In this document: one piece after another, positions 1 to 64,000 of the stretch
Numbering within the stretch: position 1 is the first letter of the stretch
Layout: the number at the start of each line of letters is the position of its first letter
Virus record (IMG/VR): IMGVR_UViG_3300045988_061465
Span: 72,493 to 136,492 of that record
DNA length: 64,000 nt
Source: a virus
Strand: one strand, 5' to 3'
Translations under genes and position numbers: made by a program
The notes under the pieces: generated by a model
What the model was told of the DNA's origin: nothing
The model's database searches: none
Seen by the model: the letters and a program-made list of their open reading frames with translations, nothing else

Positions 1-1065
1 TCTCTGCTTACTCTTTATAGGACTGGAATCTAAACCAAGAACAATACCAACAGATAAACCTTTACAGTCTAAACCCTCATTAGCTAACTGGACGCTATTA
101 AGCACTCCAGAACTAAGTGTGGAAAATTCTTCTATGGTTATTCTGTTTTTCTTTTTACTCTCTCTTCCAGTATAAACATATCCTATACCTATGCTTTCAG
201 CCATTTTCACATTAGCTGAAAAGGTAATGATTTTCTTATCAGACCTATACTTGATTATCTCCTTGGCTATTTCTAGCTTCTTAGCATGATTGTATATGAA
301 CTTTTTCCTACTCTGCAAAGCTCTCATGAACGCCGTAGCATGAAAAGTAATTTCCTTGAAAACTTCTTTCCTATCCAGCTTGCTGTTTTGGTTACATAGT
401 TCGTCCCTATACTTAGCCCTATTGACAAATCCGTTTGGACCTAACATACTCATAACTAAGTCAAAATCAAAGTTAAAATATTCAAAATGTTGAACAAACT
501 CCTTGTTATATTTTCTATACAAGTCTATGTCGTCCACCGTTATTATAACTTGGTATTCTGAAAAGTTTGATACCCAACCATTGGCTTTGGCTACTTCTAT
601 AGAAATATTATCAATTTCTGGACAGTATTTTTCTATGATACTGTGCTTTCCATCAAGCCTTTCTATAGTAGCAGTTAAACCAAGAATAAGTTTATATTTT
701 ACCTTAGTAAATACAGAAGAGAAAGTATCAGCAGGACATCTGTGAATTTCATCCAGAATTAGAAGGTCACAATCATACCCGTTCTTTGCCATGGAATTAA
801 TAATCCCAACTTCGACATTCAATCCATATCCCAAACTGTCTAGGATTCCAGACCATTGTTCTTGCAAAGTAGAATTTGGAACGACTACTAATACCCTGAT
901 AGAAGGATACTTAGAAATAAGTTTTCCTATAATAATAGTAGCAACCCTAGTCTTTCCATATCCAGTACAAGCAACTATTGTACCTCTTCCTTTGGACTTA
1001 ATCCACTTTTTGACGGACTCCTCCTGCCGCTCATCACGAGTGACAGGAGTAAAAAGGTCCTTCAT
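1..1065 (-). CDS. Superfamily-2 helicase (DEIH box), partial; C-terminus runs off window start
   Basis: Minus-strand ORF open from ATG at 1065-1063 (overlaps upstream stop as TAATG) to position 1. Walker A ACTGYGKT, motif II LILDEIH, motif III LGLTAT. Absent from the ORF track because there is no stop inside the window. Confidence 0.75.
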   Translation of the reverse strand, partial: MKDLFTPVTRDERQEESVKKWIKSKGRGTIVACTGYGKTRVATIIIGKLISKYPSIRVLVVVPNSTLQEQWSGILDSLGYGLNVEVGIINSMAKNGYDCDLLILDEIHRCPADTFSSVFTKVKYKLILGLTATIERLDGKHSIIEKYCPEIDNISIEVAKANGWVSNFSEYQVIITVDDIDLYRKYNKEFVQHFEYFNFDFDLVMSMLGPNGFVNRAKYRDELCNQNSKLDRKEVFKEITFHATAFMRALQSRKKFIYNHAKKLEIAKEIIKYRSDKKIITFSANVKMAESIGIGYVYTGRESKKKNRITIEEFSTLSSGVLNSVQLANEGLDCKGLSVGIVLGLDSSPIKSKQR

Positions 1066-1928
1066 TAGTCTATATTTCTAGTGATGTCCCAACCTTTAAG
1101 TTCGGCAACTTTCTTAATTTCTTCCATTTTGTCCTTCCACTGTTTGGCTTGACTTTCGCATTGATTCTGGAAGCGATAAAGAACCTTGCTCGACAACAGT
1201 CTCAACTGATCACTAGTTAAGTTTGCATATTTATCTCGTTTCAGTCTACACATCGATCTAAACTCAGCATAACTTAATCCAGTATCACAGATTTTAAGAG
1301 CAATAGAAGGATTCAAACGAAGTTCCTTACTTACCACCAAAAGTCTATTGACAGCTTTACCTGTTACAGGGTCTTTACGATACAAGTCCTTTTGCATTTC
1401 TTGCTGTGTAAACCAAAGTCCCATCTTGACAATGAAATTCAACGTCAAATGAGAGTTATCAAACAATCCCAAAGAATCCAGACAAGCGTCCATAACTAAA
1501 CTTACAGGTACTTCTCTAAACTCTACAGGGATACCATTAAGAATATTTCCAATAGGATAAACTTTAATAGCCTCATTGGTCAAAATCTCTTTATTATTCT
1601 TGATGGTAATTCTCAGGTCTTCCAAACAGCGGGTGTTTGTGTATTGTTTCTCAGCTCTAAGCCATCTAATAAGAAGCTCTGCTCGACATCTCTGTATTTG
1701 ATCGGACACTATATCTAGTAATGTTAAACGACCTGGATTCTTGGTATCCGAGTTGTACAACATTTGTTCACAGTGGTTATAGAAGCGTTTCAGCTGGTCA
1801 TAATCAGCATCCACTAACTTTATTTCCTCCTGGACTCCGTTTACTTTAGGTCCTTTCCATACATAGCTATTAACATCGTTTGCTTTATCATTCAAAGCCT
1901 CTCTCAGCTTATCTCCTAATACAGTCAT
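1065..1928 (-). CDS. hypothetical protein (287 aa)
   Basis: Long ORF on the dominant minus strand in the ORF track; no recognisable motif. Confidence 0.6.
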   Translation of the reverse strand: MTVLGDKLREALNDKANDVNSYVWKGPKVNGVQEEIKLVDADYDQLKRFYNHCEQMLYNSDTKNPGRLTLLDIVSDQIQRCRAELLIRWLRAEKQYTNTRCLEDLRITIKNNKEILTNEAIKVYPIGNILNGIPVEFREVPVSLVMDACLDSLGLFDNSHLTLNFIVKMGLWFTQQEMQKDLYRKDPVTGKAVNRLLVVSKELRLNPSIALKICDTGLSYAEFRSMCRLKRDKYANLTSDQLRLLSSKVLYRFQNQCESQAKQWKDKMEEIKKVAELKGWDITRNID

Positions 1929-1972
1929 AAATTATTCTTTAAAAATACTTCATAGTTCATCTAATTTTAATG

Positions 1973-2296
1973 TTAATCTAATAATATTTGTCCACATTCT
2001 AGAGACGGTTTTTCATGAATAAATTTCAGGAAAATTATATTCGTCTCCTTATATGGAACGAAATCTGTACCATCGTACCATTTATCAATGCCTTCTTCTA
2101 CATATCTTAGAGATACATATCCGACATCACCTAATTTCATAGAACACTGGTTCCAATTCGGAAATCGAACACACATTATGTCTTTGTAATCTAGATTATC
2201 ATATTCTAGACGTTCAAAGACATAATTTGCATAACCCATTCCGTCCTCACATTCAGCTACAAACTTAACATGGTAAGTTACTTCTTTGGTTTCCAC
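1973..2296 (-). CDS. hypothetical protein (107 aa)
   Basis: ORF track; same strand as its neighbours. Confidence 0.45.
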   Translation of the reverse strand: METKEVTYHVKFVAECEDGMGYANYVFERLEYDNLDYKDIMCVRFPNWNQCSMKLGDVGYVSLRYVEEGIDKWYDGTDFVPYKETNIIFLKFIHEKPSLECGQILLD

Positions 2297-2450
2297 ACCT
2301 CAAAGGTATTAATATCCTCGAACTTCCTGCAGCCATAAGAGGCAAAGTCCCCTTGTAGTTTGTCCATATTTGGCAAACAGGGATAGTTCTTACACCTAGT
2401 ACAGCTACGTTCAGGATGTTTATAGTGAAAACCATCTTTGTCCTTAAACA

Positions 2451-2825
2451 TTACTTCAGTAATAGGCATAATAATATTAATACACATGAGCCAGCAGCTC
2501 CATATTTGATTACGTTCTGCTTCTTCTTTAAAGACTTATTAAGACCTTCAATTGATCTATTTTTATCTTCAATTATGTTTCCATAATACAGTAACTGGAC
2601 TCTGCGAACAGAATCCGTTTTCTCCCAACTTTTGTTTATAAGTTCTAAATTAGCTATTTGACTCTTCAATAAAGGAACAGTTTCGGACAATTTCTGATGT
2701 TCAGCAAATATCAGATTAGTTGTCTTTAACTGTTCGCCGGTTATTGTAACGGTCGATGTATTCTGAGAAAAAGCACAAATTGATGCTATCAGAACTAGAC
2801 ATAATAGTAGATACTTTTTCATCAT
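2451..2825 (-). CDS. hypothetical secreted or membrane-anchored protein (N-terminal hydrophobic signal)
   Basis: ORF track; N-terminus MMKKYLLLCLVLIASICAFS resembles a signal peptide. Confidence 0.45.
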   Translation of the reverse strand: MMKKYLLLCLVLIASICAFSQNTSTVTITGEQLKTTNLIFAEHQKLSETVPLLKSQIANLELINKSWEKTDSVRRVQLLYYGNIIEDKNRSIEGLNKSLKKKQNVIKYGAAGSCVLILLCLLLK

Positions 2826-3007
2826 ACTCCTTGTCTATATATTTAATTTTCTCAACAATGGAATCATTAACTATATAAATGCTATCTCTAATGATAGAAT
2901 CCCTTACAATCTCTTGCACATTAGGAGTGCTAGGATTACTATCTCTCTTAGGGATAGACAAATATATAATTATTAATCCCATTATGACAATTAAAATATA
3001 GCAAAAC

Positions 3008-3598
3008 TTAGTCTTGTTCATTTATCTCAATACCTGCAGCCTTAGCCTCCTCTACGAGCTTAACGCATCCGACTACATCCACACCTTCCTTCGTTGCCAG
3101 TTTCACAACAAGTTTCTCATTATCAGAGAGACCTTCCACTTTAGCTTTTAGAGCTTGCTTTTTGTCGAAACGAGCTTTCATCTGATTGTAACCCTTGATA
3201 ATTCTCTCTGGATTCTCTTTAAGGAAATTAACCTCCTGTTTCAAGAAAGCCTTTACCAAAGTCTTACTAGCTACTCCTCTATCTCTAGTATAGATAGTAG
3301 GACATTTAGGGTCGTGCAAAGCTTTATTGTAGGCATTAGCTTTACCTCTCTCCTTGTCAAACGTATCAGTCGGGTGACATACACTGATACCAACAGATAC
3401 GACTCTACAAACTTCTGCGTAATCTGGATCATCTACACAGACAAATTCGTCCATTTCGTTTACCCAACCTACTGCAAGTTTGCAACCATCCTCACTCTCT
3501 TCTGGAGATTGGCTCAAAGCACACGCTACAATTTTGTGTTCCTCACCCTTAAAGTCTACAAACGAGTCAATCAAATACTCAGCTACATCCTGTTTCAT
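3008..3598 (-). CDS. hypothetical protein (196 aa)
   Basis: ORF track. Confidence 0.55.
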   Translation of the reverse strand: MKQDVAEYLIDSFVDFKGEEHKIVACALSQSPEESEDGCKLAVGWVNEMDEFVCVDDPDYAEVCRVVSVGISVCHPTDTFDKERGKANAYNKALHDPKCPTIYTRDRGVASKTLVKAFLKQEVNFLKENPERIIKGYNQMKARFDKKQALKAKVEGLSDNEKLVVKLATKEGVDVVGCVKLVEEAKAAGIEINEQD

Positions 3599-3831
3599 TT
3601 TCTACAATTTTAAAACCGTTATTAATTAAATATTCTTCTGGAGCAAACTGTAATTCGAAAAATCTATGCAATGAATAGTTTTTTCTCTTTACAGAGATTA
3701 AATTTTTCTTTTTAAGTGTAATAGGTTTATCAGAAGCATAATACTTTTCTTCCATGAGGGCTGCTCCCCATCCCCACATTTGATAAACCGAACTACAGTA
3801 GATAAACTTGTCGTGCGTATGCACAATCTGT

Positions 3832-4305
3832 CTATCCTTCTCGTAAGTCTTCCGTAAGGTCGTCATAAAATACTTGAATAGTTCTAAAGATAAATTTATT
3901 CTTTTCTGAATTGTAACATTCGTTCCAGCTACGATTTTTATAGTGGTCTAGAATTTCAGAAGCTCTTACATTATAATATATATTTCTGCAAAAGCTTTCG
4001 TCTTCATCACATTCAGCAGAATTTATTGTATAATTTCCGATGCCAATAGCGTAATGATAGTGACTTCCAGAAATTTCACTAAATCTATCTTCTAACTCAT
4101 AATCTTCGTATATTATTACTCTAAACTTGAACTTGTCCTTACTAAGAAGTTTTGCCAGGCAATATGCTACATAGCAGCACCCTCCAGCATTAATATCGTA
4201 CTCTTCATCTAGAAACCTACAAAGTTTATTCAGTCTCTCCGCTAGAATTTCTTGTACTTCCGTAGATTTGGAGTTCAATCTCCTCCTTTGCTTTTTTAAA
4301 CTCAT
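3832..4305 (-). CDS. hypothetical protein (157 aa)
   Basis: ORF track. Confidence 0.5.
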   Translation of the reverse strand: MSLKKQRRRLNSKSTEVQEILAERLNKLCRFLDEEYDINAGGCCYVAYCLAKLLSKDKFKFRVIIYEDYELEDRFSEISGSHYHYAIGIGNYTINSAECDEDESFCRNIYYNVRASEILDHYKNRSWNECYNSEKNKFIFRTIQVFYDDLTEDLREG

Positions 4306-4542
4306 CCAAGTACTTACCTAAAGTTACAATTTCATCTTTTCCGAATTTTCTTCTAACTGCATAGTGGATACATCTCTTCACTGCAGATTCTAGCAGGAAT
4401 CCATATCCTACTACCTTGAACTCTTTTCTCGGATTTTTACCACCAATATCACATAACAACTCCAAGTCGAAACGAGGAGATGAATCGTTAATTGGGGTTA
4501 ACCTGTAAAATGGACCTTCAATTACCATCTCTTTTTAAATTA

Positions 4543-5355
4543 CTATCCGCATACATCTATCACTGTTAAATTATTATTACTAGGCTTATATCCATAATCA
4601 CAATATGAATTAGTTATTATAACACGATCAAAATTGTTACACAGATTTACCAAGCCTTTGATATTTACAGCATGACAAACTATAATCTCGAATTTAGAGT
4701 CTGGATATCTTTCTTTAAGAACTTTAAGCTCTCCAAGGAATGTTCCTCCAGCGTCACACAAATCATCAATAAAAGTAAAGGTTGGATAATAACAATTAAC
4801 CTCTCTTCCAATGGAAAACTCCTTAATCTTACCAGTTTCCAAATCTCTCACCTTATTGAACACAATATGTCCCCAATTATTAGAGAGAATTTTGTACCTT
4901 TGGTAAGCTCCAGCATCTGGGAATACAATATTAGATTGAACATCTAGATGCGATTCAAAGTTAAACTTTTGAGGATAACATCTAGTTCCTAACAATCCCT
5001 TAGTTCTTTCCGAATGGGGTTCCAAAATCATAACATGACGATAATTCATAGTATTCAGGATACTACAAACCACTTTTAGAGAAAATGGTCGGTTAAAGTC
5101 CATTACTCTATCCATACGCATGGACATTAGATAGGTAATAAACAAATCCCACTCAATCTCTTGTCTATCAAGAATGTCTCCGACTTGAGTTAGAATAAAT
5201 AATTCTTCAGCAGAAGTAATTCTACATATAACCTTTACTGAATCTTTCCTATCAAATTCGTCAGGAAAACTTATCTGAGGTTCTCCGTCAGGAAATCTAG
5301 TGAGGTTATACTTAATCTCACTTTTGTCCAAGTTAATTAAGTTTAATAATTTCAT
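4543..5355 (-). CDS. ribose-phosphate pyrophosphokinase-like (Prs / possible ADPR-PP synthetase Adps)
   Basis: N-terminal FPDGE (Prs-like FSDGE) and a PRPP-binding-type motif FIDDLCDAGGT (cf. Prs VLVDDMIDTGGT). 270 aa. Confidence 0.7.
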   Translation of the reverse strand: MKLLNLINLDKSEIKYNLTRFPDGEPQISFPDEFDRKDSVKVICRITSAEELFILTQVGDILDRQEIEWDLFITYLMSMRMDRVMDFNRPFSLKVVCSILNTMNYRHVMILEPHSERTKGLLGTRCYPQKFNFESHLDVQSNIVFPDAGAYQRYKILSNNWGHIVFNKVRDLETGKIKEFSIGREVNCYYPTFTFIDDLCDAGGTFLGELKVLKERYPDSKFEIIVCHAVNIKGLVNLCNNFDRVIITNSYCDYGYKPSNNNLTVIDVCG

Positions 5356-5830
5356 CTACAACATATTTTAAAATTTCGTAACTTTCTTCTAAGCCTGCTC
5401 TATCATCCAGTAAAATATTATAATAGGACTTTTTAGAATTTGGGAATAGTCTACTACTTGTAAAGGGAGGTATGATCATATCATTGATAAGATTCCCTAC
5501 CCTCATTTGAACACACTCCACTTGTTTCTCTATAATTTTATCTTCATCTTCTTCAGTGGAAAATAAAATCATTTCAAAACCTAGCATAGTACAATGTCTC
5601 AATAAGTTGACGACACAACTATAGTCTCCTCCATTATTATGGTAGTCAAAAATAGTGTTGTCATAATCGAAAGCGACTATTAGCTTTCCGTATTTCTTAT
5701 ACTCTTCTAATAGTCGCTTCTTGCAAGCCTCTTTTCCGAATGGATGGTTAAAACTTTCCATAAAGCCCTTCATTAATTCGCTGTCTAACTTCTTTAAGAG
5801 TGTATTCCTTCTTAAGAACACCGTCTTCAA
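5333..5830 (-). CDS. HAD-superfamily phosphatase-like protein
   Basis: LIVAFDYDNTIF matches HAD motif I (hhhhDxDxT). 165 aa. Overlaps the Prs-like and NAMPT-like genes. Confidence 0.4.
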   Translation of the reverse strand: MKTVFLRRNTLLKKLDSELMKGFMESFNHPFGKEACKKRLLEEYKKYGKLIVAFDYDNTIFDYHNNGGDYSCVVNLLRHCTMLGFEMILFSTEEDEDKIIEKQVECVQMRVGNLINDMIIPPFTSSRLFPNSKKSYYNILLDDRAGLEESYEILKYVVDEIIKLN

Positions 5831-7310
5831 ATACAGTTTCTAGACAACCTCCATCCTCTACTTCAGGAGTTACTTGGTCTTCAGCATAGTAGACACCATT
5901 GACATCCTGATATACTGCAATCAGACCTTTCAAAGAGTTCTTAGTTCCATCATCAGTCTTAGGATGTTTGAATATTTCTTTCAATTCTCCATTAATTACA
6001 CAAGCAGTAGCCTTAATTGCAAATCCTAAGCTATCTCTACTTGCATACTGATATGAAAATGAACCTACTCCTAGAACAAGATTGCAAGCTGCCATATGAG
6101 CGTTCTCAAGTCGCATATAGATTTGCTTCTGACGTTCAAGAGTAATAGAATCACCATACAACAAACCTATTTTCGTACTAGGATAACGATAATCCCTAGA
6201 AGTAGTATTCCAGCCGAATATTTTACCAAGCATATAATAAGCACCATAGTATTGACCTTCTGAAACTTCTACATACTCAGCATCATCGTTAAATGGGGCA
6301 TAGCAACAATAATACTTACCCTCTTTCATCCTAGTATGGAAGTGAGGATTAGTTCTTAAACCACAAATAATATCAACAGGGTCTCCGCTATCTGGACGAA
6401 TAACTACACGTCCATCACGAGCCATAATATCCTTCTTTAATTTGGGAAGGAAGTTTTCAATAACATTCCAGAAGTCCCAAGTATCAGAAACTATAGAAAC
6501 GAACCCAGATGGATACAATTCATTAATTAATCGCTTAAAGGTTTGAAGTTCATCCTCTTCTCCGCCAGCACACATTACAGAATGTTCTGTAGCTGGAACA
6601 GTAGCAGCAATTAATTCATTGTCAGAATTTGCACCATAATATTCTTCTAGAGCAGCAATAGCTGGAATGGTCTCACTTCCAACAAACGAAGTCATATGTG
6701 CCATACCAGAAATGATAGCAGCCTCTAAACCAGCCATTCCTCTCATAGAGAAGTCATGACACAAGAAATCCAGATTTACATCTTCTGGAAATCCGGTATG
6801 TACTGCGTGTCTTTTAAGTTCCTTCTTATAGAGTCTTGCTCTAGTAGCAGAGGTGCAAGGCATCCACAGAGTACAACTAATCAAAGTCTCTAGATAATTA
6901 GTTAACCAGAAGAACTCTGACTTTGTATTAGTAATAGTCATCATGGGAACTCTGATAGGGCATACTGAACCTTCTGGCAACGCTTTAATGCGAATAGGAA
7001 GGTAACCCAAATCATACAAGGCTTCAATATGTCTATACCCTACAGATTCAATTCCCACGAAGTTGTGAACTCTTCGATAAAACATTTCTACAGCTTTCTC
7101 TTTAGGCAACTCAAAGAAATTCTTGTTAAATTCGTCAATCAAATACTTTTTAATTAAATACTGGATTCCGAATACTACAGAACCTTCAGTGGCTTCTGGA
7201 AAGTATTTGTTGCTTCTGGGAGTCCAATTACTGTAAACTTGTTCAGTACCTTCTGGGTACATTCTGTGGTGGCCCAATTTATAGCCATCTGTTGCATTAA
7301 TTATTTCCAT
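5748..7310 (-). CDS. nicotinamide phosphoribosyltransferase-like (NadV/NAMPT or Namat)
   Basis: 520 aa. N-terminal ATDGYKLGHH is the hallmark NAMPT motif (TDSYKxxH family). Lies next to the Prs-like gene. Confidence 0.75.
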   Translation of the reverse strand: MEIINATDGYKLGHHRMYPEGTEQVYSNWTPRSNKYFPEATEGSVVFGIQYLIKKYLIDEFNKNFFELPKEKAVEMFYRRVHNFVGIESVGYRHIEALYDLGYLPIRIKALPEGSVCPIRVPMMTITNTKSEFFWLTNYLETLISCTLWMPCTSATRARLYKKELKRHAVHTGFPEDVNLDFLCHDFSMRGMAGLEAAIISGMAHMTSFVGSETIPAIAALEEYYGANSDNELIAATVPATEHSVMCAGGEEDELQTFKRLINELYPSGFVSIVSDTWDFWNVIENFLPKLKKDIMARDGRVVIRPDSGDPVDIICGLRTNPHFHTRMKEGKYYCCYAPFNDDAEYVEVSEGQYYGAYYMLGKIFGWNTTSRDYRYPSTKIGLLYGDSITLERQKQIYMRLENAHMAACNLVLGVGSFSYQYASRDSLGFAIKATACVINGELKEIFKHPKTDDGTKNSLKGLIAVYQDVNGVYYAEDQVTPEVEDGGCLETVFEDGVLKKEYTLKEVRQRINEGLYGKF

Positions 7311-7323
7311 TCTAAAAATTATT

Positions 7324-7848
7324 TTAATAACTAATTGTTAATAAACTTTTCATGCCTTTACCACTAGCTAAATTCTTAAAGCACTGAGTGATAAATTCCT
7401 TCGTTTCTGGGTGGATAGCCCTAGGAGAACTTATATACTTAATCCACCAGTTATATTCTCCTTGAAAACTATTACCATTATATACTTTGCCAGCAGCCAG
7501 ATAATCACATACTAATTCCAGAGCATACTCTTTAGGCATCTTCACTGGAACACCTCCAATGTCTAGCTTAGTTACCCAGTACTCGTAATGATGTGGATTT
7601 CTTCCTCTGTGATGTAAATAAGACCTAGAATATCCTAGAATTTCTTTTTCCTTGTTTAAGGGAGATGTGTCATCATCGTAAAATTTTACAGAACGAGAGA
7701 ACTCATACCATCCGAATTTAGATAAGTCGTGCAAGATACCCTGTTTGTATAGACCTAACTGAAAACAGTAATAAGCTACCCAAAACTTATGTTTAAGTAT
7801 TCGCCTAAGATGTTTCAGTGTTATACACATACATTTAAGAATTTCCAT
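7324..7848 (-). CDS. hypothetical protein (174 aa)
   Basis: ORF track. Confidence 0.5.
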   Translation of the reverse strand: MEILKCMCITLKHLRRILKHKFWVAYYCFQLGLYKQGILHDLSKFGWYEFSRSVKFYDDDTSPLNKEKEILGYSRSYLHHRGRNPHHYEYWVTKLDIGGVPVKMPKEYALELVCDYLAAGKVYNGNSFQGEYNWWIKYISSPRAIHPETKEFITQCFKNLASGKGMKSLLTISY

Positions 7849-8168
7849 ATCTTCTTCACTATTCTAGTTAGAAAATTATTTCCTCTTAGATTGAACTTAT
7901 GTGTATATCCAGACAATTTATCTGGATTCCACACAGCATGAACTATATAGAATAAATATCCTACTGTGTATAGCATAATGTTCAGTACTGGGATAAATCC
8001 TAGGATTAGTATTACTAAAACTAGCCACACTGGAACTTTAAGGTCATAGTCTTCTTCTATATGTGGCCCACTTCTGCTATACCAATTGTAATAAACGGTT
8101 ACATGGGTATCTTTCAAGATAAGCACTGTGATGATTACCATCACAGTGCATATTACTAGATACATCAT
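7821..8168 (-). CDS. small integral membrane protein
   Basis: Two long hydrophobic stretches. ORF track. Confidence 0.45.
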   Translation of the reverse strand: MMYLVICTVMVIITVLILKDTHVTVYYNWYSRSGPHIEEDYDLKVPVWLVLVILILGFIPVLNIMLYTVGYLFYIVHAVWNPDKLSGYTHKFNLRGNNFLTRIVKKIWKFLNVCV

Positions 8169-8992
8169 TTGTTATTAGCTACGTCTTTAAATAAGGTGGG
8201 AACCTGACCATAAGTAGGAAGTTTTCCATCCCACTTCTTAATCATATCCTGCTGAACTATGAGAACTGACAAAGATGCTGAAATCTTTCTATTATATTCA
8301 GCTTCTGCATCGCCCTTAATCTTAAGAGCTTCTGCTTCTCCTTGTGCGGCTGCTACTTTCTTTTTAGCTTCTGCCTCAATAGTCTTAACTTCATTCTCTG
8401 CCTTCAAAGCCTGTTGAATTGCAGCATTCTTAGCATCAATAGAATTGACTAGCGTCTGTGGATATTGAAGACCAGAAGTCATTTGTTCAAGCTGAAAGTT
8501 TTCAGCCAAAAGTTCCTTTGACAGTCTATCTTCTATAGACTTCTCAAACTCCTCACGTTTACTTACTAGTTCATCAGTAGTATAGTTATTCAGCTGAATA
8601 CGAAAAGCATTCTTTACGTAGTTATACAAAGTAGTGTTAATTACCTCTACAATATCTTCCTTTCTATACTTCTTAAATACTTCTGGTGATTTCCCGTCAA
8701 CAATCTTCAAAGAAATTGTAGGGTCTACAGTAAACGAGGATCCGTCTTTAGCATTAATACTGAAAGGAGGATAGTCCACAGTCTGTACGAATGTCGGATA
8801 TTCGTATACAGCTGTAGTAACAGGATTGTACCATACTGCACCAGTAACAAGAGACACATCGTCTACTCCTTTACCATCTCCGTATAGATTCACCTTAATG
8901 CCTTCGTAACCAGCATCAATTCTCTCATAGCCACAACTAGACAAGCCAAACACCAAAGTTAATACACACAAAAGCTTAATAATTGTCTTCAT
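8165..8992 (-). CDS. SPFH/band-7 family lipoprotein
   Basis: Lipobox LSSCG after a signal peptide. SPFH-like core followed by an Ala/Glu/Lys-rich coiled coil (AEAKKKVAAAQGEAEALKIKGDAEAE). Confidence 0.55.
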   Translation of the reverse strand: MKTIIKLLCVLTLVFGLSSCGYERIDAGYEGIKVNLYGDGKGVDDVSLVTGAVWYNPVTTAVYEYPTFVQTVDYPPFSINAKDGSSFTVDPTISLKIVDGKSPEVFKKYRKEDIVEVINTTLYNYVKNAFRIQLNNYTTDELVSKREEFEKSIEDRLSKELLAENFQLEQMTSGLQYPQTLVNSIDAKNAAIQQALKAENEVKTIEAEAKKKVAAAQGEAEALKIKGDAEAEYNRKISASLSVLIVQQDMIKKWDGKLPTYGQVPTLFKDVANNK

Positions 8993-9188
8993 TTTCCTTA
9001 TTTAAATAATGTTTCTTAATATATTTGAATATCCTATAAACTAAACTTGGGATTGCCACTAGTAATAGTAACAACCCCAAGATATTTGCAGCATACAATG
9101 ATTCGGATAATAACCATAAGCTGACGTTGTAAATCACAACGATTAACAGAACAGCGATGAATGCCTTAATTAAGTTTTTCTCGACCAT
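8976..9188 (-). CDS. small two-helix membrane protein
   Basis: 70 aa and strongly hydrophobic. Overlaps the start of the SPFH gene. Confidence 0.35.
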   Translation of the reverse strand: MVEKNLIKAFIAVLLIVVIYNVSLWLLSESLYAANILGLLLLLVAIPSLVYRIFKYIKKHYLNKENEDNY

Positions 9189-9429
9189 AGAATAATATAT
9201 TCTCTATTGCCGCTTTTATTATACCATAGTAGTACATTATCCTCTGTAATATCTACATACGGGTCATAATAAATATACGCAGCAAACATTATGCACACAA
9301 TTATAAATGCAACCATGATTCATCGAGTTTTAATAGACCCAGGTCTGGTAGTTGCAGCCTGAAAGTCTTTTCCTTGTTTATCCCACCATGCCTGCTTTGC
9401 TTTTAACCAAGCTACTTTTTTCTTATACT

Positions 9430-10446
9430 TCATTGTTCAGAAATTATTACAATACGATTAAATTCATTATCTCCAAATTCAGTGGTAATTCCGCATCCCT
9501 TAACAACCAATTTATCCTCTGGAGCACCATAGCTAATCAGAGCCTTCTTCATAAATTCTGCCCTAGCTACAGCAAGGTTATTGTTAAACTCTTCTGGACC
9601 TTCTTCCGAAGCGTATCCCTCAATCACATAAGCTTTTCCACTATTAGAAATATAGGAAGCTAGTTCTGAGACAGCCACATTGGAAGTTTTGGAAATCTCC
9701 GAAGAATTTTGAAGGAATTGAATTTTTGGAGTCAAAAGCTCTACTTTAGTAATTTTGATTGTGTCTGTCTTAACAATTTCTACTGGTTTACGAGCCATAA
9801 GTTCCTCATTCTTGGCTCTCAACTCATTAATAGAAGCATTTAGGCTTTCAACCTCAGCATCACTATACAACTTCATAATTGGAAAGTTACCCTTGCTAGA
9901 CTTAAAGCGATAGGTAGCACCAATATAGACATTAAACTCATGATTCAGAGGAGAAGTCTTGGGAAGTAACATATACTCAGGAGTAACATTTAATGCCCAT
10001 CTATTAGAGATATTAAAGTTACATCTAACGGCTCCACGGGCGGATACATTATTATAGACATCTCCATAAGTATGATACCAACCAGCACCGACAATTAATA
10101 TAGGTTCAAACAGACGTCTATCTCCGTTATATCCACATATCAAGTTAGTAAGATTAGTAGTAACATTAGCTGTCAAATTGTGTGAATCAAAGAATGTCTT
10201 ATTTCCTTGATTCATTCCAGCTGTCATGTCTAACTCCAAGCCAAAGATAGGAGTAATTTCCTTACCAATAGCAATGTTTACTAGTACATCATTCGGTTCT
10301 GCCCAACTTCTATGGTTATCCCAGATAGTAGTTCCAACATTACCAGAAATATACCAGTTATCCTTCATACTTCCAGTCTCAACAACTTGTGCGCTAGCAA
10401 ATGCACACATTAAACACAAACAAATAATACTAAAAATTCTCTTCAT
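9430..10446 (-). CDS. OmpA-family outer-membrane protein
   Basis: Signal peptide, beta-barrel-like N-terminal half, and a C-terminal OmpA domain (AYVIEGYASEEG...NNNLAVARAE...NRIVII). Confidence 0.7.
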   Translation of the reverse strand: MKRIFSIICLCLMCAFASAQVVETGSMKDNWYISGNVGTTIWDNHRSWAEPNDVLVNIAIGKEITPIFGLELDMTAGMNQGNKTFFDSHNLTANVTTNLTNLICGYNGDRRLFEPILIVGAGWYHTYGDVYNNVSARGAVRCNFNISNRWALNVTPEYMLLPKTSPLNHEFNVYIGATYRFKSSKGNFPIMKLYSDAEVESLNASINELRAKNEELMARKPVEIVKTDTIKITKVELLTPKIQFLQNSSEISKTSNVAVSELASYISNSGKAYVIEGYASEEGPEEFNNNLAVARAEFMKKALISYGAPEDKLVVKGCGITTEFGDNEFNRIVIISEQ

Positions 10447-10462
10447 AATTAAATTAATTAAA

Positions 10463-10897
10463 TTAATCCCACCAAGTTCTCATACGTTCAAACCTAAGTT
10501 TATTGTACAAGTACCAGGCTTTTTCTCTTCTTAGATAATCTTTGAGAATTGGGGTATCCCAATTAAGGTCAGCAGCTTTAGGACAGAATCGTTTCCAGTT
10601 CTTAATGTTTATGTGCCTATCTACGAATCCTTCAGACCCAGGTCTGAAATCACAATGATAGGCAGAATCTATCTCTAGAACAATATCTAAAAGTTCTAGT
10701 GCGAGTTTTAGATTCTTTTCAACAACTTCATTACCTTCAGCAATTCTAGATACCTTGAAGTATTCATACATTCTAATTAAAGCTTGTTTCTCTAGGGAGA
10801 GAACAAAACCATAATCAAACGGATAGAACTTCATAGCCTCTTTAATGAGTCTCTTGTTTTTGTTCTTTCTTAGTTTCATATTCTTGACTTGCTTCAA
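10463..10897 (-). CDS. hypothetical protein (144 aa)
   Basis: ORF track. Confidence 0.5.
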   Translation of the reverse strand: MKQVKNMKLRKNKNKRLIKEAMKFYPFDYGFVLSLEKQALIRMYEYFKVSRIAEGNEVVEKNLKLALELLDIVLEIDSAYHCDFRPGSEGFVDRHINIKNWKRFCPKAADLNWDTPILKDYLRREKAWYLYNKLRFERMRTWWD

Positions 10898-11303
10898 CTG
10901 CTAATTTATCTGCTAAATTGTTCATTTCAGAAAAGAAATCGGAATTTGAAGTGTGTCCCTTAACCCAACAAAATTTTATGTCAGGACAAAACTGGCTTGT
11001 CTTAGCAAAAACTTTGTCATATAAGTTCCACAACTCTACATTCTTTTTTCTTTTCCATCCTTTTGTAGCACATCCTATGACATACTGAGAATCTGAATAG
11101 ATGGTAAGAGATTCTATCTTACGACTTACTGCATTAAGAGCATATATTACAGCTAACAACTCACATTTGTTGTTAGTAGTATTTGGAATCATCTTGCTAA
11201 ATTCATAGGATTTTTTCCCATCAATTACGAATACAACTCCTACTCCTCCTGTGTTTCTAGATGAACTAAAAGCTCCATCGGTAAAGACCTCTAAATTACT
11301 CAT
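10842..11303 (-). CDS. ribonuclease H (RNase HI-like)
   Basis: TDGA...CELLAVIYAL...IYSDSQYV...VKGHTSN...NNLADKLA matches RNase H catalytic motifs. Confidence 0.75.
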   Translation of the reverse strand: MSNLEVFTDGAFSSSRNTGGVGVVFVIDGKKSYEFSKMIPNTTNNKCELLAVIYALNAVSRKIESLTIYSDSQYVIGCATKGWKRKKNVELWNLYDKVFAKTSQFCPDIKFCWVKGHTSNSDFFSEMNNLADKLAVEASQEYETKKEQKQETH

Positions 11304-11691
11304 TCTGAGTATTAGTCCTGAGATTAGTTCCTAGTAGTATTGCTATCTTTAGCAGGTCGTCTTGATTATCACAAAATATATTATCCAAAATATAGTTTGC
11401 ATAATCACTTATTCTAACTCTCTTTCCTACAGCTCCATACTTCTCATTAAGCCACTTAATTTGTGGAATAAAGTCTTCCAAATTATCCCCAAGATGCCTC
11501 AAGGCTTTTCTAATAGAGACTGGAAACCACATTTTTTCTTTTATCCAATCTAAGTGACAATAACCAAAAGCAAAAGCTCTACTCAAATCCTTCTGAATGA
11601 ACTCGTCTAGCTCGAAATTTCTCTCATGCCTTCCTAATTCCTCAAAATCATCTTTTAAATCTAAACAGAACACTTCATTGAACTCAATCAT
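11296..11691 (-). CDS. hypothetical protein (131 aa)
   Basis: ORF track. Confidence 0.45.
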   Translation of the reverse strand: MIEFNEVFCLDLKDDFEELGRHERNFELDEFIQKDLSRAFAFGYCHLDWIKEKMWFPVSIRKALRHLGDNLEDFIPQIKWLNEKYGAVGKRVRISDYANYILDNIFCDNQDDLLKIAILLGTNLRTNTQNE

Positions 11692-12073
11692 CGCTCCAAG
11701 ATTCTATAACACCAACCAACTCTAGCATACCATATCTACACATAGCCTTAAATGGCCCAGTAGATATAGAAACAAATGTTGATTTGCTGTTTCTGTAATT
11801 TCTTATTACTTGCGTAAGTAAGTCTCTAGCTAGTGTTCTCAGGTCAGAAATAGATGGAACTCTATACTCTCCAGGACTTATATACATCCTCCAAGGAGAC
11901 TTTCCTACACATTTTCCATCATCGTCATATGTTCTATGACTCTTGTCCCAACTCATATATTCTAGAACCTTGTCAAAGTCAAAGTTCTCCATGATATAGT
12001 TATACTGAACATCAAGAGGTGGGGCATCACTGAAATTTCTTGTCTTCTTTACTTTCATTTTTATAACATTCAA
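11684..12073 (-). CDS. hypothetical protein (129 aa)
   Basis: ORF track. Confidence 0.45.
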   Translation of the reverse strand: MNVIKMKVKKTRNFSDAPPLDVQYNYIMENFDFDKVLEYMSWDKSHRTYDDDGKCVGKSPWRMYISPGEYRVPSISDLRTLARDLLTQVIRNYRNSKSTFVSISTGPFKAMCRYGMLELVGVIESWSDD

Positions 12074-12344
12074 CGAGACGTTGCAGGTTGGGAAGTTTGT
12101 CAGGTCTTACACTGACAATTAAACCTCCTTTCCGCAGATTGTAACTCAATTTGATTCCGCAATGATTAAGAATTTCAATAAATTCTTTCAATGCGTTACC
12201 TTTCAATACATTTCTATAGACTAGCTTCTGACCATCTTGATAACCTTCACGGTAGTATTCATTCGCAACATCGGAAATAAGCCATCGTCTAATGGGTGAG
12301 ACCCTTTCTAGGAGTTCACTAACTCTAGTTGCGATGAAATCCAT
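12027..12344 (-). CDS. hypothetical protein (105 aa)
   Basis: ORF track. Confidence 0.45.
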   Translation of the reverse strand: MDFIATRVSELLERVSPIRRWLISDVANEYYREGYQDGQKLVYRNVLKGNALKEFIEILNHCGIKLSYNLRKGGLIVSVRPDKLPNLQRLVECYKNESKEDKKFQ

Positions 12345-12349
12345 ACTTA

Positions 12350-12514
12350 CTGAATACTATCGTTAGATACTATAGAATCGACAGCAGTTGTGTCTACAAC
12401 ATTCTCAACGACTACAACAGAGTCCTCTGCAACTACAGTTGCCGGTTGAGTCTTGTGTGTGCAAGCTGACATAGCAGCAACTAACACAAAAAGCAATAGT
12501 AACTTCTTCATTTT
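12350..12514 (-). CDS. small lipoprotein (54 aa)
   Basis: Hand-translated as MKKLLLLFVLVAAMSACTHK..., a signal peptide plus lipobox. Below the ORF-track size cutoff. Confidence 0.35.
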
Positions 12515-12990
12515 CAATAATTTTAATTAGTTAAACATTTTATCTATCAAAAAAAAAGAGTGGTTCCAGTATCTGTGCTTCTCAGATACTTTCCCCACTC
12601 CTATCACTCCGAAGAGCTTGTACCGTTATTAGGTCGGCCAACCTCCCTCTTCATCTTGTTGAGAATTTGGGATAATAGTCACCAAGTTTAAAGATTACTT
12701 GTAACTGAAGCAAATGCTGAAACCCTTAACAGGGCTTCGTAACTCCTCCAACAACTTGGTTGGTGAGCTATAGTAGGAAGCTAACACGCAGGCAAAGATG
12801 AAATCAAAGTCAAAGACCTGGTCACACTAGCGAAGACTAAGACAAAGACTCTCAATAAGAGAGTAATTTCAAGATTTTTGTGAGACCAGCGAATGTGCAA
12901 GTCAGAAATCCTTAGATTTCCAAATAAAGATTCATATATTATTCCTAACGTATATATAAATTGTTAGCTTCCTACAAAAAATTCCTCTAA

Positions 12991-13905
12991 TTACTTAGAG
13001 GAGGGATCTCCTTGTTTCCTAATCTCTTCGAAAATTCCTAGAAGATTCGTTGGCAAGGTAATCTTTAGTTGAGAGATTCTCTCCTGTTCAGATGTTCTCC
13101 AGTTATTAAACTGACTTCTAAACTCTTGCATTTTAGAATTATATCTCTCATAGTCAGCCTTAAATTCTGCCACCCTGTCTTGATATTCCCTTTCTCTAGT
13201 CATATCAAGCTTGTTTACAGTCTCTTTAAGTTCTGCCTTCATAGCGTTTAGTTCTTTTTCATAAGAACGATACGTATCTTGAAGAGACATAAACATTGCA
13301 TCGACATCTTCTACCTTAATAGTTGGGTCTTGGTAATAGAGAATTAAGTCTCTACCAGTTCCTTCCTTGTAGATTGGACAGTTTTCAGCAGCATGAACAT
13401 CTTTTCTAGCTTTACTAAAAGCTCCTTTTGGGTGAATATATTTCCCATAAGTGGAAGCAAATGCTTCAAGTCTTAGGTACTTGTTTCTCTTATTGGCATC
13501 CCATGAATCCATTACCTCTTTCTCATCTGCCTTAATAGGTGAATCTGGATATTGAGGTTGTTCTGGAATTTCAACATTGTTTTCTCTAGCCCATTTTTCG
13601 ATAGAGCAAGCAGTAGTATAGGAAATCAATTCCTCCTTTTTCTTAATAGCCTCCCGCACCCAAGCACAGAAGCTATTCATTTCCGCTGACTTTTCTAAGT
13701 CGTCCTTAATAAAGTCCAGAGAAGTTTGACCTACTGTCATTAATTGCTTCTCACCACCTCCTATGGAGGCTACGGACACTTGATAGAACTTCACACTATT
13801 CAGGCGCTCAGTAGCAGCCTGAATCATTTCCTGCGCAACATTAGCATAATAGTTAGCAGATGTAGAAGTTAATCCTTCGTTTCCAAAAAATACACTTTCT
13901 TTCAT
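12991..13905 (-). CDS. hypothetical protein (304 aa, coiled-coil C-terminus)
   Basis: ORF track. Confidence 0.55.
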   Translation of the reverse strand: MKESVFFGNEGLTSTSANYYANVAQEMIQAATERLNSVKFYQVSVASIGGGEKQLMTVGQTSLDFIKDDLEKSAEMNSFCAWVREAIKKKEELISYTTACSIEKWARENNVEIPEQPQYPDSPIKADEKEVMDSWDANKRNKYLRLEAFASTYGKYIHPKGAFSKARKDVHAAENCPIYKEGTGRDLILYYQDPTIKVEDVDAMFMSLQDTYRSYEKELNAMKAELKETVNKLDMTREREYQDRVAEFKADYERYNSKMQEFRSQFNNWRTSEQERISQLKITLPTNLLGIFEEIRKQGDPSSK

Positions 13906-13933
13906 TTTTATATTCTTTAAATATTAACTGCAG

Positions 13934-14018
13934 TGACGCAGAAGGGAGTCGAACCCTCAATCCCATAAAGGGCAACGCATTTTAAGTGCGTTTCGTATAC
14001 CAGTTCCGACACTGCGCC
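13934..14018 (-). tRNA. tRNA-Leu (anticodon UAA), type II
   Basis: Acceptor GGCGCAG pairs with CTGCGTC. Anticodon loop CTTAAAA. Long variable arm. T-arm GAGGGTTCGACTCCCTT. Confidence 0.8.
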
Positions 14019-14024
14019 ATCCTT

Positions 14025-14519
14025 TTATTTACTTATGTTCTTGCCACGGTAATTATCAGTAAAAGCATGACAATTTGGACAGAGTAGTTGTAAATTCTCT
14101 ATCCTTAAATCATCCTTAATGCCATTTACATGATGTAATTCTAGAGCAATAGGTTTGCCCATCCACTCTGTATTACCACAACATTCACATTTGTACTCTT
14201 TCACACGTTCCTTTAACAATCTATCTTTTAAATGATATGTACTTCTATAAGAGGAATGTTCTATTAGAATGGATTCTAACGGTTGTGCCCCTTTTACAGG
14301 TTTGTATCTATCTCCTTGATTCCAAGCTTGTCCGGTCATGTGAGATGTATCTAAGTTAAGTTCACTAATCTTACGCTTTACAGTTTCATAGTTACTGCCA
14401 GCAGGTTTAAGTCCTAATTTTCTCATCACTTCTGCATGAGATAGACTAGTTTTTACTGCTTCAATGAATTGTTCGTCTGTCCATTTTCTCTTACTCATCC
14501 CTGTATATTTAGTACACAA
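14025..14519 (-). CDS. HNH homing endonuclease
   Basis: CECCGN...HHVNGIKDD...NLQLLCPNCH is a classic HNH motif. Confidence 0.7.
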   Translation of the reverse strand: MCTKYTGMSKRKWTDEQFIEAVKTSLSHAEVMRKLGLKPAGSNYETVKRKISELNLDTSHMTGQAWNQGDRYKPVKGAQPLESILIEHSSYRSTYHLKDRLLKERVKEYKCECCGNTEWMGKPIALELHHVNGIKDDLRIENLQLLCPNCHAFTDNYRGKNISK

Positions 14520-14721
14520 AGATAGTAATTAAATTTGAATCTACCTAATCCATTAAGTTAAAATTTGTGAACGTATGACGTGTCTACCAATTCCACCATT
14601 CGGGCATATAGTAGCTATTCTCACGAACCGCTACCGAGAGATAACCCTAAAGTATCATTTTTCTAATCTTCTTACTAGATTAGTCTCCGAATTGTTAAAT
14701 TCAAAGTTAAAAACTGTTAAC

Positions 14722-15033
14722 TTACTTAAATTGTAGACAGGTGTTAATAAACTTATCAACATCAGTTCCACAATCAATATAGTTTGGAGTAACTTTTTCA
14801 AAGTATCTTAGATTAGCTTCTGTACCAATTAACCCAAGCTCTTCAAAATCGTAACCCTCTCCATGAACATCAAAGGGCAAGCCAGGTCTAAATATCAACC
14901 AGGCTGTCCCTTCAAACTCACAACAAATACAAACTGTTAATCCGCTTTCTCTCAGTTTGTCTAAGATTTGCGGACTAACAGTCTTTAATACTACACACTT
15001 ACCCGAGTTCGGCGAGTCTCCGTTTGATTTCAT
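14722..15033 (-). CDS. hypothetical protein (103 aa)
   Basis: ORF track. Confidence 0.45.
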   Translation of the reverse strand: MKSNGDSPNSGKCVVLKTVSPQILDKLRESGLTVCICCEFEGTAWLIFRPGLPFDVHGEGYDFEELGLIGTEANLRYFEKVTPNYIDCGTDVDKFINTCLQFK

Positions 15034-15373
15034 CTTCGGACAAGCTTTCTAACTTCTCAGATTGTTTCTTAGCTAACAGTTCCGTTAAGCGAGCTTTCTC
15101 AGCAGCCTTATTCTTAGCTGTCTCTCTGTCAGCCTTCTCTTTTAGTTTATCCGTTATAATCTCCTTCACAATATTGAACTTCAATTCAAGTTCGGTATTG
15201 CTAGGAGTATCATTAGTTATGAAAGACTTTCTTGGACTCTTAGCTAGTTCCTCATCATAAGAAACAGCTAATTTATCCAATACTGGCAGGCTCAAGTCCC
15301 ACAAATCTTCTACACTCAGATTACCTTTACTAGTTGCGAAACGCAACTTCATTTTTGACGCTTGTTTAAACAT
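14999..15373 (-). CDS. hypothetical charged coiled-coil protein (124 aa)
   Basis: ORF track. Confidence 0.45.
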   Translation of the reverse strand: MFKQASKMKLRFATSKGNLSVEDLWDLSLPVLDKLAVSYDEELAKSPRKSFITNDTPSNTELELKFNIVKEIITDKLKEKADRETAKNKAAEKARLTELLAKKQSEKLESLSEDEIKRRLAELG

Positions 15374-15375
15374 AA

Positions 15376-17391
15376 TTAGAAAATGATTTTAAATGATTTA
15401 TTATCAACTTTTACAACAACATCATTGTGTGATGTGCTAGAAAATCCCAATCCACTTAACTGGTCATCACTGTACTCAGCTTTTGCTCTAGAACCAAGAG
15501 CTTCAAACACTCTTCTATGCTCCTTTTCAAGGTCAGCTCTCAGATATTCATTAAAGAAACCTCTAACAGGATCTGGATTCTTGCATCCATCTATCATAAA
15601 GAACAGATGCTTATTTCCTATAGCGTTGCCTTCCCAATGATTAGGAGAGAACATAATACAAGAAACCTTCTGGAATTTCATTGTATCAATTCCCCACTCG
15701 TTAGTAGATTTGAACGATGTAGAACCCTCTTTAATGGTAGGAGTCATGGAAATGTTTCTTTGTCCATCAACATGGATACGAGCAACTTCAACATATTCAT
15801 CGTTCGGAACTACTTTTCCATACTGGAATTTGTGAAGTTCTCCATTAATCTCAATTTCCATTTCGAAACCAAAATCAATACTTTCTCTCTTATTGAAGTT
15901 GTGCACTCTTACCACATAATCTCCCGGTCTTAGTCTGCTAGGGTCTGTCCATATGATGTTCTCAACAGCATCTCTAGTTTTTCCAGAACCCGCGTTCATG
16001 TCAACATCAAGAGTCCCTCCAGTATGACCAGTTTTACTTCCAAAATAGATTTCTCTTCCACTAGGCTCGGTTACATGAAGGTCAAGGTCATCATAGTTAA
16101 ACCAGTGAAGAGAGCATCTCATGAAGCCGTCTACATTTCCACCAGCAGCCTTTACCTTCTCCTTGAAAGAATCAGCTACAGAACCATTATAAACCCAAGC
16201 AAAGTTGTTATTCCACTTAAACAACTGTCCAGCATCCGGATTTTCAGGAGCAGTCAGAGTAACAAAGTTGGGAATGTGTCTGTTCTCTACCAAGATAGAA
16301 ACCTCCTTAGCTCCCGGAAGTATATTCTTGACAAAGGCATCAGCAGAAACCTCTTGGGCTTTAGTAAACTCTTTTGGATTTACTGTAGAAGTCTCAGAGA
16401 GCATATCAAACATTCCTCCCTTCATCTTTGCTCTAGTATCTCTATTTACGAATAGAACATCATTCACAGAAATATCTTCCACATGAGCATGACGACGAGG
16501 AAGTGCATCAGTAAGACCTAGCTCTTCTACCTTCTTCTGAGCAGCTTCAATTTGCTTCTTAGTGATAAGAGCAGTAGGTCTTTTATAGTTAGAAGGAGCC
16601 ATGATATTTTCATATGCTCTTACGGCTTTCTCCAGATCTACACCATTGCTTAGGTCAATAAGTAAAGTTCCCATAGCCGTATTTCTAATCTTAGCTATAG
16701 GAGACTTAAAGTTTAACCAGCAATAGTTAGTTCTTACTTCTGGACTCAGAGTTTGAGCAGTAACTAGTGTTCTTCTAAATTCCTCCAAACTCTTCAAGAA
16801 CTCCGCACCTCTATAGAGATTGTTTCCTTCTATAAGCTCAATAACAGTTTCAACTGCCTCCAGCTTAAGCTCACTGATAGAGCGTTCAAATACCCCAGCT
16901 CTTGCTCTGACATCTCCCCTGTAACCGGCAGCAGAGTCAAAACCATGAACTCGCCTGTTGAATTTGAAGTTATTCGGAATAGTTACGTACAGATGTGTCC
17001 AAGTTCTGGTTGTTCCATCAGGAAGCAATTGAACATTATGGTCACAACCATGAAATTCATTCACATCTTGAATAAAGACGTCTCCTATTCCAGCTTCCTT
17101 AACTAATTTGGCTAAAGCCTGTGCTGTTTTCTCATATCCAGGAGTATGCACATCATCCCAGAATGTTTTAATCTTATACGTTTGAGGGTCAATCGCTACA
17201 ACTTTACCATAATGCCGGATAAAAGATTTACAGGCATTGCAGTTATGGTCTTGTCTAATAGTTTCATCTTCAAACGACAGAAGATAGCCCATCCAAAGGA
17301 GGTCTTTATCAACATTAGCAACAAACAGGTTTTCTGCAATCATATTGTTGAAAGCAGCTTCTACATCTTTCTTAAAATTCTTAAATTCCAT
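15376..17391 (-). CDS. large hypothetical protein (671 aa)
   Basis: Longest early ORF. No motif I can name with confidence. Confidence 0.65.
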   Translation of the reverse strand: MEFKNFKKDVEAAFNNMIAENLFVANVDKDLLWMGYLLSFEDETIRQDHNCNACKSFIRHYGKVVAIDPQTYKIKTFWDDVHTPGYEKTAQALAKLVKEAGIGDVFIQDVNEFHGCDHNVQLLPDGTTRTWTHLYVTIPNNFKFNRRVHGFDSAAGYRGDVRARAGVFERSISELKLEAVETVIELIEGNNLYRGAEFLKSLEEFRRTLVTAQTLSPEVRTNYCWLNFKSPIAKIRNTAMGTLLIDLSNGVDLEKAVRAYENIMAPSNYKRPTALITKKQIEAAQKKVEELGLTDALPRRHAHVEDISVNDVLFVNRDTRAKMKGGMFDMLSETSTVNPKEFTKAQEVSADAFVKNILPGAKEVSILVENRHIPNFVTLTAPENPDAGQLFKWNNNFAWVYNGSVADSFKEKVKAAGGNVDGFMRCSLHWFNYDDLDLHVTEPSGREIYFGSKTGHTGGTLDVDMNAGSGKTRDAVENIIWTDPSRLRPGDYVVRVHNFNKRESIDFGFEMEIEINGELHKFQYGKVVPNDEYVEVARIHVDGQRNISMTPTIKEGSTSFKSTNEWGIDTMKFQKVSCIMFSPNHWEGNAIGNKHLFFMIDGCKNPDPVRGFFNEYLRADLEKEHRRVFEALGSRAKAEYSDDQLSGLGFSSTSHNDVVVKVDNKSFKIIF

Positions 17392-17607
17392 TTTTAAATC
17401 TATTAAGTGTTCAACTTTTTGTTCATTTCTCCCTCTAAATTCCTAAGAGTTTCTATACTCTCCTCATAGAACTTATCCTTACCTAATTCACAAACTTTGT
17501 AATTAGATAATATTTGCTGGAATCGCAAATGTGGACTACATTCTATGATTTGAGCTAGTCTAGTTAAAATCTTAAAGTTAGCTTGTTCTCTAAGCTTAAT
17601 ATCTTTT

Positions 17608-18105
17608 TCAATCTGAGCTTCCATACTTGTTAATAATATCTAACTCTAATTCTTTAACTTTACTCTCATATAGAGAATCTTCGGCATATCCAATCCTATC
17701 TAGGAATCTATAATAGTCCTCTTCTGGATCGTACCTACTTAGAATAAATTGCTTATAAGCAAATACACAGCTTATCCAACTGTCAAACTTGAAATAGGAC
17801 ATCGTTCTTGAATTATACAATCCGAACAAATTATTGTTGTCCTTACAAAGTTTAGACTTGAAGTTACCAGATTCTAGAACAGCTTGAGCTGTTATAATAG
17901 CAGGGCTTGGGAAATCATAGTGTTTAAGGGTATTATACAATACTTCCTCATTCACCTCCTCCATCAAATAGAATGGGTGTTCCGGCATCAGCATAATTTT
18001 CTCCTCTGGAAACCTCGCAGAATGTATCCAGTGATGCAAAGAATAACCAGTTGCAAATCCGAATACAATACTAATCATTAAAATAATTAAAACTCTCTTT
18101 TTCAT
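17608..18105 (-). CDS. GH73-family peptidoglycan hydrolase (glucosaminidase-like), membrane-anchored
   Basis: N-terminal transmembrane segment. AIITAQAVLESGNFKSKL resembles the GH73 LESGWG motif. Confidence 0.55.
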   Translation of the reverse strand: MKKRVLIILMISIVFGFATGYSLHHWIHSARFPEEKIMLMPEHPFYLMEEVNEEVLYNTLKHYDFPSPAIITAQAVLESGNFKSKLCKDNNNLFGLYNSRTMSYFKFDSWISCVFAYKQFILSRYDPEEDYYRFLDRIGYAEDSLYESKVKELELDIINKYGSSD

Positions 18106-18398
18106 ATCTCAATAGAATTAATAAATCTTGCATCATTACATGGTTGATAAGCAACTTTATCAAGTTCTGGGACATAGACTATATAATAGTAATCAAAGAA
18201 TTGGTTATTATCTTCGAACCCTATAATTATCCCTTTATGTCCACTATCTATCACACAGTCTCTAAATAAATACTTTGAAAGATCTTGGCGAATGTCATCA
18301 TGGCCTGCCTGTAGAGCTGATATACCCCAGTAGGAGGTATTTGTACCCCTAACTTCATTTCCTAATAAGTCCTTATCGTATGAAATCTCAGTAATCAT
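18102..18398 (-). CDS. hypothetical protein (98 aa)
   Basis: ORF track. Confidence 0.4.
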   Translation of the reverse strand: MITEISYDKDLLGNEVRGTNTSYWGISALQAGHDDIRQDLSKYLFRDCVIDSGHKGIIIGFEDNNQFFDYYYIVYVPELDKVAYQPCNDARFINSIEI

Positions 18399-18721
18399 GA
18401 TGTTTTCTCAGGCTTATCCTTTTCTATGTTAACTACTATCATAAGCTCGGAATTAGGATTCTCACGATTCTTCGCCTTCCTAGCATCTTCTTCGGTATCA
18501 TACTGACCTATAATGAATGGGATATTATTTCTACACTTAATCAGGTAGTATTCCTTCATTTTTCAATTCCAAAATAACTCTTTAATAATTCTATATTCCC
18601 TTCCTTAAGATGTCTTATAATAGCTTTTCTCTCCTTTTCATAGAGAATAATCTTGCTTTCTAAGATACTTATCTTATGGTTGAAATTATTTTCATATTCT
18701 TCCAGAGCTTCGGTAATGACT

Positions 18722-19174
18722 TTAATCGCAGTACAATCCTTCATCATACTCTTCGTTATAATAGTCCTCGCTTCCACTATCGTCTCCGATAGGATTCTCC
18801 CAGCCATACTTTTCCGCAGTAGCCTTAAATAATGGCAATCCATACATAGCATAGTTATCCTCTGGATAATCCTCCAAGCCTTCCTCAAGAACTCTATTCC
18901 ATCTAAGAACTACAGCAAACATCAGACTTGCAGAAATACCTCTCTTGTTAAGGGCTTTTTCAAATCCGAACTCTACATCTTCTTTAAGTTGGGAAAGAAC
19001 ATTCTCTCTAGTCCACTCTTTGGGTTCGGGATAAGGTTCATCGCTATTCCACTTAAAACCTATTTTCTCTAACTGTTCTTGTGTAAGAAATTGAGCCAAT
19101 CTAACTCCAAATCTATCATCAAGAAATACAGACCATTCTTCGTAATTGTTCACAATTTCATCTAATGTTTTCAT
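18722..19174 (-). CDS. hypothetical acidic protein (150 aa)
   Basis: ORF track. Confidence 0.45.
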   Translation of the reverse strand: MKTLDEIVNNYEEWSVFLDDRFGVRLAQFLTQEQLEKIGFKWNSDEPYPEPKEWTRENVLSQLKEDVEFGFEKALNKRGISASLMFAVVLRWNRVLEEGLEDYPEDNYAMYGLPLFKATAEKYGWENPIGDDSGSEDYYNEEYDEGLYCD

Positions 19175-19500
19175 TATAATTTAGATAAGTAAATGTTTTG
19201 AGGATATTCGTTAAATACTAGTAGAGTTACTGGACAAATCCAAACTCTATCGTTATAATTCTTACTCTTACACAAGTAAGTAGCTCCATTCTCATCTTCT
19301 TCAATCTTAGATAGAACAATCTTAGCTACAGGAGGATCAACCATCTGCAACCTAACAAATCTATCATCAAGAGAATCAAGAAGATCGTCAGCCCCGCCAA
19401 CCATAACTAGCTCCTCTGGGCTTCCATCGAAATCTGGCCACCAATAAAACCAGACTCCTCCCACTTTTACAAATTCAAATGTTTTTCGCATTAAACACAA
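19174..19500 (-). CDS. hypothetical protein (108 aa)
   Basis: ORF track. Confidence 0.45.
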   Translation of the reverse strand: MCLMRKTFEFVKVGGVWFYWWPDFDGSPEELVMVGGADDLLDSLDDRFVRLQMVDPPVAKIVLSKIEEDENGATYLCKSKNYNDRVWICPVTLLVFNEYPQNIYLSKL

Positions 19501-19551
19501 ATTAAATTAAACAAAAAATACCCCAACAACTTTCGCTGCTGGGGTACATAG

Positions 19552-19623
19552 TAACGCCAACGGGATTCGAACCCGTATGCCAAGAATGAAAATCTTGTAT
19601 CCTAACCCTTAGATGATGGCGCT
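19552..19623 (-). tRNA. tRNA-Glu (anticodon UUC)
   Basis: Acceptor AGCGCCA pairs with TGGCGTT. Anticodon stem CAAGA/TCTTG with loop TTTTCAT. T-arm ACGGGTTCGAATCCCGT. Confidence 0.75.
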
Positions 19624-19630
19624 ATCCAGA

Positions 19631-20302
19631 TTACGCAATAAGACTATAAGCCTCTTGCAGTAATTTAATAGTTGGAGTCTTATGATTATCTACAACAATT
19701 ATTTTGTAAATGTTCAAAAACTCATTGTAAGTCAATGAAGTACAAGTTAAGAAAATCTGGACATCCTCATTTATAGAGCCATTACTTAACCCTAGGTCTA
19801 CTTTTACCATGCTAGGTAATGTTCCAATCTGAGAAATATCCCAAGTTGATTTAGCTCTTCTTAATACTTCTCTCTGCTTTGCAGTAAGATTTTTCTCCTT
19901 CAATCTGGATTCAATAATATTTCCATCAAATTCTAAGGAATTTGCGTCTGGATTTGTATTATTTAAAGCCATTTGAATCTTCTGTACAGCAGAATCTTTC
20001 GGTTTTGGTGCAGAAGTAACAGACTCTTTAAGTCCTTTCATTATTTGCAATGACGGAATAAAATCCTTGATTTGGTTAGCGTTCCAAACTAGAAATTTTC
20101 CAGGACTGTCTTTAGTAGTTACTATATACTTAGTTCCTCCATTATAAGGAACAAGAATGTGCAAATCTGCATCACTATTTTTACTCCAATGGTCTGATAC
20201 TCGTATTTTTACATTACCTATAACAAAATAACGAGAAACAGTGGTTTCAGCTTCGATAATCTCGGAAGCTGTCGCTAATAAATACTTTTCTAATCTAGTC
20301 AT
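19631..20302 (-). CDS. hypothetical protein (223 aa)
   Basis: ORF track. Confidence 0.55.
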   Translation of the reverse strand: MTRLEKYLLATASEIIEAETTVSRYFVIGNVKIRVSDHWSKNSDADLHILVPYNGGTKYIVTTKDSPGKFLVWNANQIKDFIPSLQIMKGLKESVTSAPKPKDSAVQKIQMALNNTNPDANSLEFDGNIIESRLKEKNLTAKQREVLRRAKSTWDISQIGTLPSMVKVDLGLSNGSINEDVQIFLTCTSLTYNEFLNIYKIIVVDNHKTPTIKLLQEAYSLIA

Positions 20303-20325
20303 ATAATTAATCTAATTAATAATAG

Positions 20326-20398
20326 ATCCCCCACTCGGATTCGAACCGAGGTCACAAGATTACAAATCTAGTGTTCTGACCAACTAAACTACAGGGGA
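20326..20398 (-). tRNA. tRNA-Thr (anticodon UGU)
   Basis: Acceptor TCCCCTG pairs with TGGGGGA (two G-U pairs). Anticodon loop TTTGTAA. T-arm CTCGGTTCGAATCCGAG. Confidence 0.65.
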
Positions 20399-20540
20399 AT
20401 ATAGTGGAGATTTCCACTATTTACTAATTCTAACCTCTGCGGGAATATACTCATTAGTAAAAGTTTCTAGGTTTTACTTCGGGAACCATTAACCTTGTGC
20501 TTACTGTCGGGGACCGCATCCGTATCCATCCAGAAGCCTT

Positions 20541-20578
20541 GCCGAGACTGGGGGATTCGAACCCCAACCTTCACAGTG
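20541..20578 (-). other. orphan tRNA 3' fragment (T-arm plus acceptor 3' strand) directly downstream of tRNA-Asp
   Basis: GGTTGGGGTTCGAATCCCCCAGTCTCGGCA has a T-arm and an acceptor 3' strand. No matching 5' half is present. Confidence 0.5.
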
Positions 20579-20650
20579 CCGAGAGTACCAGACTCGAACT
20601 GGTGACCTTCGCATAGACAGTGCGCTATTCTACCACTGAACTAACCCTCG
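20579..20650 (-). tRNA. tRNA-Asp (anticodon GUC)
   Basis: Acceptor CGAGGGT pairs with ACTCTCG. D-arm TAGTTCAGTGGTAGAATA is Asp-like. Anticodon loop CTGTCTA. Confidence 0.65.
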
Positions 20651-20661
20651 GTGTAACTGGA

Positions 20662-21213
20662 TTACTCCAGACCAATTAAACCCTTCTCTAACATAATATG
20701 GTGATTCGGACATAACCATACTAAATTATTCTCATTGTTAATCTCTTTAATAAGAGTGTCTTCGTCAAATTCTAATATTCCTTTAAGATGATGTACTTCA
20801 AGTATTGCATCAAATTCATGATTATGACAATATTGGCATACTTTCTCACGTTCGGAACTTTCTAATACTCTACGAGCATTAGTCCTTATTTCTTGACATT
20901 TAGATGATAAGTACTTCTGCCCAGATGTATAATAACCTAATGTTTTGTTACCAATTCCATTAAGTTCTTCCCAGCAACTACGACACATTTCTGAATCTTT
21001 ATGCTTAGGTTTACCACATCTAGGACATATCTTGTTTTCATCGTGCTTTATCCTACCTCTATTATTGTAAGAAGCAGCACACGAATGACTACAAAACTGT
21101 TTCTTCCTCACATCTGCGACCCTCTGATTATCTAGTACTTCGATTACCTTACCACATTCCTTACAGTGGTTAGGATTCTCATAATACAATTTAAGAGATT
21201 GTTCTCGATTCAC
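20662..21213 (-). CDS. HNH endonuclease with Cys-rich zinc-binding region
   Basis: CKECG...CPRCG...HHLKGILEFDED...NLVWLCPNHH is an HNH motif. Confidence 0.65.
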   Translation of the reverse strand: MNREQSLKLYYENPNHCKECGKVIEVLDNQRVADVRKKQFCSHSCAASYNNRGRIKHDENKICPRCGKPKHKDSEMCRSCWEELNGIGNKTLGYYTSGQKYLSSKCQEIRTNARRVLESSEREKVCQYCHNHEFDAILEVHHLKGILEFDEDTLIKEINNENNLVWLCPNHHIMLEKGLIGLE

Positions 21214-21277
21214 AGATAAGTTTAATTAATTTTAATGACAGTGTGATATGCAAGCCATTACACCACAGCCTCGATAT

Positions 21278-21481
21278 TTAATCCCAGTACCATATTTCTC
21301 TACTCATAGCAAATCTCATAGATACTTTTCCTTCTAACTTTTTAAACCATTTCTTATGTCTAAAGAATTGAAATCTACATTTTCCTTTACGACCTCCACA
21401 AACGTGGTATCTCCATCTTCTATTATGCGGATTTCTACCCATTTGTTTTCTAGTCATTTTCCATTTCTTTCCGTAACTCAT
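21278..21481 (-). CDS. small highly basic protein (67 aa)
   Basis: ORF track; Lys/Arg-rich. Confidence 0.35.
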   Translation of the reverse strand: MSYGKKWKMTRKQMGRNPHNRRWRYHVCGGRKGKCRFQFFRHKKWFKKLEGKVSMRFAMSREIWYWD

Positions 21482-21531
21482 AATATATCATTTAAGTAGG
21501 GCTAATCAGACTTGAACTGATAACCTCCACA

Positions 21532-22080
21532 TCATAGCGCAATTACTCCTGCGTGAATTTCTCTGTGACACCTACAACAGAGAAGTATACATTTATCTAC
21601 CTCTTTCTTTAAAAGTTCTATAGGTTTGTGCTACCCAGATAATGAGAAATCTTTCTCGCTTGGGTCGAGGTGATGAAAGTCTAATGCTTCATTACATCTA
21701 TTATAGCCGCATATCTAACACTTTCCACCTTTATACTCGACTAGTTCCTATTTTGTACGCTTTCTATATTCTTTAACGTTGTCGTAGCCAGTTTTAGGAG
21801 TTATCTTTTTGCTTACTATAACGTTTCGAAGTCTATTATAGGATATTCCAGAGAGTCTCGCAACCTCTTTTATGTTACCTATTTCGTCATACATTTTCTA
21901 AACTTCTATAATTTTCTCTGGAGTTAGCTCAACTATCTTTTGGCATAATCCAAATTCTTTACAGATATTAGAAACAGAACCTTTTCCAATAGACAATTCT
22001 TCAGATATTTTATCATAAGAATATCCATTTTCTCTAAGAACTTTTACTTGTTGTTTGATTTGTTCAGAAATTTTCTACAT
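21532..22080 (-). CDS. HTH plus HNH endonuclease-like protein with 5 in-frame TAG codons (TAG-containing gene inside the early region)
   Basis: Hand translation of the minus strand gives M[TAG]KISEQIKQQVKVLRENGYSYDKISEELSIGKGSVSNICKEF...CGYNRCNEALDFHHLDPSEKDFSLSG[TAG]HKPIELLKKEVDKCILLCCRCHREIHAGVIAL, ending at TGA. The HNH motif is intact only if TAG is read through. Confidence 0.6.
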
Positions 22081-22097
22081 ATTATTTACAGTATTAG

Positions 22098-22169
22098 TTG
22101 GGAAGGACAGAGTTGAACTGCCGTCTAGAAATTATCAGTTTCTTGTTCTAACCGTTAAACTACATCCCA
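22098..22169 (-). tRNA. tRNA-Ile (anticodon GAU)
   Basis: Acceptor TGGGATG pairs with CTTCCCA (one mismatch). Anticodon stem AGAAA/TTTCT with loop CTGATAA. T-arm GGCAGTTCAACTCTGTC. Confidence 0.6.
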
Positions 22170-22179
22170 ATATTATTGA

Positions 22180-22210
22180 TGTGGTGCTCTAACCAGTTGA
22201 GCTATAGCCC
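22180..22210 (-). other. orphan tRNA 5' fragment (acceptor plus D-arm only)
   Basis: GGGCTATAGCTCAACTGGTTAGAGCACC is a perfect acceptor 5' strand plus D-arm. No matching anticodon or T-arm or acceptor 3' strand follows. Confidence 0.45.
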
Positions 22211-22299
22211 TATTTCTCTTTGTATCACCATGCAAGTGCACATTTACAAGCGTCTTTATATCAGGACACTTCCCGTGCCAGGAATTGCTACAAAGAGTG

Positions 22300-22853
22300 T
22301 GGACCTAACGGGAGTCGAACCCGTGTCCAAACAACCCTTATTACAAGGATAACGTGCGTCTCATTTTTATTACATCAGCTAGTGAGTTCTAGCATTTAGA
22401 TAGTTTTACTAGATTTACTCTGAACTACACTATCGGAGTTCCAGAAACTAGTTTACAAACCACCAAACTGGGGCTGACCGAAGTCAACTCTCCACCACCT
22501 ACTTTTTAACGCTAAAATAGGAAAACGAGTGTTTGTGGTGAGTCAACCACGCAGGCACACATCCCTTCTGTTTAAAGACAACGGAGATTCAGTCTTACTA
22601 ACTCTTAGAGTGTTCTGATTAAAGATATACCACGGATTACCGTCCGCACGCCATTAGCGATATACCTAACCTCTTCTGTTTCTAGGTCTCTCCAGTAACC
22701 CGACTTGATTAATAGCGTCTATTAATAAGCCAGCAGCTTAGGCTGCCATTCTTACAGGTGCAATTTCTGCAGTTATTTGTTTTCGTCGTTTAAAGAGATT
22801 GCGCTCTACACGTCCTTATAATTTGTAATCGCCTGTCAAATCCAAGTAGGCCC
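22300..22853 (-). ncRNA. ssrA: tmRNA (SsrA), about 554 nt, candidate tag peptide AEIAPVRMAA
   Basis: 5' end GGGCCUACUUGGAUUUGACAGGCG (cf. E. coli GGGGCUGAUUCUGGAUUCGACGGG). 3' end GGACACGGGTTCGACTCCCGTTAGGTCCA forms a T-arm plus acceptor. Acceptor GGGCCTA/TAGGTCC gives a G3-U70 wobble and A73, the alanine identity elements. An internal mini-ORF reads GCA GAA ATT GCA CCT GTA AGA ATG GCA GCC TAA (plus coordinates 22738-22770). It is preceded by AAACAAAUAACU, resembling the E. coli resume context AAAAAAUAGUC. Confidence 0.7.
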
Positions 22854-23072
22854 ATATAAATAAAATAATTACTAGGTTCGTGTCTTTTTCACTGATTCCG
22901 CCACATTGAGGCTACCAATGTGTGTCCCTGGGCATTACTGTTTTCTTCAGCCAACTATGTAATTATTCTATTAGAGTTTACACTGTTTAAGTATTTCTCT
23001 AGTTATTATTCCATCACTAGCAAGAGAATTTAATTTCTCTAAATCAAATTCACTAGGATTGTTGTATTACAC

Positions 23073-23498
23073 TCATAACTTAGGAACATCAGAACGATTA
23101 TCATGATAACCTTCGTCTCCAACAAGTTGAGCCAGACAACCATGCATATAAGGAACAAGCTCAGGTTTCTCCTTATAACATCTGTATAGCATCCAACTCA
23201 TGCTCATGGAGTTTCCACTATGACCATTATCAAAGTATGGAAGTTTATCTTTAATAGCCTCAATCAGCTCAAACAAGCTAGGATATTTCTCATAGAAGGC
23301 TTTACATTCCTCCAGACTCATTTCTTTGAAATATTCAGCAAATGATAAAGCCTGTCTTATACAAGCCATTTCATAATCGAATAGGTCATTTTCTTCAAAT
23401 GTACCATCACTAGCTTCAACGAACAAACGATTGAAACGTTCAATTCTCTCCTGAAATTCTTTCGGAAGAGATTCCTTTGTAAGATTCTTGAAATCCAT
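23073..23498 (-). CDS. hypothetical protein (141 aa)
   Basis: ORF track. Confidence 0.5.
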   Translation of the reverse strand: MDFKNLTKESLPKEFQERIERFNRLFVEASDGTFEENDLFDYEMACIRQALSFAEYFKEMSLEECKAFYEKYPSLFELIEAIKDKLPYFDNGHSGNSMSMSWMLYRCYKEKPELVPYMHGCLAQLVGDEGYHDNRSDVPKL

Positions 23499-23529
23499 AA
23501 TCTAATTTTAATTGTTAAAAATAACTTAG

Positions 23530-23602
23530 TAGCGGGAGTCGGATTCGAACCGACGACCTTCAGGTTATGAGCCTGACTAGCTACCTCTGCTATCATCCCG
23601 CG
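23530..23602 (-). tRNA. initiator-type tRNA-Met (anticodon CAU)
   Basis: CGCGGGATGATAGCAGAGGTAGCTAGTCAGGCTCATAACCTGAAGGTCGTCGGTTCGAATCCGACTCCCGCTA closely parallels E. coli tRNA-fMet, including the unpaired 1-72 position (C1/T72). Confidence 0.7.
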
Positions 23603-23812
23603 ATATTACAAATGCTTTTTAATTAGTTTACAATGATTATACTCTCCTCCCCATCTAATAGGAAACTCTTTTTCCTTAGCCTCTTTATACTTCTCTGCCT
23701 GTTTCTTGTCTAAGAAGATTTGACAATCAGTTTCATAATTTTGAGGAGCGTTAGCTGGGTGATGATTTACTACAACTACATATACTTTCATAATTTTTTA
23801 AATAAAGTTTGT

Positions 23813-23884
23813 GGACACGCAGGGACTCGAACCCTATCTTCCGGTGTGCAAAACCAGCGCTCTAGCCATTTGAGCTAACGGCCC
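23813..23884 (-). tRNA. tRNA-Ala-like (anticodon UGC); acceptor stem pairs poorly, possible pseudogene
   Basis: D-arm TAGCTCAAATGGCTAGAGC. Anticodon stem CTGGT/ACCGG with loop TTTGCAC. T-loop GGTTCGAGTCC. The 5' strand GGGCCGT is not matched by the 3' strand CGTGTCC. Confidence 0.4.
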
Positions 23885-24979
23885 ATTTTTGGGATTTTCT
23901 TTTTAATTGGTGACATACCCATAAATTTCCACTGTTAAGATTCCACAACTTAACAATACCAGATAAGTTTTTTTGTTTGAATCATGTTCTAGTAGCATAA
24001 GTCCGCAACCATGCTACTCTCTCAGTTCATCGACTATCGGTTCTCGTGTCAGAAAAGGTCTTTATGATTCCGCAGGGACTGGCTTCAACTTAAACCCCGA
24101 ATGGATTTTTACCTTGCCAGGTCAGGATATTATTACGTTTCTAGCACTCTGAATTGATTTAGCCTGTTTAATCTTATAATCACGAACTACTTCTTTCATA
24201 TAAGAGTTAAATTCCTTCATGTCTTTCCATGAAATCTCATTAGCTAGTTTTGGAGTTTGAAACATTTTGTACTTTTCTAATAGGTCTTTCATTTCTCTCT
24301 TTAGTTTTCAAAGCGTTTTCACACGCTTGTTTCTTCATTACATATGGACAATCACAATTTCCATTGTAATACCAACAGCAATATTCACACTGATGCATAT
24401 ATTTAAATCATAAAAAGAAAGGCAAGGAGATGTCTTTCGACTGCCTTTCCGAACCATAACTATATAAATATATAACTATTACTACTCTCCTCAAAACCCT
24501 CCTAAGTTTCTCACAGTAACAATTTTAAGAATAGCGTAATGGGGATGCACATCATACGGAATTGTTACGTAACCGTATAGCTCAGTGCCGAGCTGCTAAT
24601 ACACACTTGCTTCCCTACAACTGTATTAGTTCCTTGTTTTTAGCTGAACAATAAAATTATCCAATCCAGTAACAAGCAAATCTGCTAAGCAATCATTTAA
24701 CGTCTATTACTTGAGACGAATAATTTATTACTGAAATTATTAACAGCGTAATCTTTCATTAGGTAAGTTTCTAATTCTTAATAAGCCCGATTTCTCGGTG
24801 GTAAACTCTTTACCAGTTAAAGACCTAACTAATGAATTACGATATGGATACTAGCCGTTTCTATTCCATTATTGCGTACTACGTTGCTAGCTAACGTCTT
24901 GGCTACTCTCTTCCTCACATCTGCCAAAAATTTGCTGGATTAATATTACCTACAAAGTAGGGAGGATTCAGCAAAAAGG

Positions 24980-25064
24980 CGTATGGTGCAGGATTCGAAC
25001 CTGCGATGGGATTTCTCACGGTGGGTTAACAGCCCACTGCCGTCGGCCACTTGGCTAACCATAC
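24980..25064 (-). tRNA. unusual tRNA with anticodon GUU (Asn-type) and a 16-nt variable region, discriminator G
   Basis: Acceptor GTATGGT/ACCATAC is perfect. Anticodon stem GTGGG/CCCAC with loop CTGTTAA. T-arm GCAGGTTCGAATCCTGC. Variable region CGTGAGAAATCCCATC. Confidence 0.55.
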
Positions 25065-25304
25065 AATTAATTTTCTCCACGGGTGTAGATAAGTACCCCT
25101 TTGGTACTTACCTTTTAGTAGTATCTTTACTCTAGACCTCTGTAGGGAGGTGGAATAGTTCCAGAAACTAACCATGTATAGCTCTTAGAACTCTGTTCAA
25201 AATACCACTTAGCAGCTTTCTTCACAACATTAATTACTTTCTTCATAACATCAAAGTTTAAAATTGTTAATAATTAATCTAATTCAGAGCCACAAAAGGA
25301 GTTT

Positions 25305-25385
25305 TGTTGCGGAGGTAGGATTCGAACCGTTTATGACGATTTCTAGGTTATGAGCCTAGCGAGATGACCGCTTCTCTACTCCACG
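25305..25385 (-). tRNA. tRNA-like element with CAU anticodon arm; non-canonical T-arm, possible pseudo-tRNA
   Basis: Perfect anticodon arm CTAGG CTCATAA CCTAG and a GGTTCGAATCC T-loop. I could not pair the T-stem or acceptor stem canonically. Confidence 0.3.
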
Positions 25386-25522
25386 ATATTGGTAGCTACT
25401 TTACATCCGCTACCCAGGGATGCCTCTATTACCAGTGAGGCACGGACTATTCTAACCGTATAGCACGACTGGTTGGTAACGTCTCCAGATACGGCATTTA
25501 GACTGAAAATGTCGAAACAGTG

Positions 25523-25596
25523 ACTCGGTGGTCAGATTCGAACTGACGAACTAAGGATTTGCAGTCCTAGCCATTAAACCACTCTGGTACACCGAG
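25523..25596 (-). tRNA. tRNA-Cys (anticodon GCA)
   Basis: Acceptor CTCGGTG/CACCGAG is perfect. Anticodon loop CTGCAAA. T-arm GTCAGTTCGAATCTGAC. Confidence 0.65.
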
Positions 25597-25601
25597 ATTT
25601 G

Positions 25602-25682
25602 TTCCGATTAAAGGATTTGAACCCCTGACCTCCCACCAATGCCTTATAGTTGTGGGCGCTCTGCCAACTGAGCTAAATCGGA
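25602..25682 (-). tRNA. tRNA with aberrant 15-nt anticodon loop (AACTATAAGGCATTG); pseudogene or non-canonical decoder
   Basis: Acceptor TCCGATT/AATCGGA, D-arm TAGCTCAGTTGGCAGAGC and T-arm AGGGGTTCAAATCCTTT are all canonical. Anticodon stem CCCAC/GTGGG encloses 15 nt instead of 7. Loop positions 3-5 read CTA. Confidence 0.4.
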
Positions 25683-25688
25683 ATATTG

Positions 25689-25760
25689 AGTAGGTAATGA
25701 GAATCGAACTCACATCCTCGGCATGGCAAGCCGATGCACTAACCATTGTGCTATACCTAC
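25689..25760 (-). tRNA. tRNA-Gly (anticodon GCC)
   Basis: Acceptor GTAGGTA/TACCTAC is perfect. Anticodon stem TCGGC/GCCGA with loop TTGCCAT. Confidence 0.75.
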
Positions 25761-25765
25761 AAATG

Positions 25766-25840
25766 TGCAGATAGAGAGACTCGAACTCTCCCCTTCAGAT
25801 TGGAAGTCTGACGTGCTCAAACCATTAACACCACATCTGC
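25766..25840 (-). tRNA. tRNA-Gly (anticodon UCC)
   Basis: Acceptor GCAGATG/TATCTGC. Anticodon stem TCAGA/TCTGA with loop CTTCCAA. T-arm GAGAGTTCGAGTCTCTC. Confidence 0.7.
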
Positions 25841-25878
25841 ATAAGGAGAGTTATACGATACTCTCCTAAAACGCTATC

Positions 25879-26220
25879 TTAAGATAGTAATTCCTGCGCC
25901 TCAATCTCGCCGATTATTTTAGTAACCGCAATCTTGAACGGATTTCCCTTAGTTTTGTCAAACAGATGTACATCACGTACCTCGTCAACCTTGTCAGGAA
26001 CATTCACCTTTCTTTTCCCTCTCTCTATGGTCTTCCAAGTGATGACTTCGCACCGTTTCACGTCATAAACGCTATCGTTGCGGTCTACATAGACCCTGAA
26101 GAAGTTCTTCTTATGCTTCACAATCTCAACTCTTTTAAAGTTTTTGATGTTAGCATGAAATTTCAAATCGCATTTTCCGTTAGGTAAGAAAATCAATTCT
26201 GCCATAATGATACTCCGCAT
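25879..26220 (-). CDS. hypothetical protein (113 aa)
   Basis: ORF track. Confidence 0.5.
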   Translation of the reverse strand: MRSIIMAELIFLPNGKCDLKFHANIKNFKRVEIVKHKKNFFRVYVDRNDSVYDVKRCEVITWKTIERGKRKVNVPDKVDEVRDVHLFDKTKGNPFKIAVTKIIGEIEAQELLS

Positions 26221-26341
26221 AGTCGGAGATTCAAAGTTAAACTATGTTAATTCCAGTCTTTCGTCTGGCACTCCACCTCGTTTTAACCAATAGCTACTGT
26301 TCTTCACTACTTGAGCTAAGCTCTAAACTGGGATAAAGGTA

Positions 26342-26725
26342 TTATTCTATATAAATAAATGGTTTTCCAAATTCTTGCCTGAAAGACTCAAACCAGCCTT
26401 CCATTTCCTCATCACTATCAAAATAGATAGACTCATCATGTCTCTCCGAGAACTCTAGAATAATATGCGGCTTCTGATATACTATTCCGTCCTTGTAGAA
26501 AGATGTTCTCTTATTAATTGATTCGAGCATCCCTTTCTCAGAGTAAGTCCCAAAGCATGGGTCTAGAAGATACCAATAGTCAGTATGTCTTTTCCAGAAT
26601 AAGAATTTAGTATCTGCTATTTTATGCTCCCATTCTGGATGTTTTCTAGTTTTAAAAACTAGTATCCTCCTTATTAAATTTCCATTAATATATTTATCCA
26701 TAATTAATCCCAATATTCTGGACAA
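26342..26725 (-). CDS. hypothetical protein (127 aa)
   Basis: ORF track. Confidence 0.5.
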   Translation of the reverse strand: MSRILGLIMDKYINGNLIRRILVFKTRKHPEWEHKIADTKFLFWKRHTDYWYLLDPCFGTYSEKGMLESINKRTSFYKDGIVYQKPHIILEFSERHDESIYFDSDEEMEGWFESFRQEFGKPFIYIE

Positions 26726-27117
26726 TCATCTGTCATTAATAATCCCTTCTCGCATAGACCTCCATCATAGAATATGCATGATGAGCATGAAAGATTGTCT
26801 CTGGACTCATATTCCTGAATACCTTCCTGAATATCTTTCTTAGCCTTATATCTATCTTTTCTATTCTCTTTCTTGTATTCGTATTGCATCATCTTACTTC
26901 TGTAAGGAGAAGTGCAATTCTTAAGCATTTTAGCATACTTAGAATCATTAAGAAAATCTGTAATTGATTCACAAACTCTAACCGAACCAAAAGTAAATCG
27001 TGTTCTATAATCTTTAATTCCTTTTATTGGAACATAAAATTCCTTATAAGAATTGTAGATTTTTTTAGCTCTAGAAATCCACTTTCTTTTAGAAAGCTCT
27101 CTTCTTAATTTTCTGTC
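26704..27117 (-). CDS. hypothetical Cys-rich protein (start trimmed to MDRKLRREL...)
   Basis: The N-terminal part of ORF-track entry 26704..27351 is a translation of the tRNA gene at 27141-27214 (VGSNPTP is the T-arm translated). The start is moved to the internal Met. Confidence 0.45.
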   Translation of the reverse strand, partial: DRKLRRELSKRKWISRAKKIYNSYKEFYVPIKGIKDYRTRFTFGSVRVCESITDFLNDSKYAKMLKNCTSPYRSKMMQYEYKKENRKDRYKAKKDIQEGIQEYESRDNLSCSSCIFYDGGLCEKGLLMTDDCPEYWD

Positions 27118-27140
27118 CATAGGCAAATAAATTAGTGTAG

Positions 27141-27214
27141 AATCTGGAGTGGGATTCGAACCCACGAAACACGGTTTTGCAGACCGTCCCCTTAGACCAC
27201 TCGGGCATCCAGAC
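27141..27214 (-). tRNA. tRNA-Cys (anticodon GCA), second copy with Tyr-like D-arm
   Basis: Acceptor GTCTGGA/TCCAGAT. Anticodon stem ACGGT/ACCGT with loop CTGCAAA. T-arm GTGGGTTCGAATCCCAC. Confidence 0.55.
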
Positions 27215-27219
27215 ATAAA

Positions 27220-27243
27220 GGGGAGACTAGCTCCCCAGTTTTT
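27220..27243 (-). terminator. GC-rich hairpin (GGGGAG...CTCCCC) immediately downstream of the AAA+ ATPase gene
   Basis: A perfect 6-bp GC stem in an AT-rich context, followed on the minus strand by TTTAT and on the plus strand by TTTTT. Confidence 0.4.
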
Positions 27244-28426
27244 AAAGTACCAAAGAATCGTATCTTCCTGTACGATACAGAGATGGTTTACTGTTAGGAT
27301 CTTTAATCCAATAGTAGTTAATTTCGTTACCGTCCTTAGTAACAACAACATTTAACTTCTTGTCGATAGCGATAATCTCGTCATCGTAGAAGTCGTCTCC
27401 TACCTTAAGATTGCTGAACTTGGTAGAAGAATAGATAAAGTTATACGACAGGCTGTGGAAGTTATGACGACGATACTCATAATATTCGTTGAGGGCTTTT
27501 CTTTCCTCTATAGTACAATTATCCTCGTCATTAACAATAGGCTTAGGTATAGGATTATTAAATCTCTCAACAGCCTTGGAGAAATTTTCAATAGAGAACT
27601 TATTCTTGTCCTGCTCAATTTCTCCAGTGTAAGCGTAACCTCTGATACAAGAATACTCATACTCATTAGTTACTACGTTGAAGAAACTCTTAGCCTTTTT
27701 CAAACCTTCAATTCCATGAATGTTAACTTCATTAACTATAGTTTTGAGAATATCAATAGTTGATATAGTCAAAGAATCAATGAAGTCAAGTAAATCTTGA
27801 CGTGCTTCTGGAACCTCCAGGGCATCGTCTAGATATTCGTTTACAACCTTCAAATCAAGATTTTCAAACTTCTTGACATAGCGGATTCTAGACGGACGTC
27901 CTACCATATTCTCGTTGATAGACATTGCATTAGTAGTCAACAAGAACACCTTACGATACTTGGAGTTATAAACTCCATCCATAATTTGGAGGATTGTAGA
28001 ATCCGATTCGCTGAAGTTCTTTTCAAACTCGTCTAGGAAGAGAACACAATCTCCCTCAATGCCAGAGAGAAACTCAATCATAGATTGATTATGGTCTCCC
28101 ATATCCTTTACGATAATAACAGGAAGGTTCAACTTATTAGCTAATTCTTTAGCTGTGACAGTCTTTCCAGTACCTTTTGTACCAGTAAGCATGATTCCCA
28201 AGTTTCCTTCTGTGTTATTATAAGTTTTGATTACATGGTCTATGAAATCTTCCTGCAGTCCATACATCTTATACGGAAATACGAACTTGTCTGCATACTT
28301 ATCCAGGTGATAACCTGTCATTGTCAGATTAATACTGTAAATACCAACCGGAAGAGATTCCGAAACCTTGTAACCTGAGCCTACTTGGGTGTATGTAGAC
28401 TCAGAACACATCCAAACTTTGTTCAT
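27242..28426 (-). CDS. AAA+ ATPase
   Basis: Walker A GTKGTGKT and Walker B VLFLDEFE. 394 aa. Confidence 0.7.
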   Translation of the reverse strand: MNKVWMCSESTYTQVGSGYKVSESLPVGIYSINLTMTGYHLDKYADKFVFPYKMYGLQEDFIDHVIKTYNNTEGNLGIMLTGTKGTGKTVTAKELANKLNLPVIIVKDMGDHNQSMIEFLSGIEGDCVLFLDEFEKNFSESDSTILQIMDGVYNSKYRKVFLLTTNAMSINENMVGRPSRIRYVKKFENLDLKVVNEYLDDALEVPEARQDLLDFIDSLTISTIDILKTIVNEVNIHGIEGLKKAKSFFNVVTNEYEYSCIRGYAYTGEIEQDKNKFSIENFSKAVERFNNPIPKPIVNDEDNCTIEERKALNEYYEYRRHNFHSLSYNFIYSSTKFSNLKVGDDFYDDEIIAIDKKLNVVVTKDGNEINYYWIKDPNSKPSLYRTGRYDSLVL

Positions 28427-28644
28427 TTCTTTATTTTTAATTGTTATTTAATATGAATGTTCTGAAACATTCAGTTAATTAAAGTTCTCCACTGTTGATA
28501 AGTTCTTTAGCCTTATTCATTCCAGCTTCGTAAGCCTCCACAACATACTGTATAGCAGTTTTTGAATCAATTTGATTCATGGAATTGCTATTGTCTACCA
28601 ATTCTTGAATAATTTCACTTAACTCTTTCATAATCTATAATTGA

Positions 28645-28726
28645 ATAAAAGTTGTAGGGTAGGAGGGACTCGAACCCTCACACATTTCTGTACTAGATCC
28701 TAAGTCTAGCGCGTCTACCAATTCCG
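28645..28726 (-). tRNA. tRNA-Leu (anticodon UAG), type II
   Basis: GGGGTAGTGGCGGAATTGGTAGACGCG...CTTAGGA...GAGGGTTCGAGTCCCTCCTACCCTA parallels E. coli tRNA-Leu. Confidence 0.75.
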
Positions 28727-28740
28727 CCACTACCCCAAAG

Positions 28741-29190
28741 TTACAATTCCCTGTCTCTTATTTTCTCAGCCATAGCACACATTTCTTGATAATACTTGAC
28801 TACTTTATTGAACAATTCTTCAGGAACTATTGTACACTTTTCACTTCCCTGTCCAGGAAGCCATTGACGATTTATCATTCTCTTCTTTTCAAGACTTATT
28901 CTAGTTGTATTACTGTCTATGAAGACCTCATAGAAATCTTCTTTAACATCTTCTCTAAAGGCAGTAATATCTTTAGTTATCTTAAAATAACCAAATGATT
29001 GTCCATTGAAGTTTATTTGAAAGCATTTTCCCTCAAAACTTTTTAGAAGTTGATTATTTTCTTCTTCTTTTAGTCTCCTTCTTTCTGCTTCCTCTCTAGT
29101 GATATTATCTAAATATTCACAATACTCTTGAAGAGAACAGCCAGGATGTTTCCTGGCATATTCTTTCATTGGACTTTCTCTTGACCACAT
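28741..29190 (-). CDS. hypothetical protein (149 aa)
   Basis: ORF track. Confidence 0.5.
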   Translation of the reverse strand: MWSRESPMKEYARKHPGCSLQEYCEYLDNITREEAERRRLKEEENNQLLKSFEGKCFQINFNGQSFGYFKITKDITAFREDVKEDFYEVFIDSNTTRISLEKKRMINRQWLPGQGSEKCTIVPEELFNKVVKYYQEMCAMAEKIRDREL

Positions 29191-29597
29191 TATTTCACTA
29201 ATTTTAGTTCACAGCAAATGTTGAGTTTAGGAATAGAAATCCACTCACATATTCCATTGCTATCAACTGGTTTTCCTCCATTGATTGTACAAATAGTAAT
29301 ATGTGGTTTGGCATTTGCACAAGGCAAGTCTGGTATAGTAACTCTAAAAGCTATTGCTTTGTTAGAGAAACCTATTCCATTTACTTCTACCATCCATGAT
29401 TCATCAATCTTCTTTACAAGAGAGTCATATATCTCTTTATCGTTTTGATTTTTGTGGAGTAGAGTACAATGGTCTAGGTATAAAGTACTTCCTCTTTGAA
29501 GGACCAGATTAGTTATAATAGGATTAGCAAAAATGATTTTCATAAGCTCATTCCTATTATGTTCATTTAAAAACAATCCAAAATACTGATAATCCAT
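29190..29597 (-). CDS. 2H phosphoesterase superfamily protein (LigT / Acb1-like)
   Basis: Two H-x-T-x motifs, HCTLLH and HITICT, separated by about 80 residues in a 135-aa protein. Confidence 0.45.
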   Translation of the reverse strand: MDYQYFGLFLNEHNRNELMKIIFANPIITNLVLQRGSTLYLDHCTLLHKNQNDKEIYDSLVKKIDESWMVEVNGIGFSNKAIAFRVTIPDLPCANAKPHITICTINGGKPVDSNGICEWISIPKLNICCELKLVK

Positions 29598-29801
29598 ATT
29601 TTACAAATCTAACGTTAGTAATTCTAAATTGTGGGAGTGTATTCAGATTCGAACTGAATGTATGCTATTATTTTACCCATATTCACATACACAGGTGTTT
29701 ATTTTCTATCTTTCGATGTTAGTAAACTGAACTAGTATTGTTTACCCTTTATTTTCAGTATACCTGCTCTAGATTTCCGTTTATTTCTAGTACACTCCAA
29801 G

Positions 29802-29875
29802 TGGACCCAGAGGGCTTTGAACCCCCGACCTTCAGATTATGAGTCTGCTGCTCTGACCAACTGAGCTATGGGTCC
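29802..29875 (-). tRNA. tRNA with CAU anticodon (elongator Met or Ile-lysidine type)
   Basis: Acceptor GGACCCA/TGGGTCC is perfect. D-arm TAGCTCAGTTGGTCAGAGC. Anticodon loop CTCATAA. T-arm GGGGGTTCAAAGCCCTC. Confidence 0.7.
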
Positions 29876-30151
29876 AGATTTAGTCTCACTATCGTAGGAC
29901 TATAAGCTTCCAACGTCCGACTGGCTACGGAAGGTTATTTACCGGTCTAATAACCTATTCTACTACTTTTCTATAATTCTCTTTATCCATAATTATATAA
30001 TTTAGAAATACAGCCTTACTACCCCTATGTTCCTAGTTATTCTTTAGCTAGCTTTAGATTATTACTAGGTAATACCGCAACGGATTTATTCAGCTGACTT
30101 TACCGCCTCTTGGTATGCAAGGCTAGGTCTCCCTAGCGAAGCTGTATTTAG

Positions 30152-30223
30152 TTGGGCTACCAGGACTCGAACCTGGACTCTCAGAATCAAAATCTGATGT
30201 GACTACCATTACACCATAGCCCA
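30152..30223 (-). tRNA. tRNA-Gln (anticodon UUG)
   Basis: TGGGCTATGGTGTAATGGTAGTCACATCAGATTTTGATTCTGAGAGTCCAGGTTCGAGTCCTGGTAGCCCAA has a U1-A72 pair and a Gln-like architecture. Confidence 0.75.
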
Positions 30224-30285
30224 GTTTAACTTAGCTATTCTCTCGAACCGTTAAGCCCATATTTACCATGAAAACACACAATGCG

Positions 30286-30360
30286 TGGGAACGCCGAGAA
30301 TTGAACTCAAGCCTAGGGTTTTTCAGACCCTCGTGCAACAACCACCTACACCACATTCCC
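30286..30360 (-). tRNA. tRNA-Phe (anticodon GAA)
   Basis: Acceptor GGGAATG/CGTTCCC. Anticodon stem AGGGT/ACCCT with loop CTGAAAA. Confidence 0.65.
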
Positions 30361-30610
30361 ATGTCCGTTTAATATATATAGGCATAGAAGAAGTAAACGG
30401 ATAAAACCTTCGTTCTATGGAAAGAGTCCCAAAGCAAGTTATACACTAAGTAATATGTTACGCACATATCAAAGCGACTTCAACAGACTTATGTCTACTA
30501 GCATTGTACACTACTAATAGAGTTTTGTTGGACCGTCCCTCAACCACCGCATCATATACTGACGTAAGGGGTCTACGCAGTCAATAGCCTACTCTGTGCA
30601 CTTTCAGCTA

Positions 30611-30847
30611 TCATTGTAATTTTAATACTTTTTTGTTCCACCAGTTAGTTAAATCTTGTAAAGAAAACTTAAATTCTTCCTCAAACTTTTCTACTGGAAC
30701 AGTTTCATCTCCTAATTCTATTGCCCATCTCCAGCAAGCTTCTGTTTCAGCTACGTCAATAGGCTCCTCCATTAGCCAAGTATCATCCATAAGCATATCA
30801 AGAAATGACTTATGAAAAGACTTAAATATTTCAATTCTTTCTTCCAT
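30611..30847 (-). CDS. hypothetical protein (78 aa)
   Basis: ORF track. Confidence 0.4.
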   Translation of the reverse strand: MEERIEIFKSFHKSFLDMLMDDTWLMEEPIDVAETEACWRWAIELGDETVPVEKFEEEFKFSLQDLTNWWNKKVLKLQ

Positions 30848-30863
30848 AGTACATTTTATTAAG

Positions 30864-30949
30864 CGGAGGCAGCTGGATTCGAACCAGCGGGACCCGAAGG
30901 CCCTCCGTCTTAGCAGGACGGTGGTTTAAGCCACTCACCCATACCTCCA
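30864..30949 (-). tRNA. tRNA-Ser (anticodon GCU), type II
   Basis: Acceptor GGAGGTA/TGCCTCC. Anticodon stem CCGTC/GACGG with loop CTGCTAA. Long variable arm. T-arm GCTGGTTCGAATCCAGC. Confidence 0.7.
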
Positions 30950-31010
30950 AATTGCGAAGGGGCTTTTGTTATACTTTACTATTGAAATTGTAAAGCCCCT
31001 TCGCTGTGAA

Positions 31011-32984
31011 TTACTTCACTTCTTCAAACTCAGTTGTTTCGGCTTTCTTCTCCTCCAACTCTTTCTTGCCAAGAATACTTTTCAGTGTATCAGCGAAAGG
31101 TATAGAGCGAAGCAAGTCGAACGCAGGATTCAAGTTCTCAGCAGTTTTAGCCATGAAGTTACCAGCGGTATTCTCGTTACCATAAACAGTAACCTGTCCA
31201 AGGTGAACGTGTTCAAACATCTGAGCAGATGCTTCTGCAATACCTGTCAACTGGTCAACTGTCTTATACTGAACCACCATTTCCGGAGTCAAGCCAGATT
31301 CAATCATCTTCTGGACTGCCAGAGCGGGAGCCATTTCAATAGCCTGGACTTTATCAGCCTCAGCCATTAAAGATGCTCTCTTACCCTCAGCTTCAGCAAG
31401 CAGTTTCTTTCTTGTACCTTCAGCTTCGGCTTCTAGCTGCAACTTTGTAGCATTTGCTTTAGCTTCTGCTTCTTTCAGAATTTCAGCAGCCTTGGCTTCT
31501 GCCTCAAGTACGGCTTTCTGCTTAACGGCTTCTGCCTCAATTGTGATACGTTCCTTCTCCTTTTGAGCGGGAACAATCGTCTCAGCATGAAGCTTAGCTT
31601 CCATAGCCAATGCAGCTGCTTCGTTTACTTCCAGTTGCTTTTCTTGCTTGGTTTTCTCGATAGTCATTTGAGCTTCTACCTTAGAAGTTCCTGCTACCTT
31701 TTCAGCTTCAGCCTTAGCTTTCTCGGCTTCTCCCTTAGCTTTAGAGACTTCAATTGTAGCATTTTGTTCTGCCACTCCTGCAATCTTATCAGCTTCGGCT
31801 GCCTTTACACGCTTGTCTGACTCATACTTAGCAACTGCAGCTTCCTGTTCGTTAATTGCCTTTTGCGTCTCAGCTTCCTGTTTTTGTTTAGCCTGAGCAA
31901 TACGAGTTTGTTTCTCTGCTTCTGCTTCTGCTTTCTTAGAGTCAGCTTCTGCTTTAGCCTTAGCTACATTAGCCTCAGCCAGTGATTCAGACTCTGCTCT
32001 ATTAGAATCGGCTTCTGCTTGAGCTTTAGCTATAGCTGAAATTTTCTCAGCTTCTGCTTTAGCTTTCTCCGATTCTGCTGCGGTATTAGCTTTAGCAATA
32101 TTGGCAGCTTGCTCAGCTTTCTGATTAGCAATACCTGATTGCTTATTCTTCTCAGCTTCTGCAAGTTTGATTTCTTTCTCCTGGTTAATCTCTGCCACAC
32201 GAACCTCTTGCTCTTGTCTAGTCTGAGCAACAGTAGTTTCACGCTCTTTCTCAGCGTCTGCTACAGCAATTTCACGTTGTTTGTTGGTTTCTGCAATCTG
32301 AATATCTCCTTTCTTCTTCTCTTCTGCAATGTCAGCCTGTGCCTGAGCAAGAGCTTTAGTTGCAGCTTTCTGACCTAGATTCTTGATATAGTTTGCATCA
32401 TCCGAAATATCAGCATTGTTAATGTTGATAATACTGAAACCTACCTTATTCAACTCGGTCTCAATATTCTCCTTAGCTTTGCCAATAAACTTGATTCTAT
32501 CAGCATTAATTTCCTCAATCGTCATTGTAGCCATTAAGCTTCTCACTTCACCAATGAGAATATCCTTGATTTGGTCTGAGATTTCAGAAGTTTTAGCTGT
32601 TAAGAATCTACTTGCAGCATTTTGCATTAATGTTTGAGTAGTTCCAATACCAGTGGTCAATGTTACAGGAATAGTTACCTTAATCATTTGACTGGAAACA
32701 CCAGTAACATTTACTTGAATTTGGATAGGTTTCAAGGACATTTTAGCCCAGTCTTGAATTACTGGCATTACGAATGTACCTCCACCATGAATGATTTTGG
32801 ACGGCAGAATAACTTCCTCCGACTTTCCAGTCTTCTCGTTAACTACCTTTTTCTTACCAGCCTTACCAAATACAACCAAGATTTCATCACTAGCACACTT
32901 ACGATACCGTGACAAAAGTCCAATAAAGGTTAAAACTACTAGCAATACAATAACACCTGCTACAATAAGAGTTTCTGTTGTCAT
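31011..32984 (-). CDS. flotillin-like SPFH-domain protein (YqiK family) with very long Ala/Glu/Lys coiled coil
   Basis: 657 aa. N-terminal transmembrane segment, then an SPFH core, then about 350 residues of AEAEK/AKAEAE repeats. Confidence 0.65.
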   Translation of the reverse strand: MTTETLIVAGVIVLLVVLTFIGLLSRYRKCASDEILVVFGKAGKKKVVNEKTGKSEEVILPSKIIHGGGTFVMPVIQDWAKMSLKPIQIQVNVTGVSSQMIKVTIPVTLTTGIGTTQTLMQNAASRFLTAKTSEISDQIKDILIGEVRSLMATMTIEEINADRIKFIGKAKENIETELNKVGFSIININNADISDDANYIKNLGQKAATKALAQAQADIAEEKKKGDIQIAETNKQREIAVADAEKERETTVAQTRQEQEVRVAEINQEKEIKLAEAEKNKQSGIANQKAEQAANIAKANTAAESEKAKAEAEKISAIAKAQAEADSNRAESESLAEANVAKAKAEADSKKAEAEAEKQTRIAQAKQKQEAETQKAINEQEAAVAKYESDKRVKAAEADKIAGVAEQNATIEVSKAKGEAEKAKAEAEKVAGTSKVEAQMTIEKTKQEKQLEVNEAAALAMEAKLHAETIVPAQKEKERITIEAEAVKQKAVLEAEAKAAEILKEAEAKANATKLQLEAEAEGTRKKLLAEAEGKRASLMAEADKVQAIEMAPALAVQKMIESGLTPEMVVQYKTVDQLTGIAEASAQMFEHVHLGQVTVYGNENTAGNFMAKTAENLNPAFDLLRSIPFADTLKSILGKKELEEKKAETTEFEEVK

Positions 32985-33001
32985 CTTTTAAAAATTCTTT
33001 T

Positions 33002-33520
33002 TTAGTTAAAATAATACTTTCCATTCTCAAATTTAGAAATTACCACACGAGTACCAACCATATATCCCATTTTTGGGACTTCTGGATAGGCCACAATTTC
33101 CTCAGAACCTCCATTTACTTCAATAGTAATGAAGAAATGGTTTTCACAAGGGACTGTGATAATCCCAACCCTTCCAATCAAGGCTTCACCCTCTTCTGGA
33201 ATAACTTGATGCTGGAGTTTTAAACAGAGTTTATATAAGTAGTAAAGTATAACCACGAAAAGAATACCGCATACTAATGCGATTAGATAATCATACCATT
33301 CTACAGAATGAGATACGGACTGCTTAACACAAAGCCATCCACTAACTCCCATTATAAAATGGACTAATCCCTTAAATGAGACAATATCACTCACATTCAT
33401 ATCTAGTTCTCCATCCAAATCAACATCTAAGTCAGTGTCTCCACCAAACCAAGATAAGATGAATTGAACTAGAAAAATACCATATGAAATGGCTGCCAAA
33501 AGATAATACACTTCACTCAT
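33002..33520 (-). CDS. NfeD-like membrane protein (partner of SPFH/flotillin)
   Basis: Multiple transmembrane helices, then a C-terminal soluble beta-rich domain (GRVGIITVPCENHFFITIEVNGGSEEIVAY...VVISKFENGKYYF). Adjacent to and co-oriented with the flotillin-like gene. Confidence 0.5.
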   Translation of the reverse strand: MSEVYYLLAAISYGIFLVQFILSWFGGDTDLDVDLDGELDMNVSDIVSFKGLVHFIMGVSGWLCVKQSVSHSVEWYDYLIALVCGILFVVILYYLYKLCLKLQHQVIPEEGEALIGRVGIITVPCENHFFITIEVNGGSEEIVAYPEVPKMGYMVGTRVVISKFENGKYYFN

Positions 33521-33747
33521 CTCTTACAATATTTACAATCTGGGTCATGAACTACTCCACTGGTTCTAGATCTTTCATATCCCTCAGTAAACTTAATGTA
33601 ATAATGATTTTTGTACCGAAAGTGAATCACAGCGTCAAACGGAATGATTCCATCTGGAACACTCTTTGTTGCCTCTGACTCAAGAGTCGGTCTAGAACAG
33701 CTACACAATAGAGCCAACCCCAATGAAATAATTGTTAACTTTTTCAT
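33517..33747 (-). CDS. small lipoprotein (76 aa)
   Basis: Signal peptide plus lipobox LLCSCS. Confidence 0.4.
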   Translation of the reverse strand: MKKLTIISLGLALLCSCSRPTLESEATKSVPDGIIPFDAVIHFRYKNHYYIKFTEGYERSRTSGVVHDPDCKYCKR

Positions 33748-33771
33748 AATCTAATTTATTAATTAAAATAG

Positions 33772-33845
33772 CATAGGATAAAGGATTCGAACCCTTACTT
33801 TCGGTTTTGGAGACCGACGTGCTAACCGTTAAACACCAATCCTAT
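33772..33845 (-). tRNA. tRNA-Trp (anticodon CCA)
   Basis: Acceptor ATAGGAT/ATCCTAT. Anticodon stem TCGGT/ACCGA with loop CTCCAAA. T-arm AAGGGTTCGAATCCTTT. Confidence 0.7.
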
Positions 33846-33851
33846 ATGTTG

Positions 33852-33903
33852 CGGAAGGACAGGGATTCGAACCCTGGGGACGTGTTACCGCCCGACGGTT
33901 TTG
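33852..33903 (-). other. orphan tRNA 3' fragment (T-arm plus acceptor 3' strand) directly downstream of tRNA-Ser(UGA)
   Basis: CAGGGTTCGAATCCCTGTCCTTCC. Its acceptor 3' strand TCCTTCC resembles the TGCTTCC of the upstream tRNA-Ser. Confidence 0.45.
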
Positions 33904-33995
33904 AGGAAGCAGTGGGACTCCAACCCACACATCGCTTTTACACGATTACTGGTAGTTTTCAAGACTACTGCCTTAGCAATTAGGCTTATACTTCC
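33904..33995 (-). tRNA. tRNA-Ser (anticodon UGA), type II with TTGGAGT T-loop
   Basis: Acceptor GGAAGTA/TGCTTCC. Anticodon stem GTAGT/ACTAC with loop CTTGAAA. Long variable arm with an ATCG/CGAT stem. T-arm GTGGGTTGGAGTCCCAC. Confidence 0.55.
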
Positions 33996-33996
33996 A

Positions 33997-34389
33997 TTAC
34001 AATGAAACTTTATATTTGTCCCATTTATCCGTGAGAGTTAGAGTACTTTTAACTGTAATCTCACTTGAAGGAATCTCATACATATCACCGTTGACTACTA
34101 CAATAAATAATATATCACATGTAGAATTATCAAAGTGTCTAATCTTTGATTGTCCAGAAGAGCCACCACAATTCTTTAATAGAACTTCGTAGTTGCCACT
34201 CTTTGATAGGCATTGAGTAGTTTTAACAGAAACTCTCTTCAACCCATCTTTATCTATTGCTATATCATACTTTTGAGTATCATTTAAAGGAATCAGGACA
34301 GGAATACAATTAGTTGTATAATAAGCTATAGCCCTGCCCAACCCTAAATTGCCTTGATGTGATTTGTAGTCGCTTTCCCAAGCGTTCAT
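33997..34389 (-). CDS. hypothetical protein, possibly PD-(D/E)XK-like (130 aa)
   Basis: ORF track. A weak D...D/ExK-like pattern (YDIAIDKDGLKRVSVKT). Confidence 0.4.
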   Translation of the reverse strand: MNAWESDYKSHQGNLGLGRAIAYYTTNCIPVLIPLNDTQKYDIAIDKDGLKRVSVKTTQCLSKSGNYEVLLKNCGGSSGQSKIRHFDNSTCDILFIVVVNGDMYEIPSSEITVKSTLTLTDKWDKYKVSL

Positions 34390-34552
34390 TTACATAACAT
34401 TAAAGTTTCTAACTATTCATCTAACCGTTGCAATAAACCTGACTCTGCCACCCTTCCAAAAGCTAGTCTTATGACTAGCTAAAAATCATACTAAGAAGCA
34501 ATATTACACAGAATATAGCTGGAATACACCAGCCTATAGCTTGGACTGCTCC

Positions 34553-35032
34553 TCAGCTAAACATGCATATCATTGATGCTATAAAGAATACAATTCCTGT
34601 TAGAACACAGACCCATCCTCCAACATCATCTGCATTGTCAGATAGTTTGCTTTTTCCTATTATAGCAAAATAAATACATAGAATAAGTAAAATAAAGCCT
34701 ACTATCAATCCAGCAATTTCTTTATATAACAATTTCCATACTACAATAGTAATAGCTGTTTGTCCTAAATCTGATTCTGATATTCGTATAGCCGAATCTT
34801 CTACAGCTTTAAGAGTTTCATTAACCGCTACTCCTATTTCTTTACCTAAATTGGCATATTCAGAAACTTCCTTTATTTCACCCTTTATAGCTTTCTCTGT
34901 TGTTATCTTCTCGATTTGAGTTCTAGTTTCACTAGGCAACTTATCATAATCTTCTTGTGATATAGTTATCTGAGAAAAAGCTGCTACGCTCATCCAGAGC
35001 ATAGCAAGCATAAGTACAAGGAACTTTTTCAT
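34553..35032 (-). CDS. membrane protein (signal peptide plus C-terminal transmembrane helices)
   Basis: ORF track. Confidence 0.45.
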   Translation of the reverse strand: MKKFLVLMLAMLWMSVAAFSQITISQEDYDKLPSETRTQIEKITTEKAIKGEIKEVSEYANLGKEIGVAVNETLKAVEDSAIRISESDLGQTAITIVVWKLLYKEIAGLIVGFILLILCIYFAIIGKSKLSDNADDVGGWVCVLTGIVFFIASMICMFS

Positions 35033-35580
35033 TAGTCAAGCCATTCAAATTCTTTACCTTTAAAATGTCTTGCAAAACAAGCATCAAATACTAGCTTTCC
35101 AAACTGAGTTGACACATATTTGGCAATCTCTTCAGATTTGCACACAAGCATCCCAACATCGGAATAGGCAAAGCCGACGTCATTGCGAGAATAGAAATCG
35201 CCAAGACCCGCAATGCCACCAAGAATCGCAAGGCCGCCCACCAACGCGAATTTCTCGCCCTGATAACGGAAGTGTCCAATGACCTCTGCATCTTTCGGCA
35301 CCGATTTCATTCTAAAGAACCGAACCCGAGGATACCATACAGTTCCAGTTAATAGATTGAACTTATGCTTTTCATTCAGCGCATCCAGAATTGTTTGCAA
35401 CTTAGCTAGAGAACTTACGGACCTATTATAGCTAACAACATATCCAAGATAGTCTCTAGCGTCCTCATAGGTCTTTATTCGTCCCATAATATTCTCTGGA
35501 ACAATTTCAACATTACCTGTTTTGGCATTGTAGATAGGCTTGTAGCCATCTGGACATTCAATTTCAATAGTTCTTTTCAT
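35032..35580 (-). CDS. small protein carrying a second DGR variable repeat (VR2) near its C-terminus
   Basis: 182 aa. Residues EKFALVGGLAILGGIAGLGDFYSRNDVGFAYSDVG are encoded by a 96-nt GC-rich segment homologous to the DGR template repeat. Confidence 0.6.
   Translation of the reverse strand: MKRTIEIECPDGYKPIYNAKTGNVEIVPENIMGRIKTYEDARDYLGYVVSYNRSVSSLAKLQTILDALNEKHKFNLLTGTVWYPRVRFFRMKSVPKDAEVIGHFRYQGEKFALVGGLAILGGIAGLGDFYSRNDVGFAYSDVGMLVCKSEEIAKYVSTQFGKLVFDACFARHFKGKEFEWLD
35151..35246 (-). repeat. DGR variable repeat 2 (VR2), remote from the RT
   Basis: The reverse complement aligns over 96 nt with the TR at 62190-62285. About 30 differences sit at TR adenines. One differs at a TR thymine, and the first 4 nt do not match. 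Confidence 0.6.
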
Positions 35581-35609
35581 TTGTTATAATATTTAATAAA
35601 ACATGGTTT

Positions 35610-35685
35610 GGGTGTTATAGCGGATTCGAACCGCTGACCTCTACAGCCACAATGTAGCGTTCTGACCAACTGAACTAATAACACC
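35610..35685 (-). tRNA. tRNA-His (anticodon GUG)
   Basis: Acceptor GGTGTTA/TAACACC with discriminator C. Anticodon stem CTACA/TGTAG with loop TTGTGGC. Confidence 0.7.
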
Positions 35686-35691
35686 ATCAAA

Positions 35692-36144
35692 TTATTCGAA
35701 TAGCGGCAACAACTTATTTCCTAGTATCTTCACCGCTTTCTGTACATCAGCTATGGTTCTAAAATAAACAACACCTGGATATTTTACGTTTTGGTGCATA
35801 ACGACGTACACTCCTTTTATATCAGTTTCCGCCTTTCCAAATAGGGAAGAACCTTTTCCAAGAAAATAACCAGTATTACCCTCTGTTTTGCTCCATCCTT
35901 TATTTAGATAGTTAGCGGTTAGTTGTAGAATGGCCAGAGAAGCAAGTTGTTCTGATGCACTTTTAGGTAATGCTGATATAGTCCACTTTTCTGATTCTAA
36001 TACTTCTAGAAAAGAGGGAATTAGCATTTCTTCACTAAAAGCGGTAAGAGCTAATTTCTTCAAGTCTTCATTACCACTTTCGTACCATTCGCGTGCCTGC
36101 TCCAAAGTTACTTCAAGGCAGGCTTTTGTTTTAATTCTGTTCAT
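35692..36144 (-). CDS. hypothetical protein (150 aa)
   Basis: ORF track. Confidence 0.5.
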   Translation of the reverse strand: MNRIKTKACLEVTLEQAREWYESGNEDLKKLALTAFSEEMLIPSFLEVLESEKWTISALPKSASEQLASLAILQLTANYLNKGWSKTEGNTGYFLGKGSSLFGKAETDIKGVYVVMHQNVKYPGVVYFRTIADVQKAVKILGNKLLPLFE

Positions 36145-36408
36145 CTTATTTATTAGTTTTTAATAGACACCAATCTGGAATTAATACCTTTTTCGTAAGG
36201 TCTTAACATTCCCTCAATTAGTTTATTCTCAGACTCCTTACAGAGTGCTTTCTCGTCATTGAACCAGTCGTTAGGGTCAGGAACAATTAAGCAGTGCGGA
36301 CATTCTCTACACTACTTAATTTCTTTTTGGAATATCACACTAGTACCAGATTTCTGGTAAGTATCCTTCTCCATATTCATACGTTATCATTTTGTATTTA
36401 TTTAAAGG

Positions 36409-36603
36409 TTAAACTAGTTTCCATCCTTCACTCCAATATGACTCCTGTCTATCCATCCAGAATAGTGAAGGGTCAACCATTATACCATCCTCAAATACAT
36501 ATAAACCATTGGAGTTCATACTTACCCATTCATCAGGTCCGAAATACCTATGTCTTACTTTCTTTCCTTCAGACATAGCTTTAATTGCTTTTTCTTTTGT
36601 CAT
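36409..36603 (-). CDS. hypothetical protein (64 aa)
   Basis: ORF track. Confidence 0.35.
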   Translation of the reverse strand: MTKEKAIKAMSEGKKVRHRYFGPDEWVSMNSNGLYVFEDGIMVDPSLFWMDRQESYWSEGWKLV

Positions 36604-36622
36604 AATCTAATTAATTATAGTG

Positions 36623-36706
36623 TGGGATTGGGAGGACTTGAACCTCCAGTCTCAAAAGAGAGCAGATTTACAGTCTGCGCGGCTACCAATTACCGGTTAC
36701 AATCCC
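36623..36706 (-). tRNA. tRNA-Tyr (anticodon GUA), type II
   Basis: Acceptor GGGATTG/CAATCCC. Anticodon stem GCAGA/TCTGC with loop CTGTAAA, identical to the E. coli tRNA-Tyr arm. T-arm GGAGGTTCAAGTCCTCC. Confidence 0.7.
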
Positions 36707-37053
36707 GAATCGACCTAGTAGAGAACCCTGGTTTCCTCATTTAAATATGACTAACCTATATGCAGTGGGTATACATATTTCTAAAATCCATATCCTAGGT
36801 CTCGCTAATAGAGTTTTATTCATAGACAGATTTATAATAATCTATCCAATAGTCTGCTTCCATATCTTCGAAGATTTCTTTAAGTTCTTCATCAGATAAT
36901 CCTTCGTATTTGTCTTCCATAAGTATAATACAAACATTATATAGCTGAGTTTTTCTTTGAACCAATCTAATATCGAATACTCATGATAACACTCCCACAG
37001 TGAGTTATACTCTTCATTATCTAGATTACTACAGTATTTAAGATAACCTTTCA

Positions 37054-37425
37054 TTATATCTTTCTTCTATTAAATAGTCTAAAATATTCGTCAGAGTATA
37101 CATTACATAAATCCTTATACTTTTTTGGCATAGGATAATCAAAGTCATCAAATGCAGATTCTTTAATAAATCCATCATAGAGAGCCATGTTTGCTGTAGT
37201 AACAGCAATATTACAATTGCGCTTCTTTCCCCAGTCAACAATGCTATTCATAACACTATTAAAGTATTCTGTATCATTATCAACCTGTAGGTAAATTTCC
37301 ACTCTGCAAATTGCAGGATTTTTGAATCCTTGTTTACCTTGTCTAAGAGTTATCTTAGATACGAAATTCAAGTCTAGCAAATCTGCTATTCTATCCTTAG
37401 CTACAATTCTAGAAATTCTTATCAT
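37054..37425 (-). CDS. hypothetical protein (123 aa)
   Basis: ORF track. Confidence 0.45.
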   Translation of the reverse strand: MIRISRIVAKDRIADLLDLNFVSKITLRQGKQGFKNPAICRVEIYLQVDNDTEYFNSVMNSIVDWGKKRNCNIAVTTANMALYDGFIKESAFDDFDYPMPKKYKDLCNVYSDEYFRLFNRRKI

Positions 37426-37453
37426 CTTTTGGTAATATTATTTTACATAATTG

Positions 37454-37537
37454 TGGGATAGGTAGGATTCGAACCTACTAAGCCTAAAGGCAACGGATTT
37501 ACAGTCCGTCCCAACTCTCCAACTTTGGCGCTATCCC
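37454..37537 (-). tRNA. tRNA-Tyr (anticodon GUA), second copy, type II
   Basis: Acceptor GGGATAG/CTATCCC. Anticodon stem ACGGA/TCCGT with loop CTGTAAA. T-arm GTAGGTTCGAATCCTAC. Confidence 0.65.
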
Positions 37538-37746
37538 ATAAAAACAATTAACAGATTTGTTCTAATTAACATAACTACTACAATTCTTCCTCTTGGCACC
37601 CCAAGTCCTCTAGTAGCTAATAGCCGCACTAGTGCGTGGTAACAATTTTAAGGAACTCACCTCTGTTAATTGGAGTAATCAGGGATTCATCTACGTAGGC
37701 ACCCAATAGACATTATCTATTCTACTAGTGAATGGTGATTACTTCG

Positions 37747-37819
37747 TCTGGATAGTGTGGCTCGAACACACGACCTCTGCATCCCAAATGCAGCGTTCTA
37801 CCTACTGAACTATATCCAG
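37747..37819 (-). tRNA. tRNA-Pro (anticodon UGG)
   Basis: Acceptor CTGGATA/TATCCAG. Anticodon stem CTGCA/TGCAG with loop TTTGGGA. T-arm GTGTGTTCGAGCCACAC. Confidence 0.7.
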
Positions 37820-37964
37820 GTGTAAGTATGTGTTTCACAACAAATACTCACTGCGTAAGAAAAAGAAAAATTCAAGAAAATCAAATTTTATCTATCTTAG
37901 AAAAGGTGTAATTTAATCTATCTAAAGATATAATACAATCTTTAGCAAAATTAATTCCCTTTGT

Positions 37965-38345
37965 CTAATTATTAGCAGGAGGTTCTTCTCTAATAGTAAT
38001 AGAATTTCTATTGGCTACATCGCATTCAGGGAATACATAAATATTATGAAGGTCACAACATATCATAATATCTACTTCTTCCTCATCATACTTATGAATA
38101 GTTCCCTTGTTATAATTATTACTTGTTAGGCTAAAACTCAAAGAATTATTTACAGTTTTACTAGCTGTAGTTTTCACCTGGGTTTTATAAAACTTTTTAT
38201 TGTAATATATAACAAAGTCAAATGGAAGATTATCAGACATAGGCAGAAGAATGTCTAAACCATATTTTGATAATTCCCCTATAGCTATACGTTCACCAAT
38301 TTCTCCAAGCTATTTTTTGTTTTTTAATTCGTCTACATTTATCAT
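37965..38345 (-). CDS. YraN/PD-(D/E)XK-like small nuclease; upstream start at 38345 requires read-through of an in-frame TAG
   Basis: The ORF track gives 37965..38240. Extending upstream adds M INVDELKNKK[TAG]LGEIGERIAIGELSKYGLDILLP, a conserved-looking GE-rich N-terminus typical of this fold. If TAG is sense, the 3' end may instead extend to a TGA near 37878. Confidence 0.4.
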
Positions 38346-38366
38346 AATTTTAAGTGTTTATAATAG

Positions 38367-38437
38367 TTCTCCCTAAGAGAGTCGAACTCTTGTCTTCTGA
38401 TTAAAAGTCAGAAGCTCTACCGTTGAGCTAAGGGAGA
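38367..38437 (-). tRNA. tRNA-Lys (anticodon UUU)
   Basis: Acceptor TCTCCCT/AGGGAGA. Anticodon stem TCTGA/TCAGA with loop CTTTTAA. Confidence 0.7.
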
Positions 38438-38444
38438 ATAACTG

Positions 38445-38516
38445 TCTTCCCTCCCAGATTCGAACTGGGATTAGAGGCTTAGAAGGCCACTGTTCTATCC
38501 GTTGAACTAAGGGAAG
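38445..38516 (-). tRNA. tRNA-Arg (anticodon UCU)
   Basis: Acceptor CTTCCCT/AGGGAAG. Anticodon loop CTTCTAA. The stem has one T-T mismatch. T-arm CCCAGTTCGAATCTGGG. Confidence 0.55.
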
Positions 38517-38568
38517 TAATAGTCCACTATTATACACAGCAGACTATCAAGATTGTAGTTAATAATTG

Positions 38569-39528
38569 TTAAATCTTCTCTTCGGAAATAAGAGCATTAC
38601 CGCACGTTATTCTGTCAGCATCTTCTTCTTTAGACGGAACAAATACGATAACATCCCAACCTTCTTCAAGTAAAGGCTGTTCGAATTGACGATAAACATT
38701 ATAATCAGAGTAGCCAGTTACTTCAAAACCATTCTCAACTGCAGATGCAGTTTCATGAATAGGAGTTATTTTCACAATAAACTTCTCTTTATCGAAAAGT
38801 CTAGATAACTCCTTTGCATCCAGAATAGTCTGTGCAGTAACTGGGAAATTCAACGTATACTTTCTACCTTTTGGCATAGGTAAACGATTAGCCATTTCAG
38901 AAATAGTAGCTAATGAATGACTTTTGTTGTCAAATAGCTCTCTTCTCTGTTCATCATCAGTAGAATTTATTGAGAATTGAAGACCTGCCTCACCCCCGTA
39001 GAAATCATTCTTGATTCCACACCAAGTTTGTATGAAGTTCTCTAGTTTTCTATTAGCTCTAGGAAGCATAGTAGAAACTACTGGATGGACAGTCTTAGCT
39101 ATCAATCCACAACTCTTTACTACTTCTTTTAGAACAATCCCAAATGCTAGTACATTATCATTCCAAGTTGGCTCTCCCATTCTTGCGAAATGCACGTTGA
39201 ATCTGTCAGTATTCCTAACAGTTTCATTCTTGATAATGTTTCTTATTTGCCATTCCATCTCTTCAATAGAAGCGTTTCCATAGAATCCAAATTTCGGAAC
39301 ATCACAGAACTTGCATTTCATCGGACAACCTTTCTGGGTAGAAATGGTTGCAACCCACTTCTTACTAAGGTCAACTTCAGTATTAGCTACCCCATTAATC
39401 TCCTTAGTTAATCCTAGGAAATTAGCTTTGATGTTGTTCTCTTTCCCATAGTCTCCTACGGTTAGAAATTCAAGTTTATGTTCTGTATCAACATAAATCT
39501 TTCCTGTGTGAGTAAGTATTGTCTTCAT
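38569..39528 (-). CDS. radical SAM domain protein
   Basis: CPMKCKFCDV matches the CxxxCxxC radical-SAM cluster motif. 319 aa. Confidence 0.6.
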   Translation of the reverse strand: MKTILTHTGKIYVDTEHKLEFLTVGDYGKENNIKANFLGLTKEINGVANTEVDLSKKWVATISTQKGCPMKCKFCDVPKFGFYGNASIEEMEWQIRNIIKNETVRNTDRFNVHFARMGEPTWNDNVLAFGIVLKEVVKSCGLIAKTVHPVVSTMLPRANRKLENFIQTWCGIKNDFYGGEAGLQFSINSTDDEQRRELFDNKSHSLATISEMANRLPMPKGRKYTLNFPVTAQTILDAKELSRLFDKEKFIVKITPIHETASAVENGFEVTGYSDYNVYRQFEQPLLEEGWDVIVFVPSKEEDADRITCGNALISEEKI

Positions 39529-39808
39529 TGTTCTTCAATTGCCTTCCAAATGATAATTAATATTATGAATACTACTATATAGGTCATGGTACAATCCTCC
39601 AATCCAATCTATTCATCACTATTCTGAATTTGTTAGCTTCTGACCAGCTACGGAAAGACCTAACGATCTTCCCGTAACTGTCCAATAGATAATATTTCAT
39701 ACTTAACTAGCTCTCCATTGATATGAATTGTACAAAGGATTATATTACCTATAATAATCATGGTTTCCACCATGATTATCTCACCGTTTATTTCGATGAT
39801 TCTTCTCA

Positions 39809-40060
39809 TTATTGCCATAAACTAAATACTTTTTTTGTTAATGGATAGTTTCCTCTCCACTTTGTTGCATACTTAAATATACGAGAATCGCCTGTACGAC
39901 GCCAAGTAGATCGAAATAGCGGGAATAAAATCGCCATAACGACAAGTCCAAATACTAGAACAATGAAAGTTAAACCTTTCAGTATATGTTCTAATAACCA
40001 AACGGGCAAAGTAATGCCCCATCTAACAATTGCTAATAAATCTTCCATATTAGTTCTCAA
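39809..40060 (-). CDS. small membrane protein (83 aa)
   Basis: ORF track. Confidence 0.35.
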   Translation of the reverse strand: MRTNMEDLLAIVRWGITLPVWLLEHILKGLTFIVLVFGLVVMAILFPLFRSTWRRTGDSRIFKYATKWRGNYPLTKKVFSLWQ

Positions 40061-40283
40061 TTATCAGAGTGCTATGGGCTCTCAATTCCTCTTCCGAAAT
40101 CGGAATTAATTCTCCAAATACTCTTATGTATTTTTGTTCTTTAATTACTAATGATGTGGTAATTTCAGTGATTACCTCGATGTTAGCATTGTGCCATCTC
40201 TTTAAATACTGAGAATGTATTCTTCTAGACAATTCATAATTGTCTGAGGATGCAATTCTCGAAGCTTTGAATCTTTTTCTCAT
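40050..40283 (-). CDS. hypothetical protein (77 aa)
   Basis: ORF track. Confidence 0.35.
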   Translation of the reverse strand: MRKRFKASRIASSDNYELSRRIHSQYLKRWHNANIEVITEITTSLVIKEQKYIRVFGELIPISEEELRAHSTLIIEN

Positions 40284-40480
40284 GGTTTTCTTTTTAATTC
40301 GTTAAATCTTTTTCTTGCTAATGTTCCATTCACAAATGTTTCTGTAACTGTTCTAATGCCTTCTATGTGAATGGTATACTCGAAGGCGTGGTTTCCAGTG
40401 AGAGTTATCACTCTTCCCCATGAATCTGTAAATCTTGCACGAACAGTAGAAGTGCAATGTAATCTGTTGAATTTTCTCAT
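40280..40480 (-). CDS. hypothetical protein (66 aa)
   Basis: ORF track. Confidence 0.35.
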   Translation of the reverse strand: MRKFNRLHCTSTVRARFTDSWGRVITLTGNHAFEYTIHIEGIRTVTETFVNGTLARKRFNELKRKP

Positions 40481-41240
40481 TTTTCTTTTCTTTTTAATTG
40501 TTGCATTTTACACCTAAAACTTACTCACGTTATATCTAATTAGATATTAAAACCTATCTAAGTCCTTACGGGCAAGGTATCGAGTATTGTAAGAAACTGG
40601 TGCCCTCAATGTCTTGGGAAGTTATTGAGTTTTTGATTAATAGCTCTTGTACGCATTACATGTCTAGAGCCATGACAAAACCTAATTTAATAGGACGCTG
40701 GTAATAAAAATTCGTAATAAATTAAAATAATAAATAAAAATAAAAATAATAATCAGGCGCATTTACTTCTTGGTTATGCTATTGATGCTTCTCCTGAGCA
40801 GAGCCAATATTATATGACGTTATTGGCTATTTACGTCTATTCCCCTATTCTGCTATTAGGTTGGTTGCCTTATTGTGAGTCCTGGAATAGCGCGAACCTA
40901 ACGCTATAAATCTCACAGTCTACTTCATTTCCATAACTTATCCAAGTAGACGAAGGTTACCCAATCAGTATTGGGACAATCACAGCGGCGTTTATTTATA
41001 CTCGTCCCGTACGAGTTTAACAAAAAAATGTCAGGAATAGGTAATCACCTGACTATGAGCTCGGAAGCCAACTGCTCTTTGTAGGAAACTCATCCTCAGC
41101 ACACGTTTTGCTTCAATACCCGAAACGTAGAAAGCACATTTAATGACGGTTACTAACTTCCCTCCTATCTACCGACAAGTTCAGAGTTTCGTCTAGGTCT
41201 CATCAGATGGTATTTTATACTCTCCTAGGTTGAGTTTTAA

Positions 41241-41274
41241 AAATATCCCCACCGCTGTGGGGATAAAAAATGAA
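41241..41274 (-). terminator. 8-bp GC hairpin (ATCCCCAC-CGCT-GTGGGGAT) followed on the minus strand by ATTTTTAAAA
   Basis: The only strong GC hairpin in the 1.8-kb ORF-free region. Could terminate leftward transcription from 42302-42994. Confidence 0.4.
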
Positions 41275-42301
41275 CACTATCAAAAGACCTTCCTGTGCCA
41301 CTCTCCTTTGAATTGTTTCACAACAATTACATAGTCTCTGGGCGTACTCATTATAGTCTCCAATAATACACAACAATAGTTCCCTACTCCGGACTTGAAC
41401 CAGAATCTTCTCCTTTAGAGGGAGATATACTGACTTGTACTAGTAGGGAAATACTCCACCTGCCTAAGCTCCTTATGGGAGCTGTAGGCTATCTAGAATA
41501 AGATGGAGAGTTATTTAGATAGTTTCCTATGCTATCTACGTTACCAACGTTCACTAAGAATATAGGTAGCTAATCCATATTCTTGCGACTGAGTTCGAGG
41601 TAGGAAATATACCCTTATGAGGTACCCTCTTATCAGCTAGCCTTATTTTAATCTAGCGGCTTATACTAGGCAACTTCTAAATAAATAAAATGCATAACTA
41701 TAAATGATATGCTTTGGTCTACTGGCATATCAGCAGTACTTCATAATATTGCTATAAGCGACCAACCCTATAGCTCAATCCTCTTGTAATAGTGTTTAAG
41801 TTTGCGAATATACACATTACAATCGTAGCAGTTATTTTCGGATATTTGGGCTATCTGCGTAACCCCGCTTTTGTTGCCTTAACAGGCTAAATGTTAGAGT
41901 AAATAATCATTTGTAGTATGAGTTATAAAACTCGTCCTACTGGCGATTTTTTGAAAACTGGAAAAAGTCGGAAAATTGGGTGCTGACGTTGTGGACAATT
42001 ATTCTCCTTACTCTCCATATTTTCACGTGAAACATACACGATTTTACTAGAAATGATAGTCTTTCCTATCAGCCAGACATAAAACTAAAACTACTACAAA
42101 AGTTAACTCGGTTTTTGATTTTTTTGTTTTGTTGTTGATTTCTCCGTTGACCAATGTTCCAATGATGGAGTTCATATGGGCATTTTATTTTAACTCATAA
42201 TACCTTAGAGCTGCACGTTTGACTTATTTTAAATCTCGTTGTGCGCTGAGATTACAATTAGATTCTGCCACTCTCACTTATTTATACACGAGAGAGTCGT
42301 G

Positions 42302-42496
42302 TTAATCTACAAAGACAATTCTTATTACTTTTGGAATGTCTTCTTCTGACTTTTGATAAGTCATAATCCATGCTTCAGAAGTTTTACAATAAACTCTGTC
42401 CGCTTTGAGATTTAACTTTTCTCCAGTCTTTGGGTCATAGATTGCTCCCCAGCTATACAAACACTTTTTCGTTCTGAACTTTTTTCTCGTGTCCAT
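42302..42496 (-). CDS. hypothetical protein (64 aa)
   Basis: ORF track. Confidence 0.35.
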   Translation of the reverse strand: MDTRKKFRTKKCLYSWGAIYDPKTGEKLNLKADRVYCKTSEAWIMTYQKSEEDIPKVIRIVFVD

Positions 42497-42547
42497 AACT
42501 ACAAAGACTATTTGTATATAAAAGAAAGGGGATTTCTCCCCAATCTT

Positions 42548-42994
42548 TTACTCGTAATCCTCAACCTCAAGTTTGTAAGTTCTTTTGGTATAAGCCGGAA
42601 CTTCTCCGTGTGCTTCGATGTCCTCAGAGGTGACGCTTTTAACCACAAATGTTACTTTGTGGTCTATGCACCAAACAAGGAAATTAGCGTTTTCCAAAGG
42701 AGTGGAACCGATAGCGGGAGCTTTATCGTCGATAGTTACGCCGGCGAAGTGTTTAGCTCCGATTGATGCACCACTGTTAGTTGTGAAAGTGATAGGCACG
42801 AACCTTGCTTGTCCTTCTCTTTGTGTGTTGTTTGCCAGTTCCATCTTATTCATAGCAACAATCTGGAACTTATCGCCTTTCTTCAAGCCGACAACAACTG
42901 AACGTTCGTTACCTTCCAAACCTAATGAGTTTACCACTGATTTAGCACGTTCTTCTACGCTGAGATTACTGTTCTTTAATTCTTCGAGTGTCAT
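42548..42994 (-). CDS. hypothetical protein (148 aa)
   Basis: ORF track. Confidence 0.55.
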   Translation of the reverse strand: MTLEELKNSNLSVEERAKSVVNSLGLEGNERSVVVGLKKGDKFQIVAMNKMELANNTQREGQARFVPITFTTNSGASIGAKHFAGVTIDDKAPAIGSTPLENANFLVWCIDHKVTFVVKSVTSEDIEAHGEVPAYTKRTYKLEVEDYE

Positions 42995-43268
42995 AATACT
43001 AAAAATTTTTAATTTGTTAATACTGTGAGTTACTTTTGTTTTTGTTTTAGTTTTATATCAATATACAGGGGGGGGACTAAAGGGGTTGTAGGCCGGCTCT
43101 ATAGCCACTATGTTAATTTTACATGTATAGTTTATGATAAAAGCCCGGTCTGTTATAAAAATATTAACATTAGAAGCATATTCCTGATTTTGAAATTTTA
43201 ACTTTACCCCTCAGGATATTTTGAGTAATCTAGCATAGATAAATATTGAACAATTAAATTGATTAAAA

Positions 43269-44120
43269 ATGAAAAGAAATCTAAATTTATTATTTGCGAT
43301 AATAAACGCATACAAAGGAAAAGAAGATTTAGCTCACTTTAGTACTTGTGAACTAAATAAAAAGTTCGGAATATCAAAAAATGATATTCCTAAGATGTTA
43401 AAAGAATTAGTAGATCTAAATTATGTAGAGAATCATACTATTAACGGTTTTTACAATAGATATAAAATTTTAAAGGATTATCCATGTCCAAACTTTATAT
43501 TAAATGAAAAATTAACTAACGCTCAAAAGGGATTCTTGTTAAGATGTATAGAGCAGAATATAACAGAAGATTTATCTAGAAAAGAAATAGCTAGAAGAGT
43601 AAATGGGAATGAAAACTGCGGAAATTTAAAAAGAACAATAGATGGAATATTACGAGTTTATAATAACGAGTCTTCAATATTTGGAATACTAAATAATTAT
43701 TCATATATTTCTTTGATTCCAGAGAATGCGGTTTATATAGAAAATAAAGGGTATCGATCAATTACCTCCCAAGAAAAAGCACATAAAAAATCTGAAACAC
43801 AATCAGAGAAAATTGCAAAACATTTAAGATATAAATCAGAAAATAGAGCAAAGAAAAGTTCTAGATATATAGAATATTCAATTACTGAAGATTATATTGA
43901 ATCATTATTATTAAAGCAAGAATATAAGGATTATTATACTGGATTAATTCCAGAAAATTACGAAGATTACTCAATAGATAGAATAGATAGTAATTTGGGG
44001 TACGTAGAAGGAAATATTGTTATCACAACTACCAGAGTAAATGTTGCTAAGAATGATATGACCACAGAAGAATTTAAAAAATTAATTTCTGATTTATATA
44101 ATAATATTTCTAATTTCTAA
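43269..44120 (+). CDS. HNH_3-type homing-endonuclease-like DNA-binding protein
   Basis: The C-terminal SIDRIDSNLGYVEGNIVITTTRVNVAKND matches the HNH_3 pattern (DRID...N...N.K). First long plus-strand gene. Standard code. Confidence 0.5.
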   Translation: MKRNLNLLFAIINAYKGKEDLAHFSTCELNKKFGISKNDIPKMLKELVDLNYVENHTINGFYNRYKILKDYPCPNFILNEKLTNAQKGFLLRCIEQNITEDLSRKEIARRVNGNENCGNLKRTIDGILRVYNNESSIFGILNNYSYISLIPENAVYIENKGYRSITSQEKAHKKSETQSEKIAKHLRYKSENRAKKSSRYIEYSITEDYIESLLLKQEYKDYYTGLIPENYEDYSIDRIDSNLGYVEGNIVITTTRVNVAKNDMTTEEFKKLISDLYNNISNF

Positions 44121-44282
44121 ATTCCGAATTTATTAAACCCCCAGGGGGCTATTTATATAAAGTACCTGTACCCATTTACGGATAACTAAATGAAATATGT
44201 ATAATATTAGAATTAGAATTTTTTAACTTTGTATTTAACTCTTCAGAAGGTATTGTTGTATATAACTAAAAAAGAAACAATT

Positions 44283-44684
44283 ATGATTACAGACTTAGAA
44301 ACATTACTAAATTAGGACGAGTTTAAGAATCTCGTTGATGCAATTAATAAGAACTAGGAGTATTATCTATCAAGTAATGGTCTAACCATTAAAGCGGAAT
44401 CTACAGATGATTCTTTATTCTTATTAATATCTTATGAAAGATAGAAAGAGGAAAGCTGTCTAGCTAATGAAGAAGTAGGCAAATTCCAAAAATACTTAGA
44501 ATCTTTAGATGATGATTTATTTATAGATGTCTGCGAATATCTAGGAGAGTCCGAATTGAATAAAATTCAAGAATGTTTGGAAAGTGGAAAATTGGAATCA
44601 GTAAGAGCTGGGATTACTAAATTCAGAATGGCATTATCTAATGTGGTAACTATGAAAATAGAACAACTGAAAGCATATGTATGA
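44283..44684 (+). CDS. hypothetical protein with 3 in-frame TAG codons (133 aa)
   Basis: Hand translation MITDLETLLN[TAG]DEFKNLVDAINKN[TAG]EYYLSS...SYER[TAG]KEESCLANEE...KAYV, ending at TGA. Confidence 0.5.
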
Positions 44685-44821
44685 ACAAATAGCTCAAATA
44701 AGAATACTTCTTGCTAATGTAAATGCAACTATGTAGGCTTTATTTCACGAAAACGAACAGCTAAGGAAAGAACTAGAGAAATTGGCAGCGGAGAATAAAT
44801 CTCTAAAAGAGAAATAAATAC

Positions 44822-44893
44822 TGCCCTATGGTGTAATGGTTAGCACAGATGACTCTAAATCATTTAGTCTGGGTTCGAATCCTAGTAGGGCAA
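44822..44893 (+). tRNA. amber-suppressor tRNA-Gln (anticodon CUA)
   Basis: TGCCCTATGGTGTAATGGTTAGCACAGATGACTCTAAATCATTTAGTCTGGGTTCGAATCCTAGTAGGGCAA. Acceptor TGCCCTA/TAGGGCA is perfect. Anticodon stem GATGA/TCATT with loop CTCTAAA has U33, C34-U35-A36 and A37. It is a close paralogue of tRNA-Gln(UUG) at 30152-30223 and the only tRNA on the plus strand. Confidence 0.8.
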
Positions 44894-44911
44894 CGCCAAA
44901 AATTAATAGTT

Positions 44912-45139
44912 ATGATAAATTTAAATGAGAATTATGCTGTAACTCCAACAGGAGTTAAGACCCTTATTATTGAAGAGGGAGATGATTGGAATAAAGTTTG
45001 CGATAAGGTAGTTGGATGTAGATTTGATTACATATTTGTGCCTCAAGAATTTGAGAATCAAGCCTGCTACTTTCTTCCACAAATAAGTATTCAAGGAAAG
45101 CAGATAGGTAAGATATGTACTTATAAAGTAGTGAAATGA
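44912..45139 (+). CDS. hypothetical protein (75 aa; ORF-track start moved downstream of the tRNA)
   Basis: ORF track 44849..45139 overlaps the tRNA. First ATG after the tRNA is used. Confidence 0.4.
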   Translation: MINLNENYAVTPTGVKTLIIEEGDDWNKVCDKVVGCRFDYIFVPQEFENQACYFLPQISIQGKQIGKICTYKVVK

Positions 45140-45450
45140 AACAGTGTGCAGTCGTATTGAATGGTAATGATGTTGTCAAAGTTTCTAATTTAAAAAGAAA
45201 GTATGACAAAATAATGAGTAATCCCAATATGAAAATATTGGAAGAATGTGATAAAGAAATGCTAGATGAGAAATACAACTACTGGAATAGAACATTAAAT
45301 AGAAATATAGAAGAGGAGAAAAATGAGGAAGCAAAACTTCATCATTTTAGGAATCCAAAAACAGGTTGCACTATAGCAAGTATCTATCCAGATTTAGAGG
45401 AATGTAAATCATATATAAAAGACTGGATGGATTATGTTAAACTTGACTGA
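45136..45450 (+). CDS. hypothetical protein (104 aa)
   Basis: ORF track. Confidence 0.45.
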   Translation: MKQCAVVLNGNDVVKVSNLKRKYDKIMSNPNMKILEECDKEMLDEKYNYWNRTLNRNIEEEKNEEAKLHHFRNPKTGCTIASIYPDLEECKSYIKDWMDYVKLD

Positions 45451-45618
45451 TAAATACAACGAACTAACTAAGCCAAATTTAAAAGAGTTATCTGAAACTA
45501 TACTCTTAGCAGCAGAATCTTTAATTGAGATTGTTGCAGAAGAAGGAAAACAAAATGAACAATGGTTTCTAGATTACCTAGATGAATTAAATAGACTAAG
45601 TGTGATATACTAAAATAT

Positions 45619-45855
45619 ATGGATAAAGAATTTAAATTTGAAGTCTTTATTAACGGCCAACTAATAAATACGATAAAAGCTGGATATTTAGAAAGTACAC
45701 TTAGAAGTGTTCCAGAGAATAAATCATTACTGATTGATATATGGAATGTAGTTGACAATTCAGTTAGAAATCTAATTAAAAATGGACTATATAAAGACAC
45801 TACACTAGAAAAAGCAATAATTGATAATACATTTGAGGGATATGATAGACTTTAA
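45619..45855 (+). CDS. hypothetical protein (78 aa)
   Basis: ORF track. Confidence 0.4.
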   Translation: MDKEFKFEVFINGQLINTIKAGYLESTLRSVPENKSLLIDIWNVVDNSVRNLIKNGLYKDTTLEKAIIDNTFEGYDRL

Positions 45856-46057
45856 AAAGACATTGACAAACTTACATAATGAATTTCCAGAATTTGACTT
45901 GGATACATTATTTAAAATACTAGATGCTATAGTAGAAACTTCTACTCCTACAATAACCATCCCAAGTGGTATTAGATAGCCATCAGACAAACCTTGGTGG
46001 GAGGATGGTATAAATAGAATCACTTGTACTTATGATACAAAGTATGATGTTAAATAA
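45842..46057 (+). CDS. hypothetical protein with 1 in-frame TAG (71 aa)
   Basis: Hand translation MIDFKKTLTNLHNEFPEFDLDTLFKILDAIVETSTPTITIPSGIR[TAG]PSDKPWWEDGINRITCTYDTKYDVK. Confidence 0.4.
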
Positions 46058-46059
46058 AA

Positions 46060-46096
46060 ATAGGCGAACCTAATCTCTAGGCTCGCCTATTTTGTT
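46060..46096. terminator. bidirectional intrinsic terminator (ATAGGCGAACC...GGCTCGCCTAT plus TTTTGTT, or TTTTTATTT on the other strand)
   Basis: A 10-bp stem with one mismatch, a 9-nt loop and T-runs on both strands. Sits between convergent genes. Confidence 0.6.
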
Positions 46097-46286
46097 ATAT
46101 AATATAGTACCAATCAGTTCTCTCCATGACTCCTTTTTCTCTAAGCTATTTGTTATCCAAATGATAATCCCCATTTCTAAAATTCAATTCCTATTTATTA
46201 TAATCCCAATAGAAATATCCTCTCCAGCCTGGAAGTAAGAGAGTGCGACCAGTAGCCGCATATAAAGTTGCTTTGTTATAGTCCAT
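46095..46286 (-). CDS. small hypothetical protein with 2 in-frame TAG codons (63 aa)
   Basis: Minus-strand hand translation MDYNKATLYAATGRTLLLPGWRGYFYWDYNK[TAG]ELNFRNGDYHLDNK[TAG]LREKGVMERTDWYYII. Confidence 0.4.
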
Positions 46287-46361
46287 GTTACTTTTTAAAT
46301 ATAAATAGTAAATATAGATATATTCTTAATACAATCTCTTTAATGCACTTAATAATGTTTT

Positions 46362-46703
46362 TCATCGTTTCTTAGTTTTAATAAATCCATAAGTTCCTTT
46401 CTTTAATCTAGTAGTGGGAATCCATCCATTATCTAGAATAGACCTATGCCCACTCGGTTTATGTATCTTAGCCCCATCTTCGTGTTTCCATTTAGAAGCA
46501 TTTCTAGCAAAATTAGCTCGCTTCTTCTAAAGAGGGGTAGCGTTAGGATTGTTTAGTACGTGCTTAGCGTGTTCTTGTACAGATTCTCCTGCTGCCTTGG
46601 CAGATGCTGTAAATTTGCCTCTGTTCTTCTCTTTAATGTGAATGCCCGATCCATTTTTGAAAATTGGACACCCGAATGTTGTAATTTTCTTACTGTTAGA
46701 CAT
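46362..46703 (-). CDS. hypothetical basic protein with 1 in-frame TAG (113 aa)
   Basis: Minus-strand hand translation MSNSKKITTFGCPIFKNGSGIHIKEKNRGKFTASAKAAGESVQEHAKHVLNNPNATPL[TAG]KKRANFARNASKWKHEDGAKIHKPSGHRSILDNGWIPTTRLKKGTYGFIKTKKR. Confidence 0.45.
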
Positions 46704-46817
46704 TTTTAATATAATGTATTATTTATTGATTTGTATCTTACAAAGAATATTAATATACTTGAAAAGTATCAAATAAATATAGATAAATGTGATAAATGAT
46801 TAAATGAATTATGACTA

Positions 46818-47732
46818 ATGGACAAAAGTAAAATTACAAAACAAAATGGGAACATAGCTTTTGAGGAAGAAGCTCATATTTATTATGATGTTACAAAGCC
46901 AGAACAGAAGTTTATATCTGTAACGACTTTAATTCATTCTTTCACCCAACCATTTGATAAGGAGTTCTGGTCAGCATATAAAGCACTAGAGAAACTCTTA
47001 CCTAAAGAAGATTGGGCTATAGAAAAAAAGTCTTTGTTGAACACTAAGAAATTTGATAAAGTTCTACTTGAACTTCATAACATTACAGAAGACGAGTTTA
47101 ATAAAGAGCAACAAGCTATCTTAGATGCTTGGGATTTAGAGAATAGAAACTCATGCGAGAGGGGAACTAAAATCCATGCAGATTTGGAAAACTCTTTCTA
47201 TAAAAAGAAACAGAACATAGACCTTAGTAAATATCAAATAGGTGGCAAGTTCGAGTGTATAAAAGACCACAATGAATTAGACTTAGAGAATGGTGTATAT
47301 CCTGAGTATTTAATATCTAGAGTATCGGATGATGGAAAGCTAAGAATAGCAGGACAGATTGACTTATTAGTTAAAAGGGGAAATAAGATAATTATAGGAG
47401 ACTGGAAGACCAATAAGAAAATAGAAACTAAGAGTTTCTTCAATTCTAAAACCAAAACTTCTGTTAAGATGAAATATCCTCTAAATAATTTAGATGATGT
47501 TAATTACTGGCACTATACTTTACAATTAAGTACTTATGCTTGGATGATTCAAAAGAAAAATCCAGAGTTTGAAATAGAGGATTTGGTTTTGGTACATTTC
47601 GACCATAATGACAATATGACAGTATATCATTTACCATATCTAAAAGATGAGGTTATAAAAATGCTAGCCTTCTATAAGAAGGAATCTATATTGGCAGAAA
47701 ATAAAAGAAAACGTCAACGTATTGAATATTAA
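46818..47732 (+). CDS. PD-(D/E)XK family nuclease (Cas4/RecB-like exonuclease fold)
   Basis: IAGQIDLLVKRGNKIIIGDWKTNK has the D...(D/E)xK pattern. 304 aa. Q-rich but with no TAG, so standard code. Confidence 0.5.
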   Translation: MDKSKITKQNGNIAFEEEAHIYYDVTKPEQKFISVTTLIHSFTQPFDKEFWSAYKALEKLLPKEDWAIEKKSLLNTKKFDKVLLELHNITEDEFNKEQQAILDAWDLENRNSCERGTKIHADLENSFYKKKQNIDLSKYQIGGKFECIKDHNELDLENGVYPEYLISRVSDDGKLRIAGQIDLLVKRGNKIIIGDWKTNKKIETKSFFNSKTKTSVKMKYPLNNLDDVNYWHYTLQLSTYAWMIQKKNPEFEIEDLVLVHFDHNDNMTVYHLPYLKDEVIKMLAFYKKESILAENKRKRQRIEY

Positions 47733-47734
47733 TT

Positions 47735-47950
47735 ATGACACTAGAGGAAATAGAAGAAAGATTTGAGATATGTAGACGCTGCCCAATATGTGATCAAGAT
47801 AATGGATTATGTAATGGGCATTTGTATCTAAATCCAAAGAATAATGATATAAGTATAAGCCCTAAAGAAGGGTATATAAAGGGATGTGGATGTTTACTAG
47901 AGAAGAAGATTCCAAACGAAAAGAAACATTGTCCAGCAGGGAAATGGTAA
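47735..47950 (+). CDS. small zinc-ribbon protein (71 aa)
   Basis: CRRCPICDQDNGLCNGH...CGCLLEKKIPNEKKHCPAGKW. Confidence 0.4.
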   Translation: MTLEEIEERFEICRRCPICDQDNGLCNGHLYLNPKNNDISISPKEGYIKGCGCLLEKKIPNEKKHCPAGKW

Positions 47951-48267
47951 TTTATGGAACTCCTATATTATATAAACCAGATAAGCATTATATACTTACT
48001 GTCATAAACAGGGAAACAAAGGAGGAAAAAGATATGATATGGAAGTGGATTAAAGCAATATTTACTAAACCTTTAACAATATTGAAAAGTATATATTTCA
48101 ATATATTCGGAATAAATCAAGATTTGGCAACCAAAAGATTAAAAATTTGTGACGCTTGTTCCCATAAACTACAAACATCTGTTGGGGAAGTGTGTGATGA
48201 ATGTGGTTGTATATTAGAGAATAAAACAAGAATTGAAGATGAACATTGTGATTTATGTAAATGGTAA
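47884..48267 (+). CDS. Cys-rich protein (127 aa)
   Basis: CDACSHK...CDECGCILE...CDLCKW. Overlaps the previous gene in another frame. Confidence 0.4.
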   Translation: MWMFTREEDSKRKETLSSREMVIYGTPILYKPDKHYILTVINRETKEEKDMIWKWIKAIFTKPLTILKSIYFNIFGINQDLATKRLKICDACSHKLQTSVGEVCDECGCILENKTRIEDEHCDLCKW

Positions 48268-48275
48268 AATGAATT

Positions 48276-48878
48276 ATGGAAACTTTAAGAACAGAATTAA
48301 ACAGTAACGAAAAACTAGCACTATCATTAACTGGAATGGAAGGTATAGGAGAACATTTTATTTTAAATGGAGAGGCTGCAGACCAAACATTATTAAGAGA
48401 AAAACAAGAGAAGTTTAATACCGCAGTAGATGAGTTAGAAGATAAATTCTCCAAACATAATCAGGCACTAGAGGATTACGCTAAGTCATTATCTAACGAT
48501 ATGAATGGACTTGAAATTATGCCGATGTATGGGTATGCATTAATTAAACCTTTTGAACAAAACCCATTCCAAAAAATAAAAACTACTAAAAGTGGTCTTA
48601 TTACTGATTTAGGTGGATTTACTCCTACTTATAAATCTAATGAGACTGGAGAAATTGAAGAAGAACAACAATTTATTAAGGTAGGAACTGTGATAGAAGT
48701 AGGACACAAGTGTGAGTTCTTGAAGCCTGGAGATATTGTATTTTATACAATAGCTAGTGAATGTATGGTTCCATTCTATAAACTGGGATTTGTAGTAGTT
48801 AATGAGAATAGAATCATGGCTGTAGTTAATGAGAAACTAACTGAAAGAAGAGACGAATTGAAGCATGGAAACAATTGA
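48276..48878 (+). CDS. protein with GroES-like co-chaperonin C-terminal domain
   Basis: LIKPF...KTTKSGLITDLGG...KVGTVIEVGH...KPGDIVFYT...ENRIMAVVNE follows the GroES/T4 gp31-like pattern. Confidence 0.45.
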   Translation: METLRTELNSNEKLALSLTGMEGIGEHFILNGEAADQTLLREKQEKFNTAVDELEDKFSKHNQALEDYAKSLSNDMNGLEIMPMYGYALIKPFEQNPFQKIKTTKSGLITDLGGFTPTYKSNETGEIEEEQQFIKVGTVIEVGHKCEFLKPGDIVFYTIASECMVPFYKLGFVVVNENRIMAVVNEKLTERRDELKHGNN

Positions 48879-49089
48879 TGAAAAAGTTTATTTTAAGCCT
48901 GGGGATTGTGTTACTTTACGGTAGTGTAAAGTAATGCACTCTCCAGTTATGCTTGTTCTAAGAAGAGAAGCAGCTTTATTTAAAGATAACCAAGGATTAC
49001 GAGGACTAAGATGTAGATGGTTTACTGATTCTGGATTAATGCAGGAAGCAGTATTTAATACAAAGGATTTAATTAAAGTAGAAGAGTAA
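48865..49089 (+). CDS. DUF2158 (YodC)-like small protein with 1 in-frame TAG
   Basis: Hand translation METIDEKVYFKPGDCVTLR[TAG]CKVMHSPVMLV...GLRCRWFTDSGLMQEAVFNTKDLIKVEE, which matches the FKxGDxVxL...P.M.V...C.WF pattern. Confidence 0.5.
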
Positions 49090-49661
49090 TGGCTAATTAG
49101 GAAGAATTACAGAAGGCATTCATGGCATACTTGATACAAGATGCCCAAGCACAGGGAATACAATTACAATCAGAGCAAGATTTATAGGCTTACGCCGAAT
49201 AGCTTGGAGAAGATGGAATTAAAGCTAAGTATCAAGAATTTATGTAGAAGATGCAAGGTGGAATTATGGCTAGACTTGGGGCTAAACTAGAATACTATAA
49301 AAAATTAAAAGGAGTATGCCCAGAAGGAGAGGAACTTGTTTATTTTAAACAGGGAGGAAGAATCTGCAAAGCTTGCCAAAAAGCATAGAAAGGAACTAAG
49401 GTTACTAAGAAAGCTAATGAAGTTGACAAATTCAAGGCTGTAAGAGCTTAGTATAAAAAGGATATGAAATCTGCAAAGGATGAAGCATCTAGAGATTCTG
49501 TATCTATTAATAAATATAATGACTAGGAGGTCATGGCAAATAAGGGACACAAAGGAAACTTTAAAAATGGAAAATGGGTTCCAGATAGAACAAAATATGC
49601 TAAGAAAGATGCTTGTGGTTCTAAAATGAAAGTAAGTAAATGCGGTTCTAAAATGAAATAA
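49089..49661 (+). CDS. hypothetical protein with 7 in-frame TAG codons (190 aa)
   Basis: MAN[TAG]EELQKAFMAYLIQDAQAQGIQLQSEQDL[TAG]AYAE[TAG]LGEDGIKAKYQEFM[TAG]KMQGG... Reading TAG as Gln gives natural Q-rich helices. Ends ...GSKMKVSKCGSKMK then TAA. Confidence 0.55.
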
Positions 49662-49691
49662 AAAGATTAAAGATGTTAATGTTAATGATTG

Positions 49692-50258
49692 ATGAGTATG
49701 AATGTATTTAATTATAACACTTTAACTAAATAGTTAGAAATAAATGAACCAGAGCTTCTTCTAGTTAAAGAGTTTAAGGCTTTGATACAGAGAGATAAAT
49801 CTGTTGACAAGGAACGAGTAACTAGAGAATTATCTTACATTTATCTAGCTATTGATTGGAAGAGTCCTTATAGCCAATATTCAGAACATGAAAGACATGA
49901 TGAAGCTATTAGTGACTCTGGACTATCTGAATCCGAATTTAATGACCCGTTATTCAGGGAAGCCTGTAGAAAATACCGAGCATTGTAGGATTCTAACAAA
50001 TCAATAAAACTTCTAGAAGCAGCTAAAAGAGCGGCTGACTAGTTTATTGATTATTTTGATACTATAGTAGATTTAAATGAACGTGATAATAATGGCAAAC
50101 CCGTCTTTCAAGCTGAAAAGGTAATGAAAGAGATGGCTACTCTTCATAAAGTTCATGAAGAATTAGTAACACTAGAAGAGCAGGTTAAGAAAGAGCTTAC
50201 AGAACAATCTACTGTAAGAGGTGGAGCTACAGACGGCTTTGACCCAGGAGACTTTTAA
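49692..50258 (+). CDS. hypothetical protein with 3 in-frame TAG (candidate small terminase subunit by position only)
   Basis: Continuous frame MSMNVFNYNTLTK[TAG]LEINEPELLLVKEFKALIQRDKSV...RKYRAL[TAG]DSNKSIKLLEAAKRAAD[TAG]FIDYFD...GFDPGDF then TAA. Immediately upstream of TerL. Confidence 0.4.
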
Positions 50259-50260
50259 TT

Positions 50261-52621
50261 ATGCCTAGAAAGAAAAAAATATTACCTGAAGAAATCTAGA
50301 ATATAGTAGATTAGGTAAGAGAGAAAGAACAAAAAGAGGATGCCAAAGAAGCTAGAGAACTAGTATAGAAGATAAGAGAGGAAAGGGGCAAAAATGCTGA
50401 TTATTGGGATGTAAAAAGAGGAGATAAGATAGAGGTATTTGACCCTACTTTATCTTATGAAATAACTGGATATAGACCAATAGATGAAACACATGGTCTT
50501 GACTTCGACCCAGATTGGTTTACTGAGACCAGAGAAGTATATAGAAAAACTGGAAAGTATTGTCCATATCTAAAAGATAGTAAGAGATATAATGAGTTTT
50601 GGAAGGAATAGTATAGAAGATGTAAATATGGAATGACTGTTAATGGTTATACAATTACTGGAGATAACTATTTCTTCCTAAACTTCTACTAGCTTCCTAT
50701 TATTGATGATAACAAAGCATCTGGAGAAGGAACAAGTAGTGACTTTCCTATATTTTTCGCATCTCATTATATGTTCTTTCATTATCTATAGATGGCTAGA
50801 GTTCTGCATAAACACGCAGCTCTCATGAAAGCTCGTTCTATTGGATTCTCTGAAATAAATGCATCCTTATCTGCAAGAATGTATTCAGTAATCAGAAGAA
50901 GCAGAGTAATGATTACCTGTTTTAATGATACTTTCCTTAAAGGTACTTTTAGTAAGTTTGATAATGCTTTAACATTCTTGAATACTTGTACAGGAGGAGG
51001 ATTCTTCAAACTACGTTTGATTGACCAAGACTTAAGAAAGAAGTCCGGTAAACAGATTAAGGTAAACGGGCAGTTTGAGGATGTTGGGTTTAAATCAGAA
51101 GTAGTTGGAATAAACGGAGCTAAGGCATCTAATATTCGTGGAGACCGTGTTGACTTATTAATATATGATGAAGCAGGGTCTTGGCCTGGACTAGATACTG
51201 CTGTAGTGCAGGGACAAGAGCTTTGTGAAGTTCAAGGTAAACCTCGTGGAACAATGTTATTTGGAGGTACTGGTGGTGATATGGGTGCTCCATTAGCAGG
51301 TCTTAAGAAGATATATTATAATCCAAAAGCTTACAAAGTTCTTCCATTTAGACACAATTATACACAGGATGGGACTACTATTGAAAGTGGGTTCTTCATT
51401 CCATATTTTGTCTAGTCTCTAAATTCAGAATACATGGACCATAGAGGTGTATGTAATACAGTAGAATATAAGAAGTATCTATAGGAAGAGCGCGACAATT
51501 TATTAGCAGTTCCAGATGACTATCTAAAGAAGTGTGCCGAACGATGTTGGAATGCAGAAGAAGCATTTAATCTTGAAGGTGTTAACAAGTTCAACAAGAT
51601 TCTTATTGCAGACCAATTAGCTAATATAAGACTTAAGAAAATAGGACCAAGACCAGAATCTGGATACATAGACTATTTCTATAAAAATAATAAACACACC
51701 TAGGATAATATAGATGGTTTTAAATGGATTCCTAATATTAACGGAAAAGTAAAAATACTTGAACATCCTGTATGGTCTGATTTGTATAAAGAGTAGATGG
51801 ATAAACTTAGATAGGAAGCTGAGGAAAGGGGAGAAGAATTTGAATCTCCAGCGTATAAAGAAATGCGTGATTTATATGTTGCAGGAATAGATGGTATTGA
51901 TATAGGAGCTAGTCAAACTTCAAAAGAAACAAGAGATCCTTCTGATTTCTGTATAACTATAAAAAGAAGAGCATTTGGTCTAAACGAACCGTAGTATGTT
52001 GCTATGTATAAAGACAGACCTAATGACATTAGAGAAGCCTATAAAATAGCCATGTGTTTAGCTAGATACTATAATTGTAGAATAAACATAGAAGCTACCC
52101 GTGTAGGTATGATTACCTGGGCTAGAGAAAAGGGTTGTTTAAACTACTTTATGAAAAGACCTAGAGCTACTCTAACAGACGTTAAGAATGGAACTACTAA
52201 ATAGTATGGAACACCTGCTACCAAAACCATTATAGAACAACATACTGATTTGACAGCAGCCTTTATTGAGGATTTCTGTCATACTATATGGTTTGAAGAA
52301 ATGTTAGACCAATTTACTGGATATAATGATGAGAATAAAGGTAAATTCGATATTGTAGCCGCTGTGGGAATGACAGAATTGGCAGACTAGGAATTGTCAG
52401 GAAGATAGCCAGTGCTTGTTGAAAAAGAAGTTGAACAATTCCAAGATTATGGTTATTATTACGACGAGAGGGGAATCAAAAGATTTGGGGTTATACCAAC
52501 TTCTAAGACTTTTGAAACTAACATACAAAAAAATGAATACGATGACCCATACAGAATTGAAACAAGTGATCCTAGGTTATATGAGAGACTTGTACAAAAT
52601 GGAATACGTAGGTGGGCTTGA
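50261..52621 (+). CDS. terL: terminase large subunit (TerL) with about 16 in-frame TAG codons
   Basis: A single frame links ORF-track pieces 50792..51415, 52004..52204 and 52412..52621 across TAGs. Contains ...YFFLNFY[TAG]LPIIDDNKASGEGTSSDFPIFFASHYMFFHYL[TAG]MARVLHKH..., the ATPase-like DLLIYDEAGSW and a nuclease-domain C-terminal half. Ends at TGA. Confidence 0.7.
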
Positions 52622-52877
52622 AATTCAGAACCTAGATCCAGTTGGTTATAAGGTATCATTTAACTTTGATAGGTCAGAGATGCCTTTAGTCATTATAGCT
52701 GATTTACCTGATGAAGAATTTCTCCCATTTATAAAGGAAGAATTAAGAAGTAGGAAGTTACAAAGAGTTAAATACTATAATGCAACTAAACTTCCTCCAG
52801 AACAGCATAATTTATGTTATGAAAGAAAAAGAACTAATAGACAAGACGAACGAGGCTATTGCGGAGCTTGTATATGA
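52542..52877 (+). CDS. small standard-code protein overlapping TerL 3' end (start uncertain)
   Basis: ORF track 52416..52877. Internal starts at 52542 and 52599 are more plausible. Cys-rich C-terminus. Confidence 0.35.
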   Translation: MTHTELKQVILGYMRDLYKMEYVGGLEIQNLDPVGYKVSFNFDRSEMPLVIIADLPDEEFLPFIKEELRSRKLQRVKYYNATKLPPEQHNLCYERKRTNRQDERGYCGACI

Positions 52878-54990
52878 TAAGTACGAATTATAGAAAGCCT
52901 ATAATTACTACAACGGGAAGAGAGACCCAGAATAGTTTCGTTACCTGGAAGAAAACTTCGGAATAGGTAGTCCTACTTCTGTAGAATTTACACCATTACT
53001 AAAGAAGCACGTAGATGCTCTAGTAGGGGAATATCTAGGAACCCCTATCCTTCCGAAGATTTCTTGTAAGGATTCAGATACCATTAGTAATATCACCAGA
53101 GAAAAATAGTTGGAAATAACTAAAGGGATAGTTAAATTTCTTAGAGACCATTTAAGTAATTCTATTCTGAAATTTATCGACGGAAAAGATATTACAGATA
53201 AAGCCGTGAAGACTTAGTTAGATAAAATTATTCAAGACATTGATTAGTCTTTTATTTCTCAATATGAGATAGCTGCATAGAATATTATTCATTATATCAT
53301 GCAGTCTAGAGAAACCGATTTAATAACTAAACTCCGATAGTTACTTACAGATTTATTAATTACTGGCTATACATTTTTCAGAGTAAAATCATCATCTTCT
53401 GGAACTAACATAGAAATAGAAGTTCTGAATCCTTTAAATACTTTCGTAGATAGGAATCCAGAATCTCCATATGTTAAAAATTCGTATAGAGTAGTAGTTA
53501 GAAAATGGATGAGTAAAAGCTAGATATTAGCTAAATATGGAAAAGAAATCTCTAGAGAAGATTTGAAAAGACTAAAAGATGAATGGAGAGCTGATGATTC
53601 AGCTGCAGTTTATAGAAGAGTTTATGGCGACACTTGTACTATAGTAAATGAAGACTAGAATCATGAAACTATTCCTGGATACCCAGATAATGAATATAGT
53701 GCTCATAGATTTTAGTTAATTCCTGTTTATGATGTAGAGTGGATAGAAACTGATGACGATTTTGTAATGTAGAGATACAATACCATTAGAATTGGAGAAG
53801 AAATATATATTCTGAGAGGTCTGGACAAGACTGTTATGAGGTCAAAAGATAATCCTAATTTCTGCTCTTTGTCTGTAAATGGGGTATATTTCTTAAATCG
53901 TTCTCAACAACCATACTCCCTGATATTAAAATGTGCACATCTATAGGATAGATATGACTTGTTAAATTATTATAGGGACAACCTGATAGCTAACAGTGGT
54001 ACTGCTGGAGTAATCATGGATATGTCATTGCTTCCTACTAACCTAGGCGTAAAATGGCCAGAAAGAGTGTAGAAATGGTTAGCATACAAGAAGGGTGGTA
54101 TCATGTGGATTGATTCCACTTAGGAGGGAAGAAATGATGGAGCGCAAGCACCTAACTAGATATACAATGGATTTGATGATACCTTAAAAGCTTAGGCTGT
54201 ATAGGCTATTGAATTAGCAATTCAATCAGTAGAACAAACTACATCATCTATAACTGGAGTATTTAGAGAAAGATTAAATGGAATAGAAACTCACGATGCT
54301 GTAACTAATATTAAGCAAGGTGTTACTAACTCTTACATAGTAACCAAGCATTATTTCTAGTAGATGGATCTAATCACTTGTGAGATATTATTGGATAGTC
54401 TAAACTAGGCTAAAATAACATATAAGAAAGGATTGACTGGTACTATTATACTTGGAGATAAATACTAGCAGATATTTACAGCACTTCCAGAATATTTTAC
54501 GGTTACTGATTATGACATCCATATAACTTCTAGCTCCGAAGTAATGGAAGATTTACAAACTATTAAAGCTATTATTCCAGAGTTTGTTAAAAGTCAGCAA
54601 ATGGATCCTGACATCATATTTGAAGCACTAACTGCTAAGAGTCTTACAGACCTTAAATACAAGGTTAAGAAAGCAGTATAGATTCGTAAAGAAGAAAACA
54701 ATTAGCTATAGTAGCTATAGGAAAAATTGGAAGAAACTTCACAATAGGCATAGCAGTTACAGCAAGAACTATAGAAAGCTTAGTAGAAGATAGAAAGTTT
54801 GGATGAGTAGAGATTAGGATTAGAATAGCAGAAAATGTAGTTAGAATATAAGGTTAACTGGCTCAAAGCTCAATCTGATTCTACATATAAAGATAGACAA
54901 ATGGATATAGAAGAAAAGAGAACTGAAATAGAGTTGGCTTAGCTTCATGATGGAAATCCATATAATGACAAAATAAGACAAATACATTAA
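52819..54990 (+). CDS. portal protein with about 35 in-frame TAG codons
   Basis: 723-codon frame MKEKELIDKTNEAIAELVYDKYEL[TAG]KAYNYYNGKRDPE[TAG]FRYLEENFGIGSPTSVEFTPLLKKHVDALVGEY... The C-terminal coiled coil becomes LQQLQEKLEETSQQAQQLQQELQKAQQKIESLDEQRLGLEQQKMQLEY if TAG is Gln. Position after TerL fits a portal. Confidence 0.65.
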
Positions 54991-54991
54991 T

Positions 54992-55726
54992 ATGGCAACT
55001 GGAACAATTGTATATAATAAGGATTAGCAATAGATTTATCCTATTTCAGATGGTTCGGTAATTATTAGTAATGCTTCTGGTTCCAAATCAAATGTGGAAG
55101 AAGATTTAAAGAAACTATTTAAATAGGTGTCAGACCTTTCTGGTTCTAGTGAGGCGGTAAATAATATTATTATTAAGATTCATTACTTACCTGCTGATAC
55201 TGCTGACGAATCTGAGATAAAATTATCTAATAAATAGTGGACTGATACTTTTGAACTTCCGACTGAGGAGAATCCATACATCTGGAAAAGAACTAAATTT
55301 ACTTTCTAGGGAGCTGACGAATCTCAGGGAACTACTATTTATGAGATTGTAGCAAGTGATGTTTCTACTGTTATTTAGAATATATACACTAGAACTGAGG
55401 GAATAACTCCAGTTATTGAGTATAAGTAGAAAACAGATGAGGAGGGAAATCCTCTATATGTAGATTCGGAAGGACATGAAACAACAACTGTTACTCCAAC
55501 TAAAGCATATGACTATAATTATTATTGGAATGGGGAACCAGCTGGTAAGTTAAATAGTCTACCACCGACTCCTGAAGGTTAGTCATATACATGGACAGAC
55601 TATCCTCAAGATATTAGTTTATCATTTAGTTCAGTTTTTATGTCTAGACGTATACGACAAGAAGGTAAGTGGAAACCATTTTCTACCCCTGCTCAATATG
55701 GTCAATGGCCTACTACTGAGTCTTAA
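54992..55726 (+). CDS. structural protein with 8 in-frame TAG (244 aa)
   Basis: Hand translation MATGTIVYNKD[TAG][CAA][TAG]IYPISDGSVII...GKWKPFSTPAQYGQWPTTES then TAA. Confidence 0.5.
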
Positions 55727-55745
55727 TTATTATAATATGGAATTT

Positions 55746-56465
55746 AGTATTGATATACATACCCAGATTAACGGGGAAATAACTATTGAAGACTTTTCAA
55801 AGGAATATGGATAGTATATTGATGAAGATTTAGAGGTAGTAACTTCCTATGATTCTTATAAGTATAGTGAAAGTGCTACCCTAAATACTATCATAAAAGT
55901 TAGTATAGGAGATGCTACTTTGATAGACGTACTTCTCAATGACCATACAGAGGATTTAGACTCTTGTACATTTAAGGTAAAAGAAGATGGATATTATGTA
56001 GTAGACCACATAATTCTTCCTAATATGAAATGGTATGAAAATTCATCTGATGAATACAAGGAGTATTATGAAACTATCTATATAACTGATGGGGAGAAAC
56101 TATATAAAGAAGTAGATGGAGAGCTAGAGGAATGTACTGTAAAAGAAATCCTTGAAAGAAATATAGAAGGAACTACTATCAAAAAATGTAAGGTAGATGT
56201 GTTCTTTACAGGAAATCTACAATAGTGTTATATTAACTACTGTAAGAAACTCTTTGACTCTTTATTAAATAAGTGTTTAACTAGAGAACATGATGCAGAT
56301 ATATTTGCAAGAGATTTTATCTGGATGACACTTAATATTATAGATTATTTAATAGGCTTTAAACAATTCATGGAAGCTGAAAGATTGTTAGCAATGTTCC
56401 GCACTTGCGGTGGATTCTGTGACAATCACCATGAACATAAACGTATAGGTTGTGGATGCTCTTAA
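55746..56465 (+). CDS. structural protein with 3 in-frame TAG and a Cys/His-rich C-terminus (239 aa)
   Basis: Links ORF-track 55920..56225 across TAGs. Ends ...FRTCGGFCDNHHEHKRIGCGCS then TAA. Confidence 0.5.
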
Positions 56466-56620
56466 AAGAAAGGCTATTAAAAGGTATGAGGATTTCCTTA
56501 AAAGGGTTAGAAAGGGATATAGACCAGATTATTAGGATATTTTGAATCTAATTTGTTTTATTAACCTACCCGTAAAATTAGATAATCACGAATTTATTAA
56601 ATAGCAATTATTGAATCATA

Positions 56621-58210
56621 ATGATACAGCCTATTTACACTTCGGTAAGCAATGCTGATATAAAGCCTTGTGGAAAGAAAGGACATTTAATAAAAAGTGA
56701 ACCTATACCTCTCCTAAGAAATAACTATCTTGGAGAATATAGAACTGAATTAGAAAGAGCTAAGGTTAGAAAGAATCTAGGTATTGCTGATGAGTAGAGT
56801 CTTCTTTGGGGAAATATAGAAGGAACTATAGAAGCCTAGAAAGATTTAGTATAGTACATAGAATAGAAATGGACTTATACTAGTGATGTTGCAGAGAATA
56901 TCAATACTGTAAAAGATGCCTTAGATTATGCTTTATTCTTTATAAGTTAGTACAAAGCTAATACAGAAGAAATAGAGGAAATAAAAGTTGATATAAGTAA
57001 TATCAGAACTTCTATTACTGTACTTAGGGAAGAACTTGAAGAAGAAATTGAATCTAACAGAACTGGCATAAACAATCTTTCTGAGAAAATAATCGAGATT
57101 AATGAGGCAATAGAGGATATTAACGAGTCTATCAAAAATATAGATGTCGACAAAAACATCTAGAATTGGATAACTAATAGTCTAAGAAACTCCAAAACCA
57201 TAGAAATAAAGGATGATAATACTCTAGAAGTAATTCTATCCTAGTAGGAGGATAACGCAATACATCTTATTTAGTAGGAAATTCCTCCAGTAGAGGAGGA
57301 AGGAGAGCCTTCCACAGTAGTCCTACCTGGAATATATGTAAAAGACCTGGAACCATCTCTAACAGAGGTAAAGGAAGAAGTTAAGGGAGTATAGGAAGCT
57401 TAGAAGACCACTGATTCTAAAGTAGATTCTAATACTGAGAATATCACAAATATATAGACAAGTTTAGAAACTATAGCTACTTATCAAACTGAACTTCCAG
57501 ATGCTACTACTTCTACTGTTATTCAAGGAACTACAGTCGAAAAATTGAAAGGAAAGCCGTTTAATGAGATTATAGATACTCTATTATTTCCTACTGTTGT
57601 TAGAGATTTGGTTTATCCTTAGTTGTATTATAGTTTTACCTCTTAGATTGTGGAGGTAGGATCCGCTTTACTTACTCCTACTTTAACATTTATAAAAAAT
57701 GATGCTGGAGAGGAAACTAGTAGAGAAGAAACTATTACCTATAATGACTCTCCTGTAGAATCTGAAACATATGATTCTATCGGTGTTTATGTGCATTCTG
57801 GTACTGTAAATTATGCTGCTGGAGAATATCTTATTAACAATAAAGGAGAAGTTACAGACAAGAGAGTGGAAGCTGGTTCAATATCAACTACAGCATAGGT
57901 GACTGCTACCTACCCTTGGTATTCTGGTAATACAGATAGTTTAATCAAATAGAGTCTTGTTCCATTTGGACAATTTTCTGGAATTATTACATTTTCATTA
58001 AGTGGAAAGGCTATTATAAAATTACCTGGAAGTAATACTTAGCTAAATTCATTTACAGTAGATGGAGGACTAGGATACCTAAATGTTGATTTAAGTGGCT
58101 GGGAAACTTCTACCGAATAGATAAATGGATTTCCTTATAAAGTATGGACTAAGAAGGATACTTATTCTTCAGCATTGCCTCATCAAATTAACTTTACTTT
58201 ATCACAATAA
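56621..58210 (+). CDS. tail fiber or other structural protein with about 25 in-frame TAG (529 aa)
   Basis: Links ORF-track 57650..57898 into one frame MIQPIYTSVSNADIKPCGKKGHLIK...INFTLSQ then TAA. Has a central coiled coil and a beta-rich C-terminus. Confidence 0.55.
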
Positions 58211-60075
58211 TGGCATTTAAATATACAGGTGATGCTACATTAGGTGTTGCTTTAACCGTAGAAACTCCTAAACCTCTTGATAATAGAACAGTAGTCAATA
58301 ATTTAGACGAATTATATTCTATTCCGGAGAAATATGCTTATCAAGGCATGACCGTTTCAAATATAGATAACGGAAATATTTATATGTTAGTAGATAAGTC
58401 TAAGATTAAATACAAAGAAGGTTGGAAAGCTTCTTATGAATCTATTTAGATAATCACCTGTACAGAGGCTGAATATAAGGAATGGTCTGAGAATACCACA
58501 GAAGATTTTAAACCTATAGACGAAGGTAAAACATATCTTCATGCAGAAACATATTATTATATATATGAAGACAGCCTAGATGATGATTAGTTTTATTTAT
58601 CAGCAGAATGGGGTAAAAAGATAGAGGAATAGTTGAAATAGAAAGCTCTAAATACTACTGTCGTATAGATTAGAACGGATTTAGACTAGACAATCTCTAA
58701 CCTTTCCAAGTATGCTACCCTTGAAGAATTAACTGAGAATTATGCCCCTAAAACTGACCTAGATTTAGAGAACCCAGAATCCTTGTTATCTAAAGCCTTA
58801 TCTAACCATTATACTAAGGAAGAAACTGATGACATATTTGTTACCAAAGAAAGTCTTAGAGGAGAAGGAATGGAAGGAGATGATTTTGTCTTTGTTACAA
58901 AGAAATAGTATGACGAAGACCAATAGGCTATTCAAGATGAGCTAGATAAGACTTTAAAGGTAGATGGGGACGGTTCGCTAGAAAGTATTACTGTAGGATA
59001 GATAAAGTCTCCAGCAGAAGGAGAGGATTAGCTAGTAGTAGATGTTAAATCTGATGGATTGTTTGTTGGAGAAGACCAATTCGCCATGATGTCAGATGTT
59101 CCTAATCTGGTTACATTAACTGAAGAGGAATATTTAAGACTGGTAGAAGAAGAGGCTATAGAACCTGACACATATTACTATGTGTATGATGTAACAAATG
59201 ATGCTAAAGTCTATATTACTAAGGAGTATTTAGATCAAAATTACCATACTACACATCAGTATTAGTCCTGGGTTGCTACTAATTATTACTCAAAGACATA
59301 GATTGATGAAATTGTTTCTGGTTTATAGAAACTAGGAAGCTACGTTACTACAGAAGATATTAAAGCATACTACACTAGCTCGTAGGTAGATGAAAAGTTT
59401 CTTACAAAAGAAAATGCTCAATCTACATACGCCACTCAATAGTCATTAACTGACCTTTCCAATTAGATAGCAGAGGAGTATGTGACAAAAGAAAGTTTGA
59501 GAGGAGATTCTCCCGAAACCGGTGATGACGATTTTATATTTGTTACCTAGAAGAAATATTAGGAAGATTAGGATGCCGCTTCTAAGGAATTTAGTACAGA
59601 GCTTCTGAAATCAACCTCTATAGAAACTTCTGATATTACTATTTAGAAAATTGTCGAAAAAGAAGTACAATAGGGAATAACTGGAGAAAGTTCAGAAGAT
59701 GAAACAACTGGACAGACTATTGAAAGTTCTGTTAAACTTACTACAGAAGACGATAGATTATTAGCATCTGGAAAGCAAGTTGCTCTTACAGAAGAGGTTC
59801 CTAAATTGGTATGTCTTCCACAAACAGATTATGATGACCTAGTTGAAAATAATAGGACAGAGAACGATACGTACTATTGTACTTATGGAGAAAAAGATAT
59901 ATAGGATACAGGATATGTCAGAAGTGAATATCTAACAGAACGTTACTATACAAAAGCTGAGGTGGAAGGATTAATAAAGGCTGCTGTAGACGAATTGTAG
60001 AAGAAAATAGATGCAATATAGCCTGGTTCTGGTAACGTACAGGTAGATGGAGAAAATGAACAATTAATATTTTAA
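58210..60075 (+). CDS. tail-fiber-like protein with internal repeats (about 621 aa, about 30 in-frame TAG)
   Basis: Links ORF-track 58210..58449 and 59059..59265. Repeated modules FVTKESLRG(E/D)...DDF(V/I)FVT(K/[TAG])K[TAG]Y(D/[TAG])ED[TAG].A. Confidence 0.55.
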
Positions 60076-60291
60076 ATAGTATGGGAACAATTTGGGTTGA
60101 AGGGTAGTTTAAGAACTCAGCAAAACCAGTAAAAGTTGTTGGAGGAAATGTAGGAGGATCTGGAATAGACCCAGATACATTAAAGAACTACGCTACCAAG
60201 GCTGAACTGTAGAAAGCTGTTGAAGACTTAACTGCCTCCATAGAAAAAATAGATCATAATGTAGAAGAAGAAACTTTAATAATACAATAAT

Positions 60292-62112
60292 ATGGCAGCT
60301 ATCAAATCTATAAAGGTTGGAGAAACCGTATATGACTTAAAGGCTACCTATGATGGCTCTGGAAATGCTATAGATTAGACATACGCAAAATCTAGTGCCA
60401 TTCCAACTAAAGTGTCTTAGTTATAGAATGATGAAAATTATTTAAAGGAACACTAGGATATAAGTGGTTTAGCTACTAAAACGGAGTTGGAAGGTAAGGT
60501 AGATAAAGAATTAGGAAAAGGACTTTCTGAAGCTAATTACACAAAAACTGAAAAACAGAAACTTAGTGGTATTGCAGATAATGCAAATAATTATGTACAC
60601 CCAACTACTTCTGGAAATAAACACATACCTGCTGGAGGAGCACTTGGATAGATTTTAACCTTTTCTGAAGATGGGACTGCATAGTGGGCAGATACTAGTA
60701 CTAAGTTAGAGGAACAATTTGATGCTCTTAATACTGCTTGGGAAGAATTACAAAAAGAACAATAGAGTCTAAGCAAACAAGTCACAGAGTTAAGCAGTAA
60801 CGTAGACTTATACTCTTATGGGGTAGAATGGGATATTACCGTATCTTCTCCTATCCTTACTAGAATAGGAAACCCACTGTTACATAAATCCCTTCCTATT
60901 TAGTCTGCTTACAGAGGATGTGTAGCAAATAACGGTGTGGTAAATTACTATTTATATCCGGACGATTGGGCTTACAAAGAAGATAGGAGTACTCCTTCTG
61001 TGCTTGATGGAACCGACGGGACTGTAAGAGTCCATACTCCTAAATTTTATGGTAAATCAGGCTCTAATGGAAATAAAAGATGGGTTAGAATTTCTCTAGT
61101 AAAGCTTGATGATTCGTGGGCGGAAATACCAGAACTATTAATTGACGCATATAGAAATACAGTTGACAATACTGTGTCAGAAACCCCTAAAGCTGTGTCC
61201 GTGGTCAATACTACAGAAGCATTTAGAGGCGGTGGAAATAGAGCACAATTCGATGAGTATCTAACTACTAAACTTGATACCAAAGATGCTTTTAGAAGCG
61301 ATTTAGGAAAACCTAGAACTAATGTTTCTAGAGCTAATATGAGAACTTATGCCACAAATGCAGGCTCTGAATTATTGTGTTATGAATATTATAAATGGAT
61401 ATTCTACTGGAACTATGTAATAGAATACGCTAACTTTAACTCTCAGGCTGCCTATAATGCTGAGCTTACTTCTGATGGTTATCGTCAAGGAGGACTTGGT
61501 CCTGGAGTTACAGACTGGAGTAACTCTGCTACAAGTTGGTCTGGATATAATGGAACCTATCCTATTACTCCATGTGGTTATTGTAATGATATTGGTAACT
61601 TCACTGGAATCAAAGATTTAGTTATTCCAGAATGTACTGCAACAAACGGAACAGATACAGTAGCGACTAAGACATTTAAAGTTCCAAGATGGAGAGGTTT
61701 TGATAATCCATTTGGAGATATTTGGACAAACCTAGATGGAGTAGTTATTCAAAGAACTGCGGCAAATGAAATCAGTAGTGTATATACTACTACAAACAAG
61801 GAAGAGTTTACTGACGTAATTGGCGACAAGACTATAGCAGGATATGAGGTAGTACAAGATGGATACATTAAAGAGTTTGACTTGGGAGAGACAGCAGAGA
61901 TTATACCATCTTCTTGTACTGGAGCTTCAACTACAACTTATATGTGTGATTACCACTATTGCAACGCTAGCTCTACAGCGCTTCGCACGCTACTGGTGGG
62001 CGGCCGTGCGGTTGATGGTGGCGGTGCGGGTCTTGGCTATTTCGGTTCTTACTGTGGCGTCGGCGATGCCGATTCCAATGTTGGGTTCAGGACTCTAAAC
62101 AGAGTATCTTAA
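60292..62112 (+). CDS. tail fiber, DGR target; C-terminal C-type-lectin/FGE-like variable domain ending ...NVGFR
   Basis: The N-terminus carries a phage tail-fiber-type motif (KSSAIPTKVS[TAG]L[TAG]NDENYL...ANYTKTEKQKLSGIADNANNYVHPTTSGNKHIP). Links to ORF-track 60937..62112. The last 35 codons are the GC-rich VR1. Confidence 0.7.
61990..62085 (+). repeat. DGR variable repeat 1 (VR1) at the 3' end of the tail-fiber gene
   Basis: Aligns over 96 nt with the TR. All about 31 mismatches sit at TR adenines. About 65 percent GC in an AT-rich genome. Encodes LVGGRAVDGGGAGLGYFGSYCGVGDADSNVGFR. Confidence 0.8.
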
Positions 62113-62189
62113 GATATAAAATATAGAAATCGATTTAGATATAAATCGTAGGATATTACTTCTAAAAACCGTTGGTTGGCAAAAAAGAA

Positions 62190-62285
62190 CTACTAGTAGG
62201 CAGCAATGCGAATAATGGTAGCAATGCAGGTCTTAGCTATTTCAATTCTAACAATGACGTCAGCAATGCCAATTCCAATGTTGAG
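62190..62285 (+). repeat. DGR template repeat (TR), Asn-codon-rich
   Basis: ctactagtaggcagcaatgcgaataatggtagcaatgcagg... In the VR frame it encodes LVGSNANNGSNAGLSYFNSNNDVSNANSNVE, with adenines in AAY/AGC codons. It sits in the intergenic gap between the tail fiber and the RT. Confidence 0.8.
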
Positions 62286-62428
62286 TTATTATATATTTAG
62301 AACAATTTATTTTATTTTTTTTTAGTTTGTTAAGTGATATCCTTGCCTCTAGGCAAAAGACAACGTAGTGTTAAATGAAGGGTGTTAGTAGGTTAAATCT
62401 CGAAAGCTTCCGATGAAATATATAAAAA

Positions 62429-63652
62429 TTGAAACGTGTAGGATATTTGCACGAACGAGTGTATGATTTGAAAAACATCGAATTAGCTGATGATAAGGCT
62501 AGAAGAAATAAGTCAATTCGATGTGGTATTAAGTAGCATGATAAGAATAGATTAGAAGAAAATAAGGAATTATCAGACAAATTAAAATAGCTAATCTATT
62601 AGACTTCTGAATATAGTACATTTATAATATATGAGCCTAAAGAAAGATTAATCTTTAGACTTCCATATTACCCTGATAGAATCACTCATCACGCTATAAT
62701 GAATATTATGGAACCTATCTGGACCAGCATTTTTATAGATTAGACATATTCCTCTATAAGAAATAGAGGGATTCATAAGGTAGAGTGTGATTTATTCAAG
62801 GTATTGTAGAAATACCCAGATGAAACTAAATACTGCCTAAAAATGGATATAAGAAAATTTTATCCATCTATAACACATGACATCCTGTATGAGATGTTGT
62901 AGAAGAAAATAAAGGATAAGAAACTGTTAAGTCTATTGAAGGAAATAATATATTCAGCCAAAGGAGTTCCTATTGGGAACTATCTATCATAGTTCTTTGC
63001 AAATTTATATCTGACATATTTTGACCACTGGATAAAAGAGGAGTTAAAATGTAAGTACTACTTTCGATATGCTGACGATATTGTGATTCTTGGTAATGAC
63101 AAGAATTATTTGAGAAATGTATTAGTATCTATAAAACTGTATTTAAAACAAGTTCTTAATTTAGAATTAAAACCTAACTACTAGATATTTCCAGTAGAAA
63201 GTAGAGGAGTAGATTTTGTAGGCTACAAATTTTACCACACTCACGTTCTATTAAGAAAATCTATAAAAATGAGAATGTTTAAGCTTATAAATCTATATAA
63301 GCAAAATAAGATTGATAGAGAAGAATTGGAAAGAAGAATGAGATCTTATTTCGGATGGATGAAATTCTGTAATTCTAAGAATTTGTTGAAAAAGATAGAA
63401 ACTTTGACTGGTTTGAAGTTCTCAAATTGGAATGGAAAGGAAGTCAATATATCTAAGTTTTATAATAAATATATTCACATTATAGAGGTAGTTGATTATC
63501 ATAGCCATTTTAGAGTGCACTTTATGTATAACAACAAACCCTATTATTTTAAAAGCAAGAATAAGAAATTACATTATTCTTTGATTAGATACAAATTTCC
63601 TATAAATTTTAAAGTAACACCTTATGTTAGAACCGAATAGAATACAAACTGA
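62429..63652 (+). CDS. DGR reverse transcriptase, 9 in-frame TAG codons
   Basis: Hand translation contains TFIIYEPKERLIFRLPYYPDRITHHAIMNIMEPIW (RT motifs 1-2), MDIRKFYPSITHDIL (motif 3), GVPIGNYLS[TAG]FFANLYL (motif 4, where the DGR-RT-conserved Q of the SQ dipeptide is encoded by TAG), YFRYADDIVILGND (motif 5 YADD) and FVGYKFYHTHVLLRKSIKMR (thumb). Start is TTG at 62429 or GTG at 62459. Ends at TGA. ORF-track 63269..63640 is its C-terminal piece. Confidence 0.8.
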
Positions 63653-64000
63653 TATTTGTCCTCAAATAATTCAAAAACTTGGAAATGGAACATATTATTA
63701 TAACTATGATATATAGGAATCTAATATTTTAGTTTTAAATGAGGAAAATCAAGAAAAAAAAGAAACTAGTTATAATTTTATACAAGTTTTAATAACTGGA
63801 TAGCCTAATTATAAAGATTGCGTTAAAGCAGTAATTAGAAGTTTTCTTACTATTGATGAAGAATTTGATTTAATTAATTCTTACAACAGCTATTCAGAAA
63901 ATCTTATAGATGATTTTGAAATTGTTAATTAGTATAAAGAATATTTAAACTTATTAAAATAGATTAAAACTAAAGTTAAAGATGACTTTACTAAATTATG
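63624..64000 (+). CDS. TAG-containing ORF of unknown function, partial (runs off window end)
   Basis: ATG at 63624 overlaps the RT 3' end. Frame MLEPNRIQTDICPQIIQKLGNGTYYYNYDI[TAG]ESNILVLNEEN... has at least 3 in-frame TAG and no TAA/TGA up to position 64000. Confidence 0.3.

Follow-up and report, generated by a model that had tools for sequence, protein, structure and literature searches.

Does an adenine-rich repeat lying between a tail-fibre gene and a reverse transcriptase (RT) gene with in-frame TAG codons belong to a working diversity-generating retroelement (DGR), and which genes would such an element rewrite? We addressed this question for the locus at the end of a 64-kb stretch of viral DNA, which was analysed as a whole and is referred to here as the window. 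The initial annotation had interpreted the locus as a DGR with a variable repeat in the tail-fibre gene (VR1), an intergenic template repeat (TR) and an RT. Our data support this interpretation and add two elements that had been missed, a second variable repeat (VR2) 27 kb off and a structured RNA in the spacer between TR and RT. We are highly confident that the locus represents a functional two-target DGR, carried by a probable zeta-type crAss-like phage that is recoded from TAG to Gln. The cassette itself consists of the following features:

60292..62112, plus strand: target 1, a tail-fibre/tail protein of 606 aa, encoded by an ORF with eight in-frame TAG codons read as Gln
61990..62087, plus strand: VR1, variable repeat in target 1 at its 3' end, matching TR
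62092..62105, plus strand: small hairpin 3' of VR1 (ACTCT-AAAC-AGAGT), a tentative candidate for a target-recognition stem-loop
62190..62287, plus strand: TR, the adenine-rich intergenic template repeat with 31 A, matching VR1
62339..62427, plus strand: structured RNA resembling Rfam RT-17/RT-18, with hairpin 1 at 62343-62356 and domain 2 at 62380-62411
62429..63652, plus strand: DGR RT of 407 aa with a probable TTG start, placed by alignment, and nine in-frame TAG codons (Pfam RVT_1; phrog_1423, E 8e-113)
63624..64000, plus strand: small acidic ORF of 125 aa, not Avd-like, overlapping the RT 3' end (phrog_11557)

VR1 and TR align without gaps over 98 nt, at a start-to-start offset of 200 nt and separated by 102 nt. 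The initial annotation had located this repeat correctly, but gave its length as 96 nt, its distance as 105 nt and the GC content of the VR as 65 percent, whereas we compute 60% for VR1, 40% for TR and 35% for the window. Its central claim, that the two copies differ solely at adenines of the downstream copy, proved accurate when mismatches were tabulated by TR base. All 23 mismatches, comprising 19 A>G, 3 A>T and 1 A>C, fall on TR adenines, of which a further eight are retained in VR1; the two copies agree wherever TR has another base. The hypergeometric probability of every mismatch falling on A is P = 5e-16. The about 31 differences quoted before apparently refer to the number of adenines in TR. 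Likewise, TR does sit in the gap between target 1 and RT, and the Asn-rich peptide ascribed to it is explained by 11 AAY codons in the frame of target 1; for every TR codon, stop codons are out of reach by mutation. VR1 makes up the final 41 codons of target 1, the protein ending, as had been read, in ...SNVGFRTLNRVS. Target 1 is positioned downstream of the terminase, portal and other late genes. Its best PHROG match is phrog_5302 'tail protein' (E 7e-85), and it is homologous to the 'tail protein' of phage cr7_1, which sits upstream of the cr7_1 RT; sequence and profile searches against PDB and Pfam returned no match on which to base the C-type-lectin-like tip proposed in the initial annotation. 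In public gene calls, target 1 is cut short at a TAG codon.

Reading TAG as a sense codon raised the ORF coverage of the plus strand of the window from 12 kb to 36 kb. The late genes contain 8-35 TAGs each, and the minus-strand genes almost none. ARAGORN and Rfam both identified two tRNAs that could decode these codons:

41379..41449, minus strand: suppressor tRNA, anticodon CTA
44822..44894, plus strand: second suppressor tRNA, anticodon CTA

The closest sequence to the second of these is the tRNA-Gln(TTG) of the window (73% identity), and RT positions 188 and 252, both specified by TAG, are Q in all homologues. Judged by these sequence features, the phage reads TAG as Gln ('code 15'), and a CTA suppressor tRNA is needed for translating RT and target 1. 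For zeta crAss-like phages, genomes of about 155-190 kb are expected, with two gene blocks in opposite orientation, a tRNA block and hallmark genes such as crAss-type TerL and portal. The window has two strand blocks and 28 tRNAs, its TerL and portal match PHROGs, and the relatives of its RT and tail fibre are Crassvirales; a DNA search with TerL matched only unannotated 'Bacteriophage sp.' records. Genome features and the relatives of RT and tail fibre together place the source as a probable zeta-type crAss-like human-gut phage of ~190 kb. Avd-less, amber-containing DGRs from crAss-like phages of the zeta group were described in 2025 (PMC12386605). These phages have genomes of 182-189 kb with 24-27 tRNAs, a GC content of about 34.5-34.8% and a CTA suppressor tRNA, and their DGRs combine the order tail-fibre target, TR and RT with amber codons in the RT gene, a long RT (414 aa reported) whose C-terminus is variable, and no Avd (PMC12386605). 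The window and its relatives, with genomes of 189-193 kb, fit all of these features.

The TAG-containing RT noted in the initial annotation spans 62429-63652, and it retains the canonical DGR motifs that had been recognised in it, with GxxxSQ present as IGNYLSQ at residues 182-188, YADD at 214 and equivalents of bRT R74 and I181. Among solved structures, its best relative is the Bordetella BPP-1 enzyme Brt (PDB 8ub7_A, a chain that we identified by tblastn to BPP-1) with E 1.4e-46, retron and group II RTs reaching no better than E 5e-15, placing it in the DGR clade as the initial annotation had anticipated. An Avd gene, said to be missing between target and RT, was found neither there nor among the neighbouring ORFs or the 41 Avd-sized ORFs of the 64-kb window (Pfam, NCBIfam searches); Avd is not a defining component of RT lineage 3 or of crAss-like DGRs (PMC7290462, PMC12386605). 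It is possible, if rather doubtful, that an unrecognised accessory factor takes the place of Avd; the candidates are residues 329-407, which extend the RT at its C-terminus, and the small ORF that overlaps the RT 3' end. The extension is basic (pI 9.9), missing in Brt and kept in the phages LMMB and cr7_1, which would fit such a role, but RT relatives that can be aligned only to about residue 320 also occur in TR/VR cassettes. The small ORF is conserved as well, being full length in a related locus (L008) and having a counterpart in the cr7_1 annotation that overlaps the RT end. Avd, however, is a basic protein, whereas the product of this ORF has a pI of 4.6. Annotation with Pfam, NCBIfam and PHROG revealed no resemblance of either candidate to Avd, the ORF lacking any match in Pfam or NCBIfam, and we rejected the acidic ORF as an Avd on these grounds and on its pI.

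The RNA in the TR-RT spacer matches Rfam RT-17 over its full length with 29.7 bits, under the gathering score of 40.4, and RT-17-like RNAs are found in the corresponding place in cr7_1 (38.6 bits) and in a related locus, L149 (35.4 bits). Its consensus fold is backed by compensatory changes in 6 of 12 pairs and by 97.6% of cells being paired versus 82.8% in shuffles, with none of 500 shuffles matching the observed pairing or covariation score. By analogy, the spacer RNA is presumed to correspond to the Sp/RT-10 region of Bordetella. Since thermodynamic folding of the VR-flank hairpins and of the TR-plus-spacer RNA yielded no significant z-scores, only comparative evidence was used for structures.

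Besides VR1, TR has a second match in the window, located in a gene of the non-structural genome half that uses the standard code:

35032..35580, minus strand: target 2, 182 aa, function unknown, without TAG codons (phrog_11581)
35152..35243, minus strand: VR2, the second variable repeat, covering residues ~113-143 of target 2 and matching TR 62194-62285

VR2 differs from TR at 22 positions, 21 of them adenines and one a non-A site (T62238>G). Small hairpins with a 5-bp stem and a 4-nt loop follow both VRs on their 3' side, and folding predicts none 3' of TR; their energies are not significant. Among relatives, the VR1 stem is invariant with AAAC, GAAT or AAAT in the loop, and some genomes have a disrupted VR2 stem. 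As the initial annotation had found, an IMH is not recognisable in the VR flanks: no extended element could be made out, and homology ends 1-3 nt past the last A/G difference. Is VR2 then rewritten at all? VR1 might be the only live target, with VR2 an old or occasional one, ancestral or kept by recombination, that is not rewritten in this genome. Pointing in this direction, VR2 lies 27 kb from the cassette on the opposite strand, shares only 'GTTGGG' of its 3' flank with VR1 and has its one mismatch (T>G) outside the TR adenines. Moreover, one related genome (genome B) has a decayed VR2 with an indel and non-A differences, and at this stringency a second VR was not detected in a sister clade with 71-74% identical RTs. 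We nevertheless regard this reading as improbable, judging from a comparison set of about 30 related human-gut phage genomes of 185-193 kb. VR2 alleles were distinct in 36 of 37 cases, mismatches to the cognate TR occurred at only 2 of 1490 non-A positions, and across 33 genomes the entropy of VR2 was 1.28 bits at TR-A positions as against 0.03 bits at non-A positions and 0.10 bits in the flanks. In addition, VR2 follows clade-specific TR variants at four non-A sites, having T in the window and in one relative (genome A) and C in most others, a pattern that demands ongoing copying of TR.

The same genomes reveal how TR and VR1 behave. Of 29 related genomes, 24 have one and the same TR and three more have the variant of the window, whereas VR1 alleles are distinct in 27 of 27. 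Overall, the VRs are changed at 72-73% of TR-A positions, compared to 0.1-0.6% of non-A positions, and two genomes that are ~98% identical in their flanks have the same TR and differ in both VR1 and VR2 at adenine positions. Given a nearly invariant TR and VRs varying only at TR-A positions, the element is evidently active in nature, with ongoing diversification seen between genomes at adenine positions only. It is therefore very unlikely that the cassette is a relic recording the past activity of a DGR now dead in this lineage, as could be suspected from the lack of Avd and of a clear IMH, from the one non-A mismatch in VR2 and from the many fragmentary DGR cassettes in the crAss-like literature. 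Read in the phage's code, the RT ORF is uninterrupted and has all catalytic motifs, essentially every genome has VR alleles of its own, also among genomes with flanks ~98% identical, and TR and spacer RNA are strongly conserved. Furthermore, the VR non-A positions are 99.4-99.9% conserved and thus bear no trace of drift after a loss of activity. If the tail-fibre 3' end had been duplicated in tandem and had then diverged in the ordinary way or under positive selection on the receptor-binding tip, no retroelement would be needed at all; this view could draw on the diversifying selection common on receptor-binding tips and on the prevalence of A>G in the window's VR1 (19/23), but it is effectively refuted, and hardly worth entertaining, as all 23 differences lie at adenines of the non-coding copy, synonymous sites included, a DGR-clade RT follows directly downstream and the second copy obeys the same adenine rule in an unrelated gene.

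For the two-target DGR, the Bordetella paradigm suggests the following course of events. TR would be transcribed along with the structured spacer RNA downstream of it, and the RT would be made only after CTA suppressor tRNAs have decoded its amber codons, probably late in infection. Operating without a recognisable Avd, the enzyme would copy TR RNA into cDNA, with synthesis primed from the spacer RNA and misincorporation opposite adenines, and the mutated cDNA would then replace VR1 and VR2. The outcome should be the randomisation of ~11-13 codons per target, never introducing a stop.

Taken alone, the cassette is ordinary and agrees with the 2020-2025 publications on crAss-like phages. CrAssphage LMMB, belonging to RT lineage 3 of Wu et al. 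2018 (PMC7290462), and cr7_1 (NC_055895) have the same order of target, VR, TR and RT without avd. Their RTs are 57-58% identical to that of the window, the C-terminal extension included, and the RT-17-like RNA of cr7_1 likewise lies upstream of its RT. Both differ in belonging to Intestiviridae and Suoliviridae, with genomes of about 100 kb, and in having another TR sequence and spacings of 270 and 165 nt. Compared to the prototype of BPP-1, which combines one target with Avd, a 35-bp IMH and a GC-rich stem-loop (literature), the present DGR lacks Avd and an extended IMH, serves two targets, has an 80-residue RT extension and is found in a recoded genome. The Bacuni phages, whose host is Bacteroides uniformis, also have two targets, one of them next to the RT and the other far from it (PMC8143477); these are, however, siphoviruses with Avd and the standard code, and the VR is placed 3'-terminally in each of their target genes (PMC8143477). 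A closer parallel is Quimbyvirus ('Quimbyviridae'; Benler et al. 2021, PMC8008677), where one TR serves a target by the tail genes and a distal one on the opposite strand that is thought to be non-structural because it lies among nuclease and tRNA-ligase-type genes (PMC8008677). Quimbyvirus is of an unrelated family, its RT is split by programmed frameshifts and has no amber codons (PMC8008677), and both of its targets have recognisable C-type lectin domains, unlike target 2, for which neither a lectin nor another known fold was detected. For the zeta group, one tail-fibre VR was described, more than one TR-VR pair being reported only for Lera and ct1yV3 (PMC12386605), whereas here an additional VR resides in a remote non-structural gene. 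As both the zeta DGRs and the structural/non-structural target pair of Quimbyvirus have been published, we are dealing with a DGR of known kind that has one unreported target. The remote position of VR2 implies that DGR surveys limited to the RT neighbourhood or to the standard code undercount targets in abundant gut phages.

Target 2 belongs to a wider family of phage proteins of about 180-210 aa and is heavily diversified, forming 828 clusters at 90% identity with almost all differences in the VR block. Sequence and profile searches against PDB and Pfam gave no match and no detectable lectin. Kinship to target 1 as a miniature lectin domain was ruled out, since profile comparison aligned only the 36-residue VR block. 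An AF2 model built from a diverse alignment of 80 sequences reached a pLDDT of 95.5 (close homologues only yielded an unusable model with a pLDDT of 49), and comparison with solved folds returned no match. The neighbouring genes encode a PD-(D/E)XK nuclease, a tRNA-ligase CPD-domain protein and tRNAs. We tentatively put forward that target 2 could found an unrecognised class of DGR variable proteins that are small, TAG-free, probably early and non-virion, with a fold other than C-type lectin or Ig, though the odds are against it. A protein with a confidently predicted, unmatched fold could add to the structures known for DGR variable proteins and hint at hypermutation used outside adsorption. 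Should target 2 act inside the cell, a single TR would serve the evolution of adsorption and of an intracellular conflict function alike; in its nuclease and tRNA-repair neighbourhood, target 2 might, for example, bind a variable host or competitor factor.

Finally, about 110 natural TR/VR pairs (47 from TR scans and 66 from an RT-anchored scan, overlapping; pairs in the 51 RT-anchored loci were found by adenine-masked matching) provide an in-vivo mutation spectrum, resolved by sequence context, of an RT lineage that lacks Avd. Adenines before G are changed to G ~95% of the time. The motif GT[TC]GGG, which replaces GT[TC]GAG of TR in the VRs of 47 of 47 pairs, obeys this general rule and may therefore not mark an IMH. 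As a further part of the tentative proposal on target 2, the Avd-less RT with its conserved basic extension may be a self-sufficient DGR enzyme with near-deterministic A-to-G changes at 'AG' sites. The spectrum bears on the engineering of DGR-based mutagenesis tools, effects of the 3' neighbour having only recently been characterised for the Bordetella enzyme. Protein-level selection was ruled out as the whole cause of the A>G excess, because fourfold-synonymous sites show it too.

The DGR of the window is real and active, and was correctly identified in the initial annotation. It is built around an ungapped direct repeat of 98 nt in the window sequence, the variable repeat VR1 (61990-62087) lying at the 3' end of the tail-fibre gene (target 1) and the template repeat TR at 62190-62287, with starts 200 nt apart. 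The initial annotation had described the place and kind of this repeat accurately, giving its length as 96 nt. When mismatches were tabulated by TR base, all 23 differing positions (19 A>G, 3 A>T and 1 A>C) fell on adenines of the downstream copy (23/23), as had been claimed. The probability of such a placement on the 31 TR adenines by chance is 5e-16. Eight TR adenines are unchanged in VR1, and the non-A positions were, as described, the same in both copies (67/67). Two figures needed correction: the "about 31 differences" reported correspond to the number of TR adenines rather than of mismatches, and the GC content of VR1 is 60%, not 65 percent.

Under the standard code, the + strand ORFs of the window are fragmented, and reading TAG as a sense codon raises their coverage from 12 to 36 kb. 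The genes of the DGR, and a small ORF that overlaps one of them, are the following.

60292-62112, + strand: target 1, ORF of 606 aa with TAG read as sense, 8 TAG
62429-63652, + strand: reverse transcriptase (RT), ORF of 407 aa with TAG read as sense, 9 TAG, probable TTG start
63624-64000, + strand: small ORF overlapping the RT 3' end, 125 aa, acidic, function not assigned
35032-35580, - strand: target 2, TAG-free ORF of 182 aa containing a second variable repeat, VR2

Because the RT and the tail-fibre target are full of TAG codons, they can be translated only when TAG is suppressed, a limit that does not apply to target 2. Two RT TAG positions are conserved in homologues (in GxxxSQ and NYQ), with Gln found there in LMMB and cr7_1 (NC_055895), two annotated crAss-like phages with a related DGR, and in Brt, the RT of Bordetella phage BPP-1; at the remaining 7, the aligned residue is K, N, R or Q. 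Among the 28 tRNAs of the window, two have the anticodon CTA, and the closest match of one of these is the tRNA-Gln of the phage itself. The - strand genes at 1-43 kb are essentially TAG-free, a sharp asymmetry in code between this strand (1-43000; replication, auxiliary genes and tRNA block) and the TAG-rich + strand late genes (49000-64000), with in-frame TAG counts of 15 in the terminase, 35 in the portal, 19 in 56621-58210 and 24 in 58210-60075. Recoding leaves DGR genes systematically truncated in databases: in public gene calls (P0271-P0278, homologues of 60937-62112) the tail-fibre target has a length of 391 aa, being the standard-code ORF that begins past the last in-frame TAG, and the cr7_1 RefSeq RT CDS begins well downstream of the homologous N-terminus.

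The RT matches Pfam RVT_1 and a phage RT PHROG (E 8e-113). Its best match among solved structures, 8ub7_A (E 1.4e-46), is Brt itself by sequence (100% identity); solved RTs of retrons, group II introns and defence systems reached E 5e-15 or worse. In agreement with the canonical DGR motifs first noted, it carries IGNYLSQ and YADD, together with equivalents of Brt Arg74 and Ile181, residues described as modulators of adenine mutagenesis. Residues 329-407 form a basic extension (pI 9.9) that Brt lacks and that is conserved in LMMB and cr7_1. A standard-code RT would end at TAG 63638-63640; with TAG as Gln, it gains 4 codons up to TGA 63650-63652, and in one related phage (genome A) the reading frame continues to 424 aa. 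The 125-aa ORF begins within the RT 3' end, and the cr7_1 annotation shows such an overlap too. The absence of an Avd-like accessory gene between target and RT held up, as neither the cassette-flanking ORFs nor the 41 Avd-sized ORFs of the window matched an Avd family. Such absence is the norm for RT lineage 3 and most crAss-like DGRs (PMC7290462, PMC12386605).

An adenine-masked TR pattern matched three places in the window: VR1, the TR itself and 35154-35238 on the - strand, with 0 expected there by chance. Extended to 35152-35243 (-), this last match constitutes VR2, which aligns to TR 62194-62285, differs from it at 21 A positions and 1 non-A position (T62238>G), and shares the VR1 base at only 13/31 adenine positions. 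Target 2 has a tRNA-His gene on one side and the gene of a membrane-anchored protein on the other, in a region also encoding SPFH/Band-7, PD-(D/E)XK nuclease, radical-SAM-like and tRNA-ligase-CPD proteins. In profile comparison, its alignment to target 1 is confined to the 36-residue VR block. With a 90% identity threshold, target 2 proteins fall into 828 clusters, and about 11 positions in ALVGGxAxxGGxAGLGxFxSxxGVGxAxSxVGML account for the differences.

We scanned viral and metagenome collections for related loci. Two genomes from the human gut, of 189.5 and 193.5 kb, have the same TR as the window and flanks about 98% identical, with different VR1 and VR2 alleles. The VR2 flank is present in 34 viral contigs and the majority TR variant in about 30. 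Over 33 genomes, the entropy of VR2 was 1.28 bits where the TR has adenine, compared with 0.03 for the other TR positions and 0.10 for the flanks. Among intact TRs, 24/29 share one sequence; alleles are distinct in 27/27 genomes for VR1 and 36/37 for VR2. Adenine positions differ from the cognate TR in 72-73% of cases, and non-adenine differences number 8/1428 in VR1 and 2/1490 in VR2. Where clades differ in their TR at non-A sites, the VRs follow their own TR, which requires that copying from the TR is continuing. A sister clade with a different TR has only one VR per genome. In one close relative (genome B, locus L033, contig ..._058615), VR1 stays canonical while VR2 departs from its TR by a 3-nt indel and at several non-adenine positions, apparently through decay of the second target in that genome. 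Seven of the 8 non-A mismatches in VR1 are a T>G at the equivalent of 62194 in 7 related genomes (e.g. L005, L065, L042; TR CTGCTAG vs VR1 CTGCGGG), directly 5' of the first AG adenine; either a templated error or a polymorphism at the homing tract's 5' boundary could explain it. Two related genomes have chimeric TRs with VR-like bases at adenine positions, in the 3' part in L049 (contig ..._056908) and the 5' part in L057 (contig ..._059870); these could reflect VR-to-TR gene conversion or assembly chimeras across the repeats.

The mutation spectrum depended strongly on the 3' neighbour of the TR adenine. The TR adenines followed by G in the window are:

62195, 62198, 62202, 62220, 62228, 62235, 62262, 62284, + strand: AG adenines of the TR sequence

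At such adenines the VRs carry G in 358/372 cases and keep A in only 12, vs A 36%, G 33%, T 21% and C 10% in other contexts. Likewise, in 42 loci of more distant clades (31 distinct TRs, among L078-L157), AG adenines become G in 95% (n=345); over both sets, A is kept at AG sites in just 3-5% of cases. Selection for Gly as the whole cause would account for AGY>GGY, but not for synonymous sites: at fourfold-synonymous third positions, AG adenines read G 50 and A 2 in the window's clade, and G 67, A 4 and T 1 in the distant-clade loci. The A>G excess of VR1 is due to this AG-context conversion. For the Bordetella enzyme, a 2026 study attributes context effects mainly to the 3' neighbour, with C as the base most often misincorporated and an error rate averaging about 31%; the near-complete AG conversion of this lineage is much stronger than that published effect.

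Directly upstream of the RT start, 62339-62427 gives full-length, sub-threshold matches to the Rfam structured-RNA motifs RT-17 (29.7 bits vs a gathering score of 40.4) and RT-18, and cr7_1 (38.6 bits) and one other clade (35.4 bits) have an RT-17-like motif at the equivalent site. In the consensus fold from an alignment of 21 distinct spacers, 62343-62356 forms a hairpin of 5 bp and 62380-62411 a stem in three parts; compensatory changes occur in 6/12 pairs. Paired cells (97.6% vs 82.8% in shuffles) and covariation score (0.517 vs 0.205) were reached by 0/500 shuffles, and slid controls scored <=0.12. RT-10 lies between TR and brt of BPP-1, and other RT motifs are predicted to serve other DGRs (Weinberg et al.); by analogy, the spacer RNA may act in cis in RT recruitment and priming. 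As in the initial annotation, no extended IMH, the element at VR 3' ends, was recognisable at VR1 or VR2, homology stopping 1-3 nt past GT[TC]GGG. All VRs have GT[TC]GGG where TRs have GT[TC]GAG. Hairpins of 5 bp/4 nt are predicted in both VR flanks and none in the TR flank, with energies that are not significant; some genomes have lost pairing in the VR2-flank stem.

Among annotated phages, cr7_1 and LMMB are the nearest relatives (RT 57-58% identical, same cassette layout), and in its features the window fits the zeta crAss-like group ctoVY1/cthgQ11/3717_85572, which is amber-recoded and DGR-positive. The Quimbyvirus DGR (PMC8008677) likewise pairs a structural target with a distal, opposite-strand, presumably non-structural one, and Bacuni phages (PMC8143477) also have a distant second target. 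Given these relatives and two-target precedents, the DGR belongs to an already known kind. Its previously unreported features are a second target whose fold has no match, the occurrence in this lineage of an RT-17-like spacer RNA, and the strong bias at AG sites.

Elsewhere in the window, a strong Rfam match to RAGATH-14 RNA (41505-41678, -; 166.7 bits vs a gathering score of 149.1) directly adjoins the suppressor tRNA(CTA) at 41379-41449. A full-length, 557-nt Rfam tmRNA match (22297-22853, -; 73 bits vs 47), not among the ARAGORN results for the window, may represent a tmRNA of the phage that carries an insertion, and Rfam adds a tRNA at 23812-23884 (-). An RNase H is encoded at 10842-11303 (-; Pfam E 5.5e-25) and could in principle process RNA:cDNA hybrids. 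The SPFH/Band-7 protein (657 aa, 31011-32984, -) has a long Ala/Glu/Lys-rich region, and its gene adjoins that of a small membrane protein (33002-33520, -).

Follow-up and report, generated by a model that had tools for sequence, protein, structure and literature searches.

TAG at both invariant glutamine positions of a DGR reverse transcriptase in a probable crAss-like phage

The window, that is, the whole stretch of 64,000 nucleotides analysed here, is very probably part of a crAss-like gut phage of about 185 kb with Zeta-group traits, in which TAG would be read as glutamine in the late genes (code 15), as far as comparison of sequences can tell. It constitutes a clean textbook case, since TAG is the majority glutamine codon of the late genes and occupies both invariant glutamine positions of an enzyme, the DGR reverse transcriptase (RT). 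TAG-to-Gln recoding of the kind seen here is already well documented in crAss-like phages and no new principle is involved. Ivanova (2014) and Yutin (2021) reportedly predicted a TAG-to-Gln code 15 for these phages. Code 15 in crAss-like phages has been proven by metaproteomics (PMC9523058), and in a survey of them TAG was best aligned with glutamine in terminase alignments and a late-gene model was presented (bioRxiv 10.1101/2021.08.26.457843). The features concerned are collected in Table 1.

Table 1. Coordinates of the features discussed, in positions of the window.
Feature	Position	Strand	Remarks
Phage tRNA-Gln(UUG)	30151..30223	-	reference for supB identity
Suppressor tRNA supA, anticodon CUA	41379..41449	-	Rfam tRNA 54.3 bits; more divergent than supB
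Suppressor tRNA supB, anticodon CUA	44822..44894	+	Rfam tRNA 66.5 bits; upstream of recoded block, same strand
Recoded late block, 12 ORFs	48865..63652	+	133 TAG, 74 CAA, 25 CAG; all end in TAA or TGA
Gene of unassigned function	49089..49661	+	7 in-frame TAGs
Terminase large subunit (TerL) gene	50261..52621	+	15 in-frame TAGs; phrog_6681, 1e-59
Portal protein gene	52780..54990	+	35 in-frame TAGs; PHROG portal family, E 3e-41
DGR target gene, putative tail fibre or receptor-binding protein	60292..62112	+	8 in-frame TAGs
DGR variable repeat (VR)	61990..62087	+	3' end of target gene
DGR template repeat (TR)	62190..62287	+	98-nt repeat of VR
DGR reverse transcriptase gene	62429..63652	+	407 codons, TTG start, TGA stop, 9 in-frame TAGs
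TAG codon 188, Gln of [I/V/L]GxxxSQ (motif 4)	62990..62992	+	pairs with bRT Gln187 of IGSLTSQ, last residue of the signature
TAG codon 252, second invariant RT Gln	63182..63184	+	pairs with bRT Gln250, in HWQVAPV

The reverse transcriptase and its two invariant glutamines

A preliminary description of this DNA had raised the doubt that the RT frame might have been put together across a frameshift. The frame is continuous from start to stop, with no frameshift and neither TAA nor TGA in any of its codons, an event whose probability by chance at the local base composition is, by our own estimate, about 4e-10. The TTG start is conserved, while most relatives have the ATG of 62413 in another frame. 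The protein matches RVT_1 of Pfam (E 7e-18), and the closest solved structure is Bordetella phage bRT (8ub7_A, E 4e-45). The in-frame TAGs lie at nucleotides 62534, 62588, 62600, 62741, 62807, 62900, 62990, 63182 and 63638. The string GVPIGNYLS-TAG-FFANLYL extends over 62963-63013 and YADD over 63068-63079, so that YxDD, a feature of the DGR clade, is present, and IGNYLS followed by TAG gives [I/V/L]GxxxSQ, the DGR RT signature (PMC7826257), if TAG is glutamine.

The same description had placed this TAG on the invariant glutamine of motif 4 and had named beforehand a residue other than glutamine opposite it as the finding that would speak against the claim. The alignment shows glutamine there: codon 188 is aligned with Gln187 of bRT, and the column is glutamine in 119 of 120 database RT homologues, while the column of codon 252 is glutamine in all 120. 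The word "invariant" is true for this RT clade and not for all DGR RTs, as GxxxSP is reported in Epsilon crAss-like DGR RTs (PMC12386605). The Q187P change in bRT left the misincorporation frequency at template adenines unchanged (PMC7826257).

At the codon level, column 188 in 77 IMG/VR loci is CAA in 58, CAG in 4 and TAG in 15, with no other codon, and all 27 TAG-free RT genes among these loci have glutamine in it; column 252 is CAA in 50, CAG in 17, TAG in 9 and CGA in 1. For 80 loci of genome assemblies from bacteria and archaea, among them those of the cultured isolates Bacteroides pyogenes DSM 20611, Petrimonas sulfuriphila DSM 16547 and Dyadobacter sp. Leaf189, the corresponding counts are CAA 53, CAG 25 and TAG 2 for column 188 and CAA 38, CAG 38 and TAG 4 for column 252. 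Wherever TAG does not stand at column 188 (78 genome-assembly and 62 IMG/VR homologues), the codon is thus always CAA or CAG. The pattern used to search for RT loci stopped at the serine preceding column 188, so the choice of loci did not depend on this column.

Q188 and Q252 are the sole invariant glutamine columns in the alignment of the RT family, and both are TAG here; nine positions drawn at random from 407 would strike both with a probability of about 4e-4. TAG stands at both columns in all nine loci of at least 94% identity, and at 85-94% identity column 188 is CAA in 19 and TAG in 6. From these codon comparisons, TAG at the signature glutamine is evidently a recent, effectively synonymous replacement, derived in the sub-lineage of the window. 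The other seven of the nine RT TAGs and most of those of TerL fall in variable polar columns (K, E, N, D or R in homologues) and neither prove nor contradict glutamine. The predicted tryptic RT peptide GVPIGNYLSQFFANLYLTYFDHWIK is suited to LC-MS/MS at TAG sites.

Late proteins and the distribution of TAG

According to the preliminary description, unrelated lines of evidence, that is, motif 4, the C-terminus of the portal and the gene at 49089-49661, pointed to the same amino acid, and each of them was upheld by independent tests. The C-terminus of the portal reads XLXXLXEKLEETSQXAXQLQQELXKAXXKIESL (X = TAG) at 54703-54801 with nine TAGs; the coiled coil proposed for it is an overstatement. 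The proposed glutamines were borne out over the portal as a whole, where glutamine occupies 23 and 18 of the 35 TAG columns in two TAG-free portals against a background of 6-7% (binomial p about 1e-18 vs. locus L001 and about 3e-13 vs. L003). Twenty-three columns hold glutamine in the two TAG-free portals alike; of these, 16 are TAG and 2 are CAA or CAG in the window. The portal is also matched by gp20 of crAss001 (7qog, E 8e-12), the C-terminus of which is likewise glutamine-rich.

The gene at 49089-49661 contains DLXAYAEXLGEDG at 49179-49217 and EFMXKMQGG at 49236-49262. Two TAG-free homologues of it contain MGNQEELQ, DLQAYAQQLGEEG and EFMQKMQGG, with which all three glutamines proposed earlier agree, two non-TAG residues being different (E to Q and D to E). 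In the TAG-free homologues L119 and L120 the first four TAG columns of the gene are glutamine, and among 37 relatives 72 of the 88 non-TAG codons in TAG columns are CAA or CAG, the others being GAA, TAT and scattered singles.

When all the late genes were compared with L003, a locus free of TAG, glutamine stood at 24 of the 63 TAG columns that could be aligned (background 4.7%, p 4e-16), and the BLOSUM62 scores summed over these columns were 129 for Q, 84 for E and 40 for K. Tests of glutamine in TAG columns against TAG-free homologues gave p values from 1e-13 to 1e-22. The glutamine content of the late proteins is 4.9% with TAG taken as glutamine and 2.1% otherwise, that of the homologues being 4.7-5.1%. 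Two tRNA(CUA) genes, a gain in coding density and a BLOSUM62 sum over TAG columns in which glutamine is far ahead are in agreement with this assignment. Coding density between 48 and 64 kb, which is 0.19-0.49 in the standard code, reaches 0.83-0.99 when TAG is taken as sense, and a greedy ORF call with TAG as sense gave 11 late ORFs, of which nine end in TAA and two in TGA.

TAG makes up 57% of the glutamine codons in the plus-strand late block. On the minus strand, 33 of the 42 long ORFs contain no TAG at all even when TAG is allowed as sense, and the sole early ORF with TAG as stop has TAA directly behind it. At least one minus-strand gene of the tRNA region, that of a PD-(D/E)XK endonuclease (37881-38345), does contain TAGs, so the late strand is not strictly the only one recoded. 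The ten largest early proteins gave matches to NAMPT/NAPRTase, SPFH/Band 7, AAA ATPase, OmpA-like and radical SAM-like proteins, and no release-factor or aminoacyl-tRNA-synthetase gene was found among the ten.

These results are of consequence for annotation, because the standard code shatters the late module (TerL, portal, structural genes, DGR target and RT) and lets DGR finders miss the RT, whereas code 15 recovers intact genes.

Suppressor tRNAs, proposed mechanism and other readings of TAG

Both supA and supB fold as ordinary cloverleaves. Among 27 tRNAs, supB is most similar to the phage tRNA-Gln(UUG), with 73% identity and near-identical D and T arms, and supA has no clear nearest isotype; a glutamine identity of the suppressor tRNAs is at most suggested by sequence similarity. 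The pair U1-A72 was considered as a glutamine identity mark and rejected, for the phage's tRNAs for Thr, Ile and Lys have it as well. The label "tRNA-Pyl" given by ARAGORN to both CUA tRNAs comes from the anticodon alone.

E. coli supE is an amber-suppressing tRNA-Gln(CUA) that arose by host mutation and suppresses partially. The tRNAs of the window share with it the CUA anticodon, a putatively tRNA-Gln-like body, and predicted insertion of glutamine at UAG in competition with release factor 1; unlike supE, they are phage-encoded and would serve at least 133 sense TAGs. From amber suppression, as by supE, and from the published model of recoded phages, we infer that the phage tRNA(CUA) would be charged with glutamine by the Gln-charging system of the host and would then outcompete host release factor 1 at UAG. 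TAG-rich proteins, among them the RT with its first TAG at codon 36, would be completed only after the suppressor tRNA had accumulated, and most minus-strand genes, being TAG-free, would be translated properly whichever code applies. In this way, mutagenesis of the tail-fibre-like target by the DGR would be tied to a late, suppressor-dependent phase, and temporal gating by the suppressor tRNA is inferred from these steps.

That TAG is still a stop, the late genes being pseudogenes, fragments or products of faulty assembly, has practically no probability. Under the standard code the late region at 48-64 kb does fall into short ORFs, as a standard annotation would report, but continuous frames of 407-786 codons lack TAA and TGA, the homology of the RT, TerL and portal runs at full length across the TAGs, and dozens of independent contigs, 180-190 kb in length, contain these TAG-rich genes too; the glutamines in the TAG columns and the suppressor tRNAs also argue against it. 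It is very improbable as well that TAG is read as another amino acid, namely Glu, Lys, Trp, Tyr or pyrrolysine. Apart from the ARAGORN labels, this would be favoured by K, E, N or R in homologues at many TAG columns, by two relatives in which TAG occupies an invariant Trp column, each by a single TGG-to-TAG step, and by the prediction that about 30% of phage suppressor tRNAs are of non-Gln isotypes (PMC10879173). However, both invariant TAG-bearing RT columns are exclusively glutamine, the synonymous partners are mainly CAA and CAG, the BLOSUM62 sum over TAG columns puts Q ahead of E by 45-71 units, and the tRNAs are ordinary cloverleaves, with the D and T arms of tRNA-Gln in supB; for pyrrolysine in particular, no pyl genes were found among the proteins scanned.

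A minor but real probability belongs to the explanation that TAG is glutamine and has no timing role, CAG having drifted to TAG, after fixation of the suppressor, wherever translation is late or termination pressure is absent, in which case the motif-4 TAG would be neutral. TAG and CAA or CAG interchange freely at the same columns in close relatives, endonuclease genes on the "early" strand carry TAG, and some Zeta phages have a CTA tRNA without any recoding (PMC12386605), all of which would fit such drift. It is opposed by the strong bias of strand and module described above (57% of late glutamine codons; none in 33 of 42 minus-strand ORFs) and by the TAA right behind the only early TAG stop. 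This bias together with the TAA backup looks like selection keeping the early genes code-neutral.

RNA elements also adjoin supA. RAGATH-14 RNA precedes it by 32-56 nt in the window and in three relatives, which an exact search with a part of the supA tRNA had retrieved. In the window, supA is followed by a hammerhead-like ribozyme (41171-41236) that scores just below the Rfam gathering threshold; in one relative it is a pistol ribozyme that follows. What is shown is a conserved adjacency and no more. TAG-rich "ORFs" at 40.7-41.9 kb are probably artefacts, one being overlapped by RAGATH-14 RNA and another by a weak RAGATH-7-like match. A permissive Rfam search of 40.5-46.5 kb gave no theta or HDV-like ribozymes near the suppressor tRNAs, RAGATH-14 and a hammerhead being what it returned, and a literature search for RAGATH-14, or for RAGATH with tRNA and phage, gave nothing relevant. 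It is rather improbable that these elements control the code switch and, via it, the DGR. If the cassette set the maturation or timing of supA, it would be an analogue of theta ribozymes, and if it were the switch, the RT with its nine TAGs would make tail-fibre hypermutation conditional on it.

Phage affiliation and the DGR cassette

The portal and TerL are homologous to crAss-like phage counterparts (7qog and phrog_6681, respectively), and a search of TerL against PDB sequences gave no match. By tblastn, the portal shows no more than 22-24% identity to the portals of classified crAss-like phages, namely cr10_1, cr128_1, cr116_1, IAS virus and Cellulophaga phage phi14:2, and the genome class, about 185 kb, is larger than that of the known code-15 crAss-like phages. 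Megablast of 49000-64000 against the INPHARED phages gave no match at 85% identity or above. With known code-15 crAss-like phages the window has in common in-frame TAG in structural and packaging genes, the TAG-Gln alignment, a phage tRNA(CUA), early genes that can be read in the standard code and relatives from the human gut, and it differs from them in no matter of principle.

Placement near the Zeta group is made from traits, not from sequence, by matching with Table 1 of PMC12386605 (for example ctoVY1, cthgQ11 and 3717_85572), a paper with 43 Zeta genomes. The traits are contigs of 183-193 kb in the relatives, 35% GC and a block of 27-30 tRNA genes in the window, a CTA suppressor, amber suppression, a DGR, a GxxxSQ RT and no evident Avd. 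For seven DGR RT genes in Zeta crAss-like phages with the GxxxSQ motif, this 2025 paper reports amber suppression; its passages on them that were consulted do not state that TAG falls on the signature glutamine itself. It also reports that Avd is missing from most Zeta crAss-like DGRs.

In the cassette itself, TR and VR differ over 98 nt at TR adenines only, and VR ends 25 nt before the stop of the target gene. Neither the VR-TR gap (77 nt) nor the TR-RT gap (141 nt) contains an ORF, and no Avd-type match was found among the neighbour genes scanned, a set without the small ORF 60081-60290. In a Pfam scan of the DGR target including its C-terminus, of the other late proteins and of the ORF that lies downstream of the RT, the only matches were weak, of coiled-coil type and below the gathering score, with neither a lectin nor an Avd family among them. 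The system shares with the bRT/BPP-1 DGR the RT family, IGxxxSQ, YxDD, TR and VR with adenine-only changes, and the position of VR at the C-terminus of a receptor-binding-type protein. Whereas bRT is encoded in the standard code and works with Avd, the RT of the window has nine TAGs and no Avd ORF between VR, TR and RT; furthermore, its C-terminus is extended by about 80 residues that bRT lacks.

The reverse transcriptase and its invariant glutamines

The DGR reverse transcriptase (RT) of the window is read over 407 codons without interruption, with no TAA or TGA and with nine TAGs in frame, so its reading frame is free of frameshift. In the translation, X was placed at each TAG and no amino acid was therefore presupposed; the ordinary Gln codons of the gene are only two CAA and no CAG. 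The protein matches RVT_1 of Pfam (E 7e-18), its YADD lies at 63068-63079, and its best relative of solved structure is the Bordetella phage enzyme (bRT, 8ub7_A, E 4e-45, residues 46-328 in the HMMER alignment).

The preliminary description had placed a TAG on the motif-4 Gln, and this placement is borne out by protein and codon comparisons alike. Within GVPIGNYLS-TAG-FFANLYL (62963-63013), codon 188 (62990-62992) stands opposite Gln187 of bRT, named as the last residue of the [I/V/L]GxxxSQ signature (PMC7826257), and its column is Q in 119 of 120 database homologues (57-91% identity). At the DNA level the remaining 77 IMG/VR loci have CAA (58), TAG (15) or CAG (4) and no other codon there, and the column is Q in all 27 IMG/VR RT genes lacking TAG altogether. 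Furthermore, 80 loci from GTDB representative genomes, including the cultured Bacteroides pyogenes, Petrimonas sulfuriphila, Dyadobacter, Dysgonomonas and Leptobacterium, have CAA (53), CAG (25) or TAG (2); the pattern used to retrieve them stopped at the preceding Ser, so this column was not selected for. By relatedness, codon 188 is TAG in nine of nine relatives of at least 94% identity, CAA (19) or TAG (6) at 85-94% and only CAA or CAG below 85%, and TAG is thus the derived state.

Codon 252 (TAG, 63182) is likewise opposite bRT Gln250, in a column that is Q in 120/120 homologues and is written CAA (50), CAG (17), TAG (9) or CGA (1) in IMG/VR and CAA (38), CAG (38) or TAG (4) in genome assemblies. 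The RT family alignment has no invariant Gln column besides Q188 and Q252, and both are TAG in the window; the chance of nine random positions among 407 covering both is about 4e-4. The other seven TAGs fall in variable polar columns (K, N, D, E, R, Q), which carry no information on the amino acid yet are compatible with Gln. The word "invariant" used earlier for the motif-4 Gln holds for this family alignment but not for DGR RTs at large, since those of Epsilon crAss-like phages are reported with GxxxSP (PMC12386605). In bRT, the Q187P substitution did not change the misincorporation frequency at template adenines (PMC7826257). Two IMG/VR relatives (L022 and L009) have one TAG each on an invariant Trp column (GWMKF, SNWNG), a single G-to-A step away from TGG; with code 15 in use, such a step would replace Trp by Gln rather than create a nonsense mutation.

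The A-run before the RT start (62413-62431) differs in length (A5 in the window and eight loci, A6 in 26, A7 in two), so that in the window and most relatives an ATG at 62413 does not share the RT frame; solely A7 brings it into frame. Translation hence probably begins at the conserved TTG (62429), barring a slippage site or an assembly error at the run. About 80 extra residues at the C-terminus (63416-63649, + strand, RT residues about 330-407) are conserved within the ~185-kb phage group; bRT (328 aa) lacks them, as do most bacterial homologues, whose matches stop near residue 323-327. The cassette upstream of the RT is a textbook DGR, in which template (TR) and variable (VR) repeats mismatch exclusively at TR adenines over 98 nt; no Avd accessory gene is evident beside it.

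Features of the window with their positions
Feature	Position	Strand	Remarks
RT ORF	62429 (TTG) to 63652 (TGA)	+	frame 0, 407 codons
In-frame TAGs of RT	62534, 62588, 62600, 62741, 62807, 62900, 62990, 63182, 63638	+	frame reading
TR	62190-62287	+	98-nt repeat matching VR, just upstream of RT
VR	61990-62087	+	3' end of gene 60292-62112
Portal ORF	52780-54990	+	PHROG portal family 3e-41; crAss001 gp20 (7qog) 8e-12
Terminase large subunit (TerL) ORF	50261-52621	+	1e-59
PD-(D/E)XK endonuclease gene	37881-38345	-	PF11645, 2e-22; 2 TAGs
HTH protein, HNH-like C-terminus	21532-22080	-	GGKC-TAG-ICGY...CCRCHREIH; 5 TAGs
supA tRNA	41379-41449	-	ARAGORN, anticodon CUA
supB tRNA	44822-44894	+	ARAGORN, anticodon CUA
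RAGATH-14 RNA (RF03145)	41505-41678	-	166.7 bits vs gathering 149.1; 55 nt 5' of supA
RAGATH-1 hammerhead ribozyme	41171-41236	-	just under threshold, 54.2 vs 56.3 bits, E 2.6e-7; 142 nt 3' of supA
RAGATH-7-like RNA	40774-40951	-	weak match

TAG in the portal and other late genes

Full-length portal homologues were found by tblastn against GenBank phages in three human-gut contigs (51-59% identity); the gene is free of TAG in MT838543 (L001) and MT835470 (L003) and contains 45 in MT835539 (L002). The TAG columns of the window portal are Q at 23/35 in L001 (background Gln 7.1%, binomial p 1e-18) and at 18/35 in L003 (6.2%, p 3e-13); of the 23 columns with Q in both TAG-free portals, 16 are TAG and two are CAA/CAG in the window. 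The C-terminal stretch 54703-54801, with nine TAGs, aligns with Gln-rich stretches of L001, L003 and crAss001 gp20, in agreement with the Gln-rich stretch proposed for it. In gene 49089-49661, compared with the codons of 37 IMG/VR relatives, the seven TAG columns have CAA/CAG in 72 of 88 non-TAG codons, the others being GAA (8), TAT (2) and single codons; codon 4 is TAG (28) or CAA (8), and codon 38 is CAA (22), TAG (14) or CAG (1). Two TAG-free homologues (53-54% identity) read MGNQEELQ, DLQAYAQQLGEEG and EFMQKMQGG, matching all three Gln residues previously assigned there. Over all late genes, TAG columns are Q in L003 at 24/63 (background 4.7%, p 4e-16), and the summed BLOSUM62 score over these columns is 129 for Q, 84 for E and 40 for K.

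Reading TAG as sense raises ORF coverage from 0.19-0.49 to 0.83-0.99 at 48-64 kb and hardly alters it at 0-20 kb. The late block (48865-63652, +) contains 133 TAG, 74 CAA and 25 CAG, that is, TAG makes up 57% of its Gln codons; Gln accounts for 4.9% of its residues when TAG is included and 2.1% when it is left out, homologues having 4.7-5.1%, and every late ORF terminates at TAA or TGA. The late genes are thus shown to use TAG as sense, interchangeably with CAA/CAG; cognate CUA tRNAs are phage-encoded, and most minus-strand genes are code-neutral. The initial reading of TAG as Gln in the RT, the portal and gene 49089-49661 was thus a correct observation, statistically solid and rightly interpreted.

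Of the 42 minus-strand ORFs with at least 100 codons (1-43 kb), 33 lack TAG even under a code that permits it as sense. Only one early ORF clearly stops at TAG (4543-5355, -), and a TAA comes directly after it (the pair at 4540-4545), which keeps termination under TAG suppression; this tandem pattern is described for Zeta crAss-like phages in PMC12386605. Two TAG-containing genes that look like mobile endonuclease genes (37881-38345 and 21532-22080) lie within the tRNA block of this otherwise TAG-free strand, so recoding is not strictly confined to the late strand. Auxiliary genes in the TAG-free module, all four on the minus strand (5748-7310, 8165-8992, 31011-32984 and 9430-10446), are those for a NAMPT/NAPRTase-family nicotinamide phosphoribosyltransferase, two SPFH/Band 7 proteins and an OmpA-like outer-membrane beta-barrel protein.

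From knowledge of amber suppression and a published model (bioRxiv 10.1101/2021.08.26.457843; PMC10879173), host enzymes would load Gln onto the phage tRNA(CUA), which would compete with RF1, and TAG-rich proteins would be completed solely after the tRNA has accumulated. The RT, whose nine TAGs begin at codon 36, would come under the same regime, which would make DGR activity a late function. TAG recoding may accordingly be read as a regulatory timing device; alternatively, neutral drift and not regulation may lie behind TAG use.

Relation to known crAss-like phages

The recoding is genetic code 15, which has been demonstrated in crAss-like phages by metaproteomics (PMC9523058), and the same X-alignment method gave TAG = Gln for terminases in a large survey (bioRxiv 10.1101/2021.08.26.457843). 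TAG-to-Gln recoding as seen here is thus already known, and the present case is a good internal proof of an established phenomenon, in a lineage itself already in public databases: RT relatives are 96-97% identical in IMG/VR and 92% in an HRGM MAG. The window (35% GC, 27-30 tRNAs, a CTA suppressor, amber suppression, a DGR with GxxxSQ and Avd not evident) and its relatives, on contigs of 183-193 kb, fit the amber-suppressing, DGR-bearing Zeta crAss-like phages as profiled in Table 1 of PMC12386605. We infer Zeta membership from these traits and distant portal/TerL homology. Near-relative whole-phage contigs (L124, DXLM01000001.1, 186,052 bp, and L125-L129) occur among GTDB representative MAGs, as a whole entry or as part of one, under bacterial and archaeal labels that include 'Bacteroides sp.' HRGM_Genome_0403, 'Clostridium sp.' and 'Methanobacteriaceae archaeon'; the entries have the look of binning artefacts, which makes the labels weak host evidence.

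Suppressor tRNAs and neighbouring RNA elements

ARAGORN finds 28 tRNAs in the window, two of them (supA and supB) labelled 'Pyl' because of the CUA anticodon alone. supB shares its strand with the late genes and precedes the recoded block, in a stretch of TAG-free genes; among the 27 other tRNAs it is nearest to the phage tRNA-Gln(UUG) (73% identity, D and T arms near-identical); supA is divergent.

supA is located inside a non-coding RNA cluster (40774-41678, -). RAGATH-14 is also found directly 5' of a supA-type tRNA in three relatives (L121 935-1207, L122 2413-2685, L123 4946-5669), which were picked by exact match to part of supA, and in one of them a Pistol ribozyme (62 bits) replaces the hammerhead downstream of the tRNA. 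The arrangement of RAGATH-14, tRNA(CUA) and self-cleaving ribozyme recalls theta ribozymes beside suppressor tRNAs (PMC10879173); no literature was found on RAGATH-14 with tRNAs, and this conserved arrangement is the most interesting loose end outside the Gln recoding. In addition, a tmRNA (RF00023; 22297-22853, -; 73 bits, full model), which at 557 nt probably has an insertion, and a further tRNA matched by Rfam (23812-23884, -) were both missed by ARAGORN.
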